A DNA stretch of 64,000 nt from positions 88,786,001 through 88,850,000 of the forward strand of contig NC_058368.1 in NCBI RefSeq assembly GCF_018350175.1, read 5' to 3'. A program made the translations under genes and the position numbers. Shown piece after piece: positions 1 through 64,000 of this stretch. Source of the stretch: Felis catus (lineage: Eukaryota). The notes beneath the pieces are model-generated. The model did no database searches. It was not told the origin of the DNA and saw nothing but the letters and a program-made list of their open reading frames with translations. Every line of letters begins with the position of its first letter. Within the stretch, counting starts at the first letter, position 1.

Positions 1-1138
1 ATCTATAATTCCTTTGAATGTAAATGGACTAAATGCTCCAGTCAAAAGACATAGGGTGATGAAATGGAGAAAAAAGCAAGGTCCATCATATGCTGCCCAT
101 AAGAGACTCACTGTAGATCTAAAGACACATGTAGATTGAAAGTGAAGGAATGGAGAAGCATTGATCATACAAATGAAAGTGAAAAAAAAGTTGAGGTAGC
201 AATACTTCTATCAGAGCAAAGACAGTAACGAGAGACAAAGAAGGACTCTACATAATCATCAAGGGAACAATCTAAGAAGATAGAACAATTGTAAATATGT
301 ATGCACCCATCATGGCAGCAGACAAATACATAAGGCAGGTAATAAAAAAAAACATAAAAGAAGTAATAATAGTAGAGACTTTCATACACTACTTACGTCA
401 ATGGATAGATCATCCAAATAGAAAATCAAAAAGGAAACAGTGGCTTTGAATGACACATTGGACCACATGGATCTAACAGATATATTCAGAACATGCCATC
501 CGAAAACAGAAGAATACATATTGTTTTCATGTGCACATGGAACATTCTCCAGAATAGGTCACATATTAAGCCACAAAACAAGTCTCAACAAATTCAAAAA
601 GATCAAAATCATACAGTGCATCTTTTCTAACCACAACACTGTGACACTAGAAATCAATCACAAGAAAAAAGTCTGGAAAGAACACAAATACGTGGAGTTA
701 AATAGCAGGCTGCTAAATAATAAATGGGTAAACCAAAAAATCCAAGAAGAAACAAAAAAATACATGGAGACAAATGAAAATGAAAAGACAGTGCTCCAAA
801 ATCTTTGGAATGCAGCAAATGTGGTTCTAAGGGAATTTTATACATATACAGGCCTACCTCAAGAAACAGGAAAAATCCCAAATAAATAACCCAACCTTAT
901 ACCAAAAGCATCTAGAAGAAGACCAAACAAAACCCAAATCCAGCAGAAGGAAGGAAATAATAATGATTAGAGCAGAAATAAATGATATAGAAACTAAAAA
1001 ACAAAAAACAAAACAAAACAAAATAGTAGAACATCAATAAAACCAGAAACTGCTTCTTGGGAAAGAACAAAATTGATAAGCCTTTAGCTGGACTTATCCC
1101 CATCCCTGAAAACTGAGGACTCAATAAACAAAACAGGA

Positions 1139-1352
1139 GGGATGCCTGGGTGTCTCAGTTGGGTAAGTGCCAGATCACAGGTGGTGATCCCTCACTTCGC
1201 GAGTTCGAGCCCTGCATCAGGCTCTGTGTGGACAGCTCAGAACCCGGAGCCTGCTTCAGATTCTGTGTTTCCCTCTCTCTCGGCCCCTCCCCCGCTTGCA
1301 CTGTGTCTCTCTCTGTCTTTCAAAGATAAATAAAACATTATATTAAAAAAAT
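1139..1352 (+). mobile_element. Can-SINE inserted in L1
   Basis: gggatgcctgggtg head, (CT) region, A tail, TSD aaaacagga. Confidence 0.9.
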
Positions 1353-3050
1353 AAAACAGGAAATGAAAGAGAAATAACTGACACCACAGAAATACAGATT
1401 ATAAGAGAATATTCTGAAAAACTATATGCCAACAAGTTGGGCAACCTAGAAAATGGAGAAAATCCTAGAAATGTATGTCCTCCCCAAACTGAATCAGGAA
1501 GAAATAGAAAATTTGAACAGACCGATTACCAGCTATAAAATGGAATCATTAATAAAAAAACTCCCAACAAACAAAAGTCCAGGACCAGTAGCCTTCACAG
1601 GCGATTTTGCTAAACATTCAAAGATGACTTAATACCTATTCTTCTCAAACTATTCCGAGAAATAGAAGAGGAGGGAAATCTTCCAAATTCCTTGTATGAG
1701 GCCAGCATTAGTCTGATACCAAAACCAGAAAAAGACAGTACAAAAAAGGATAACTAGAGGCCAATATCTCCTATGAACATAGATGCAAAAATCCAGAACA
1801 AAAGATTAGCAAATTGAATCCAACAATACACTAAAAACTCATTCACCACGATCAAGTGGCCTTTATTTCTGGGATGCAAGGGTGGGTCATTATTCGTAAA
1901 TCAGTCAATGTGATACATCACATCAGTAGGAGAAAGGATAAAAATCATATGATTGTTTCAATAGATGTAGAAAAAGCATTTCACAAAGTACAACATTCAT
2001 TTATGATAAAAACCCCCCTCAACGAAGTAGGCTTAAAGGGAACATAATATAATAAGGCCTTATATGAAAAACTCAGCTAACATCATACTCAGTGGGGGGA
2101 AATAGAGAGCTTTCCTCTCAAGGTCAGGAACAAGACAAGGATATCTACTCTCACCATTTTTATTCAACATAGTTCTGGAAGTCCCACACTCAGCAGTCAG
2201 ACAAGAGAAAGAAATAAAAATCATCCAGATTGGTAAGGAGGAAGTAAAACTTGCATTGTTTGAAGATGACATGATACTATATATAGAAAACCCTAACGAC
2301 TGGGGGGGGGGGGGTGGGGAGAAAACAAACAAACAAACAAAAAAACAAACAAACAAAAACATGAGAATTGACCAATAGATTTAGTTAAGTTCACAGGATA
2401 AAACATCAATGTACAGAAATCTGTTGCATTCCTATACACTAATAATGAAGTAGCAGAAAGTGAAATTAAGAAAGAAATGCTTTACAGTTGCACTAAAAAT
2501 AATAAAATCCTTAGGAATAAACAAAAGAGGGAAAGACCTATGCTCTGAAAAGTATAGAACACTGATGAAAGAATTTGTAGATGACACTAATGGAAAGATA
2601 TTTCCTGCTCATGGATTAGAAGAACAAATATTGTTAAAATGTCTATACTACCCAGGGCAATTTATAGATTTAATGCAACCTCTATGAAAAGACCCATAGC
2701 ATTATTCACAGAACTAGAACCAACAATCCAAAATTTGTATGGAACCAGATAAGACTCTGAATAGCCAAAGCAGTCTTGAAAAAGGAAAATTGGAGGTGCC
2801 ACAGTCTCCAATATTAAGGTATAGTAGTACAAAGCTATAGTAATCAAAATAGTTGTGGTACTGGCACAAAAATAGATACAAAGATCAATGGAGTGGATAG
2901 AAAGCCTAGATATAAAGTCATGAACCAAAAAGCAGACTTTTAACTGTACATAATAAACTAATGGTTACCAGAAGAAGGTGGGTGGGGGGATGGGTGAAAT
3001 ATATGAAGGGGATTAAGTGAATGCCTATCAAGGGGTGCCAATCTTATCAA

Positions 3051-3180
3051 GGGGCACCTTTGTGTCTCAGTCTGACTTTGGCTCAGGTCAGGATCTCATG
3101 GCTTGTGGGTTCGAGGCCTGCTTCATATTCTGTGTCTCCTTCTCTCTCTCTTCCCCTCCCTCAAAATTAATTCAAAAAAA
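3051..3180 (+). mobile_element. Can-SINE, internally deleted, in L1 3' UTR
   Basis: ggggcacc..ggctcaggtcaggatctcatgg..ttctgtgtctcc pieces. Confidence 0.75.
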
Positions 3181-4048
3181 TCAAAGGGTACACTTATCAT
3201 GATAAGCACTGAGTAATGTATAGATAGAATTGTTGAATCACTATATTGTACACCTGAAAATAATATAACACTGTATGTTAACTATACTAGAATTAAAATT
3301 TTAAGATGGGTATAATGAAAATTTTGTCATTTTGAGTGTGACGTGTGGCAAAATGACCAAGTAGAAATGACTAGTGGATAGTTGAAACTGTAATCTGATT
3401 GCTAATGAGAAGATAGATTGATTTGGGAGCTATTAGTAAGGAATTAATATCAAAGTCATGAAAGGGAGATCTCTGAGGGATGGAGAGGACAAGAGCAAAA
3501 AATCAAGATCCACTAATGAAAGAGTTTATGGCATTGTTAGCTCAGTCTAGTTCTTGATGTTTACATGAGAAAAACTGAGGCCCAGAAAGAAGAAAAACCT
3601 TGCTTAAAATTATTCACTAATTCAGTGGAACCAGAGTCCATGTCTCTTCACTCCCAGCCCATAGCCCCCTTTCTTCCACTAATACTTATTTCAACCAATT
3701 CAGGTGTTCTGTAACAGAAGATTAGAGCTGCTCAAGTGAAATTGACACTTGAAATGGAAACCAAAATCATGTAGATTATTTTTACTCACTTTTGCCCAGC
3801 AATTCTTAGGTTCATATTAGAAGGCATGGCCTCTGGGGATCAGGGGACTGCACATTCCCTGGTGATTATACATGAGTTTATTTCTCATTTTTTAAATTTT
3901 TTCCCCTTAAGATTTGTTTCGTGTATGTGTGTATTTTTGTGCATGTGCATGTGCGTGTGTGTGTGTGTTGTTTTGTTTTGTTTATGTTTTGTTAATTTTC
4001 TTTCTTGGAACACGGTTTGCTGAAAGACATTTGAAATATTGCTAGGTT

Positions 4049-4268
4049 GGGGTGCCTGGGTGGCTCAGTCGGTTAAGCGTCCGACTTCGGCTCAGGTCAC
4101 GATCTCACGGTCTGTGGGTTCGAGCCCTGCGTCGGGCTCTGGGCTGATGGCTCAGAGCCTGGAGCCTGCTTCCAATTCTGTGTCTCCCTCTCTCTCTGAC
4201 CCTCCCCCGTTCATGCTCTGTCTCTCTCTGTCTCAAAAATAAATAAACTTAAAAAAAATTAAAAAAAA
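4049..4268 (+). mobile_element. Can-SINE (SINEC_Fc type)
   Basis: Full consensus; TSD aaatattg(c/t)tagg. Confidence 0.95.
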
Positions 4269-5017
4269 TATTGTTAGGGAACATATGGCTCATCTTTCAA
4301 AACAGGCAAAAACAGGAATTTCCCCTTTTCCTCAGCTGCTGGGGAACCCTGTCCCGAACGTACTCACCACTTCCTCTGCCAGGAGATTTACCTGGACATG
4401 CTTCCTAATTCATACTCTGCCTCCTTCAACCTTCTCCAACCAGTGACAAAGAAATTAAAATTCACTTTTCACCACTGTTTATTAATGTCTGTCTACCATG
4501 AATCAGGGTTCCATTTAATTGAAATGAATTATTTCAGTAGCCAAGTGTGATCGGTATAATTTTACCTGTCTTATAAATAAGGAAATTGAGACACAGATAA
4601 CAGGTTGTGTGATGTGATTATGGTAGACAGAATAAGGATCCTCCAAAGATTTTCATGCCTTACTTCCTAGAACCTGTGAATATATTACCTTACATGGCAA
4701 AAGTGACTTTGCATATTGTACTTAAGGATTTTGAGATGAAAAGATTATGCTGGATTATTTAAGTGGGCCCAACATAATCACAGAGGTCCTTAAGAGGAAG
4801 TCTGAAGGGTTAGAGTCAGATGAGACATGGTGATGGAAGCAGAGGTTAGAGAGACACAGACTTGAAGATGCCATGCTCCTGGCCTTGAAGATGGAGGAAG
4901 AAGCCACAAGCCAAAAAATGCAGATGACCTCTAGAAACTGGAAAATATAAGGGAAGAGATTCTCCCCAGAGCCACCAGAAGGAATGTCACACTGACCACA
5001 CTTTGAAATTAGAACTT

Positions 5018-5237
5018 AAAAAAATTTTTAACATTTTTTTAATGTTTATTTTTGAGAGAGAGAGACGGAGTGTGAGCGGGAGAGAGGCAGAAAGAGAGGG
5101 AGACACAGAATCTGAAGCAGGCTCCTGGCTCTGAGCTGTCCACATAGAGCCCAATGTGGGGGTGGAACTCAGGAACTATGAGATCATGACCTGAGCCGAA
5201 CATGGAAGCTTAAACTACTGAGTCACCCAGGCGCCCC
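5018..5237 (-). mobile_element. Can-SINE
   Basis: Reverse SINE ending cacccaggcgcccc. Confidence 0.92.
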
Positions 5238-5287
5238 TAATTTTTTTGTTTGTTTGTTTATTTCTGAGAGGAAGGGAGGGACAGAGG

Positions 5288-5330
<43 letters not shown>

Positions 5331-5496
5331 ATATGAGGGGGAGGGGCAGAGAGAGAGGGAGACAGAGAACCTGATGCAGGCTCCGGGCTCTGAACTGTCA
5401 GCACAAATCCCAGTGCAAGGCTTGAACCCAGGAGCCATGAGATCATGACCTGAGCCAAAGCCGGATGCTTAACCATCTGAGACTTCCAGGTACCCC
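5238..5496 (-). mobile_element. Can-SINE with (GA)n expansion
   Basis: Reverse SINE ending ccaggtacccc; TSD tgaaattaga(a/g)ctt brackets both SINEs. Confidence 0.9.
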
Positions 5497-6127
5497 TGAA
5501 ATTAGAGCTTCTTACCTCTAAAATTGTAAGATAACAAATTGGCATTGTTTTAAGCCACTAAGTCTGTGGTAATTTGTTACAAAAGCAAAGGAAACTGATA
5601 CATTAAATTTAACAGCAGCTAATTTTGCCAGTGATTTCTGTTTTTCCACGTGTAAAGAATGCAGTCTGTAGACATGTAACTGAACCCTATCTTGCCTGAA
5701 ACTGTTGACCCCTTGCTTCTTTGTGACTCTCTTCCCTTGCATCTCAAGAGTAGACGCCCTTAACCTCTTCCTCCTTCTCTGATCATTTTGTCAATTATGG
5801 GTTCCATCTTTTATTTATTGCCTTCTAAATATAATTCTCTTTCCTTTCCATCTCCTTGCTTCCCTTTTCTTTACTCCTTTTCATGCTGTCCCTAACATTC
5901 ACCCCTCATAACTCCTGCTTTCCCCCTTTATGCTAATGATTCCCAAAGATGGCTCTTCTCTAAACTTTAGGCTCCCTATTCATATCTATCCTTGGAGTAC
6001 TGAGACGTAAGGCAGAGAAATTTTTAAATACAACTATAGACCAAAGACCAATAATCTTCAAAGGTACAATAGATATGACCTTTCAATAGGGATGATAAAA
6101 GTCAGAAGACTATAGATTGTCATCTTT

Positions 6128-6326
6128 TCAAAAAACATTTTAACATTTATATATTTCTAAGAGACAGAGTATGACCAGGGAGAGGGTCAGAGAGAGAGGG
6201 AGACACAGAATCTGAAGCAGGCTCCATCCAGGCCCTGAGCTGTCAACACAGAGCCTGATGTGGGGCACAAACTCACAAGCTGTGCTGAAGTCAGCCACTT
6301 AACCAACCTAGCCACCCAGGCACCCC
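6128..6326 (-). mobile_element. Can-SINE
   Basis: Reverse SINE ending ccacccaggcacccc. Confidence 0.9.
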
Positions 6327-9300
6327 ATTAGGAGATAACTTTGAATGTTAACTGAAAATGTAAAACACCATATGATGTGTGTTAACTATGATATTAGTGT
6401 TCAGATACCTCAATACATGAAAAGAATGAATGGTACCATGAATGAAAATGAACACATGCTCTGTGATGAAACTTCAGTGTTTCATTAATTCTATGATTGT
6501 GAAATTTTCATTTAGTATTTTCACCATAACTTCAAAGAGAGTTATAAGTTAATGTCATCTTCAATAATTGTGCTGGTCCTGGAGAATTTTGGGTACCTGG
6601 GTGGGAAATTACTAACATTTCTGTGACTCAAGCAGTGGTTCATTCCCTATATTGGACTGTGTTAGCAAATCCTACCCCATCCCACCAAGATAGATATCTT
6701 GAGGACTGAGAAAGTGAAAGACAGTTGCAGAACTGGAAAGGGTCCAATTTCCAGTTCCATCTTAGAACAGCAATGGGTACATATGGTCATTCCTGCAAAG
6801 ACAAAGCACTTCCACTCAGAGATCCATTTGGAATTGGACTCTGCAGACATCTACTCTTTGCTCTATATGAATGATCTTAAAAAAGAAAGTGCTAGGACAA
6901 TGATCAACATAGAGAGAATTTCTATTTTATAAGTTACATCTGCAAGAATGCTAATGTAGGGAAGAGGTAGGAATTCTTAAGAGTTCTGGCCTATTTTCAG
7001 ATTAATTACTTTTTCCTTGTTGGTCAAAACATTTATTATATCCCCAAGGTCTGTTTAAGTCGAATGGGTGGAGACATGGTATTCAAGGCGTTTGTAAAGC
7101 ACAGAATGTTGCCTGTAACATTTTGGGTTATACACGCACATATACACCTGGGAGAAAGAGGGATAAAGTCTACAACATCTTTCTGATCCTCAAGGGAAAA
7201 TAGGACTGAGGAATCAATGGCATGGACGTGCCATGTGGGAGTAGGAGCACCTAAATCATGTAATTCACTCATTTATCAAATTTACGTTGATTAATGACTG
7301 TTTCATGGTACCTTCCAGTACTTCAGAAATCGGACTGTTTATGCGGATGACAGTGTCAAATATACAATCTTTTCTTCATAGAACTCCAAATCCTGGTGCC
7401 GGCAAGAAAAAAATTCTGACATGAAAACCAACAAGTCATGTGTTTCTGCATTGCATAAGTAATCTGCTGGTAGTCTACAATGAAAAATATGCACTGTATA
7501 AGATAAAGTTGATTCTAAAAGTTTGAGAGACTCTATATTTTCACAAAGACTGTTATTAAAAATATTTTATAGAATTCTGAACCGTTGAAAAGGTCTGCCT
7601 GTGTTGTAACATAGGTCAGCACTTCATTTCTTCTTTGATTGCTGAGTAATATTTCATTGTGTAGATACAGGACAGTTTATTCATGCCTCAGTTGATGAAC
7701 ATTTGCTGCTGTTAGCACTTTGGGGTTATTGTGAATAATGCTGTTGTGAACATTCATATACAAGTTTTTATGTGGACATATCTTTCATTTGTTTAGAGAA
7801 ATGCAATTTCTGGGTCCAAAGTTAAGTCCCTATGTCACTATTTGAATACCTGCAAGATTGTTTTCCAGTGTGACTACCATTTTCCATTTCAGCCAGCCAT
7901 GTGAGAGGCTTTCAATTTCTCCATCGTTTCATGGACAGTCACCATCTGTCTTTTTGGTTGTAGCTATACTGTGGCTATGAAAGGATATATGGTGATTTTG
8001 GTTTCTGGGTTATTGATGATGAGGGTTGTTGGACACGTTTTCATGTGCTTCATGGTCATCTGAATATCTTCTGTGGAGAATAATCTTGACACTGATTTGT
8101 CCATTTTTAAATGGAGTTCCTTATCTTCTTATACATGAGCTGCAATATATGCTAACAATGTTTCTTATTAGCTCTATGAACTGCAAAGTTTTCTATAGAG
8201 TGTGGGGTGCCCAATGAATCACTAGTTTTACCTTTTAGTGAGATCTAATGTATATATATTGGAGTCCTACTCAAAGTTATTTAAGCATTATCACATACCT
8301 GTGCCTGCAATGTGGTTGTAGAAACTAAAGGTCACATGGGAAAGGGGGAAAGATTCGAGTTTGTTCAGCTTTGGTATAGATCCAACAAATTTCATCAGGG
8401 AATATGTCATTTCCCTGGCCAAATTTTTATTTATTACTGATTTTTGTTTGCTCTCATTTCATTTCTAAGACATAGCATTTTCAACTTCATTGTACTTCTA
8501 CAGCAATTGTTACTTCTTTCTTCTGTTTGCTTTGGGTTTATGTTGTTCTTCTTTTTCTAAGATTATTGTTGCAGATTAGTCTTTTTTCTAATACATGCCT
8601 TCAGTGTAGTGAATTTCTTCTTAAAAACTGCTTTCACTTCATTCAACGCACTTCCGAAAGTTGTATATTTTCATTTCCATTTAGAGGAAAACTTTTGAAA
8701 TTTCTCATGCTGCTGCTGCTTCTTTTTCTTCTCCTATTCTTCCTCCTTCTCTCCCTCCTTCTTCAACAACATTATTTCTTCATGGTTAGGGCAAGAAGTA
8801 CTTTTAAAAGAGAATTCTTTCAATTCCTCTATCCCATCTCTGAATATAATTTGTTACATATTTTCATTATTTATGAACTATCATCATCAAAGTTATTTTT
8901 ACAATTATTATATTAAGAAATGAATCTTTTAGATCACTTTAAAAGAAGAAAAATGAGACCCTAAGGACAATTTTACCTTCATTTCTTCCTCCTCTAAAAC
9001 CCTTTCTTTGTGTAGAGTCAAGTTGCTGACATATATATTATTCTTCCCTCTGAATACCCTCTTTAAGATATCTTGTAAGGAACATTTAATTTTGGAAATT
9101 CCAGTTTCTATTTATATTAGAAAGACTTTATGTCTCCAGCAGTATTGAAGGAGAAATGTATTTGATTCAGAATTCATCTAATTCATTTTTTCTTTCCACA
9201 CTTTAATCCCACTCTCTTCCTGCTTGCATGGTTGTTGAAGATAAATGCAGAATAACTCATACTGGTTCATCTACAGATAGGACTTTTCTCCTCTGGCTCC

Positions 9301-9465
9301 ATTCAAGCTTTTTTTCTTTCTTTTTGTCTTGATTTACTGCTCTTTGAAAATGCTTTGCAAAGGTATTGATCACTTGGTATTTCTCTTGCTCTGACATTTC
9401 TGGATCTGTGGTTTCTTACATGTTGAAGTTGTCAGCCTAATTGCTTGAAATATATCTTGTGCCCC

Positions 9466-9522
9466 TTCCTTCCTTCCTTCCTTCCTTCCTTCCTTCCTTC
9501 CTTCCTTCCTTCCTTCCTTCCT
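9466..9522. repeat. (CCTT)n microsatellite
   Basis: About 14 perfect CCTT units. Confidence 0.95.
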
Positions 9523-9994
9523 TTCACATTCCTGACTTTCTCCCACCCTTCCTTTCCTGTTTTCTTTATACTTATGTTACAATTTTTACAATGTCCTATA
9601 GTTCCTGAATGTTCCTTTACATTTTCTTCTGTCATTATTTTCTTCTTTAGTTTGTAAAGATTCCAGTGGCATGGCTTCAACTCACAGATTCTTCCTTCAT
9701 TCCTGTCCACAGCTATCCATGAGCTCATCTAAAGTATTCTTTGTTTCTAATATATTGTTTATTCCCACCATTTCCTTTACATTCAAGAGAATTTCCATCT
9801 CTCTGCTCACATGGCTAATTATACCTTTTCCACTGCAGCCCTTAAGGTTTTAATTATATTTTAAATCCATAGCCTAATAACTCCCTACTCTCTGTCATAA
9901 TCTGAATCTGATTATGATGCTTGCTCTGTCTCTTCAAACTGTTGCCTTTGACTTTTAATAAGCATTGTATTTTTTTATTAAAAGCTGAACATAT

Positions 9995-10220
9995 GGGGCG
10001 CCTGGGTGGCGCAGTCGGTTAAGCGTCCGACTTCAGCCAGGTCACGATCTCGCGGTCCGTGAGTTCGAGCCCCGCGTCGGGCTCTGGGCTGATGGCTCGG
10101 AGCCTGGAGCCTGTTTCCGATTCTGTGTCTCCCTCTCTCTCTGCCCCTCCCCCGTTCATGCTCTGTCTCTCTCTGTCCCAAAAAAAATAGATAAACGTTG
10201 AAAAAAAATTAAAAAAAAAA
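9995..10220 (+). mobile_element. Young SINEC_Fc
   Basis: CpGs intact; perfect TSD aaaagctgaacata. Confidence 0.97.
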
Positions 10221-10999
10221 AAGCTGAACATAAGGTGTTGAGCAAAACCAACTCAAATAACTTGGTCTCTAATTGAGTTTTTTATATTCTAGGAGTTTAA
10301 CTATGTTCCCAGTTCGCTGCTAGGATAGGTATCCAAGCTATCATTTCCTTTTGGGTCCTTTGTTTATTGGAAAGTGTTTTGCTGTTATATATTTTGTCTC
10401 CCCTGTGTGCTTTGGGTTTCCTTTGATACATCTGCAGTAAGATCTGAGAATTGGAGTTCTTTGATCAAAATCCCATTTTAATACAGGAGCACTATTCATG
10501 CAGCAGAAATGTATAGGGGAGGGAGCATATTGTTCTATGATGAGATCTCAGTCTTTCAGTGAGCCTGTGTCCTTGGGATTTGACAGTGACAGTGCTTCTC
10601 AAAACTGTCCCTCCCATGGGGTGAAGGAATTCAAAAGCGAGCTGGAGTTGAGTCCCTTCCTCAGCATAGAACCTGGTGTGGCTAGATCTGGGCATTCCCT
10701 TTCCCCAGGCCACTTATGCTCCTGTCACACCCAAGGTGGTAACTCTCCCAAGACAGTTTGTTTGAGTGAAGGCTTCCTGAAAGAGAACAGAGGGTTCTGG
10801 GTATGTTTCACAATGGTTGCTTTTCTTCTCTGTGGTCCAAAGTTTTAAGGACTTTTCTTTGACTTTCACCTTGAGAATGTGGAGGGGCTACTGAAGGTAA
10901 ATCATGGAAGTGTGGAGGCCCCACACTCTGTGCCCCTGGAGACTTGTCCTTTGCAGCTTGTGCACACTGAGCCTTCATAAATTCATAATTCAGAGTGGA

Positions 11000-12750
11000 A
11001 GTGTTGGAGTCTCAGGAGTCTCTGGCCAGGGGTTCCTAAATGTTCAAGTCCCAAATTGCAGTGTGATACTTGGGGCTACACGTGGTAATGTTCTGGTAAT
11101 GAGTGCTCCACAGTTAGAGTTCAGATGTGGGGCAGCCTGTCCTCCCTAAACCTATTGGTGCTTCAGAAACCCCCAGCCTGAAGTGGGCCTGTTTTGTGGT
11201 GCTGCTGGCAATATTCAGCTCAGCACTGGTCACAGTCTTCTGCATGGAGGCAAAAGGAGCGATCTAGGGGCTGTGCCACAGGGTGGCACACAAATGGTAG
11301 CAAATCCTGGCTGGGTGCTGGTGCCTGTGCCCAAGGGAGAAGTAATAGGTGATGAATCAACAAAAGTTACCTGTGTGGTGCTGCCCAAGACTTGCTGGCT
11401 TAGCTTTGTATGTGGAAGTCAGCAGGGGCCTTCTGGGTGTAAGGGGCTGAGGACAGTGAGTGTGAAGAGATGTCTGGAGGCAGATATATCAGGGAGCAGA
11501 GGGGTCCAGTTGAGTCTGGCTTCCTTTGAAACAAAGGATATAGCCAGCCTGCCCCTGAAGCAGATTCCAGGGTGGCCATTGACCCTGGCAGACTTGGACT
11601 TTCCTGCATCTCTCCTGTGTGCATTCCCTCTCGGGGCTGGAGCAGGAGCAGGAGCAGCCCTGCAGCAGGCAGGGGGAAACAAACCCTGGAAAGCTGCTCA
11701 GCCCCACACTTCAAGATGGGCACACACTCACCCCACAGTGCTCTATTGATGGTCTGGAGTGCTGCTTCCTCTTCATAGTGTCAGTCATCAGCGGTGCCTG
11801 GAAACCCAACCAGGGTGTGGTGGCCATCTTGCTGGGTCCACTTGTCCCCTGAAATCACAGTCTTCTCTTCTCATTGCAACCCCAAACATCTTTTGTTTGT
11901 ATGGTCCAGAAGTGTCAGGTGCAGGAGAGGAGTTCCTCCAGAATTGTTTCTTTTCCAATTTCTTTTAGGTATTGTCTTCATCTGGTTCTTCTTCTGGGCC
12001 ACCACCAAAGCTGTTGCTGGGGACCAAGAGCACTCCTGGTTCACTTTTTCTGACATCTTCTGAGGCATCTGGAGCATCGTGGACATGGTCCAGCTATTTT
12101 CTTTTGCAGCTGCAGGAAACATCAGGTTGAGCTGTATGAGCTGGTGTGGCATGCTATTTCGGGAAGATCTGACAAAGGGTCTAGGGTTTATTTTGGAACA
12201 TGCCTTTTGAGATAAGGGGGTGGAAGTTTCCCTGAAGAACCCATGGCTGGAATGAAGGGAGAGACCCTACCATGTTTGTCCCAGGGCTGAATGAAGGCTA
12301 CATCCTAGGGTCTTCGGGCCCCTTCCCTGATTGTCCTAAGTTTTTGATTGCTGAGTCCCTCTGCTGCTTTGCTGTCCTATTCATACTCTCTTTGAGAGTT
12401 GTCAACATGCCTTGCTCTGTCAAGGACCCTGGCACATGTGAGTGTTGTGGGACACACGGTGGTGATATTTGCTCCTCTCTCACCTCACATGGACGTGACT
12501 TTACACACTCTGATATTAGTGTATGGGAAGCAGACAGTGTGGACTTCCCTGATCGACTTGCCTACAGATGAGGCAGCATCTACAGATCCTGAAACTCATA
12601 TTTGGAAGTGGTACCCTGAGGTGACCCCGTATCTCCCACAGCGTTACTGGAGGTTCAGAGGACCTGAGGACATTGGAATCTCCCAATCAGGTAGGGATCC
12701 TACAAGCCCCCTCCCCATTGAGATTGCGTCTACTAAGTGCTCCCAGCGAT
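11000..12750 (-). pseudogene. POM121L: POM121-like (POM121L1-type) pseudogene, intronless POM121 core
   Basis: Collinear minus-strand peptides across frames match recalled POM121/POM121L1 motifs. MLTTLKESMNRT ~ VLRALKES. VAFIQPWDKHGRVSPFIP ~ SAFRPLRDNGGLSPFVP. TSSYSST*CFLQLQKK ~ ITSSYSSTRGISQLWKR. GFPGTADD*HYEEEAALQTINRAL ~ GYRVTVEDLDREKEAAFQRINSAL. TGPLCSLIYLPPDISSHSLSSA ~ PGPLFSSSDPLPATSSDSQDSA. Several stops and frameshifts. Confidence 0.8.
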
Positions 12751-13872
12751 GCACAGCTAGGCGAGTTGAGCTGTCCTGCTCACATGAGCCTCAGGGACTC
12801 TGTCATGTTGCCTCAACTCCTGGATGTTTGAAGGGGGTGAGCAAAAAATGCCCAATGTCTCATCCCCACTAGTGATGTCCAGAGGAAGCTCTTGGATCAC
12901 TTGAGCAGGTTGGAAGGACAGGGCTGGGTCCTGCAGAGTTAGATGATGAACAACTCCTGGGGCTCTCTTCTCATAGAACAATGTCTCCTGGATTCTTGCC
13001 CCCCAGGGTCCCTTACTGGAAGCCACAGAACTCTTTTGAAGTTCAGCAGCTGCTGGTGGAATGATAGCCCAGGACTTCACGGCCTTGTATAGATTGGATT
13101 GAGGTTCCTCGGGGAATGTGCTCAGGATATCCTTCAGTGCCTACAGGGATTATGGCATTAATCTTGTCTCCTCTTTGTGGTCATAAGCCCTGGCAGCATC
13201 CCAGGTTTTGGCTGGTTTTCCTGAATTGCCATGCAAGCTATGCAGAGATGGAGAATGTGTGCCCAGGTTTCCTAACCCTTTTCATGACCAACTCACCACA
13301 TTTGCATTTGCTCCTATGGTGACTGCAAACCTGCTTCCCCTGCTTTTAGTCATAAGTTGAGCAAAGGGGTGCTTCTTGAGAGATGGAGGGAAGAGCTGAA
13401 TTCAGCATGAAAAGATCCATTCAGGCAGGAAACACACAGTGATGGCACCCAGGTAGATCCCTACTTCCTGAGGCAGGTCCAACAACTTGGGCTCAGCCCT
13501 GCTGACTCCCTGACCCCTCCCTCCTGGGCCATTTGGGACATTTTCTCCAGACTTCATGCTGCAGCACCATGGTGACACTAAGTGTCCAGAGGAACATTAA
13601 GAAAGAGATTGAAGGGTTCTGCAGAAAGGTTGCATACAAACTGCATATGCAAGGCATCAGTGCCTGTATGAGACCAGGTATATTATCATGGGAATTATAA
13701 AAGGATTCAATGGGGAGGGCTCCAAAGAGTTGCTTATAGATGGCAGAAGAGAGTTTGTGCAAAACACGGAGGAGGAGATGAATTATAGGCACCACGTTGC
13801 TCCTTTCTTCTGAATCCTTGCCATCCTTGGAGTTGCCTTTCTTTGGACAGGGCGTCAACAATGTTTGGGTGG
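12751..13872 (-). pseudogene. Upstream non-POM121 part of the same large degenerate exon; includes a hydrophobic, TM-like segment
   Basis: Acceptor ctcttccctgcccttttcaacAG|cc at 13873/13872 opens in frame with ORF 13493..13861 (..GLIQALMPCICSLYATFLQNPSISFLMFLWTLSVTMVL..). Further ORF piece 12757..13080. Non-repetitive, higher GC than the flanks. Confidence 0.5.
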
Positions 13873-14778
13873 CTGTTGAAAAGGGCAGGGAAGAGTTAGT
13901 GAAGGTGAGAACCTGTGGCCCTCTGCTCTTGGAATGATGGATCCTGGCTAAAGGGTGATGGGTCTTCAGTTCTGAGTCCTCCGGACCTCAAGCCCTTGAA
14001 ATTTCAGGGGAGGAGTGGGTCTCCTATCTAACACTCAATTGTACGATCTTAGGTTTTCTCCATGACCAGGAATGAAGCCTGTGTCATCCTGCCCATCCTC
14101 CAGGTGGTCACTGTCCCCATGACTGTGCAGGACTTTGCCTAGGTCCCTCTTTGCAACTCACACTGCGTGTTCCTCTTCCTCCTCCCTCCCCAAATATACT
14201 CCATTTCCATTCTTCTGACAACCTCCACAATTATACTGTTCTCAAATATGAGGAAAGATAGTTGATTTCCTGGCACCACTCAATCAATCCCTGATCTCTC
14301 CTGTTTGGAGAGCACCTGTCATGCATCTGGGCTGCTGGGTACCTAGAGGGAGAGAGTACTGACAGTATCCACATATCCAGTGTCAATTCTGTCACTGAGA
14401 TGACTTTCCTAGGGACACACATTAGCCGAAAACAACCTCAACATTTCCCTTAACCTTATGTTAAGCGAATCTTTGTCAATCATGTCTACTATTGTCAAAA
14501 AATCTGGAAACACTGTTTCACGGGGAGATCAATATTGAGCTCCGTTCAAAAGGTAGCTAACGCTGTACTAGACACTTGTGTACTATTTTACGTGGATCCT
14601 GTGAAATGCTTCTTAATTTCTGTAGTTATTGTACTGTGATTGACTTAAGGAATTTAAATTTGTAGCCTTGAAATCATTGAAACACCTGCCTCGACATTTT
14701 ATACTGTTCTGGTAGTACAGGACAATGAATGGAAAAAAATTATTCTTAATCAACTTAGTGAGTAAATTTCCATGGTAC

Positions 14779-14895
14779 CTTCCCCTGGTACAGGAAGAGG
14801 TTGCACCCTGATGTGCAACCAGAAGAGGTCTTCTTTCTTTATGGATATGGTTGTTCTGGGTGGCACATCTTGTGCTTCATTGCTATAGCAATTTC
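14779..14895 (-). other. Candidate 117-bp phase 1-1 exon upstream of the POM121-like exon
   Basis: Acceptor ctctaattctctgcatttcccAG|g; donor gaag|GTacca; open frame GNCYSNEAQDVPPRTTISIKKEDLFWLHIRVQPLPVPGE; phase-compatible with the 13872 acceptor. Confidence 0.4.
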
Positions 14896-16878
14896 CTGGG
14901 AAATGCAGAGAATTAGAGATCAAGATTGGCATCTTGCTAGGAGAAGACCATAGAACAATTCATCATACTTTACCCATATTCAACCTCCTACTCTCCCTAC
15001 TCACTAGCTTCCCAACAAATCTCATGCATTCAAAATGGACTTAGGAAGATGTTGAGCTTTGGTTTGCATTGAAAGGGGTCCACAGCCAGGTTTGGTGGGC
15101 CAATCCTGTTATTTAGCAGGGACACTAATAGAAATGCCATAAAGCAGAGTCACCACACGTGATGGCCAGGGTTGACATCACAATAAGAATCTACACAAAC
15201 CTAAGAGAGTTCAGAGAGGGCTCCATTCCTCAGTTTCCTAATGTGAACCTGTGACCATGCTTGCTCATTTGTGTTCTGTGATGGGGCTAATGTGATGTAC
15301 TGCAAGTGGAACGTTGAGAAAAGTAATGGTTGGGTACTTCACAATTCACAAGATTTAGCCTCTAAAGGAAACTCAAATCATAATTTGGCACTGTTTATAT
15401 TTATACTGTCTTACGATAACTAACTTAATCAAGAAGGTGAAATGTTAATAAGTCAATATGGTGACTAAGCAGGGGAAATTCGTACCCTGAGCATCATCCC
15501 GTCTGCAAAACTGGGTCTGATAAGTGGAAAAGCAATATGAAACGTGACTTCATTTGAGAGTAATGTTGGATGATGTGTTATAGCCTGATAAAGTCAGCAA
15601 TTAAATATAATCAGAAGAGAGAGTTGTTTAAAAATGTTTCTCTACTTCACTTTGGTGAAATATGATTCTACAGAACATATTCAGAATTAAGAGGCGTGTA
15701 TGTATTTAGCTTAATTAAATATTTAATCACATGTCATCTACCTATTATTTCCACTCTCCAATTTTCCATAACACCCCGAAGAGTTAGCTAATTTTTAACA
15801 TTTCTGTTGACTTTCTCAAAATTGAACACTATTGTTTTATGCTTCTATCCACCTTGTGGTTGTCACAAAATCTCTTCCTCTCATTACCTTCAGCTTTGCT
15901 GGGAAAACCAAGTGGAATTGGCAATCACTCACAGCATTTAGAAGCTCAGCTGACCTGAATGAAAAGCTCAGGACACATCCAGGTGAAAAATGAAATTGCT
16001 TTGCCTTGTTGCAATCCTCACATATTTCTACTCCACTCCCTATAACCATTTCTTAATCAGAAGGAAAAATGCAAGCAGATACATTATGTAAGACAGTGGA
16101 CTAAGGACCGGGCACCGGGTAGAGGCCATTTAATTAAAAGGTGTAAGATGAATAGGCTGTAAAATTCAGCTAGTCCCAAATAAAAAGAGTTGGTTTAGCA
16201 GAATTGAATGATGATCCAAGTTAACACATGTGAATTTCTGGAAGAGGGAAAAACAGCTTTGTAATCTTATTACCTTTGCTTTTACTTTTATTGTGCTTCA
16301 CATTCAAGATTACAGGCTAAGGAAAAATTTTTTTTAAACTGAAGAAAGGAAGGAAGAATGGAAAGGACAGATGAAAGGAAGAAAGACAGCAGTCATATAA
16401 GTATGTAGTTGCAGATTACAATCAAAGAATATTATGTTTATTTAGTATTAAGTGCCCATCAGCATATATCTTCATAATTTTCAAACTGTTTCAATAGTGA
16501 TTAGGAACAACAAATGTCTGGACTGTGGCTTCAAAATAGCTTATCCCAGATTTATGACAACAAAGAAGAATTTTGCGATGTTTGCTAGGGGGCATTGTGA
16601 GGCCATCTTTGCCTTGTTTGTTCCTTTGAGTTGTTAGTGGTTGGTCCATTTTAATTATCTGTGTTTCTGTGAGACATGAAGTATTACACTGTTAATTATG
16701 GAGTTTTCAGCCTCATAATGGTTTTTGTCTAACTACTTTGACTCCACGTATTTCCTGTGCCCTTCAAATTCTATGTTTTCTGGTGGGATTTGGGTAAATT
16801 GAAAACATTAGATTATAGTGGGGGCTTCATCTGGGAAATGTAACCGAATCCCACCTCCGCTATGAAGAGAGACATTCA

Positions 16879-17118
16879 GGGGTGCCTGAGTGGCTCAGTA
16901 GGTTAAGTGTCCAACTTCAGCTCAGGTTATGTTCTCATGGTTGGTGGGTTCGAGCCCCACGTTGGGTTCTGTGCTGACAGCTTAGAGCCTGGAGGCTGCT
17001 TCAGATTCTGTGCCTCCCTCTCTCTCTGCCCCTCCCCTGCTCATGCTCTGTTTCTCTCTCTCTTTCTCGTTCTCAAAAATAAATAAACATTAAAAAAAAA
17101 AAGAAAAGAAAAAAGAAA
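16879..17118 (+). mobile_element. Can-SINE
   Basis: Full consensus with A-rich tail. Confidence 0.93.
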
Positions 17119-17924
17119 AGTGACATTTGTTTTCCCCTAAAGTCGCCAGGTCTAAACATATCACAGAGTTTGGTGTTGAACATCCAAATCTTGGGACTTG
17201 TATACTGAAAAGTATTCCTTCTATTCTGACATAAACATAATAGATTTTTGAAAACAAGATGCTATCCTCTCTATCATCAGCAGGGCCTGGGTTCACCAAC
17301 CACAATGCAATTAAATAATAAGAATATGCAAAAGCACCTGGGGACTCTTGGTTTGGAGATTTTAATTTTCTAAGGGAAACAAAAATAGTTTCTGAGGCAC
17401 TGCTGCCCTGACCTCAAAGCACCATAACTGAGCCAGTTTGGGCTCTTCTGAGTCCATTTGTCCACAGCAGAGTTCTTCTAACTAAAATGCATTTGGTGTT
17501 TTCATGGTCCAGGTAAAGCCACTCAACAGTTGAATTCTTTCATTCAAATTCTCAGAAATTAAGAGAACAATTTTAGTGTAAATGCTCCAAGAAGAAGCAG
17601 ACACAGAACACTCACAAGGTCAGCAGAAAATGGAGAATTCATACCTTGAACATCTCTAGCGATTTCAGACATAAGTAGTCTAAGCTTAATTTATAGGCAG
17701 TTAAATCAATCATTTGCTTGCGAGTTCAAGTAGCAGTCAATAGATTTTGCAAGGCGAAGGGCCACCCAGATGGCACATATTGTAAATCAATCCTTCCCAA
17801 AACTTGAAACTAAACCTCATTTCATTTCTAGGAGGCCCAATTCTTCGGGTGGGCTTTCTGTGGTGACCAGCAGACATGTCTCCAAGGTATAATGGAAACT
17901 TCTCTAGCCATCACATTCAATTAT

Positions 17925-18405
17925 TTGGGTGGGCAACTGTTACCTACTCAATACCTATTTCTCATTTACTTCCTTACTAACACAATACCAATTTTATTGG
18001 GTGTGGCGATTGTCCAGCTAAAAAACCTTACTTTTCCCAATCTTCCTTGTAGCTAACATTTCCCATGTGAAACAGTTCTGACCAACGAATTTGAAAGAAA
18101 ATTTTGTTGGGTGCTTCCAGTGAGACATTTAAAATGGGACAAACTTGGCTGGCTTGTCTGTTATCCTTTCATCTTTTCCACGCTTCTTTATTTCTGGAAT
18201 ATAGATTCAATGATGATACAGAGTAAGAACCATCTTGTGACCCATGTGGGCTGGCTGAGCACCATGGCAGAAGGTGCTTCCCGACAGCCTGTGCCAACAC
18301 TGGACTCCCTAACTCACTCTTGAGTTCTCACCTCTACCTCATACAAGCCACTGATATTTCAGATTTCTCTTTAATATGGCTGACCTAAGTTCTTATCTGG
18401 TACAT
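17925..18405. mobile_element. Old MaLR LTR (MLT1I/J-like)
   Basis: cttttcccaatcttccttgtagcta..ccatgtgaaacagttctgaccaa and ccatcttgtgaccc motifs. Confidence 0.5.
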
Positions 18406-18576
18406 ACACCCTATAGCAAAAAAGAAAAAAAAATATATATATATATGAGCAATTTACATAATGAACACCAAACTTTAAATTTCTTCAGTTTCTTATTTTA
18501 TTTTGAAAAACTCAAACATTTTATTTTTTATACCACAATGTGCCTAAAGTAAAATTGATGACCTGGGGGGCGGGGG

Positions 18577-18778
18577 GTGGCGCCTGAGTGGCTCAGTCAG
18601 TTAAGCATCCGACTTCAGCTCAGGTCATGATCTTGTGGTCCTCAAGTGTGAGCCCCATGTCAGGCTCTGTGTTGACATCTCAAAGTCTGGCATCTGCTTT
18701 GGATTCTATACCTCCCTCTCTCTCTGCCCCTCCACCACTCACATTCTGTCTCTCAAAAATGAATAAATGTTAAAAATT
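18577..18778 (+). mobile_element. Can-SINE
   Basis: Consensus; TSD aaattgatgacc. Confidence 0.92.
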
Positions 18779-19819
18779 TTTCATTTTAAATTGATGACCC
18801 AGGTAATGTGGCATTTATCCTCTGTCTTCTGATAGCACATCATGTCACTGTGTGTCCAATACAGAAGATACAACATTGGAATAAAGTCCAGGAAGTTTGC
18901 AACAACATTTATTCCATGAAAATGCCATCAATAGGTTAAGCTTTAGTGTTTGCATATCTAAAATGGGAATAAAATAGTTAAAACATCTCATTGTGAAAAG
19001 GAATACATAAGATGAAGCTAAATCCCCTAACACTGTGAATGGAACATTTCTGCCCACATTTCTATTGAATGAAAGACTGAAGAATAAAATAAAAGAAGTT
19101 CAGTTATCTGAAAGGTAACTTTAACATTAATGAGAAAATCTAAAGTGGAAATGGAGCAGTTCAAATAGAAGTGTCTCAAACAAGGTAGATAGACTAGATG
19201 GAGTAGACCACACCAACTGGACTTGTGTTAAGAGCCAGGAGCAATCTAAATTCAAAAAACCAAGATGAAGAGCAAAGTCATGTACAGAGATATCCTCTAA
19301 ACTCATAAAAGTTAAAAATGACTATATAAACCTATACTTATCAATACAGATTAAATATCTTTTTGACAAATCAAGCCTGAAACCCTTAGCTATCAAACAG
19401 ATGGCAAGTTCCATTTGTAGGGCTTCGTAAGTCACCTACTGCCAAAATAGGAGATTTTGCACAGAGATTGGCTGTGTTTCAGACCTAGAAAAGGCATAGC
19501 GTATAACTGATTTGCAAAGAAAAATACTCTAGAATATTTAATAAATGAAGAAATTAATCATGTTTTGACTTAGACCTAGATTTGATGTGGTGGAAAACAA
19601 AAACAAAAACAAAAGGCCAATGTAACACAACACAAAGGAATATACAAAAGATATTAAAAGCCATTGGACAATGAATTTATATAGTATCTGAGGAGTCATG
19701 AAGTTGTATAGAGAAAACATCTTCTATATTCATTAAAGCTGCTGAAATGGAAACTTGACTTTTGATTGAATATCCCTTTCTGATTAAAAGGGAGGTGGTT
19801 TAGAGTCCATGAGGTTTAA

Positions 19820-20045
19820 TTAAAAAATGGCACTGGATTGAAAGTGAAGATCATGGCTCTAATCCCAGCTCAGTCTTTAACATATAACCTTAAAAAGGTA
19901 CTGTCTCTAGGTCTTGGTTTATTCAACAGAAAATGAAGATAATAATAGCTACACTACAGGTCTGCAATGGAGATTGAATCAGATAATATATGTAGATGTT
20001 TGCTAGCAGAGGACTTAACCTTATAGAAAATATTTCAAAAATATT
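19820..20045 (+). mobile_element. MIR
   Basis: ctctaatcccagctc..aaaatgaagataataatagctac core. Confidence 0.6.
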
Positions 20046-22730
20046 CCTTTCTTTGACTTTAGTGAGTTAGTGTTGTGCCTGATGAGGTGCAGTAGGGTCA
20101 GTATTTTTACTGAGCAAACCCAGTTGCAGAGTATGTTCCAATCTGTTCATCGCGCTTCACAAAGGGAACAGAGATGGAGGGAGGGTTATAAATCTGGCTA
20201 CTGGGGAGCAGTAACCCACAGCCACTGCATATCATGAAAAGGTTATTATGGGTTCACACTTCTTTCGGGCAAGTGTCTCTAAGGAGTCTTATAAAGTGAA
20301 TTGGGCAGGGTGGCCAGAGATTCTAGGAAATAATCAAGGTCAAGATTACTAGGAATACGGTTCTAGGTGACAAGTGCATTCAGAAGAGAACAATCCAGTT
20401 ACTGAGAAGCTGGTGAAAAAACTGAACAGGCTTGTAAGAAAGAGCAGGACAGAGGATCAGAAAACGATTAGTTTCCCAGAAGGCAAGGGACATGACAAGC
20501 TCAAATTTACAATCCTTGGTTCCAAGGTTTCTGTATTTGTCATTTTAATAGATTCTGCCAACTTTACCTCCTTAGGAATTTCACAAATTCACAGTTCTAT
20601 CAACAATTTGCAAATCAAAGGTGTGTTCTCAAACTTTTTGAGTTTTGCTGATGTGGCAGTGAAAACTCTGTATGTTGTGGGAGGCTGTTTGTCTGCCTAA
20701 AGGTATCATAGATTGGGTCTTACTTTCTCCCACTTTTATATCCTGGTGGATCATACCTAGGAATTTTTGACAAATGTTAAGTTCAGCATTACTCCGTGAG
20801 AACAAGTAGCCAAGAAAAGAAAGCATGTGCTCTTGTATCCAAATAAGCCTGACATCAAAATTCATTTACCCAATTACTTAGCTGTTGACCTTTAGGAATT
20901 TATTTCATTTTTCAGCTATAATTTCCTCCTTTGTAAGTGGCATTATTGAATTGTGGGATTTACTGAAAATCTTATAAAGCCCCTGTCATTTATCGTGCAT
21001 ATAAGGTCCAATTTTTAAAAATTTAAACGCTTTTAAAAGCATTAAATTGTGAGTGGGTGAATGTGTGTCTGTATTTGTGTGTCATTTCATGCTAAAATGC
21101 TTCTTATCCTATTTGTGCATTCTTTTGGAAGTAAGATATCTAAATTCATTAATACAGAACAAGTTATGTCCTGGACATTTTAGATAAGCAATGTGAAATG
21201 CATTTACTGATAATGTGTAATTAAATCAGTAAGTTAGATTGTTATACCAGTAAACTTGGTTTCCTTTAGGGTTTCATAATAGGTCCTAATTCCAACTTCT
21301 TTCTCAATAACTGTGCCTAAGTGTTTGAAAATGGTACATGAGAATAGAATTTCTAGTGGTGGCAGTTTTACACACTCTCAATCCTTTCTCTCCAAACCTA
21401 GTGCATCATTGGATTCAACAGTGATAAAATAGATCTCATTCCTGTTATCTGTTACTTCCCATTATGTAAGACAATTGAAAAATCTGCTTTTGCTTTCATT
21501 TCCGTTCTCAGTTTTTGGGAGACTTACACATTTCCAACTGCTAGGAAATTTAGCCCTAATCCTTCTAGTCAAAGTAGAAAGAAAAAAAATCTTCATCCCA
21601 ACTTCATCTTATGCCATGCCTTCCACAAAGTTTACTTAATTTCCCGGTACCCTTTGAGTCTATTTTGAGTCTCTTTTACTTCCTAGTACTTACCAAAAAT
21701 TGTAATTCTATATATATGTGTATATTTCCTTTTTAAAGATTGCCTTTTCACCACTAAAACACAAGTCCCATGTAGTTAGGGAACATGTTTGTTTTATTCA
21801 CCGCCTTACACCACCATACAATTTCAAAAATTGTATTCAGCCTGTAGTAGCTGTTAAAACATATTTATTGAATGAATAAATGCATTCCCATGCCTTCAGA
21901 TACCTTTATGCCCCTCTTAGGAACAGATTACTTATCACATCATGAATGGTTTAGTTCAGAGTCCTTCTACATGGTCTCTCTTTTTCTTTTTCAACTGTAT
22001 CTTCCTAAAACCTAGCAATTTTTATTTCTTCTCTCTGGGCTGATATGATTCTCTGTTTCATTTTTCCATGTTAGATAGTGTCCACATTAATTAAAAAGCA
22101 ATGAAACAAAATATTTATAGTCTCAAAAGCATGAGCATATAACGCTTTTATTTTTGCACTATAGCTAATTGGTAAAAATAGAAGGCAATGTTTCAGTTCA
22201 GTAGGTTTCTCTGACTGTCTGGTAAACGCAGCAATTATTTTTTGGCACTTCCTGACATATACCGAGAGAATAGAGCTTAAGAGCCTATCTTTGTCTAATA
22301 GGATATAAAAATCAGTATGACAACTGTCAATTCTCGGAAAGACCAGGAGAAAATTCTGTTAATCCAACAAAGCTAAGTTTATTAGACCTACTGCAATAAA
22401 GGAAACTACAACTTTGACAGAGTCTTTGTGGCACTTGGGAAGGGGAAAATCTGGGAGGTGGGTAATATTTGTATACTTTTAGGGTATGAAAGGGGGAATT
22501 TTAAGTTGGGTCTTACCAGGAGGGGAACTGGTTGGGACTGGGCAGAGTTTATGAAATGACTATTTTCGATTGGCATGCACAGAGAAGTGAGGGTCTTAAA
22601 GTGGGTATGATGAGTAAGCTGTTAGTCTCTGTAAGTAAGCGATTCTTGTTTGTTTATAGTCCTATCTCCCAGGAGCAAGTATTTCCTGGAGCAAGTACCT
22701 AAGTTTACTTTGCTTATTCTCGATATTATT

Positions 22731-22954
22731 ATTTTTTTTAAATTTTTTTTTCAACGTTTATTTATTTTTGGGACAGAGAGAGACAGAGCATGAACGGGGG
22801 AGGGGCAGAGAGAGAGGGAGACACAGAATCGGAAACAGGCTCCAGGCTCTGAGCCATCAGCCCAGAGCCCGACGCGGGGCTCGAACTCACGGACCGCGAG
22901 ATCGTGACCTGGCTGAAGTTGGACGCTTAACCGACTGCACCACCCAGGCGCCCC
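22731..22954 (-). mobile_element. Young SINEC_Fc
   Basis: CpG-rich; perfect TSD tattctcgatattatt. Confidence 0.97.
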
Positions 22955-23027
22955 GTATTCTCGATATTATTTAATGGAGTCAGAGGAAGTATGCCTAGCC
23001 CCAGTATTGTTTAACACAGGTATAGAT

Positions 23028-23255
23028 GGGATGCCTGGGTGGTTCAGTTGGTTAAATGACCAACTCTTGATTGTGACTCAGGTCACTATCTCATGATTCA
23101 TGGGATCAAGTGCCACATGGGGCTCTGTGTTGTCAGCATGGAACCTGCTTGGGATTCTCTTTCCTTTTCTCTTTGCCCTCCTCCCAACTCCTGGACACCA
23201 GCTCTTCCTCTCTCTCTCTCTCTCTCTCTTTCAAAATAAATAAACGTTTTTTAAA
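23028..23255 (+). mobile_element. Older Can-SINE
   Basis: gggatgcctgggtggttcag..gaacctgcttgggattctct. Confidence 0.88.
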
Positions 23256-23778
23256 AACCACACAGGAACACAAAATCATTTTGGTATCAGGTTTCAGACC
23301 TTCCTTTTCTTTTTTCATCAGTGTTAGCTGAGGACAGCTAACCATTATCATCTGAACACAGGATAAATATATATCTGTATATTTTTTATGGTCATGGTTG
23401 TGTATAATGTTTCTATCAATGATCATTTCAACCTAAGTTTCAGACTGTCTTCTATATTTGTTGGAAGATACTTTATTGTTTGCTAGAACTATGGCTGTGA
23501 AGCAACATTTAAGACTCTGGAGATTATTACACATCTGGGTGCTGTGACACAAATACTAATCTGAATTATTATTATCAGGACTGTAGGCCACTTCTAGGCC
23601 AGCCATAAAGAGTCCTCAAATGAAATCTTGAGAATAGATCAAATCCCACATCCAAATGGTCCACAAAACCATACAAGGGGTTGTTAGCTACATTTATGAA
23701 TCTTTTATTCCTTAAATGTTCTTAGATGCAAGGCAGATATTCCTCAAATATTAAAGATACAAGAGAGATCTTTTTCTT

Positions 23779-24008
23779 GGGGGGCCTGGATGGCTCAGTC
23801 GGTTAAGTGTGGGGTGTCTGACTTCAGCTCAGGTCATGATCTCGCAGTTCATGGGTTCAAGCCCCAGCGTTGGGCTCTGTGCTGACAGCTCAGAGCCTGG
23901 AGCCTGTTTGAGATTCTGTGTCTCCTTGTCTCTCTACCCCTCTCCCACACATGCTCTGTCTCTCGCTGTCTCTCTCTCTCTGTCTCTCAAAAATAAACAT
24001 TAAAAAAA
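23779..24008 (+). mobile_element. Can-SINE
   Basis: Consensus; TSD approx agatctttttctt. Confidence 0.92.
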
Positions 24009-24019
24009 TTTAAAAGAAG

Positions 24020-24870
24020 ATCTTTTTCTTGATCATCAATTCTTGAATCCACAAATTTAGCTGCTTTTCTACCTTTTCCATAGCTTCATTATGTGCTATA
24101 CATATTACTTTAGCACTTTCTGGAGCAGTCCCACGTACAAAATAGCAGATTTCCTCTTCTTTTTTCTGAATGTAATGCATTGTTGAATCATTAACATTGA
24201 ACACATGGTAAACACCACTGTAACTCAAGCCTGAATGAAGCCTATCTAACACATATTTTCTAATAAGGCACATCACAGCCTTCTTGTGCTAAGGGATACT
24301 AAATAGAACTCTAGAACTACACTTGAAGAGAGTTTAAAATGGCAAAATCACAACAAAAACACAAAACTGCAAAAGGCTTGGCATTAAATATACATCAAAA
24401 GGACACTGTTTAAGGTATGAACACTTAAACAATAAGGCAGCACGTTGCCTTCAGTGACCTAGGAATGTGTTTAAGAATGTGTGTGAGGGGCACTTGGGTG
24501 GCTGTCAGTTAAGCATCCGACTTCAGCTCAGGTCATGATCTCTTGGTTTGTGGTTGGAGCCCTGTGTTGGGGTCTGTGCTGATGGCTCAGAGCCTGGAGC
24601 CTGCTTCAGGTTCTGTGTCTCCCTCTCTCTCTGCCCCTCCCCTGCTCATGCTCTGTCTCTCTCTGCCTCTCAGTATTAAATAAACATTAAAAACAAAAAA
24701 AATGTGTGTGAGAACGTGTACATCGGGTGCCTCAAATCTTTCATTGCTCGGCACATGTCGGTGAATGACTGAAAATTGCCATGGATGTTAATTTGGGGGA
24801 TGACAAATAAATTTTAGCGAGTAGTCAATTTCACAAATACAGAATCCATGAATAATGAGGATGAACTGTA
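24020..24870 (-). mobile_element. Tigger-family DNA transposon (MER82-related) with transposase N-terminus
   Basis: Terminus TA|cagttcatcctcattattcatggattctgtatttg. ORF 24010..24276 (VLDRLHSGLSYSGVYHVFNVNDSTMHYIQKKEEEI..MEKVEKQLNLWI) has the pogo/Tigger HTH pattern. Confidence 0.85.
24487..24701 (+). mobile_element. Can-SINE inside Tigger
   Basis: Consensus; TSD aatgtgtgtga. Confidence 0.93.
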
Positions 24871-26700
24871 TGTTAGTGTGTTTAATTGGATGCTCCATTT
24901 CTCCAGGGCTCTTGTTATTTTTTCCTCATTCTTTTTTTTCTTTCTGCTCTCAGATTGGATGATCCTTACTAATCTAGCTTCATGGTTACTGATTTGTTCT
25001 TCTCTCCACTCCTGTATACTCTTGAGCCCTTCAAGCTCATTTTGTAATTTGGTCATTAGACTTCTGAACTCCAGAATTTCCTTTTGGTTCATTTTATAAC
25101 TTTTATTTTTCATTAATATTCTCTAATAGATGAGACGTTAGCATCATACCTTCCTCTAATTCTTTAAGCATGGATTCCTTTAGTTCTCTGAACATATTTA
25201 TAATAGCTACTGTCTGCTAAGTACAACATTCAGGCTCCACTAAAGGTGGTTTCTGTTGCTTACTCTTTTAAATCCTGAGTGTAGGTTACACCTTCTTGTT
25301 TATTTGCTTGTCTCATAATTCACTGTTTTTTTTTTTTTGTTGTTCAAAACTGGATATTTTGGTAATATATTGTAGAAACTCTGATACTGTCACCCCACCT
25401 GCAGGGCTGTCATTGTTGTTTGCTTACTTGTTTACTTTGGGGGTACATGACTGAACTAGTTGAGTGAAAACTATTTTTCCCCAAATGTGCCACCTCTGAT
25501 GTTGCTTCTCAGAGAGTGCAACTGTGGCCCTGTACACAGGTACCCTAACTTCTACTCCACTGGCTTGACAATGGTTTTACTTTGACTGTCTCTTTCCGTG
25601 AATTCCCTCTTAAGCTACTGGCTCTGTCTGCCTATATTGATATCAGACCCAGCAGCTAGTCTGCGCTCATTTCTAGCTGATTGCTCTATTGTTTTTGGCA
25701 ACCCGCTGATAAATAAATGACTCTGAAGTCCGACCCAATCCTGTCTGAACAAAAAATCGTCTGACTCCTGTTTGTAGAAGAGTCTTTGAGGCTAAACCTT
25801 AAGGCTTCCTTCAGTCCCAGGAGAGCCCTTCTTTGCTACTTCTTCTTCAGTCATTTCTGTTAACTGTCTAGCTGTTTTGTCTTTTCTCTTACTGCTGTTA
25901 CAGAGTCACAAGCCCCCTACTAACTGCTCACTGTCAAAATCTCCATTGTTTTGTATCATGCCCTTAAATTTGAACTTCTCCACACTCTGTTCCATATGAA
26001 GTGTGTCTTCTAGGGAGAACTGTGGAGAGTTTGTACGTATGACCTTCTTCTTCCCCCTGGGAAGAACATGGATGCTAGTGTTCCAGAGGTGGGGTGAGGA
26101 CAGCAACCCATTTCACTTACAGGGGCATCCATGTTTTATGAACAGAGGTCTAGGCAAAGAAAGCCTCTGGTCTTCTTGGCTTTCTTCTCTTATCATGTAA
26201 CCTTTGCTATACACATGAAATGGGTCAAGAATGATTAGGACCCAGTATTTGCAGCCTCTCATGCCTAGTAAAGAACTTCCTATGACAAAGGACTGGGGGA
26301 GAAAGAGGACCCTTAACTTCTGTGCCATTTTTGGCTGGAATAGAGCTTCTGCAACATGGAGCTGGGAGAGACAGGGATGAGAAATACTGGTAGCCTGCCC
26401 CTCTTGGGGAGATACCCTAACACTAGACTTGGAGCTGTAGTGAAAGAGCAACCCATCCTCTTAGCTTCACATGCTTAGAGCTTCCATCATTCTGACCTGG
26501 GGAGATAAAGGGAGCAAGTCGTGGCTCAAATTTACTCTCTCTGTTCTTCCTGCCAAGATTTAGCTTTTGTTGAATAAATATTTCTCCACTTACTGAATGG
26601 CTTTGGAGGATTTAAAAGGTGTTTTTAGCTTTTCATGTTATTTTAGTTTACTGGGGAGAGGATCTACAGGGCTCCTCACATCACTATTCTAGAAGTGCTT
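24871..26700 (-). mobile_element. Ancient L1M ORF1 and 5' region
   Basis: ORF 24814..25113 (NQKEILEFRSLMTKLQNELEGLKS..EEQISNHEARL..IIQSE) is an L1 ORF1 coiled coil. Confidence 0.75.
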
Positions 26701-29005
26701 CTGACCTGGTATTATTTTGTATAGATGTTATCACTATTTATACATCCTTACATTTAAATACTTTTTCTATCTCTGATTATTGTTCAAAAAGCTTTTATCA
26801 TAACAGAGCGTGTGTCATCATTTGTAATCTATTATGATCATCATTCATGTTGGGAGACCTTCTTTTCCAAGAGACGGTTCGTTGGCAGGTACTAAACATA
26901 GGCATAAACAGAGAATAGAGACCCAAGTCAGATGCTTAATTTTTCTAGCCCTAGTTTCTAGTCCTCTTCAAGATCATTGCTCTAGTCCAGGAAATGTTTC
27001 TATCTCTCTCTTTGCTGTATGGTGGGAAAACAGCTCTCATTTCATCAACCCATATCTTCCATACTCTGTTTTGGTTTTGTTCTGTTTTTAAATAAAAGCT
27101 GTGTTAAATCCACAAACCCTTGCTTAAACCTCTTAAACCCACAATGACTTGCTCTCTCAAAAATCACAAATGTTAGAAATCACAAAGGTTTTTATTTTCA
27201 ATAAATTGCCTTTTCAGTAAGTTTTCAATAACAAAGAATGTGGCTGCTTATTCCTGCCTACCCTGAAGGGCAAGGCATAACGAAAGCTGCCAGAATGGCC
27301 CAACCATTGACAGTAGGGCAGTCAATGAGCACACAAAACTTGGACAAAGACATGTCAAGTAACATTTCAAAATATTACCCTGCTATGACTTTAGAATTGC
27401 TCAGCAAATCACATGATCTTTTTGTTGGCGAGGGCTACTGTGGGATGGTAGGGTTCCTTTTTTCTGTAAAAGCCAAATGTAATTGAGAAGAGAATGAGGA
27501 ATAAAGGAATGAGTTACTTTGTTTTCATATGTTTTCTTTTAAAGTAGTGATTTGTGCAACCTGTTTTTCCTTAGTTCTTTTCAGAGTTTCCATTCCTGGA
27601 TGACTGGTCCAGAGTTCCCTCAATGTCTTGGCCATGCCATGTTCATCTTCTGTGCATTTGTAGCTGCTGTGGTTTCTTCATCCCGTCTGCATGGGCTTTC
27701 GTTGAGCATTGGCATTCCCTGCTTTTCTAAGTGAGTTCCACTTGATTGTTTCATGCCTCATTTTTTAGTATGTCTGAAAGTCTGCACCACCAGAGCAGAA
27801 AGGGCAACATTTCACTGCAAGGGAAGCTAAGCACTCATTATAAACTATTTTTATTTATTAGAAAACAAAAGAGAAAATTTTCTAAGAAGATAAAATAAAA
27901 TGAGAAAGCTGCCAAAATTGTTAATCATCCCTTCTCCAGATCAAAGCACCCAAGAGTTCAAAAACCAGGGGAAAAGCTTGAGGATCATGAAATCTAGTGT
28001 GGGAGGATAATATTTTCATATCTTCCCTGATTCATTTCTCCTGAAATTTCCAACTTTCTTTTTTTATCTTAGCCATTTTTTTCTCTGCTCAGTGAATCAA
28101 GGAAAGGATTTAACAATAGAAATCAGGGTCAAATGGATTGTCTCCTCCTGACTTCTGATTTTCAAAAACCTGGATCCTTGTTGAAATAGAAATGGCTCCA
28201 GGCATAGACAAAGTATTTTTGGATAATACTTTAGTAAGAGCAAAACATTCTTGCTGCCCACTAAGAAAAACAAGAGACAGAAAAGAAATCAACAGTAGAG
28301 GGTCCCCTAGGTAAGATCGCTGTGCCACCCTGCATGGGTTGTTTACTAGAAAGGTTGAGGGAAGGGTAGAAAATCCCCAAGTAGGTTTATGTCTCAATTC
28401 TCAGGTAGATCTTACAGAGACAGCATGCTACAAGAATACAAATGTTCTGTTGTATAAAGGTCTTCTACCTTTCCACTAAGTTTCCCATACCTTAACGTTA
28501 TGTTGTAGAAGCAACAGAATCCTCTCTCTCCAATGTGCCCAATGTGCAGGTAAGGAAGGTGAGTAGCAAGAAAGAGAGCTCTCAGATATGAACAGATGAT
28601 GTATGTGAAATTGACTTATGTGACCTTGGGAACCTGTGTGGACAAACAGCCCAACCCCAAATAGGATGGTGGATGTCTCTGCAGATTATCACTATGGATT
28701 AAAGACACAAAGGTTTAGATGTTTGTGGTTTTGCACATTGGCTTCATTGTCCAAGAAGATTGCTCTAACGAACTATCACACTAAATTTCTAGCCAGTAGG
28801 AAAAGGTCTTCTTTATGTGTTAAGTTCTACATATAGCATTTCCTTATATCTCATTGGCCAAAGAAGCTGAAAAAAAGAGACTAGGGAATGCAGTGTTTGG
28901 CTGGTTCTTATTAAAGAGTTCTCTTTCTGTGCACCTCTCTTTTTTCTGCTACTCTTTGCTGGGACCTCTAGCGATCTTCCTCCAGACTCTCAACACCAAG
29001 TTTTC

Positions 29006-29218
29006 TTATTTTTTTTTTAACGTTTATTTATTTTTGAGACAGAGAGAGACAGAGCATGAATGGGGGAGGGTCAGAGAGAGGAGACACAGAATCCAAAGCA
29101 GGCTCCAGGCTCTGAGCTGTCAGCACAGAGCCCGACGCGGGGCTCGAACTCACGGACTGCGAGATCATGACCTGAGCCGAAGTCGGCCGCTCAACCGACT
29201 GACCCACCCAGGCGCCCC
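29006..29218 (-). mobile_element. Can-SINE
   Basis: Consensus; TSD ctcaacaccaa. Confidence 0.95.
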
Positions 29219-29749
29219 TCAACACCAACTTTTCAACTCAAGGAATTTCCTGGGTGCAACCTGGGTTTGCCCTCATGCATTACAACCTGGACTCTTTCTC
29301 AAGTCAGTGGGCTGGGGAAATTTTAGGGCTCACCTTTTTTGTTTCTCATTTTAAAGGATCACTTTCCTTCATTGCCTGATATCCAGGATCTCAAAACCAT
29401 TTGTTTCATATGTTTTATTTCCTTTTATTGTTTGTGTGTTTCTGATGGGAAAGGTTAATCAGGTCTCTGGTATTTTGTCTTGGCTAGAAGTGAAAGTTCC
29501 CTACCCTATTCACTCCCCTCACCCCCACTATTTATTATTATATCCCATCTCTTTCATCTATACGGTGCTTTGCAAATTATTTTGGTATTCTTTGCAGTTT
29601 GCTAGAATATAAAGTGAAGTTGGCATATACACATTACTTCTTGCCAGAGATAAAAGTGCTTTTGAATAGTGTCACTTCTAATTATGTCTCTCTGCCTGCA
29701 CAATTTGAGCCTGGAGAGATGGGGATTGGTTCAAGAAGAGGATGTATCT

Positions 29750-29955
29750 GGGGGCACCTGGGTGGCTCAGTCTATTAAGTGGCTGACTTCAGCTCAGATC
29801 ATGATCTCATGGTTCGAGGGTTCGAGTCCCATGTCAGGGCTCTGTGCTGACAGCTCAGAGCCTGAAGTCTGCTTTCGATTCTGTGTCTCCCTCTCCCTGC
29901 CCCTCCCCCACTCACGCTCTGATCCTCTGTCAAAAATACATAAAACATTAAAAAA
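29750..29955 (+). mobile_element. Can-SINE
   Basis: Consensus. Confidence 0.92.
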
Positions 29956-30056
29956 TTTTAATATAACAGAAGAAAATGTATCTGAAGTGAAAGATTATGA
30001 ACCTAGGGAAGCAGTAAGCAATGTCTCAAGCAAGGCTGTGTTATAGAGACAGCACA

Positions 30057-30178
30057 GGTGATGGGTATTCAGGAGGGCACCTGTTGGGATGAGCACTGGG
30101 TGTTGCATGGAAACCATTTTAACAATAAGTTTCATATTAAAAAAGAAAAAAAAAAGAAAAATAGAAAAGAAAAAGCAA
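30057..30178 (+). mobile_element. Severely 5'-truncated carnivore L1 3' tail
   Basis: gagggcacctgttgggatgagcactgggtgttg..aataag + polyA. Confidence 0.85.
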
Positions 30179-31721
30179 AGGTCATTTTAGAAAGGCCAAA
30201 GTGCATGATGAACAGGTTAGATTGGAGTACTCATGGGATAACACTCTTGTGGATTTTTTGCCTAATCAAAATTTGCAAAATGTCTTACAAAATGTTTAGT
30301 AATTAATGCATTATTAAAAAAAAACTACTAAATTTAAGGGATTGGCAGGCAGATTACTGAAATCTGGTCCCAGTTCTGCCATAAAATATTTTCAGGGTAG
30401 GTAATCTACCATTTCTAAACCTGTTTCCTTTTAAAGATTGTATATGGAAAGGAATAAACTACTTGATTTTTTCCATACTAAGTTTCTATGTTTTTGTGGA
30501 AGGTTTTCTGAAAGTAGGTAACCCTATTAAAGTTTCTACAGATGTCAGAGGGCCAGTTTATCCTGGAGCTTTCCCCTTTCCTAATCCTTACAATTTTTGC
30601 TTCACTCAGTTCTGCATATAAAACTTTCGTTGTAACCTCCAAGGTGTGCACATCTGCAAAATTAGAAGAATTACATCTTGGTGAGTATTTGGTTTGTTGC
30701 ACTTTCTCCCCTTCTACAACTCAAATTTTTTTTGCTAATAACAACAATAAAAAAGTGTCATGTAAAAGAATTAGTGCCCACACTAGAGATGAAAAGATTT
30801 CAGAATATAAATCGAGTTGAACATAGTGATGGGATATTTTCCATTGGCAAACTATTCTTTATAAATTTGGAGGGGGAGCAATGTGCCTGACTTTCAATCT
30901 TAAGGGTGCACAACAAGTTTTGTAGATATGAATTCTATTATTACTATATTGTTTCTAGCACATTTTACAAAAGCCAACTTAGGTTGCCAGAGTAAATAAA
31001 GAGAAGAAAAATAAAAAAAGATCAAATCACTCATCTGTAATTTTCCCCAATGTACTTAGCCTCCGTGATGACATCTTACCTAGATGCCACTGATAACACA
31101 GGAATTAGATTGAGCAATCAGGTAAACAGGTCCCTATAGAAATTTAATTAACAGAGAAAATAAAAAATAACTTTAAACATAAAACTCACAAATTTGAAAA
31201 ATTGAGTTGATAGTTCAATAATAAAAATAAGATCTAGTGAGGGCTGAGAAATTTTAGAAGAACTGGATAGAGAAAGAGAACATCTGTTTGTAGGCACCAG
31301 AATGTTAGGAAAAAGCAAAGATATATGGGCCAAATTCTGAACAGAAGGGAAAACATAGGCACAAGCTTGAAATTGGGCACAGCTTTTCTCCTGGGGCATT
31401 TGCTGATTCAAAACTTTTGAATTTTTTCAAAAATAATTCAGTCCTTGGCCTGAGAAGCCAAGGACTTCAAAAGACAGTAAGCACAGAAGCCAAGTGACGA
31501 GAGTTCCAGCAAAAAGCAACATCTAAGAAACTGACAAGCAGAGCATATCTCAGGTAATCTCATAGGGCTGGGGAAACAATGAAGTTTAAAGCTCAACAAG
31601 TAAAAAGGTACTTGGAGCAGGGGGATATCAGACTTTAAAAAAAGTGGTAATCCCAAGGGCCATACTGTAACTAGATCAGCCTTCACAAAGACAGAAGACT
31701 AGCTTTAAATGAGGTCAAACT

Positions 31722-31849
31722 GGGGTGCCTGGGTGGCTCAGTCGGTTGAGTGTCCAACTTCGGCTCAGGTCATGATCTCAAGGTTCCTGGGTTTGAGCCC
31801 CACATTGGGCTCTGTGCTGACAGCTCAGAGCCTGGAGCCTGCTTCAGAT

Positions 31850-31880
<31 letters not shown>

Positions 31881-31978
31881 GCCTCTCCCATGGTCATGCT
31901 CTGTCTCTCTCTGTGTCTCAAAAATAAATAAACATTAAAAAAATAATAAATAAATGAACAAATAAACAAATAAATAAA
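31722..31978 (+). mobile_element. Can-SINE
   Basis: Consensus with long A-rich tail. Confidence 0.93.
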
Positions 31979-32111
31979 ATTAAGCCTGGTATTCAAAAAA
32001 AAATAAAATAAAATAACTTGCCATACCAGGAAAAAAAAATGATCAAAAACTAAGGAAAATAACAACAGACACAGCAGGATGAGATATTGGATATACGGGA
32101 TATATTTGATA

Positions 32112-32481
32112 TTTTTTATTTAAATTCCAGTTAGTTAACAAACAGTATAGTATTGGTTTCAGGTGTAGAATGTAGTGATTCATCACTTCCATACAACACC
32201 CTGTGCTCATTACAAGTGGCCTCCTTAATACACATCACCTATTTAACCCATCCCCCCATCCACCTCCCTTCCAGTAACTATCAGTTTGTTCTCTGTAGTT
32301 AAGATTCTGTTTCTCAGTTTGCTTCTCTTTTTTCCCCCCTGCTATGTTCTTTTATTTTCTTAAACTTCATATATGAGTGAAATCATATGGTATTTGTCTT
32401 TCTCTGAACTGACTTATTTTGCTTGACATAATACTTACATTGCAAATGTAAGATTTCATTTTTATGGCTGAGTAATATTCC

Positions 32482-32527
<46 letters not shown>

Positions 32528-35500
32528 TAAATACTACACATTCTTTATCCATTCATCAGTTGATGGACAATTGGGCTCTTTCTGTAATTTGGCTATTGCT
32601 GATAATGCTACTGCTATAAACACTGGGGTATATGTATCCCTTCGTGTTAGTAACTTTGTATCCTTTGGGTAAATATCTGGTAGTGCAATTGCTGGATGGT
32701 AGGGTAGTTCTATTTTTTTAAATTTTTTTAATGTTTATTTATTATTGAGAGACAGAGCATGAACAGGGGAGGCACAGAGAGAGAGGGAGACACAGAACTG
32801 GAAGCAGGCTCCAGGCTCCGAGCTGTCCGCACGGACCCCGACGCAGGGCTCCAACTCAGGAGCTGTGGGATCATGACCTGAGCCAAAGTCGGACAACCAA
32901 CCCACGGAGCCACTCAGGCGCCCCAGGGTAGTTTTATTTTTAACTTTCTGAGGAACCTCCATACTGTTCTCCAGAGTGGCTACACCAGTTTGCACTCCCA
33001 CCAACAGTGTAAGAGGATTCCCCTTTCTCCATATCCTCACCAACACCTGTTGTTTCCTGTGTTTTAGCCATTCTGACTGGTGTCAGGTGTTACCTCACTG
33101 AAGTTTTTATTTGTATTTCCCTGATGATAAATGATGTTGAGCACCTTTTCATGTCTTCAATCTGTTCGAATTTATTTTCTCTATGATGTAAGAAAGTCAT
33201 CCAGTTTCATTCTTTTTCATGTTGCTGTGTAGTTTTCCCAACACCATTTGTTGAGAAGACTGTCTTTTCTCCATTGGATAGTCTTTCCTGCTTTGTAAAA
33301 GATTAACTGACCGTATAGTTGTGGGTTCATTTCTGGGTTTTCTATTCTGTTCCATTGATCTATGTGTCTGTTTTTGTGCCAGTACCGTACTATCTTGGTC
33401 ACTACAGTTTTGTAATATAGCTTGAAGTCTGGGATTGTGATGCCTCCAGATTTGCTTTTCTTTTTCAAGATTGCTTTGGCTAGTCTTTTGTGGTTCCATA
33501 CAAATTTTAGGATTGTTTGCTCTAGCTCTGTGAAAAATGGTGGTAGTATTTTGATAGGGATTGCATTAAATGTATAGATAGCTTTGGGTAATATAGACAT
33601 TTTAACAATGTTTGTTCTTCCAAATCATGGGCATGAAATATTTTTCCATTTCTTTGTGTCATCTTCAATTTCTTCTATCAGTGTCATATAGTTTTCAGAG
33701 TATAGATCTTTTACGTCTTTGGTTAGATACATTTCTAAGTATCTTATGGGTTTTGGTGTAATTGTAAATGGGGCTGATTCCTTGATTTCTCTTTCTGCTG
33801 CTTCATGATTGGTCTATAGAAATGCAAAAGATTCTGTACATTGATTTTGTATTCTACAACTTTACTGAATTCGTGTATCTGTTCTAGCAATTTTTGGTGG
33901 ATTCTTTTAGGCCTTCCATATAGAGTATTGTGTCATCTGAAAATAGTGAAAGTTTAAATTTTTCTTTGCCAGTTGGATGACTTTTATTTCTTTTTGTTGT
34001 CTGATTGCTGTGGCTAGGATTTCCAGTATTATGTTAAATAACAGTGGTAAGAGTGGACCTCTTGTCACATTCCTGACCATTAGGGAAAAGCTTTCAGTTT
34101 TTTCTCCATTAATAATATTATCTGTGGGTTTTTCACTTATGGCCTTTATTAAGTTTTTTTCCCCTCTAACCTTATTCCTTATTTTGTTAAGTTTTTTTTT
34201 TTTTAATCATGGATAGGTGTTGTACTTTGTCAAGTGCTTTTTCTGCATCTGTTGAAAGGATCATATAGTTCTTATGCTTTCTTTTATTAATGTGATATAT
34301 CACATTGATTGACTTGTAAATATTGAACCACTCTTGCAGACCAAGAATATATCCCACTTGATCATGGTGAATGACTCTTTCAATGGATTGTTGGATTCAG
34401 TTTGTGAGTATTTTATTGAGAATTTTTTTTTTATCCATGTTCATCAAGTATATTGGCCTGTAGTTCTCTTTTTTAGTGCTTTGTCTGGTTTTGTTAACAG
34501 AGTGATACTGGCCTTGTAGAATGAATTTGGAAGTTTTCTTTCTTTTATTTTTTGGAAAAGTTTAAAAAGAATATATATTAACTCTTCTTTAAATGTTTGG
34601 TAGAATTCACCCATGAAGCCATATGACCTTGAACTTCTGTTTCTTGGGAGATTTTGGATAACTGATTCAATCTCTTTGCTGGGTATCAGTATGTTCAAGT
34701 TTTCTATTTCTTCCTGTTTCAGTTTTTGTAGTTTATATGTTTCTAGAAATTTAGCCATTTTATCCAGTCTGTCCATTTTGCTGGCATATACTTTTTCATG
34801 ATATTATCTAATAATTGTTTCTATTTCTGTGGTGTTAATTGTTATTTCCCCTCTCCCATTTGTGATTTTATTTATTTGGGTCCTTTCTCTTTTCTTTTTG
34901 ATAAGTCTGGTGATGAGTCTATAAATTTTATTATTTTTTTCTAAGAAGCAGCTCCCGGTTTCATTGATCTGTTCTATTATTATTATTATTATTATTTTAG
35001 TTTCTGTATCATTTATTTCTGCTCTAATCTTTATTATTTCCTTTATTCTGTTGGCACAAGGCTTCATTTGTTGTTCTTTTTCTAGTTCCTTCAAGTGTAA
35101 GGTTAGGTGTTTAGGTTGTTTATTTGAGATTTTTCTTGCTTCTTGAGGTAGGCCTCTATTGTTATATACTTCCCTTTTATGACTACTTTTGCTGCATCCC
35201 AAAGGTTTTGGACTGTCATGTTTTCATTTTCATTTGTTTCCATGTATTTTTAAATTTCTTCTTTGATTTTCTGGTTGACCCATTCATTGTTTAGTAGTAT
35301 GTTGTTTAACCTCCATGTATTTGTGGTGTTTCCAAATTTTCTTTAGTTGACTTCAAGTTTCATAGCATTGTGGTCAGAAAATATGCATGGTATAATCTCA
35401 ATCTTTGTGTACTTGTTGAGGCCTGATTTGTGATGTAGTATGTCATCTATTCTGGAGAATGACTTGTGTGTCCCTGAAAAGGGTGTGTATACTGCTGCTT

Positions 35501-37490
35501 TAGAATGAAATATTTCTAATGTATCTGTTAAGTCCATCTGGTCTGGTGTGTCATTCAAAGCCATTGTTTCCTTGTTGATTTTCTGCTTAGATGATCTGTC
35601 CATTGATACAAGTGGGGAGTTATAGTTCCGTTTTATTATTTTATTATTAACAATGAATTCCTTTATGTTTGTTATTATTTGTTTTATATATTTGAGTGTT
35701 CCCATGTTGGACATAAATATTTACTTAGAATTGTTAGATATTCTTGGTGGATAGACCCCTTTATTATGATACAGTGCTCTTCTTTATCTCTTATTACACC
35801 CTTTGGTTTAAAATCTAGTTTGACTGATATAAGTTTTGCTACCCTGGCTTTCTTTTGATGTTCATTAGCATGATAGATTGTTCTCTATCCTCTCACTTTG
35901 AATTTGCAGGTGTCTTTAGGTCTAAAATGAGTCTGTTATCAGCAGCATATAGATGGGTCTTATTTATTCATCCCTTCTGATACCCTATGTCTTTTGATTG
36001 GAGCATTCAGTCCATTTACATTCAGAGTAATTATTGATAGATATGTATTCAGTGCCACTTTATTATTTGCTTTATCATTGTTTCTGGAGATTTTCTCTGT
36101 TCCTTTCTAGTTTTGTCACTTTTGGTCTTTCCTCTCCACTCAGAGAGTCCCCTTTAATATTTCTTGCAGAGTTGCTTTAGTGGTCACAAACTCCTTTAGT
36201 TTTTGTTTGCCTTGGAAATTCTTTATCTCTCCTTCTATTCTGAATTATAGCCTTTCTGGATAGAGTATTCTTAACTGCATATTTCTCCCTTAGCATATTG
36301 AATATATTATGCCACTCCCTTGTGGCTTGTCAAGTTTCTGTTGAGAGATCTGAAGCTAGCCTCATGAGCCTCCCTTTGTAAGTTAAGGACTTCTTTTGTC
36401 TTGCTACTTTTAGAATTTTTTTTTATTGTTATATTTTGCAAATTTAATTATAATATTTTCTTTGTGTTGCCTGCTTTTGTTGATTTTGATGGAATTGCTC
36501 TGTGCCTCCTGGATCTGATATCTGTTTCCTTCCCCAGATCACAGAAGTTTTCAGCTATGATTTCCTCTAAGAAATTTTCTGCTCCCTTTTCTCTCTTCTT
36601 CTTCTGGGACTTCTATGATACAAATATTATTACGTTAGATGGAGTCAAATGTGATGGAGATCACTTGTGATCCATAATTCTTCTCTCTCTCTTTTTTTCA
36701 GCTTCATTATTTTCCATTATTTTATCTTCTATATTTCTTATTCATTCCTTTGCTTCTCCCATCCTTGTGGGCATTACATTCAGTTAGTTTTGAATCTCAG
36801 TTATTGCATTTTTCATTTCTGATTGTTCTTTAACTCTTTTATTTCTGCACTAAGGGCCTCCCTGAGGTCTTCCCTGCTTTTCTCAAGCCCAGCAAGTATC
36901 CTTATGATTGTTGCTTTAAATTCTCCATCAGGCATATTAGTTATACCTGTTTTGGTTAGATCTCTGGCCATGACCTTATCTTGTTCTTTCTTTTGGGATG
37001 AATTCCTGACATTTTGTCCTGGCATTTTGTCCAAGTCGCTATCTTATTCTGTGTTTCAGAAAAGCTTGTTTTATTTCCTGCTCCTGGGAGTAATGGTTTT
37101 ATGAAGAAGAGGTCATAAAGTGTCCAGGACCTAGTGCTTCAGGGAGTGTCTCTTATGTGTGCCGCATGAGCTCTACTGCTATGTTTTGGCTGCTCTATCC
37201 TTTGGGCCAGTTGTCTTTAGAAGGTCTTGCCTGCAGTGGACAGTGTTTGGTCCTTGGCCAGTGTGGCAAGGTTTTACTAGGTGTTCTCTTGTCTGCTTGT
37301 TACATGAGACCAGATGCTACTTCCACTAGAACTGAAGCCTTGCAGAACTCTCTGGCCTGGAGTTGTGGTTATGTATGTGGGTTTCTACTGGTCTTCTGGG
37401 GAAGGGACATGCCTGTGCTGGTCTTTAGGCACACTTGCCTGAGAAAAGTGGTATTGGCAGAACGTGTGGTGGCAGGACTTGGTGAAGGTG
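32112..37490 (-). mobile_element. Near full-length decayed carnivore LINE-1 (partial 5'UTR, ORF1, ORF2, 3'UTR)
   Basis: ORF1 36813..37034 (NMPDGEFKATIIRILAGLEKS). ORF2 pieces 35343..35714 (EN), 34444..35202, and 33217..33600 ([33 protein letters not shown]). 3' UTR at 32112-32400. Confidence 0.95.
32713..32924 (-). mobile_element. Can-SINE inside L1
   Basis: Consensus; TSD agggtagtt(c/t)tattttt. Confidence 0.93.
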
Positions 37491-38815
37491 CAGAACAACA
37501 CAGGTATTCACGTTCATGGCTGGTGGGAATACAAAATGTTACTGCTGCTTTGCAAGATGTTTAGCAGTTTTGTTTTGTTTTGTTTTGTTTTTTTGTTTTT
37601 ACCAAACTAAATGATTTCACCATATGATCTAGTAATTGTGCTTCTTGGAATTTACCCAAAGAAGTTGAAAAGTAATGTCCATATAAAAATATGCATATGG
37701 ATGTTTATAGCAGCTTTTTTTCATGATTACCAAAGCTTGGAATCAACCAAGATGTTTTTTTTTAAGTAGGTGAATGGATAAACAGTGGTATATCCATACA
37801 AAGGAATAGTATTCAGCAATAAAAAGAAAAGCTATCAAGCCATGAAAAGAGATGGAAGAAGCTTCAGTGCATATTGCTAAGTGAAAATTGCCATCTTCAA
37901 AGGCTACATCTTGCATGATTCCAACAATATGAAGTTCAAGAAAGGTAAAACTATAGAGATAGAAAAAAGATCAGTGGTTGCCAAAGGTTGGGGGAGGGAG
38001 AAAGAGATCAATAAGTGGAGCAGAGAGGGTCCTCTAGAGCAGTAAATCTACTGTAAGGGTGGATACGTGTCATTACACATTTGTCTGAAACTGTGTAATG
38101 TACAAAACAAGTGAAAACTCTAAAGTAAACTATGGACTTTAGTTAACAATAATGTATTAATACTGATTCATTAACTGTAACAAATGTTGTATACTAATGT
38201 AAGATGTTAATAAAGGTTAAACTAGGCAGAGAGGTGAGGGGTTTTGTGAGGCCTCTGTACTGTCTGCTTAATTTTTCTGTAAACCAAAAATCAGTAAAAA
38301 AAAGCCTATTAATTTAAAAATTTTGCTAGACTTGCACACAAAACTTTGCACCCAAATATAGCCATAGCAGGAGTATTCTTAATAGCCAAAAAGTGGAAAT
38401 AATGCAAATGTCCATTAATTGATGAATGGATAAATAAGATATGATATATTCATACTATGGAATATTATTCAGCCATAAAAAGAAATGAAGTGCTGATATA
38501 TGCTACAATGTGAATGAACCTTGAAAACATGCTATAAAAGAAGCTAGTTACAAAAATCTACATATTGTATGATTCCATCTGTATGGAATGTACAGAAGAG
38601 GTAAATCTGTAGAGACAGACAGTATATTAGTGGTTTTCTAGAATTGGGGAAAATGGGGAGTGAGTGACTACTAATAGGTTTCATTTTATTTTGGAGGAGG
38701 AAGGGAATAAAAATGTGGTAAAATTGACTGTGGCAATAGATACACAACACAATTTAAATTGTACATTTTAAATTGTATGGAAAGTAAATTGTATCTCAAT
38801 GAAGTTATTTTCAAA
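37490..38815 (+). mobile_element. Two tandem ancient L1MC/L1MB 3'-end fragments
   Basis: ggatgtttatagcagct..aaagtaaactatggacttta; second tail gaatattattcagccataaaaagaaatgaag..tatctcaat. Confidence 0.8.
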
Positions 38816-38819
38816 AAAC

Positions 38820-39029
38820 TTTTTAATATTTATTTATTTTTTGAGAGAGAGAGAGGCAAGTGTGAGCAGAGGAGGGAAAGAGACAGAGGGAGATACAGAA
38901 TCCAAAGCAGGCTCCAGGCTCTGAGCTGTCAGCACAGAGCCCGATGTGGGGCTCAAGCTCATGAACTGTGAGATCATAACCTGAGCTGAAATTGGATGGT
39001 CAACTGGCTCAGTTAGCTTCAGGCATCCC
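38820..39029 (-). mobile_element. Can-SINE
   Basis: Reverse consensus. Confidence 0.92.
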
Positions 39030-39897
39030 ATGAAGGTATTATTTAAAAACTATGATTCCTGTATTCAAGAAAATTCATGGACAACATATACAATTTTAGC
39101 AAAATTATCTTTGAAAAGCAACCAAAGGAAAATTCTAGAATTAAAAAAGGAACAGCTGAAATTAAGTACTCAGTTGATTGATTTAATATTACATTAGTCA
39201 AACATAAGAAAGGATTAATAAGCTCAATTAAAAAAATAACCAGACTAAAATTTGGAGGAAAAATTATATAAAATGGAGAGCTAAGCATATAAGACATATG
39301 GAGTATGTATGAAATACTTTGACTTATCAGGTCCAAGTTATAGGGGTAGGAAAAGGACATGCAACCTACTTGAATCACAGGGATTTCACCAAAGGAAAAA
39401 TGAGGTTCTGGTGCTAGAAGTGGAAGGAATAAATTACAAAGAAAAAAAATGGTAAACTGTAATCTAGATATACTAGTAAATACGTTAGGCTCCCTGGGAT
39501 TGTAACCTTGTGCAAACAATAAGAAAATGATGTGACACGTGATATAGAGTACTTGAAATTGTTAAAGAAAAATGTCTGGGCAAGAAAGACTTTATTTAAT
39601 GTTTTGGAGTCCATATATAAGTGATGCCACGTAGCATTTGTCTTTCTTTATCTGGCTTATTTCACTTAACATAACACCTTCCAGTTGCATCCATGTTGTT
39701 GAAAATGATAGGATTTCCTGCTCTTCTCAGGTTGAATAATAGTCCATTACATATCTATATATTGTCTTTTCTTTATCTTTTCATCTATCCATGGACACCT
39801 AGGTTGTTTTCATACCTTGGCTATTGTGAATAATGTTGCAATGAATGTGGGAGTACAGATAACTCTTCAAATAATGATTATGTTTCCTTTGAATATG

Positions 39898-40470
39898 CAG
39901 GTGACCCTTAAACAATATAGCAGTTAGGGGACATCAATGCCTTGTGCAGTCAAAAATCTGCATATAACTTTTTTTTTAAATTTTTTTTCAACGTTTTTTA
40001 TTTATTTTTGGGACAGAGAGAGACAGAGCATGAATGGGGGAGGGGCAGAGAGAGAGGGAGACACAGAATTGGAAGCAGGCTCCAGGCTCCGAGCCATCAG
40101 CCCAGAGCCTGACGCGGGGCTCGAACTCCCGGACCGCGAGATCGTGACCTGGCTGAAGTCGGACGCTTAACCGACTGCGCCACCCAGGCGCCCCGAAAAA
40201 TCTGCATATAACTTTTGACTCCCCCAAAACTTAACTGTTATTAGCCTACTGTTGACTGGAAGCCTTACTAATAACATAACAGTCAATTAACACATATTTT
40301 TTAGGTTATATGTATTATATACAGTATTCTTACAATAAAGTAGGCTAGAGAAAAGAAAATGTTAAGAAAATAGTAAGAAAGAGAAAATACACTTATAATG
40401 TTGTACTATAAAATATCCACATATAAGTAGACCTGCGCAGTTCAAACCTATGATTTTCAAGGGTCAACTG
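39898..40470. mobile_element. Tigger2a-like non-autonomous DNA transposon
   Basis: TIRs caggtgaccctt ... aagggtcaactg followed by TA; internal gactcccccaaaacttaact motif. Confidence 0.88.
39969..40194 (-). mobile_element. Young SINEC_Fc inside Tigger2a
   Basis: CpGs intact; TSD aaaaatctgcatataacttt. Confidence 0.97.
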
Positions 40471-41483
40471 TATAGCCAGAAATGGGAGGAAGACTTTATG
40501 ACACAAACTGACCATGCATAAAAGATGTTGTAAGAATGAAAAACTCTGGATACCTAGAAAGGACTATGGAGTGTTTGAAAGGACCATTGTTCAAGGTTAT
40601 ATATAGTTTAAATTATGACATTTCAGTAAGCCTGTGTATGAAGACTTGCTTATTTTTCTGGGTTTGAATAGACTGCAAAGGAGTCTTGCTAAGTTTTTGA
40701 TCAACACCAAAAAAAGAAATATTTTTTTCTCTTATTATGAAACTAGAAGATAAAGAAGCCTTATAAGCAGCATGAAGGCCCACTAGAATTTTCCCTTATG
40801 ATAGTGCTAATTCAGGAAAAGGGTCTAAGGCCATAGAACAATTTTGAAAGCAAAATAAGGCTGCCAAGGCTTCACCCAGTGTATGAGATTAAGTTTTAAT
40901 GGCATATGATGAAGTGGCTATGACACAGCTGGCAGAGTTGGTTATGTTGTTGAAAATGGCTCCTGAAGGAATTGGACAGTGGATATAGAACAAGGTAAAT
41001 CCAAAGAGTAAAAGTACAAAATTAATAAACAGAAAAGCCAAAATAGGGAAGAAAAGCTGTAACCTTGACAAATAAAACCAAAATCTTGTTCTTTAAAAAG
41101 ACCATTAAAGTAAGCAATATTTGAAAAATATGACAGACGTGCTTAGCCATAAAGCAGAGGGTTTTTTTAATTACAAAAGAATACCACGTTAACTCTATAC
41201 CAACACATTTGAAAATCTAGACAAGGTGGATGAGTAGTGAATAAATTATATGTAGTCAATATTGACTTACATGTTGAGCAGAAAATACAAATAGTTTTAT
41301 GAAATTAAAAATCATAATTAAATATCTACAACTTAGAGAAACATTGGTTGCTTTCCAATTCTTTTAAAAAGCTAGAGACGCCTAATACAGACATCAGACA
41401 TGGAAAATATATCAAAAAAAAAAAAGCAAACAGAGGTTGCTAGAGTACATTTCTTTTAAGCTGTTAAGTTCTAATTAATATTA

Positions 41484-41690
41484 GGGTGCATGGGTGGCTC
41501 AGCTGGTCGGGCATCTGACTCTTGATCTCAGCTCAGATTGCAGTCTCATGGTTTGTGAGATTGAGCCCCACTTCAGGCTCTGCTCAGGGAGTGTGGAACC
41601 TGCATGGGATTCTCTCTCTCCCTCTTTCTCTGCCCTTCCCCTGCTTGTGTGTACTCTCTCTCTCTCTGTCTCAAAATAAATAAATAGACC
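41484..41690 (+). mobile_element. Older Can-SINE
   Basis: Consensus. Confidence 0.9.
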
Positions 41691-42106
41691 TTAAAACATA
41701 ATTACTATTAGCAAATGGATTCCAGCAACATATTGAAAAAATATGTCATTATGACCAAGTATGATTTGTCACCATAAAGCAGATTTGTAAAAGTAAAGTA
41801 ATAGTTGGAATGAGGAAAGCAATGTCCATATCCAATATCAAAATATACTCCAAAGTTTCAGTAGTTTTAAAAATCTAACAAGCTGCAACAATACATCAAT
41901 ATAGCATTGAATCAGAAGAGGAACCCATGTATACATGGGAAATAAAATATAGGAGAAATAAAGTATAGGCTGTCCTTATTTGTGGAACCGCTGAAATGAT
42001 CATGTAAGTGCATCTGTTTGAAGTGATCTTAATGATCAATGAGAAAAATATGATTGTTCCATTACCTTAAACATTTTCTGACAAAACATGAGAAATTCTC
42101 TTCCTG

Positions 42107-42274
42107 AGGTGCCTGGGTGGCCCAGTCGGTTAAGTGTCTGACTTCAGCTCAGGTCATGATCTCTCAGTTCCTGGGTTCAAGCCCGGCATCAGGCTCTGTG
42201 CTTATAGCTCTGAGCCTGGAGTCTGCTTTGGATTCTGTGTTTCCCTTTCTCTCTGCTCCTCCACTACTTATCCT

Positions 42275-42312
<38 letters not shown>

Positions 42313-42347
42313 AATAAATACACAGTAAAAAATTAAAAAAAAAAAAA
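42107..42347 (+). mobile_element. Can-SINE
   Basis: Consensus; TSD agaaa(t/c)tctcttcctg. Confidence 0.93.
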
Positions 42348-43409
42348 CCCAGAAACTCTCTTCCTGTTGGTTATAAAGGTACAGATAAAGTTAAAAAATA
42401 GTAAACCTTATATTTAGTGAATATACTGTAATTAAAACATTATACATACTTGGAATTAACATAGTTTATTTCATTGTGAAAACCTCATGATACTTCCAGT
42501 TTCCAGTCCAGCATGTAAGGAGCTTAGAAGTCAACTCCATCCTAATAAGTAAAAAGCTGAACAAACTAAAAAATCAACAGTTCTTCTTAGATTCATTATA
42601 AGAATGAGATCACAGGGCCAATCACTGTCCACAAAATTGGAGAAGCAAATAGGCAGATATGGAGAATGACAACTTAATGGAGTAGAAACTCCAAGACCAA
42701 AAATCTATATAAAAACCAGTACAGAGGTAGGAAACCCTGAACTGTAATTGGTGAATTGCTAGAGGCTCACTGTAAAAGAAAAAAAAAAAAAAGGGGGCTA
42801 TGAGTTAAAAACTCCAGGGAAGTTCCCATACTTTTGTGTGTTTCTGTCTTGGAGCTCTACCAGATTGTCATTTTGAAGATCAGAGAAAAATCCCCCTAGG
42901 GGTTCTGGCAGGGGGAGGGGAAAAGGCACAATTTTGAAATCTACCAGAGCATTCCATCATTCTTAAGGCCTATCGTCAAGACAAGCTGTTTTGCCAGAGG
43001 CCTAACTTCTTGGAGTTTTGTCAAAGTCTACCTGACCTGGAGAAAGGGAAGTACCTAACTCCAGCCCTACTTAGCCATTCTGTCCATGCCAACAGGTGGG
43101 GGTAAAACAGAGAGACACTTGTGAATCTCATAGCTGAGGGGCACAGGCTCACTACTAGACTGAAATCTAATTGTAGGACTCTAGAAATATTCTCTCCCAC
43201 ACTATAACATCACATCACTAAAGGCTTATTTTCTGCAGTTAATTTCATCCAGTGCATTAGGTCTGGAATCATATGAAATGCTTAATAACACCACTAATGG
43301 CAGAAAAAGAGTGACAGACAAAAATAGGTATAGAGAACAAGGGCAACAAATACAAAACAGTAAGAAATATGGTAGACATTAATCAGCTATATTAATAAGC
43401 ACCTTAAAT

Positions 43410-43618
43410 TATTTTTTTTAATTTAATGTTTATTTATTTTTGAGAGAGAGACAGAGTGAGTAGGGGAGGGGCAGAGAGAGAGGGAAACAGAATCCAAAGC
43501 AGGCTCCAGACTCTGAGCTGCAGCACAGAGCCCAACATGGGGCTCAAAGCCACAAAGCATGAGATCATGACCTGAGCCCAAGTTGGTCCTTTAACCACGT
43601 GAGTCACCCAGGTGCCCC
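43410..43618 (-). mobile_element. Can-SINE
   Basis: Reverse consensus. Confidence 0.92.
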
Positions 43619-43779
43619 ATCAATAATCACTTTAAATGCCCATGGTCTAAATATACCAATTAAAAGAGGGAGATTGTCAGAGGGGATCAAAAAACAAGAT
43701 CCAGCCATAAGAAGTCTACTTTACATATAAAGACACATATAGATTAAAAGTAAATGGATGGATAAAAATATACCATGCT

Positions 43780-44000
43780 GAGGTGCCTGGGTGGCTTGGT
43801 CGGTTAGGCATCCGACTTCGGCTCAGGTCATGATCTCACGGTCCGTGAGTTCAAGCCCCGCGTCAGGCTCTGTGCTGACAGCTCAGAGCCTGGAGCCTGT
43901 TTCAGATTCTGTGTCTACCTCTCTCTCTGCTCCTCCCCTGTCCATGCTCTGTCTCTCTCTGTCTCAAAAATAAATAAACGTTAAAAAAAAATTAAAAAAA
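43780..44000 (+). mobile_element. Can-SINE
   Basis: Consensus; TSD aaaatataccatgct. Confidence 0.95.
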
Positions 44001-44309
44001 ATATACCATGCTAAAACTAATCAAAACAAACATCTCTTTCTTTGGGTGAAAGAGATGAATCTACTATTATAACTGGAGATTTCCTCATCCATTCATCATA
44101 AATGGACAGGTCCAGCAGGCAGAAAATCAGTAAGAACATAGCTGAATTCAACAACACCATCAACCAAATGGATGTAACATCTACAGATTACTTCATTTAA
44201 CAATAGAAGAACACACATGTCTCAAGCTCATGTGGAAAATACACCAAGACAGGCCACATTCTGGACCCTAAAGCACACCATGACAAATTTAAAACAACAG
44301 AAATCGTAG

Positions 44310-44635
44310 TGTGTAGCAGGATTCTCACACAGAAAGGGACACCGAGGTTTTTCTTTTCAGGAAGCAACTTTATTCTTGCTGACACTGGCTCAGTTGGGTT
44401 CATACCCAAAGAACTGAGTCCTAAAGGCCAAGTGGCATATTTTTTTATACATTTTTTTTCTACTTCTTTGTCTCCCATATATGGTAATGCACAAACATGA
44501 GGTCTGACTAGGTGGTCTCATGTCACAGAGTCATGAGGGATGTCATGTATACATATAGCCAGGTTGCCTTCCTTTATCTTGAGGTGTTTTTTTTTCTTTT
44601 TCTTCCACATTCCTTAGGGAGGGGACCCTACCACA
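44310..44635 (-). mobile_element. Solo ERV LTR inserted in the L1 endonuclease region
   Basis: TG...CA bounded ~325-bp block interrupting otherwise continuous L1 sequence; reverse AATAAA (tttatt) at ~44368. Confidence 0.7.
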
Positions 44636-45162
44636 ATAATATCTGTTCCTAGACCACACTGAAACTAAACTAGGAATCAAGACCAACAGATAGCTAGAAA
44701 ATCCCCAAATACTTACAGATTAAACAACAAACTTCTAAATAATACATGGGCCAAAAAAAAAAAAAAAAAAAAAAAAAAAACCAAAAAACCTCAAGGGAAA
44801 GTTTTAAATATTTTGAACGACATGAAAATGAGAACACATCAAGACTTGTGAAATGCAGCAAAAACAGTGTATGGGGGAAATTTATAGCATTGAATGCATG
44901 ATTAGAAAATAAGAAAGATCTCAAAATCAATCACCTAAGCTTCTACCCTAGGAAACTAGGAAAACAAGATCAAATACAATTCAAAGTAAGCAGAAGAAAA
45001 GAACCAGTAAAGATTAGAGCAAAAAGAAAAGAAACTGAAAAGAGGATATTGACAAATTGATAAAACCAAAATCTGATTTTTTGAAAAGATAAATAAAATT
45101 TAAAAACCTCCAGGTTAATGAGAGAGAAGACACATCATTAGTATCAGAAATGGAGGAATGGA

Positions 45163-45372
45163 AGGGCGCCCGGGTGGCTCAGCTGGTGAAGTTTCCAACT
45201 TCAGATCTGGTCATGATCTCACAGTTTGTGAGTTCAAGCTCCATGTCCAGCTCTGTGCTGACCGCTTAGAGCTTGGAACCTACTTTAGCTTCTGTGTCTC
45301 CCTCTCTCTCTCTGCTCCTCTCCTACTCGTGCTCTGTCTCTCTCTGAAAAATAAAGGAGCATTAAAAAAAAG
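45163..45372 (+). mobile_element. Can-SINE
   Basis: Consensus; TSD aaatggagg. Confidence 0.9.
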
Positions 45373-46179
45373 AAATAAATGGAGGGAAAAATATCAATAC
45401 ATATCCCATGAACCTTAAAAGGATAATAAAGGAACACTATGAGAAACTCTGTGCCCGCACAATTGAGAACCTAGATGAAACAGACTAATTCCTTGAATAA
45501 CACAATCTGAAAACTCACACAATGAGAAATAGACAATCTAAATAAACCTATATTTATTTTTAAAATTGAATCAACAACTAATAACTTTAAAAAAAAAAAA
45601 GAACATGAGGCCCAGATGTGTTCACTGACTACCATTTAAGGGAGAAATTACACCAATTCTCCACAATATCTATCAGAGAATAAAAGCAGAGGGAATACTT
45701 CCTAACTCATTCTATGAGGCCAGCATTACCTTAACATCATATTGAATGGTGAGAAACTAAAATCTTTTCTACCAAGATTAGGAACAAGGCAAGGAGGTTT
45801 CCTCTCAACACTCCCTTTCAACATTATACTGGAAATTCTAGCTAATGCAATGAGATAAGAAAAGGAAATAAAAATGTATCTAGATTGAAAAGGAGAAAAT
45901 AAAATTCTTTGTTTTTGCAGATGGCATGACCATCCACGTAAAAAAAAATGAGAAAAATATCGGAAAACTGCTGAAACCAATAAATGATTATAGCAAGGTT
46001 GCTCCACACCTTCCACACCTGTGAGAAAGGCCAGACTCCAGAACACAGACAACACCAAATGATGGCTACCAACAAGTATGTGGAGCAACACAAACTCTGA
46101 GTGTGAGTTTGTGAGTGAGTGCAAAATGGTACAGCCACTTTGGAAAATAGTTCGGTAGTTTTATATAAAAACTAAACAT

Positions 46180-46410
46180 GGGGCACCTAGGTGGCTCAGT
46201 CGGTTAAGTATCCGACTTCAGCTCAGGTCATGATCTCACAGTTTGTGAGTTCAAGCCCTGCATGAGGCTATGAGCTGTCAGCCCATAGCCTGGAGCCTGC
46301 TTTGGATTCTGTGTCTCCCTCTTTCTCTGCCCCTCCCCTGCTCATGCTCTGTCTCTCTCTGTCTCTCTCTCAAAAATACATAAACATTAAAATAATAATA
46401 ATAATAACAT
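46180..46410 (+). mobile_element. Can-SINE
   Basis: Consensus with (AAT)n tail. Confidence 0.92.
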
Positions 46411-46414
46411 GCTA

Positions 46415-46770
46415 TTAAATAAAATGAATAAACAAACAGAAAACAGAATCAGATCCATAAATACAGAGAACAACTGGTGGTTGCCAGAGGAAAAGATGGT
46501 GGGTACATGGACAAAATGGGTGATGGGGAGTAGGACATACAGGCTTCTAGTTATGAGATGCATCAAGTTAAGGAAATGAAAGGCACAGAATAGGGAATAT
46601 AGTCAATGATATTGTAATACTGTTGCATGGTGACAAATGGTAGCCACACTTATGGTGAACACAGCATAACCTGTAGAGCTGTTGAACCAGTATGTTGTAT
46701 ACTTGAAACCAACATAACATTGTGTGTCAACTATACTCAAACAAGAAAATTGAAAAGAAAACAAAAAACT
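46415..46770 (+). mobile_element. L1 3' UTR fragment (L1MA9/L1_Carn-like) nested in L1MC
   Basis: acagagaacaactggtggttgccagagg..tagggaatatagtcaatgatattgtaata..aacataacattgtgtgtcaactatact. Confidence 0.8.
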
Positions 46771-49563
46771 CAACACACCCTTGCCATACGACCTAGCAAT
46801 TTGCTCTCCTTGGTCTTTACCCAAAGGAGTTGAAAAGTTAAGTCCGCATAAAAACCTGCCTCAGGATGTATATAGCAGTTTTAATTGCCAGCACAGTGGG
46901 TTGAATGGATGAATATCTGTGGTACATTCAGACACCAGAATACTGTTCAGTGTTAAAATAAAATGAGCTATCAAGCCATGAAAAAACACGAAAGAAACTT
47001 AAATGCATATTGCTAGGTGATAGAGGCCCATCTGAAAGATGCCACGTATGATTCCAACTCTATGACACACTGGAATAGGCAAAAAATACAGAGATGATAA
47101 AAGATCAGTAGCATTCCAAGGATTAGGGTCAAGGAAGGAACGAATATGCAGAGCAAAGGGAATTTTTAGGGCAGTGAAACTACTCTGTGTGATCCTACAG
47201 AGGTAGATATATGTCATTATATATTTGTCCAAACCCATAGAATACTGGACGCTAAGAACGAACCCTCAGGTGGCTGTCTGTCATCTTTGAGTCATAATGT
47301 TTCAATGTAGGTTCATCGATTGTAACAAATATGCCACTCCGGTGTGAGAAGTTGATCATAGGGAGGCTGTGTCTATGCAGGGGTGGAAGGTATACATGAA
47401 CTCCCTACCTTCTGCTCAATTTTGCTGTGAACCTAAAACTGCTCTAAAAAATAAAGTCTATTTTAAAGGAGAAAAGACTTCTCCAGACTAGTCTGCACAG
47501 TGATTGCCCTCCTCTTGTTGCATAGCTTACCATAAAGAGCAGGAATCTCTTCCATGTTTTTGCAAATTCTCACACTCCTTTCTGAGTTTGTTATCAGCTT
47601 CTGACATTTTACCCTTTGTGCTTTCATTGTGGGGAAATATAGCTGAGAGTTCCTTGAATGTGAACCTTTTGGCTGATGTAATTTACTTTCCTTGTTGCCC
47701 CTCGCCCCTGCTTGTGATTATCCAGTTTTGTGAATGGTGATATGGACATTCACTAGGACAACAAGGAAGCAGCCCAATGATACGTTTTGCTGTCTCTGTG
47801 TGAACTGAATGCCATGCACGGTGACCCAGCACTGACAGATCGAGACAGAAGTGACCACTGATCATGACACACATCTGTGATCTGCATAGTGATTTGAGTT
47901 CTGAAGGACTGGCTGTGAAGTTTGTTACTTTTGCAAACTTTCTAACTGTTAATATATGGTGTTGTTCCAGGACTGGGATTCTTTAACTAAATCATAGTAG
48001 CTGAAATTCATGCATAGGTGTCCTGTGCAGAGCAAGGACTGCCTGTATAGCGTGCATTTGATGGTAGTTTATTATAAGAAAATACGTACAAGAATGTAAG
48101 GTAGGATGAGGAGTACTATTCTTGTTACGATGAAGTCTTTACCTAAGCAGAACACAAAAGTGAGAGACCATAAAGAAAAAGACCGCAGATTTGACTTTGT
48201 AAAAGCTAAAAAAAATTCTACATGGCCAAAGATAATCTAAACAGAGTTAAAAGACAAGTGACTAATTAGGAACTATAATATCCTAAGAATTTGGCCAGCC
48301 ATTCCTTCCTCCACAACAGTATAAAGATGGGGAAATCTCAAGGAGTCAAACTTCATGGATCAATCAATAGCTGAGAGGTTAAACTCAATTTCTTATGGTA
48401 CAGACTTCATTTTATGGAATGCAAAGAACTTTCCAACAGAAAATGCAGAGTATTTCCAGTCTCATCGAGGTCCTGTGCAATGCACTTAGAGAAACATCAA
48501 GTAACTGTGTGTTAGATGAATTTATTTTCTGTTCTATAAGAAAAGAATAATTAACAGAATGGCTGTTTCTCCCCGGGGCAGAATTCCACTATTGTCTCTG
48601 CACCACTGAGCCTTGCAAAACATCGAAATCCATGGTCTCTAGCAAATCACTCTTAAACAATCAAGAGGGGAAGAAATGAAAAAGCTAATGAACTTGCCAA
48701 TTACCCTTATAGCCCTGACTCCTGAAAATAAGGATGATGGGAAATAGATGCCCAGGTATGGGGACCTTATAGGGATTCTATGTGCAGCAGAGAGGAAAGA
48801 AAGCCTCTGATAACCTACAGAGGTTGATTTATTCATAGTCTCAGTGGGAAAATGTTGATTAAGAAATGAGAGGCTACAGGCAGGAGCAGGTCCTGAAATC
48901 ATGCCAAAATACCTCAAATGTTCCTAAGGAATCCCGCGGACAACTGTGTCAGAGTGCAGCTGACAAATGGAGTATAGTAAGCACAGAGATTATGCCCTTG
49001 TCAGCCAGCATACGGAGAGCATTACTGATCCTCAGAAAAAATGTACTGTGACTGGGTCTAAAACCTGACTGGAATTTTCCATAGGTGTGTGATATTGGAG
49101 ACCGGTTTGCAGCTGCATTTGCCAAATCACCTTTGCAAAGCACAGTAGGTCACGGCCGGAGGAGCAAAGGCTGCTCTGCTCTTTCTCAAGCAGAGAAGGG
49201 TTTTCTAAGTGCCAAGTTCTCTCCCACAAAGGATGGGGATAGCCAATTATGGGTTAGTGATGAGTACAAGCATCTGTGATCCCTCAGCTAATTTCCATCT
49301 TGAAGTTGGGGTATAAAGTCTCAAGTGCTAGGTGATCAGTCACAATCCCTTTGAACAGGTGCTTAATCAGGACTGGATAGGATGCATTCAGGTTGGGCAT
49401 CTGGCATTTGGTACTAGCTCTTTCTCTGTCCTCTAGGATGGCTTCAGACTTTTTGTTTTGCATCTATAGTATTTGTTATTGTTGTTTTGTTATTTGAGTA
49501 CATATTAAGTAGTGATAACACTACTTGGTGGCATATTCAATAAAAAAAAAACTCCATTGTCAT

Positions 49564-49790
49564 GGGGTGCCTGGGTGGCTCAGTCGGTTGGGCGTCCGAC
49601 TTTGGCTCAGGTCATGATCTCACCATCCGTGAGTTCAAACCCCGCATCAGGCTCTGTGCTGACAGCTCAGAGCCTGGAGCCTGCCTCGGATTCTGTGTCT
49701 CCCTCTCTCTCTGACTCTCCCCTGTTCATGCTCCGTCTCTCTCTCTCTCTGTCTCAAAAATAAATAAACATTAAAAAATAAATAAAAAAC
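49564..49790 (+). mobile_element. Can-SINE
   Basis: Consensus. Confidence 0.94.
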
Positions 49791-50030
49791 CCTCCATTAC
49801 CAAGTGCAAACCAAACAGTAAATGCTTTATCTTAGGAAGCCTGAATAGCAGTTTTCTGAGCTCTTTTATTCTGGGAAATGTTCATAAATACACCAGGAGA
49901 ACAAAGTGAGAAGAAGGAGACTGTACCTAGCCTTTTATCAATGCAGTGTGACTCTTAACCAAGGATACACAGTGGCTAAAAACACAGGGTAATATTGGTT
50001 TGGAGTGTGTCCTAAAGTCAGCATGCCAGA

Positions 50031-50031
50031 T

Positions 50032-50074
<43 letters not shown>

Positions 50075-50084
50075 TATGTTTATT

Positions 50085-50125
<41 letters not shown>

Positions 50126-50298
50126 ATGAGTGGGGGAGGGGCAGAGAAAGAGGGAGACAAGGGAGACACAAATCCAAAGCAGACTCCAGGCTCTGAGCTG
50201 TCAGCAAAGAGCTCGACATGGGGCTCAAACCCGCTAACTGCAAGATCATGACCTGAGCCAAAGTCAGTGGCTTAACCGACTGAGCCACCCAGGTGCCC
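50031..50298 (-). mobile_element. Can-SINE with (TTTA)n and (GA)n
   Basis: Reverse consensus; TSD agcatgccaga. Confidence 0.94.
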
Positions 50299-50384
50299 GA
50301 GCATGCCAGAATTTAAATTGCCACTCTGAAACATAAGACCTTGGGACAAATTACTTCTCTAAACTTTTTTCCTGCATCTCAGAA

Positions 50385-50830
50385 AAATAATACCCTTGCC
50401 GTAAAATGTCCATGTCCTAATCCCCAGGACCCGAGAATGTCACCTTAAAGGGCAAAAGGGATCTTATAGATGGGATTGTTAAGGATCTTAAGATGGAGAT
50501 ATTATTTCAGATTATCTGATGGGCCCTAAAATAACCCCAAGTGTCCTAAGAGAAAGGCAGAGGGAAATTTTACCACAATTAAAGAGAATGTGTTGATGAA
50601 ACAGGGACTAGATTAATGTGGTCAAAAGGCAAGGAATGGTAGCAGCCACCAGAAGCTGGAAAAGGTAAGGGCATGGAGCTTCTAGAGGGAGCACAGCCTT
50701 GCCAACTCCTGATTTCAGCCTAGCGAAAATGGTTTTGGACCTCTGACTTCGAGAACAGTAAGAGAAAATGTGTTTTAAGCCACCAAGTTTGTGGTGAATT
50801 GTTATGGCAGCCATAAGGAACCCATACCTC
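50385..50830 (+). mobile_element. MaLR LTR (MLT1C/D-like)
   Basis: atgtccatgtcctaatcccc..ccaccagaagctgga..ttttaagccaccaagtttgtggt..gcagccataaggaa. Confidence 0.85.
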
Positions 50831-50867
50831 ACAGGAACTGTTACTCCAGATAAAATGTGTGACTTGT

Positions 50868-50983
50868 AGTTCGTAGGTTCAAGCCCCACATTGGGCTCTG
50901 TGCTGACAGCACAGGGTCTGCTTGGGATTCACTCTCTCCCTGTTTGCCCCACCCCACTCTAAAAATAAATAAGCTTAAAAAAA
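50868..50983 (+). mobile_element. 5'-truncated Can-SINE
   Basis: ttcaagccccacattgggctctgtgctgacagc; TSD aaaatgtgt(g/a)act. Confidence 0.85.
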
Positions 50984-51109
50984 TGTGTAACTGGAAATAC
51001 ACTTAGTAACATGTCTAACATACAGTAGGGATGCTGTAAATGTATATCCTTCTTGGAAACTGAAGCTTGGTTTAAGGGATCATTGAAACCAGTACAATGG
51101 TCACCATTG

Positions 51110-51327
51110 TTTTAATATGTATTTGTTAACATTTTATTTATTTTTGAGAGACAGAGAGACAGAGTGTGAGCAGGGGAGGGAAGAGAGGGAGACACAGAAT
51201 CAGAAGCAGGCTCCAGGCTCTGAGCTGTCAGCACATTGCCTGTGGCAGGGCTCAAACCCACAAACTGTGAGACCATGACCTGAGCTGAAGTTGGACACAT
51301 GACCAATTGAGCCATCCAGGCACCCCC
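51110..51327 (-). mobile_element. Can-SINE
   Basis: Reverse consensus; TSD aatggtca(c/g)catt. Confidence 0.93.
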
Positions 51328-51749
51328 AATGGTCAGCATTTTTGTCCACGTTCATCATGGTAAAAATGCCTAGACACCTGCTAGAAAGATCTCTATACTC
51401 CCTCACAATGCCCCACTTCTCCTAATAGAGGGGAAAGATTCCTTCTCCTCACTTAAGTCACATTATTATTTTCCTTTCTACTTTATTATTATTAGTAGTA
51501 GTAGTAGTATTACTCTTCATTCAACCAGTCTTTCCGAACTTTAAACAAACTCATTTCTCAGTGGATTCAGGTGCTATCTTAATTAACATCCCAACAAGCA
51601 TCTTATTATTTCTAGGCCTCATCACCAGAAATTTCTGAACTTAGCTCCTCCTCAGTTTCTGCTGTCATTCATTTTCTCATTTCTCCCCTCTGATTTTAGT
51701 TCATTCTTGACCACTTAGTCCTTTCCTTAAACACAGTTTTTAATAAGGT

Positions 51750-51980
51750 AACAGAGCGAAGTGGTAAAAGTCTAAATGGCCTTGTTTCAAATCTTGGGTT
51801 TTGTCATCCACTTACTGTGTGACGCTGGACAAGCTATTTAACCTCTCTGCTTCCCCCCCAGAAATGGCTATTATGAATAATACCTACTGCTATTATGAAG
51901 ATAAGTGAGTTAATATTTGCCAAGTTCTTACCATAGCACTATAGTCACAGTGTAAGCGCCACAAATGTATTTGCGAGCAA
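51750..51980 (+). mobile_element. MIR
   Basis: ccacttactgtgtgacgctggacaagctatttaacctctctg. Confidence 0.7.
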
Positions 51981-52355
51981 TGATAAATGCAAAGTCCAAG
52001 CATATACTTTTCTCAACTTTCAGTCATAACTTTGAGATATGTATTTGGTGAAATCAATATAAGCCTTTTCAAGGGACACACAAGATATTTCTATCAAGAA
52101 AAATTGTTGTAAATGATTGTCCATGTGGCTAGTTTGGGTGTTTCACCAGTGTTTCCAAATTTCTCTATGACAGCCTGGGTTTAGTCCAGTGAAAAATTAG
52201 AAACTTGAGCTTCTGTTTTAAACCCTTTACCTTAAGGCCTCCCACCCTCATCTCTTTGCCCATCAACTTTCATTTGTCCTCCATGCTATGAAAATCTACT
52301 TCTAAGAAAGTCTCTGACGTCCAGCTTAGCATGGATTTAAAACAAAGGCACTGTT

Positions 52356-52578
52356 GGGGCACCTGGGTGGCTCAGTCAGTTAAGCATCTGATCTCAGCTC
52401 AGGTCATGATCTTGCATTTCGTGGGTTGGAGCCCCGCGTCAGGCTCTGTGCTGACAGCTCAGAGCCTGGAGCCTGCTTTGGATTCTGTGTCTCCTTCTCT
52501 CTCTGTTCCTCCCCTGCTCACACTCTGTCTCTCTCTCTCTCTCTCTCAAAAATAAATAAAGGTTACAAAAAAAAAATT
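52356..52578 (+). mobile_element. Can-SINE
   Basis: Consensus; TSD aaaacaaaggcact. Confidence 0.95.
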
Positions 52579-53894
52579 AAAACAAAGGCACTATTTGCAC
52601 AAAAGACACTAGCTTTCAGGAGTTGTTTTGTCTTGCTTTGTTTGGTTGCCCTCCTCCCACTGGCAGCCTCGGACAAAAATCCAAAGATCCACGTCGTGAC
52701 TCTAATTCTTAGCCCCTGTTTGATTATGTGAGCTCAGTTCTCCTACCTGGAAGGGGTATCTGAGAGAAATGCTCTGTCTTTGGGGCTGTTGAAAAGAACA
52801 TTTCCAGCTTAGGTATGAACTGTTGCCAGGAAGCCTGGTTATATCACATCACCCCAGGATCCTAGCAGTGATTGGCTCAGGAAGGGCCTGAACAGGCTCA
52901 TCACAGGTAGTTTCAAGGTCTCTAAAATGAATGCAGTTAGGGCAAGAAAGACATGTATCAAGGAGTCTGAACTACTGAAAATTTTCACAAACTACTTTTT
53001 AGTTCTTGAGAAACAGATGCAGGGAAAAAGTCCTGCTTATCACTAAGAGTTTTAGCCCAAAATGCTATACAAAATTTCTAATCTTGTAAAACATATGGGA
53101 TCTTTGGTGAGCTCTCACTGAAGGCCTAGTCCAGTGTGGTACAATATGAAATGTGGACTACCTGGAGTGCTAGCTAAAACCCATACTGCTGTTTCTCCTA
53201 CAAAGCTACAAAATTAAGATGATCGGGCCAGAATGATGCATTTCTCATAATTAGTGATTAGTGAGCATTTCTGGCCTAGCCTAAAGGCAGTCTGAGTAGT
53301 CCCTTTGGCCCCCTTTCTTCTGGGATCATATCCTTTGGTGTTATAGCTTCCAAACTGAGGAGGGGAGGTACAAGGGTTCTAGAAAAAGAAGGAAGGGACC
53401 CAGCCAAGTAAAGAAAATAATCTCAAGTTTGAAAATAAAATATTTTTTAATGTGCAAATAGTGCAAGGATTAAAAAAGAGAAATAGTTCAAATTTTAGTA
53501 AAAATAATTTAAAATACATGAGAAGTATAAACCAAACTAAAACGTAGCATGATTTTGAACAACTGATGTTAAAGACAAGACAGAGCACTATACTGACAGA
53601 GCAGAAAATACAGTCCTCTCACACTACTTTCCCCAGAACTAAGCAATACTTCATCAATACAGTTTGTTGGTTTTCAACCCTTAGAGCCAACCTGTGGATA
53701 AAACACAGAGCACTTTGCTATAACTGTTTGGCAACATGTCAATGCTAACAATACAGACAAACAAAAGCAAGCACGTATTCACAGAAGGTGATTCGTACAA
53801 GGGGAAAGGAAAGGTAGAGGGACTACAGGGCACAGCCTCGTGCATAGAGAAAATCATGAGGTTAGGGTGAAAATTAATAACACAAGACATAAAG

Positions 53895-54150
53895 AATAAT
53901 AGCTAAAGTTTCTTGAGTTCTTCTGTGTGTTAGACACTAAAGGCTACAAATGCATTATTATTTGCACTATCACAAACAATCCCATAAGGTAAAGAGGTAT
54001 CCTTTTCTCTGGTTTGTGGATGACAAAACAATGGGTACAGGTAGGATGTGTAAATGTCACAGGGATACAAAACTAATAAAAACTGAAGAACAAGGATTCT
54101 AACTCCAGGAGTCCATCTCCAGGACCAGTGCTTTTAGCCTTCTGCTACTA
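53895..54150 (-). mobile_element. MIR
   Basis: aataatagctaa..cacaaacaatcccataaggta..ggattctaactccagg. Confidence 0.6.
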
Positions 54151-54508
54151 CTTTCCTCACCAAGAAAGCCAGCAAAATTACATGAAGTTACCAGAGAGAA
54201 GCAGGAAAATTAATTGAATATGACATATTGGAAAGGAAGAGGGAGGGAAAACAGTGGTAGTGGAGTTTTATCTTCCTCCATAATGTTAGAGCAGTAAAAA
54301 TATTGTCTAAAGTGAGTATGTCATGATACAGCAAGATAAGCATAATGTTTAGAATTAAGGGGATGACATCAAAGTAGCAAAAACCTATCTCTGGAGAGGG
54401 GAACTCAGGAGAAAAGGGCTGCATTTCAATATGATTCAAGTTGTTATTGTGCTTATGTATTATTGTCATAAAAACAAAATATTTCTGTTTATTTAGAAAT
54501 TGCTACTA

Positions 54509-54658
54509 TGGGGCGCCTGGGTGGCTAAGTAGGTTAAGCGTCCAACTTCAACTAAGGTCATGATCTTGTGGTTCGTGGGTTTGAGACCCATATCAGGCTC
54601 TATGCTGATGGCTCAGAGCCTGGAGCCTGCTTCAGGTTCTGTGTCCCCCCTCTCTCTG

Positions 54659-54714
<56 letters not shown>

Positions 54715-54746
54715 AAATAGACATTAAGACAGATTAAAAAAAAAAA
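54509..54746 (+). mobile_element. Can-SINE with long (CT)n
   Basis: Consensus; TSD agaaattgct. Confidence 0.94.
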
Positions 54747-54790
54747 GAAATTGCTTCTACTGTGTAAGTGCATCAAAACATGAAATTCAA

Positions 54791-54975
54791 GTGGCACCTG
54801 GGTGGTTCAGTTGGGTGAGCATCCAAATGCAGCTTAGGTCATGATCTCATGGTTTGAAGTCAAGCTCCGCATCAGGCTCTCAGCTGTCAGCTCGGAGCCT
54901 GCTTCAGATCCTCTGTGTCCCTGGCTCTTTGCCCTTCCCAACTTGTGCTCTCTCTCCAAAATATTTAAAAAAAAC
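54791..54975 (+). mobile_element. Can-SINE
   Basis: Consensus; TSD aaattcaa. Confidence 0.88.
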
Positions 54976-55576
54976 AAAACATAAAATTCAAAATCTTTAC
55001 ATCTATTACATATTTGTTAGCTGTTTGTCTTATCAGGATATTACTTTTAGTTTGAAGGCTTTTAAGAAATCAGGAAGTATAAATGTTTACAAGTTGTCCC
55101 TGGTAATATTACCAGGCATGGATGAGAGAGGGTGCAGGACTATTAGAAGCAAACTGGATTTCAACACTGCTTCTGAGAGTCAGTTCTCTACAAAGGGCAG
55201 ATGATTCTCTGCAGTCACAGAGCACAATGAAGGAGCTTTGATCCTCTGGAACTGTAATAAACAACTCAGAGTAAATGAATCAGGCAGAGAGTGCCAGGAG
55301 GGATCCGGCAGCCTCTATGTGCTGGCGTTCTTTGTTTTTACAAGGCTAATCTCATAAATGTTGCAGTAGGCTCAATGCTGTTCATTTTTTAGACTCAGTT
55401 ATCGTATTTTTCCACGTGTTTACTTCATAAAAGTAGGCACTTTTATGCTCATGTTAAAATGGGATCTCCTGTTCGAATTTCCTGGTGAAGGCAACTGAAG
55501 CATTATTGCCTAAGGAACTCATTAAGTGTAGATATATTATATCTCCCATTTCCATCCATGTATTATGTATTTACAT

Positions 55577-55603
55577 ATCTATCTATCTATCTATCTATCT
55601 ATC
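55577..55603. repeat. (ATCT)n microsatellite
   Basis: About 6 ATCT units. Confidence 0.85.
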
Positions 55604-57333
55604 ATGCATCTATCCTTATTTATAGAACAAAACAACAATAATAATTTAAATTACTTCCTTACCTTATTTTAGTTTAGCCTTCCAAAAATCTTGTAAGGTA
55701 AATAGGCCATGTAAAAGCATTGAGTTCACTGAGACACTTGAAGGATGGCTCTACCATTTTTCATTGTGCAACCAATAAATGGTGCAGGGAATCCAACCCA
55801 CATCTTCTCTGTCCTTCTCTCTTACCTTCCTAGCCTGTTCAAATCCCACCTTCCTTGTGAGGCTTATGCTGTCCACTGTTTAAATTGAAAGCTGTGATTT
55901 TGCCTAAATCTCAATGCTCCCTATGCTACTTTATACTCTATAACATTAGTTACTGGCTAACCTACCAGATAATTTCCATGTTTGTATTTTTGCTCCCATC
56001 CATCTAGAGTGTAGGCTCCACAGAGTCATGAATTTTACCTTTTTAAGTCTAGTGGAGATCCAGCAAAAAAGTCTAGTGTCAGCCAGAACTGGGCACAGTT
56101 GTAACTTGTGTGATTTGATATTTTAGTAATTTAGATCAGAGCTGGGCCACTTACTGAAGAGCATCTCTTCTACTGCATTTAAGCAGCACAATACATTCAA
56201 AGAAACTGAAATTTCCAACAATTACAGAGTGGGTATGTGCCCTTTCTCCCTTTGTTCCTCCAGGCTCAAATCTATCCTCTCTGGGCGATATGGGAATGTG
56301 TAAGAATGACTGGCCTAAGTCTAAATTAAATAAGAAGACACACACAAGAAAACATTTAAACATTTCTAAAAAAAAATCATTGAGTGGTTTCCTTTGACAC
56401 ATCAGAGGTTATCTAGCCTCTAGTAAGGTCAGAGGGGGGTGAGAGAAGAGCGAAACACAGAGGGAAGAAGCAGGGGTGAGCCACCTCATCTCTCCCTCCT
56501 TTGGACCTTACTTCCTCCTGGATTGTCATCCCTTACATTCAAAATGCAGATTGCAGGAGTCAGTGTGTGCAGGTAGAGCATGTGGCCACTTCTACATCCC
56601 AGTCACTGCAACGCGGAAAATTCAACATGGTTAAGTCTGGCTCAGCCCATCACCACTCACACAGGTTAATTCTTTCTCTACTGCTGAGTCAAAAAGACAC
56701 ATGAGCAAAGGCAGATTAATAACAAAGTTTTATGCACGTTAAGTACACAATGTGGAAAGGATAAAAGCCCATCGAGGCAAATAGGTAGGGGTAAAGGAAG
56801 CCCCTACAGGCAGCAGTGGTATCCTGCCTGTTCCAAGACCAGAGAAAACTGGCCCAGAGCTTGGGTCAGCCAAGTTCACAGTCAACGCCAGGGATGGCAC
56901 GGTTGATGATTTATGTAGCTTTCTTCCATTCTCCACTAGAACTTCTTGAATCTGGTGTCTTTCTGGTGTAGTTCTAAATGGGGCTCATGTGCCCCTTGCC
57001 CTCCAATACATACACATGCAGAGAAATACACATCAATACATGTATGCACACAATGTACACACTTTCTGTGAGAAGAGATCAGGGTAACTTTCACTTAAAT
57101 GGGTTGGGCCCCTTTCTGATGCAAAGAAGTCAATTTCTGGTTATATCCAATTTGCAGAGGAATATTAGGTCCTTATTCATGACAAAAGAAAGGAATTTGT
57201 AGGTGAAATCCTAGTCATGTTTTGAAGGTGCTTCAGTCATGCCCAGAGCACAGGCCCAGTTGACCAGGACACATACAGTGTTTGATCCTCCAAAGTCAGA
57301 GGAGTACCTGACTAGGACAAGTCCAAGTTCTGT

Positions 57334-57900
57334 TTAAAATTTCCTGGTGCTATCCCCCATTGCAACACCAGTGCTGTGCTTATGGGGGGGGGGGGGGGCA
57401 CATGTGCTCTGTGTGGCTGAGGGACCATAAGTGTATCCAGTCATAGCAGGCATGGAGCTATTCCCCAGAGCAACACCTGTGTTAGGGGTAAGTGAGCTCC
57501 CAGTGTTATTATGGGGGGGTGCCGATATAGAGGCATGCCATCATAGATGTGATACTGTCTGCATTCACAATGGCACTTTCTGCGTTCGCATTGGGTCGGC
57601 CGCAATTATTCTGATGTGAAGAACTACTAGGTTCTACATTCATGGTAATGACGTTGTCCCCTCCGTGCATACCATCTGTAGGCTGGGCGGGAGGACCGCA
57701 TTTGCATGGAAGGATGGTGGAACTACAAGTGAGTCCAAGCATAGAGCTGGTGCTGCCACTTGCCACTGCAGCAGAGGCAGTGTGGCCAGGCAAGTCCGAG
57801 GGGAGTATGTAGGGGGTAAACACGCATGCCTCTTGATACACGTGTCTTCTCCTTGGTAGTGGCTCTTCCACGGAAAGCAATTAGTTCTTGTGTACATGGC
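57334..57900 (-). pseudogene. NPAP1/POM121L-like C-terminal coding remnant
   Basis: ORF 57509..57880 (EACVFTPYILPSD..AQPTDGMHGG..NVEPSSSSHQN..SITSMMACLYIG). After a 1-nt shift it continues GNSSMPAMTGYT..PPPHKHSTGVAMGDSTRKF*, resembling recalled NPAP1 ACVFLSLPIIPPPD and GASNIPVFGYT..PPTQNSCSGMGGDGTR. Also resembles the tail of the 11-kb locus. Confidence 0.55.
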
Positions 57901-60900
57901 TTCCGGGTGCACTTCTGGCTAACAATAAGAAGATGGCTTCCACCTGCGGGAACACTGTGGCCCTCTCCCACTACTCCATCACCTGGGTTTTGGCCAGCTT
58001 GCCCCCTGCTGATCAGATTTAAGAAGCAGGCTGGCACGTGTGCTGACCCACGTTTCCTCTCGGTGCTTGTGGCTCGGTCATGTGAGGCAAGTTTTCTATG
58101 TGCAGATGGGTTCTGGGTGCCCTTGGGGCTAACAGGAACACTAGAATTTCTACCTGTGGGAAGACTGTGGCCCTCTCCCACTACTCCATCACCTGGGTTT
58201 TGGACAGCGAGCCCCCTGATGATCAGATTTAAGAAGGAGGCTGGCACCTGTCCTGACCCAGGTTTTGTCTCGGTGCTTGTGGCTCCATGATGTGGGGCAA
58301 GTTTTCATCATGCAGATTATCTCTGGGTGCCCTTGGGGCTAACAGGAATACTAGAGCTTCTACCTGCGGGAAGACTGTGGCCCTCTCCCACTACTCCATC
58401 ACCTGGGTTTTAGACGGCTGGTCCCCTGACGATCAGATTTAAGAAGCAGGCTGGCACGTGTCCTTACCCACTTTTCTTCTTGGTTCTGGTGGTTCGGTCA
58501 CCTGGGCCAAGTTTTCTTTGTCCAGATTGGCTCTGGGTGCACTTGAAGCTAACAGGAATACTAGAGATTCCACGTGAGGGCACAGGGCAGCCCTCTCTAA
58601 CTACTCCATCACCTGGATTTTTGATGGCAGGCCTCCAGCTGCTCAGACTTAAGGGGGAGCCTGGCATGTCTCCATGCTGATGGTTCGGTCACGTGGGGCA
58701 AGTTTTCTTTGTGCATATTGGCTGTGGGTGCCCTTGGGGCTAACAGGAACACTAGAGCTTCTACCTGCGTGAAGAGCGTGGCCCTCTCCCTCTACTCCAT
58801 CAGCTGGGTTTTAGACAAGTAGCCCCCTGCCGATCGGATTTAAGAAGTAGGCTGGTACATGTCCTGACCCACGTTTCCTCTCCATACTGGTGGCTCGGTT
58901 ACATGGGGCAAGTTTACTTTGTGCAGATTGGTTCTGGGTGCCCTTGCAGCTAACAGGAAAACTAGAGCTTCTACCTATGGGAAGACTGTGGCCCTCTCCC
59001 ACTACTCCACCTGGGTTTTGGACAGCTAGCCACCTACCGATCAGATGTAAGAAGGAGGCTGGCACGTGTTCTGACCCAGGTTTTGTCTCTGTGCTGGTGG
59101 CTCAGTCTCCTATGGCAAATTTTCTTCGTGCACATTAGCTGTGGGTGCCCTTGGGGCTAATAGGAACACTAGAGCTTCTCCCTAAACGAAGAGCATGGCC
59201 CTCTCCCACTACTCCATCACCTGGGTTTTGGAAGGCTTGCCCCTGCCCATCAGATTTAAGAAGCAGGCTGGCATGTGTCCTGAACCAAGTTTCTTCTTCA
59301 TGCTGTTGGCCCAGTCACATGGGGCAAGTTTTCTTTGTGCACATTGGCTCTGGATGCCCTTGGGGCTAACAGGAACACTAGAGCTTCTACCTACGAGAGG
59401 AGCATTGCCCTCTCCCTCTGCTCCATCAACTGGGTTTTGGGCAGCTGGCCCCCTACCCATCAGATTTAAGAAGCAGGGTGGCACGTGTCCTGACCCACAT
59501 TTCTTCTTGGTTCTTGTGGCTCAGTCATGTGGGCCAAGTTTTCCTTGTGCAGTTTGGCTCTGGGTGCCCTTGAGGCTAACAGGAATATTAGCGACTCCAC
59601 GTGAGGGCATAGGGTGGCCCTCTCCCACTATTCCATCACCTCAATTTTTGATGGCTGGCCCGCTGCTGCTCAGACTTAGCGGGGAGCCTGGCATTTGTCC
59701 TAACACTCCTTTCTTCTCCATGCTGGTGGTTCGGTCACGTGGGGCAAGTTTTCTTCCTGCAGATTGGCTGTGGGTGCCCTTGGGGCTAACAGGAACACTA
59801 GAGCTTCTCCCGGAACGAAGAGCGTGGCACTCTCCCACTACTCCATCAGCAGGGTGTTGGACATCTTGCCCCCTACCGATCAGATTTAAGAAGGAGACTG
59901 CCACCTGTCCTGACCCACGTTTCTTCTTGGTGCTGGTGACTCGGTCACATGGGGCAAGTTTACTTTGTGCAGATTGGTTCTGGGTGCCCTTGAAGCTAAC
60001 AGGAAAACTAGAGCTTCTACCAATGGGAAGACTGTGGCCCTCTCTGACTCCATCACCTGGGTTTTGGACGGCTGGTCCCCTGACAATCAGATGTAAGAAG
60101 GAGGCTGGCATGTGTCCTGACCTGAGTTTCGGCTCCGTGCTGGTGACTTGGTCTCGTGGGGCAAGTTTTCTCCATGCAGATTGTGTCTGGGTGCCCTTGG
60201 GGCTAACAGGAACACTAGAACTTCTACCTGCACGAAGAGCGTTGCCCTCTCCCACTGTTCAATCACCTGGGTTTTGGAAGGCTCACCTCCTGCCGATCAG
60301 ATATAAGAAGCAGGCTGGCCCGTGTCCTGACCCAAGTTTCTTCGTCATGCTGTTGGCCCGGTCACGTGGGGCAAGTTTTCTCTGTGCAGATGATCTATGG
60401 GTGCCCTTGCAGCTAACAGGAACACTAGAGCTTCTACCTGGGCGAAGAGCGTGGCCCTCACACTCTGCTCCATCAACTGGGTTTTGGACAGCTGGTGTCC
60501 TGCCCATCAGATTTAAGAAGCAGGCTGGCATGTGTCCTGACCCATGTTTCTTCTCGGTTCTCGTGAATCAGTCACATGGGCCAAGTTTTCTTTGGTGTTT
60601 CTCAGTCACATGGGCCAAGATTGGCTCTGGGTGCCCTTGAGGCTAACAGGAATACTAGAGACTCCACGTGAGGGCACAGAGCGGCCCTCTCCCACTACTC
60701 CATCACCTGGATTTTTGATGGCTGGCCCCCTGCTGCTCAGACTTAAGGGGAAGCCTGGCATGTGTCCTGACATGCTTATCATCTCCATCCTGATGGCTCA
60801 GTCATGTGGGGCAAGTTTTCTTCATGCAGATTGGCTCTGGGTGCCCTTGGGGCTAACAGGAAAACTAGAGCTCCTCCCTGAATTAAGAGCGTGGCACTCT

Positions 60901-63900
60901 CCCACTACTCCATGAGCTAGGTTTCGGACGGCTTGCCCCCTGCTGATCAGATTTAAGAAGAAGACTGACACCTATCCTTACTCACGTTTCTTCTTGGTGC
61001 TGGTGACTCGGTCATGTGGGGAAAATTTTCTTTGTGCAGATTGGTTCTGGGTGCCCTTGCAGCTAACAGGAACACTAGCGCTTTTACCTGCATGAAGAGC
61101 GTGGCCCTCTCCCACTACTCCATCATCTGGGTTTTGGATGGCTGGCCCACTGCCGAACAGAATTAAGAAGCAGGCTGGCACGTTTCCTGACCCACGTTTC
61201 CTCTCCATCCTGATGGCTCTGTCACGTGGGACAAGTTTTCTTTGTGTACATTGGATCTGGATGCCCTTGGGGCTAACAGGAAAACTAGAGCTTCTACCTG
61301 TGTGATGAGCATGGCCCTCTCCCTCTACTCCATCACCTGGGTTTTTGACAGCTAGCCCCTGCCCATCAGATTTAAGAAGGAGGCTGACACCTGTCCTGAC
61401 CCAGGTTTCTTCTTGGTGCTGGTGAATGAGTCACGTGGGATAAGTTTTCTTTGTGCAGATTGGTTCTGGGTGCCCTTGCGGCTAACAGGAACACTGGCAC
61501 TTCTGTCTTCTTGAAGAGGGTGACCTCTCCCACTACTCCATCACCTGGGTTTTGGACGGCTGGCCCTCTGCCAATCAGATTTAAGAAGCAGGCTGGCCCG
61601 TGTCCTGACCCAAGTTTCTTTGTGCTATTGGCCAGATCACGTGGGGCAAGTTTTCTTTGTGCAGATTGTCTCTGGGTGCCCTTGTGGCTAACAGGAACAC
61701 TAGAGCTTCTACCTGCGTGAAGAGTGTGGCCCTCACCCTCTACTCCATCACCTGGGTTTTGGACGGCTGGCCCTCTGCCAATCAGATTTAAGAAGTAGGC
61801 TGGCATGTGTCCTTACCCATGTTTTGTCTCCGTGCTGATGGCTCAGTCACGTGGGATAAGTTTTCTTCGTGTACATTGGCCCTGGGTGCCTCTGGCCCTC
61901 TAGTGCCCTCAGGAACACTAGAGCTTCGACCTGTGCAATGAGCATGGCCCTCTCCCTGTACTCCATCACCTGGATTTTTAACAGCTAGCCTCCTGCCCAT
62001 CAGATTTAAGAAGCAGGCTGGCACTTGTTCTGACCCACATTTTGTCTCCATGCTGCTGGCTCGGTCACATGGGACAAGTTTTCTGTGTGCAGATTGGCTC
62101 TGGGAGCCCTTGGGGCTAACAGGAAACACTGTGGCCCTCTCCCACTACTCCATCACCTGGGTTTTGGTGGGCTATTCCCCTGACGTTCAGATTTAAGAAG
62201 TAGGCTGGCACGTGTCCTGACCCATGTTTCTTCTTGGTTCTCGTGCCTTGGTCACGTTGGCCAAGTTTTCTTTGTATAGATTGACTCTGGGTGCCCTTGG
62301 GGCTAACAGGAACACTAGAGCTTCTACCTAGTGAAGAGCATGGCCCTCTGTCACTACTCCATCACCTGTGTTTTGGACGTCTTTTCCCCTGCTGATCAGA
62401 TTTAAGAAGGAGGCTGACACCTGTCCTTACCTACATTTCTTCTTACTGCTGGTGACTGGGTCACGTGGGGAAAGTTTTCTTTGTGCAGATTGGTTCTGGG
62501 TGCCCTTGTAGCTAACAGGAACACTAGAGCTTCTACCTGCGGGAACACTGTGGCCCCTGTCCCACTACTCCATCACCTGGATTTTTGATGGCTGGCCCCC
62601 TGCTTCTCAGACTAAGGGGGAGCCTGGCATGTGTCCTGACACTCGTTTCTTTTCCATGCTGGTGTTTCCGTCAGGTGTGGCAAGTGTTCTTTGTGCAGAT
62701 TAGCTCTGGGTGCCCTTGGGGCTAACAAGAACACTAGAGGTTTTACCTGCGTGAAGAGCATGGCTCTCTCCCACTACTCCATCACCTGGGTTTTGTACAT
62801 CTTGCCCCCTGCCCATCAGATTTAAGAAGCAGGCTGGCACGTGTTCTGAACCAAGTTTCTTCTTTGTGCTGGTGGCTGGGTCACGTAGGGAAAGTTTTCT
62901 TTGTGCAGACTGTCTCTGGGAGCCCTTGGGGCTGACAGAAAAACTAGAGCTTCTACCTGCGGGAACACTGTGGCCCTCTCCCACTACTCCATCACCTGGG
63001 TTTTGAATGGCTGGTCCCCTGATGGTCAGATTTAAGAAGCAAGCTGGTACGTGTCCTGACATACGTTTCTTCTCAGTTCTTGTGGCTTGGTCACGTGGGC
63101 CAAATTTTCTTTGTGCAGATTTGCTCTGGGTGCCCTTGAGTCTAACAGGAATACTAGAGACGCCACATGAGGGCACAGGGCGACCCTCTTCCACTACTCC
63201 ATCACCTGGATTTTTGATGGCTGGCCCCCTGTGGCTCAGACTTAAGGGGGAGCTTGGCATGTGTCCTGACACTCCTATCTGATGGCTCGGTAATGTGGGC
63301 CAAGTTTTCTTCATTCATATTGGCTGTGGGTGCCCTTGGGGCTAGCAGGAACACTAGAGCTTCTCCTTGAACAAAGAGCGTGGCCCTCTCCCACTACTCC
63401 ATCTCCTGGGTTTTGGACGGCTGGCCCTCTGCCGATCAGATTTAAGAAGCAGGCTGGCACGTGTCCTGACCCATGTTTCTTCTCGGATCTCGTGGCTCAG
63501 TCACATGGGCCAAGTTTTCTTTGTCTAGATTGGCTCTGGGTGCCCTTGAGGCTAACAGGAATACTAGAGACTCCACGTGAGGAATACTGGAGACTCCAGG
63601 CTGGCACAGGGCGACCCTCTCTAACTACTCCATCACCTGGATTTTTGATGGCTGGCCCCCTGCTGCTCAGACTTAAGGGGAAGCCTGGCATGTATCCTGA
63701 CACCCCTATTGTCTCCATGCTGATGGCTCAGTCACATGGGGCAAGTTTTCTTCGTGCAGATTGGCTCTGGGTTCCCTTGAGGCTACAGGAACACTAGAGC
63801 TTCTCCCTGAATGAAAAGCATGGCCCTCTCCTACTACTCCATGAGCTGGGGTTTGGACGGCTCGCCCCCTGGCGATCTGATTTAAGAAGGAGGCTGATAC

Positions 63901-64000
63901 CTGTCCTGACCCACGTTTCTTCTTAGTGCTGGTGACTCAGTACCTGGGGAAAGTTTTCTTTGTGCACATTGGTTCTGGGTGCCCTTGCGGCTAACAGGAA
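57830..64000 (-). repeat. 210-bp (70-codon) tandem array, at least 29 diverged units, runs off the window end
   Basis: Anchor cagatttaagaag recurs at ~58014, 58224, 58434, 58644 ... 63877. Minus-frame unit NPGDGVVGEGHSLPTGRSSSVPVSPKGTQSQSAQRKLAPRDRATSTEKKRGSGHVPACFLNLIGRGPAVQ. Confidence 0.97.

What the first reader, a model, noticed from the sequence alone, without database searches (positions are those of the whole stretch)
57830..64000. A 210-bp, 70-codon tandem array that appears to be an amplified piece of a POM121/NPAP1 nucleoporin retrogene
Seen: at least 29 units of 210 bp sit directly upstream (minus strand) of a unique NPAP1/POM121L-like tail, and the most degenerate unit (~57830-57950) grades into that tail. 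Seen: part of the unit aligns at DNA level to the POM121-like pseudogene 48 kb away. 60706-60737 cctggatttttgatggctggccccctgctgct vs 12335-12368 cctaagtttttgattgctgagtccctctgctgct gives about 27/34 by hand, with peptides GPAIKNPG vs DSAIKNLG. Recalled knowledge: POM121L1 has RVQENPGD..PGPLQTDLH, echoed by AVQNPGD and, in another frame, PRAPRTNLH. Inference: a satellite-like array was born inside a nucleoporin retrocopy, giving either a lineage-specific repeat protein or a coding-derived macrosatellite. I do not recognise it as a named repeat.
Basis: partly seen in the sequence, partly recalled or inferred. Interest (0 to 1): 0.85.

Follow-up and report, generated by a model that had tools for sequence, protein, structure and literature searches.

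The report
Expanded repeat in dead nucleoporin-like gene
About 46 copies of a 210-base unit grew out of the normal 70-amino-acid repeat of a cat-family nuclear-pore-associated gene (NPAP1-like), inside a duplicated copy that has decayed into a pseudogene, so it is a tidy evolutionary relic and not a new gene.

Summary
The 210-bp array is real. There are 29 whole units at 57924-64000, and it runs 3.6 kb past the window to about 46 units (9.6 kb).

Read on the minus strand, it is the internal 70-codon repeat of an NPAP1-like (NPAP1L, POM121-family) gene. A Pfam POM121 domain (47 bits, cut-off 27) lies 5' of the array just outside the window. The tail at 57334-57923 is 91% identical to the 3' end of two intact 1,493-codon paralogues on contig C31. 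Those sit between two TLE genes, the published NPAP1L position, and carry only about 6 units. Carnivore orthologues carry 1-13.

The copy here is a dispersed segmental duplicate, about 92-94% identical over more than 26 kb of flank, and it is dead:
- 12 frameshifts outside the array;
- 41 in-frame stops in the array, and frameshifts in 26 of 46 units;
- only 8 units intact;
- dN/dS 0.9.

The units are old: nearest pairs differ by about 10% at non-CpG sites. They form locus-specific subfamilies with a roughly 5-unit higher-order pattern.

The claimed link to a "POM121-like pseudogene" at 11000-12750 has no support. The repeat was not born here, only expanded. Expression could not be tested. Interest is modest.

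The parts
57334..57713 (-). Unique C-terminal tail and stop codon of the NPAP1-like pseudogene
   Evidence: Aligns to nt 3990-4482 (ending in TAA) of the intact C31 CDS at 91.1% identity. There is a 1-bp frameshifting insertion at 57519 and a 9-bp in-frame insertion at 57398. TBLASTN needs three frames to cover the tail. Pfam finds nothing in it.
57714..57923 (-). Degenerate terminal repeat unit (unit 48) that grades into the tail
   Evidence: 64% identical to the unit consensus. It matches unit 7 of the intact C31 genes and unit 3 of the C2 copy. A 1-bp frameshifting insertion lies at 57805.
57924..64000 (-). The 210-bp (70-codon) tandem array: 29 whole units (units 47 down to 19) plus the first bases of unit 18. 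The array continues to about window-equivalent 67535 in locus L006, giving 46 units in all.
   Evidence: Units are 80-91% identical to the consensus and on average about 80% identical to each other. In the sense frame only 8 of 46 units are intact, with 41 stops and 26 units frameshifted.
58134..60857 (-). Stretch with the clearest higher-order pattern: units 34-38 and 39-43, then 44-46 as a part of a third round, in a roughly 5-unit (about 1.05 kb) order of subfamilies
   Evidence: Best partners lie at lag 5 for units 33/38, 36/41, 39/44, 40/35 and 43/38. Mean identity is 0.815 at lag 5 against about 0.79-0.80 at other lags. Subfamily membership comes from the unit tree.
59186..60640 (+). Incidental 484-codon antisense open frame inside the array
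   Evidence: Listed. It has no Pfam hit. Over the whole array the antisense frame carries 47 stops against 41 in the sense frame. The best plus-strand frame of the intact C31 repeat has 5 stops. Codon position 3 of this frame is the least variable position. It is therefore not a conserved gene.
30969..56978 (.). Flank shared with the ancestral NPAP1L locus (segmental duplication)
   Evidence: Megablast blocks at 92-94% identity link window 30969-56978 to C31:21715666-21741372, and window 43098-58023 to C2:60573000-60558313. The outer ends were set by what I queried or fetched, so the duplicated segment may be longer.
12335..12368 (.). It is not part of the feature.
   Evidence: The string match is real. 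No protein, DNA or profile search supports homology of 11000-13100 to the POM121/NPAP1L family.

Best explanation
Window 57334-64000, together with the next 6.6 kb beyond the window, is the minus-strand body of a dead, segmentally duplicated copy of the carnivore NPAP1-like gene. NPAP1L is an intronless retrogene descended from the nucleoporin gene POM121.

The intact gene carries a short run (about 6 units in this genome) of a basic, Gly/Ser/Pro-rich 70-residue repeat near its C-terminus. In this copy the run grew to about 46 units (9.6 kb). Growth most likely came from unequal crossing-over or replication slippage between repeat units, partly in blocks of about 5 units, at about the time the copy was made and selection on it lapsed.

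Since then the array has simply decayed through CpG-driven stops, 1-bp indels and unit truncations, without recent homogenisation. It is best described as a coding-derived minisatellite or macrosatellite inside a pseudogene, with no protein product.

Shown: the identity of the gene, the pseudogene state, the copy numbers, the age pattern and the segmental duplication. Inferred: the mechanism of expansion, its timing relative to loss of function, and the lack of function.
For: Gene identity
- Of 39 flank ORFs scanned, L006:5283-6101(-) hits Pfam POM121 PF15229 (E=3.5e-12, 47.1 bits, cut-off 27, profile positions 8-231 of 235).
- Of its 11 database relatives, 9 are named nuclear pore-associated protein 1 or 1-like by their sources, 8 from carnivores and one from a bat. 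The other two are an unnamed record and an unrelated name.
- An intact C31 protein maps along the minus strand from window-equivalent 70524 to 57340.

Repeat frame
- Two intact ORFs on C31 (1520 and 1517 codons stop to stop) read the same unit in the same frame.
- A unit profile finds 6 stretches in the C31 protein, 5 in the Felis catus entries, 13 in P0006, 3-4 in two pinnipeds and 2 in hyaena.

Ancestral locus
- The C31 pair (21.742 and 21.772 Mb) lies between TLE-family hits at 21.10-21.14 and 22.85-22.88 Mb. This is the NPAP1L synteny described in PMC3942032 (passages read).

Duplicate
- Flanks are 92-94% identical to C31 and C2 over tens of kb.

Pseudogene state
- The 5' part is 92.3% identical with 13 gaps, 10 of them frameshifting, including a 230-bp insertion. 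The tail has 2 frameshifts, and one in-frame stop lies at codon 166.
- In the array, 8 of 46 units are intact, with 41 stops and 26 units frameshifted.
- dN/dS against C31 is 0.90 for the 5' part.

Expansion continued after lesions arose
- Sister units 13/26 share TAA at codon 30, and units 42/46, which share a small clade with unit 37, share TAA at codon 9.

Age
- Nearest-unit divergence is a median 9.7% at non-CpG sites, against dS 0.086 between C1 and C31.
- Jaguar and clouded-leopard models are 94-96% identical in protein to this locus, against 75-88% to C2 and C31.

Not an assembly artefact
- 14 runs labelled DNA or of unknown type hold 72-81% of the sampled 31-mers of 57000-61000. All 20 holders come from 13 studies.

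Not a dispersed satellite
- A search of the whole genome with two units found only the C31 and C2 NPAP1L loci.
Against: - Transcription was not tested.
- NCBI gene models exist at the orthologous loci of two other felids (a 'LOW QUALITY PROTEIN' NPAP1 and a 'UPF0607' model). Such models can reflect transcript evidence.
- The order of events is uncertain. C31 units 3-6 form one clade only at SH-aLRT 85, and 27 of 54 inner branches of the unit tree are unresolved. A large ancestral array that later shrank in C31 cannot be excluded from this genome alone.
- Some 1-bp indels could be assembly errors. The 41 substitution stops and the 5- to 230-bp indels cannot.
- The intact gene's own repeat shows dN/dS of about 1 between the two C31 copies (8 synonymous against 22 non-synonymous changes). 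Weak constraint alone therefore does not mark a pseudogene.
Confidence: 0.85

Rival explanations
1. The array was already long in the ancestral NPAP1L gene, was copied as such to C1, and later shrank at C31 and C2. The long array is then ancestral and not specific to this locus.
For: Even the nearest units differ by about 10% at non-CpG sites, which is no younger than the C1-C31 split (dS 0.086). C31 units 3-6 form a single clade nested among C1 subfamilies, which would fit recent re-growth from one unit. The C2 copy has clearly contracted to a chimeric unit. One orthologue (P0006) holds 13 units in frame.
Against: Intact orthologues from feliform and caniform carnivores mostly hold 1-6 detectable units, so a small ancestral number is the more parsimonious. 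All six C1 subfamilies are found at C1 only. Shared stop codons between sister units show that duplication continued in a non-coding state.
Confidence: 0.1
2. The locus still encodes a lineage-specific repeat protein on the minus strand, and the apparent lesions are assembly errors or are bypassed by splicing.
For: The consensus is open over 70 codons. Minus-strand ORFs of up to 205 codons survive. NCBI built protein models at the orthologous loci of jaguar and clouded leopard.
Against: There are 41 substitution stops in 46 units, 26 frameshifted units, and 12 frameshifts plus a 230-bp insertion outside the array. dN/dS is 0.90. Codon position 3 is the least variable position. The jaguar model is flagged LOW QUALITY and stops before the array, and the clouded-leopard model is 299 residues long. 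Many independent runs hold the same 31-mers.
Confidence: 0.03
3. The plus-strand 484-codon ORF (59186-60640) is a new antisense gene born from the array.
For: It is the longest open frame in the region, and the consensus is open in that frame.
Against: Over the whole array that frame has 47 stops, as many as the sense frame. It is closed in the intact C31 repeat, with 5 stops in the best plus-strand frame. It has no Pfam hit. Its codon position 3 is the least variable. No database search for homologues of this ORF was run.
Confidence: 0.02
4. The array has taken on a non-coding role, for example as a transcribed long non-coding RNA, or as a GC-rich macrosatellite that organises chromatin, as is reported for some macrosatellites (recalled).
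For: It is a 9.6-kb GC-rich block (52-53% GC against 36-41% in the neighbouring sequence). A contig-derived protein from another source (P0012) matches units 22-24 at 92.6% against 71% or less for other units, which suggests positional stability across relatives.
Against: There is no sign of constraint: CpG sites are about 3.5 times more variable than other sites, and CpG is already at half its expected frequency. Units decay independently.
Confidence: 0.06

Closest known systems
[quoted passage not shown] 2014, Genome Biol Evol, PMC3942032
   Same: Both carry the Pfam POM121 domain. The intact paralogues have an intronless single ORF, and database relatives are named NPAP1 or NPAP1-like. The intact pair on C31 sits between two TLE genes as two neighbouring copies, as published for dog and elephant.
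   Different: The locus in the window lies on another chromosome-sized contig (C1). It is a DNA-level duplicate, is disrupted throughout, and carries about 46 repeat units instead of about 6. The word 'repeat' does not occur in the main text of that paper, so the 70-residue repeat itself is not described there. Its supplements were not read.
POM121 (vertebrate transmembrane nucleoporin), the parent of the family
   Same: The N-terminal POM121 homology region, PF15229.
   Different: By the paper, POM121 has conserved introns and a transmembrane first exon that the retrogenes lack. The repeat here is not an FG repeat: Phe is about 0.5% of the C31 repeat region. The unit profile gave no significant match to ORFs from three other POM121-family loci of this genome.
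Human NPAP1 (C15orf2) and the UPF0607 proteins, primate-specific derivatives of NPAP1L
   Same: They belong to the same retrogene family according to PMC3942032. One felid model at the orthologous locus is even labelled UPF0607 by its source.
   Different: The paper says they are restricted to primates, so the felid 'UPF0607' and 'NPAP1' labels are naming by similarity. Whether the primate proteins contain the 70-residue unit was not tested here.
In-frame expansion of the same repeat in another NPAP1-like protein (P0006, 1907 residues)
   Same: The same 70-residue unit, amplified to 13 detectable copies.
   Different: There the frame is kept and the units look very similar to each other by eye. 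Here the array is 3.5 times longer, the units are about 80% identical, and the frame is destroyed.
Coding minisatellites and ORF-bearing macrosatellites in general (for example mucin VNTRs and D4Z4; recalled, not tested)
   Same: A tandem array whose unit is a whole number of codons and derives from coding sequence. It grows by unequal exchange and shows higher-order structure.
   Different: No intact ORF, no recent homogenisation, and a single long array at one locus.

Membership tests
POM121 family / NPAP1L | Pfam PF15229 (POM121) domain above the gathering score | tested here: met
   L006:5283-6101(-), 5' of the array on the same strand, scores 47.1 bits against a cut-off of 27 (E=3.5e-12). 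It lies outside the window. No ORF inside the window hits it.
POM121 family / NPAP1L | Closest relatives are NPAP1 or NPAP1-like proteins along the whole gene | tested here: met
   9 of 11 hits carry an NPAP1 or NPAP1-like name. The C31 protein aligns from residue 25 to 1492 along window-equivalent 70524-57340.
POM121 family / NPAP1L | Single intronless open reading frame (functional retrogene) | tested here: not met
   This is met by the two C31 paralogues (1520- and 1517-codon frames). It is not met by this locus, which has 12 frameshifts outside the array, 41 stops in the array and 26 frameshifted units. The locus is a pseudogene of the family and not a working member.
POM121 family / NPAP1L | Position between TLE1 and TLE4 (the orthologous NPAP1L locus) | tested here: not met
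   TLE_N hits flank the C31 pair, and none lies on C1. The window lies on C1, so it holds a dispersed paralogue and not the orthologue.
FG-repeat nucleoporin domain | Repeated Phe-Gly motifs in the repeat unit | tested here: not met
   The 387-residue repeat region of the intact paralogue has about 0.5% Phe and no Trp or Tyr, with pI 11.2 and 35% Gly+Ser+Pro. No FG dipeptide occurs in the 70-residue consensus translation.
Satellite DNA or macrosatellite | Head-to-tail array of many units | tested here: met
   46 units over 9.6 kb.
Satellite DNA or macrosatellite | Homogenised units and/or many genomic loci | tested here: not met
   Mean unit-to-unit identity is about 0.80 and the best partners reach 0.73-0.91. 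The genome search found the unit only at the C31 and C2 NPAP1L loci. That tool gives lower bounds.
Named repeat families (Dfam/Repbase) | Match to a curated repeat consensus | not testable with these tools

The most novel reading that the evidence does not exclude
The expanded array is not inert. It may have been kept since before the big-cat/small-cat split as a transcribed, GC-rich, coding-derived macrosatellite, acting as a long non-coding RNA or a chromatin-organising element, perhaps with variable copy number among cats. A weaker version is that the undescribed 70-residue basic repeat of carnivore NPAP1L is a functional module whose copy number (1 to 13 in frame) tunes a nuclear-pore-associated function.
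Probability: 0.07. Interest if true: 0.5.

Novelty: new member of a known kind. Interest (0 to 1): 0.3.

Why it matters
- It settles what the array is and removes a possible false "new repeat protein".
- It documents a 70-residue tandem repeat module in carnivore NPAP1-like proteins. The one paper on NPAP1L in the searchable library does not mention it in its main text.
- It shows that this module is unstable: 1-13 copies in frame in different species, contraction to one chimeric unit in one dead copy, and expansion to 46 in another.
- It explains why annotation pipelines produce "LOW QUALITY PROTEIN NPAP1" and mislabelled "UPF0607" models at the orthologous locus in other felids.
- In practice, the array may be a copy-number-variable marker in cats. 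It is also a worked example of how a coding repeat turns into a minisatellite once selection is lifted.

Tried and rejected
1. Pfam on 10 ORFs from the array, the tail and 11150-13987 gave no POM121 hit, only two weak unrelated matches. The family signal came only from the flank beyond the window.
2. Codon-position variability among units: position 3 of both open frames is the least variable (0.071 against 0.143 and 0.104 at non-CpG sites). This argues against purifying selection. I did not test it statistically. It probably reflects decayed Arg-codon CpGs, which is inference.
3. Finding the ends of the duplicated segment by searching the genome with window 40001-50500 and with L007 was swamped by interspersed repeats and was uninformative. 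I fetched the flanks directly instead. The ends remain set by what I fetched.
5. phmmer of a 205-residue array ORF against 1.84 billion representatives gave only 4 hits. These were short contig-derived fragments, the hyaena protein and the clouded-leopard model. This helped place orthologues but said nothing about function.
6. A single-sequence AlphaFold2 model of the intact repeat region had mean pLDDT 35.8 and essentially no secondary structure. This is compatible with disorder, but a single-sequence model is weak evidence, so no fold search was made.
7. Earlier notes of this scan held nothing on this place or on NPAP1/POM121.
8. A 420-bp higher-order repeat, suggested by the TRF row, was rejected. 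Mean identity at lag 2 (0.799) is no higher than at other lags, and only lag 5 stands out slightly (0.815).
9. The relaxed unit-profile search in otter, harbour seal and bat proteins gave only marginal single stretches (E 0.006-0.65). Whether a single proto-unit predates Carnivora is left open.
Full report
**The observation**

Tandem Repeats Finder reports a 210-bp period at 57936-62130 (20 copies, 77% matches) and a 420-bp row reaching the window end. Base identity at lag 210 is 0.46, against about 0.26 at neighbouring lags. One seed unit gives 29 BLASTN hits, all within 57936-63998 and none elsewhere in the window.

I cut 29 units and built a 210-bp majority consensus. The consensus is 58.6% GC, with 9 CpG observed against 18 expected. 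It is open in one minus-strand frame and one plus-strand frame. The array is therefore real, and the unit is a whole number of codons.

**Beyond the window**

The window is G000:C1:88786001-88850000, in a 2.43-Gb genome of 71 contigs. I fetched the next 30 kb. The array continues for 3,605 bases into L006.

In coding orientation I count 46 canonical units (units 2-47; window-equivalent 67535 to 57924). They are framed by a half-degenerate leading unit and a degenerate trailing unit at 57923-57714.

**What gene it belongs to**

Of 39 ORFs from the two flanks, one hits Pfam POM121 PF15229. It is L006:5283-6101 on the minus strand, 5' of the array, with E=3.5e-12, 47.1 bits (cut-off 27) and profile positions 8-231 of 235.

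Its 11 database relatives (search restricted to longer proteins) include 9 named nuclear pore-associated protein 1 or 1-like by their sources:
- jaguar, 91% identical, flagged LOW QUALITY;
- tiger, 69%;
- two seals, a sea lion, an otter, a hyaena and a bat.

P0003, unnamed in that list, shares a 90% cluster with a Felis catus entry named NPAP1-like.

**Intact paralogues and the ancestral locus**

A search of the genome with two units found the repeat only on contig C31 (two places 30 kb apart) and on C2. Both C31 copies are uninterrupted frames of 1520 and 1517 codons, 1493 from the first Met. Each has a leading half-unit, five full units and the degenerate trailing unit.

TLE-family N-terminal domains lie at C31:21.10-21.14 Mb and 22.85-22.88 Mb, on either side of the pair at 21.742 and 21.772 Mb. 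This is the arrangement published for NPAP1L: a POM121-derived intronless retrogene between TLE1 and TLE4, with two neighbouring copies in dog and elephant (PMC3942032; abstract and passages read).

C31 therefore holds the ancestral NPAP1L locus. The copies on C1 (this window) and C2 are dispersed duplicates.

**How the copy arose**

The flanks align at 92-94% over long distances:
- window 30969-56978 with C31:21715666-21741372;
- window 43098-58023 with C2;
- on the other side, up to window-equivalent 70942 with C31 and 75372 with C2.

The outer limits were set by what I fetched. A shared flank of more than 26 kb means a DNA-level segmental duplication, not a fresh retroposition.

**State of the copy**

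I compared this locus with the intact C31 CDS.
- The 5' unique part (2,716 aligned nt) is 92.3% identical with 13 gaps. Ten of them shift the frame: 8-, 14-, 5-bp and five 1-bp deletions, plus 17-bp and 230-bp insertions.
- The tail (492 nt) is 91.1% identical, with two 1-bp frameshifts at 57805 and 57519.
- One in-frame stop lies at codon 166, and the ATG is kept.
- TBLASTN needs repeated frame changes to follow the protein.
- In the array, 8 of 46 units are intact in the sense frame. There are 41 stops, and 26 units carry a frameshift.
- Twelve of the stops are CGA-to-TGA changes at consensus codon 20.
- dN/dS against C31 is 0.90 for the 5' part (55.5 synonymous, 147.5 non-synonymous differences) and 1.7 for the tail.

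For comparison, the two C31 copies give 0.31 in the 5' part but about 1.0 in the repeat, on small counts. The parent's repeat is therefore itself weakly constrained.

This locus is a pseudogene. Assembly error cannot explain substitution stops or multi-base indels. In addition, 14 runs labelled DNA or of unknown type hold 72-81% of the sampled 31-mers of 57000-61000, and all 20 holders come from 13 studies.

**Internal structure and age of the array**

Mean unit-to-unit identity is about 0.80 at every lag, with a slight rise at lag 5 (0.815). Each unit's best partner is 0.73-0.91 identical.

I built a quick ML tree of 57 units. It omitted the leading and trailing degenerate units of each locus. 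Of its 54 inner branches, 27 are unresolved. It shows:
- unit 2 is positionally orthologous in C1, C2 and C31 (support 100);
- C31 units 3-6 fall in one clade (support 85);
- the C1 units fall in several C1-only subfamilies.

The order of subfamilies along the array repeats roughly every five units near the 3' end (units 34-38 and 39-43, with units 44 onwards beginning another round). It is more scrambled upstream.

Sister units share identical non-CpG stop mutations. Units 13/26 share TAA at codon 30. Units 42/46, which share a small clade with unit 37, share TAA at codon 9. At least some unit duplication, or gene conversion, therefore happened after the frame was already broken.

Nearest-unit divergence at non-CpG-prone columns is a median 9.7% (range 5.8-13.2%). 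This is about the same as the C1-C31 synonymous distance of 0.086. The expansion is thus roughly as old as the duplication, and there has been no recent homogenisation.

The locus predates the split between small cats and big cats. This is inference from protein identity:
- a clouded-leopard model is 96% identical to this locus, against 83-88% to C31 and C2;
- a jaguar model is 94% identical to this locus, against 75-77% to the others;
- a short contig-derived protein from another source matches units 22-24 at 92.6%, against 71% or less elsewhere, which suggests unit-by-unit orthology in a relative.

**Copy number elsewhere**

A profile built from the C31 units finds the following numbers of stretches:
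- 6 in the C31 protein;
- 5 in the two Felis entries;
- 13 in P0006 (1907 residues, unnamed source);
- 3 in the tiger model, which ends inside the repeat;
- 4 in monk seal and 3 in sea lion;
- 2-3 in hyaena;
- only marginal single stretches in harbour seal, otter and a bat.

The C2 copy has collapsed to one chimeric unit. The repeat is thus an old and unstable feature of carnivore NPAP1L. This locus holds by far the longest run I saw.

**Nature of the repeat**

The repeat region of the intact protein has pI 11.2 and is 35% Gly+Ser+Pro. It has about 0.5% Phe and no Trp or Tyr. It is not an FG repeat.

A single-sequence AlphaFold2 model has mean pLDDT 35.8 and essentially no secondary structure. 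This is compatible with disorder but is weak evidence.

**The plus-strand ORF**

The 484-codon frame at 59186-60640 is incidental:
- over all 46 units that frame has 47 stops, against 41 in the sense frame;
- the best plus-strand frame of the intact C31 repeat has 5 stops;
- position 3 of both open frames is the least variable position.

**The claimed relative at 11000-12750**

The 27/34 match between 60706-60737 and 12335-12368 is real as a string. It is also the best match for that 32-mer in window 1-57300. However, it was picked after the fact from about 6 kb of array, and no search supports homology:
- four ORFs there gave no POM121 hit in Pfam;
- TBLASTN with 12 NPAP1-like proteins, and BLASTN with the intact CDS and the consensus, gave nothing below E=0.2 in window 1-57300;
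- TBLASTN with ORFs from three other POM121-family loci of this genome, and nhmmer with the unit profile, gave nothing below E=1.

I treat the match as chance.

**Mechanism (inferred)**

A segment of more than 40 kb carrying one NPAP1L copy was duplicated to C1 before the felid radiation. In the redundant copy, unequal exchange or slippage among the pre-existing 210-bp units expanded the run about eightfold, partly in multi-unit blocks. Frame-breaking mutations arose during or soon after this. The array then decayed neutrally, fastest at CpG sites, which vary 0.37 against 0.11 for other sites.

**Literature**

In the searchable library only PMC3942032 contains 'NPAP1L'. Its main text does not contain the word 'repeat'. 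I did not read its supplements. I know of no description of this array, but this absence rests on those two searches only.

**What stays open**

- Copy-number variation among individuals.
- The true ends of the duplication.
- Whether the ancestral array was short, as I favour, or long.

**Verdict**

The array is a real and correctly oriented observation, with a largely correct family assignment. It is an expanded coding repeat fossilised in an NPAP1-like pseudogene. It is a new example of known processes and is of modest interest.

Noticed in passing
G000:C1:89638673-89639329 (locus L021:2664-3938, minus strand), about 790 kb from the window: This is the strongest POM121-domain hit of the genome (297.8 bits), in an open 425-codon frame on the same contig as the window. 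It is a different, apparently intact POM121-like gene with no similarity to the array.
   Followed up: partly
G000:C2:60553627-60558397 (loci L011 and L014): A third NPAP1-like copy, also about 92-93% identical to this locus. Its repeat has collapsed to one chimeric unit, and the reading frame is broken (the longest ORFs are 394 and 277 codons, and there is a TGA inside the POM121 domain).
   Followed up: partly
L006:5008-5237 (window-equivalent about 69008-69237): A 230-bp insertion interrupts the pseudogene relative to the C31 CDS. Parts of it match two other places in the window (30057-30157 and 32187-32311), so it is probably an interspersed repeat.
   Followed up: partly
window 10000-14000: A block of higher GC (49-50% against 34-40% around it). 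No family was found for its ORFs, and what it is remains unexplained.
   Followed up: partly
L007:6860-9978 (C1:88866860-88869978): A roughly 3-kb stretch with dozens of 87-90% identical copies across the genome. It is presumably a LINE-type interspersed repeat.
   Followed up: no
window 50030-50123, 54650-54712, 55576-55614: Simple microsatellites (ATTT, GA, CT, TATC) in the duplicated flank.
   Followed up: no
G000:C31:21742 kb and 21772 kb (loci L013 and L012): The two intact NPAP1L copies differ by only dS 0.016. They still show dN/dS of about 1 in the repeat and about 2 in the tail (1 synonymous against 6 non-synonymous changes). This points to a recent tandem duplication or gene conversion, with weak or diversifying selection on the C-terminal third.
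   Followed up: partly
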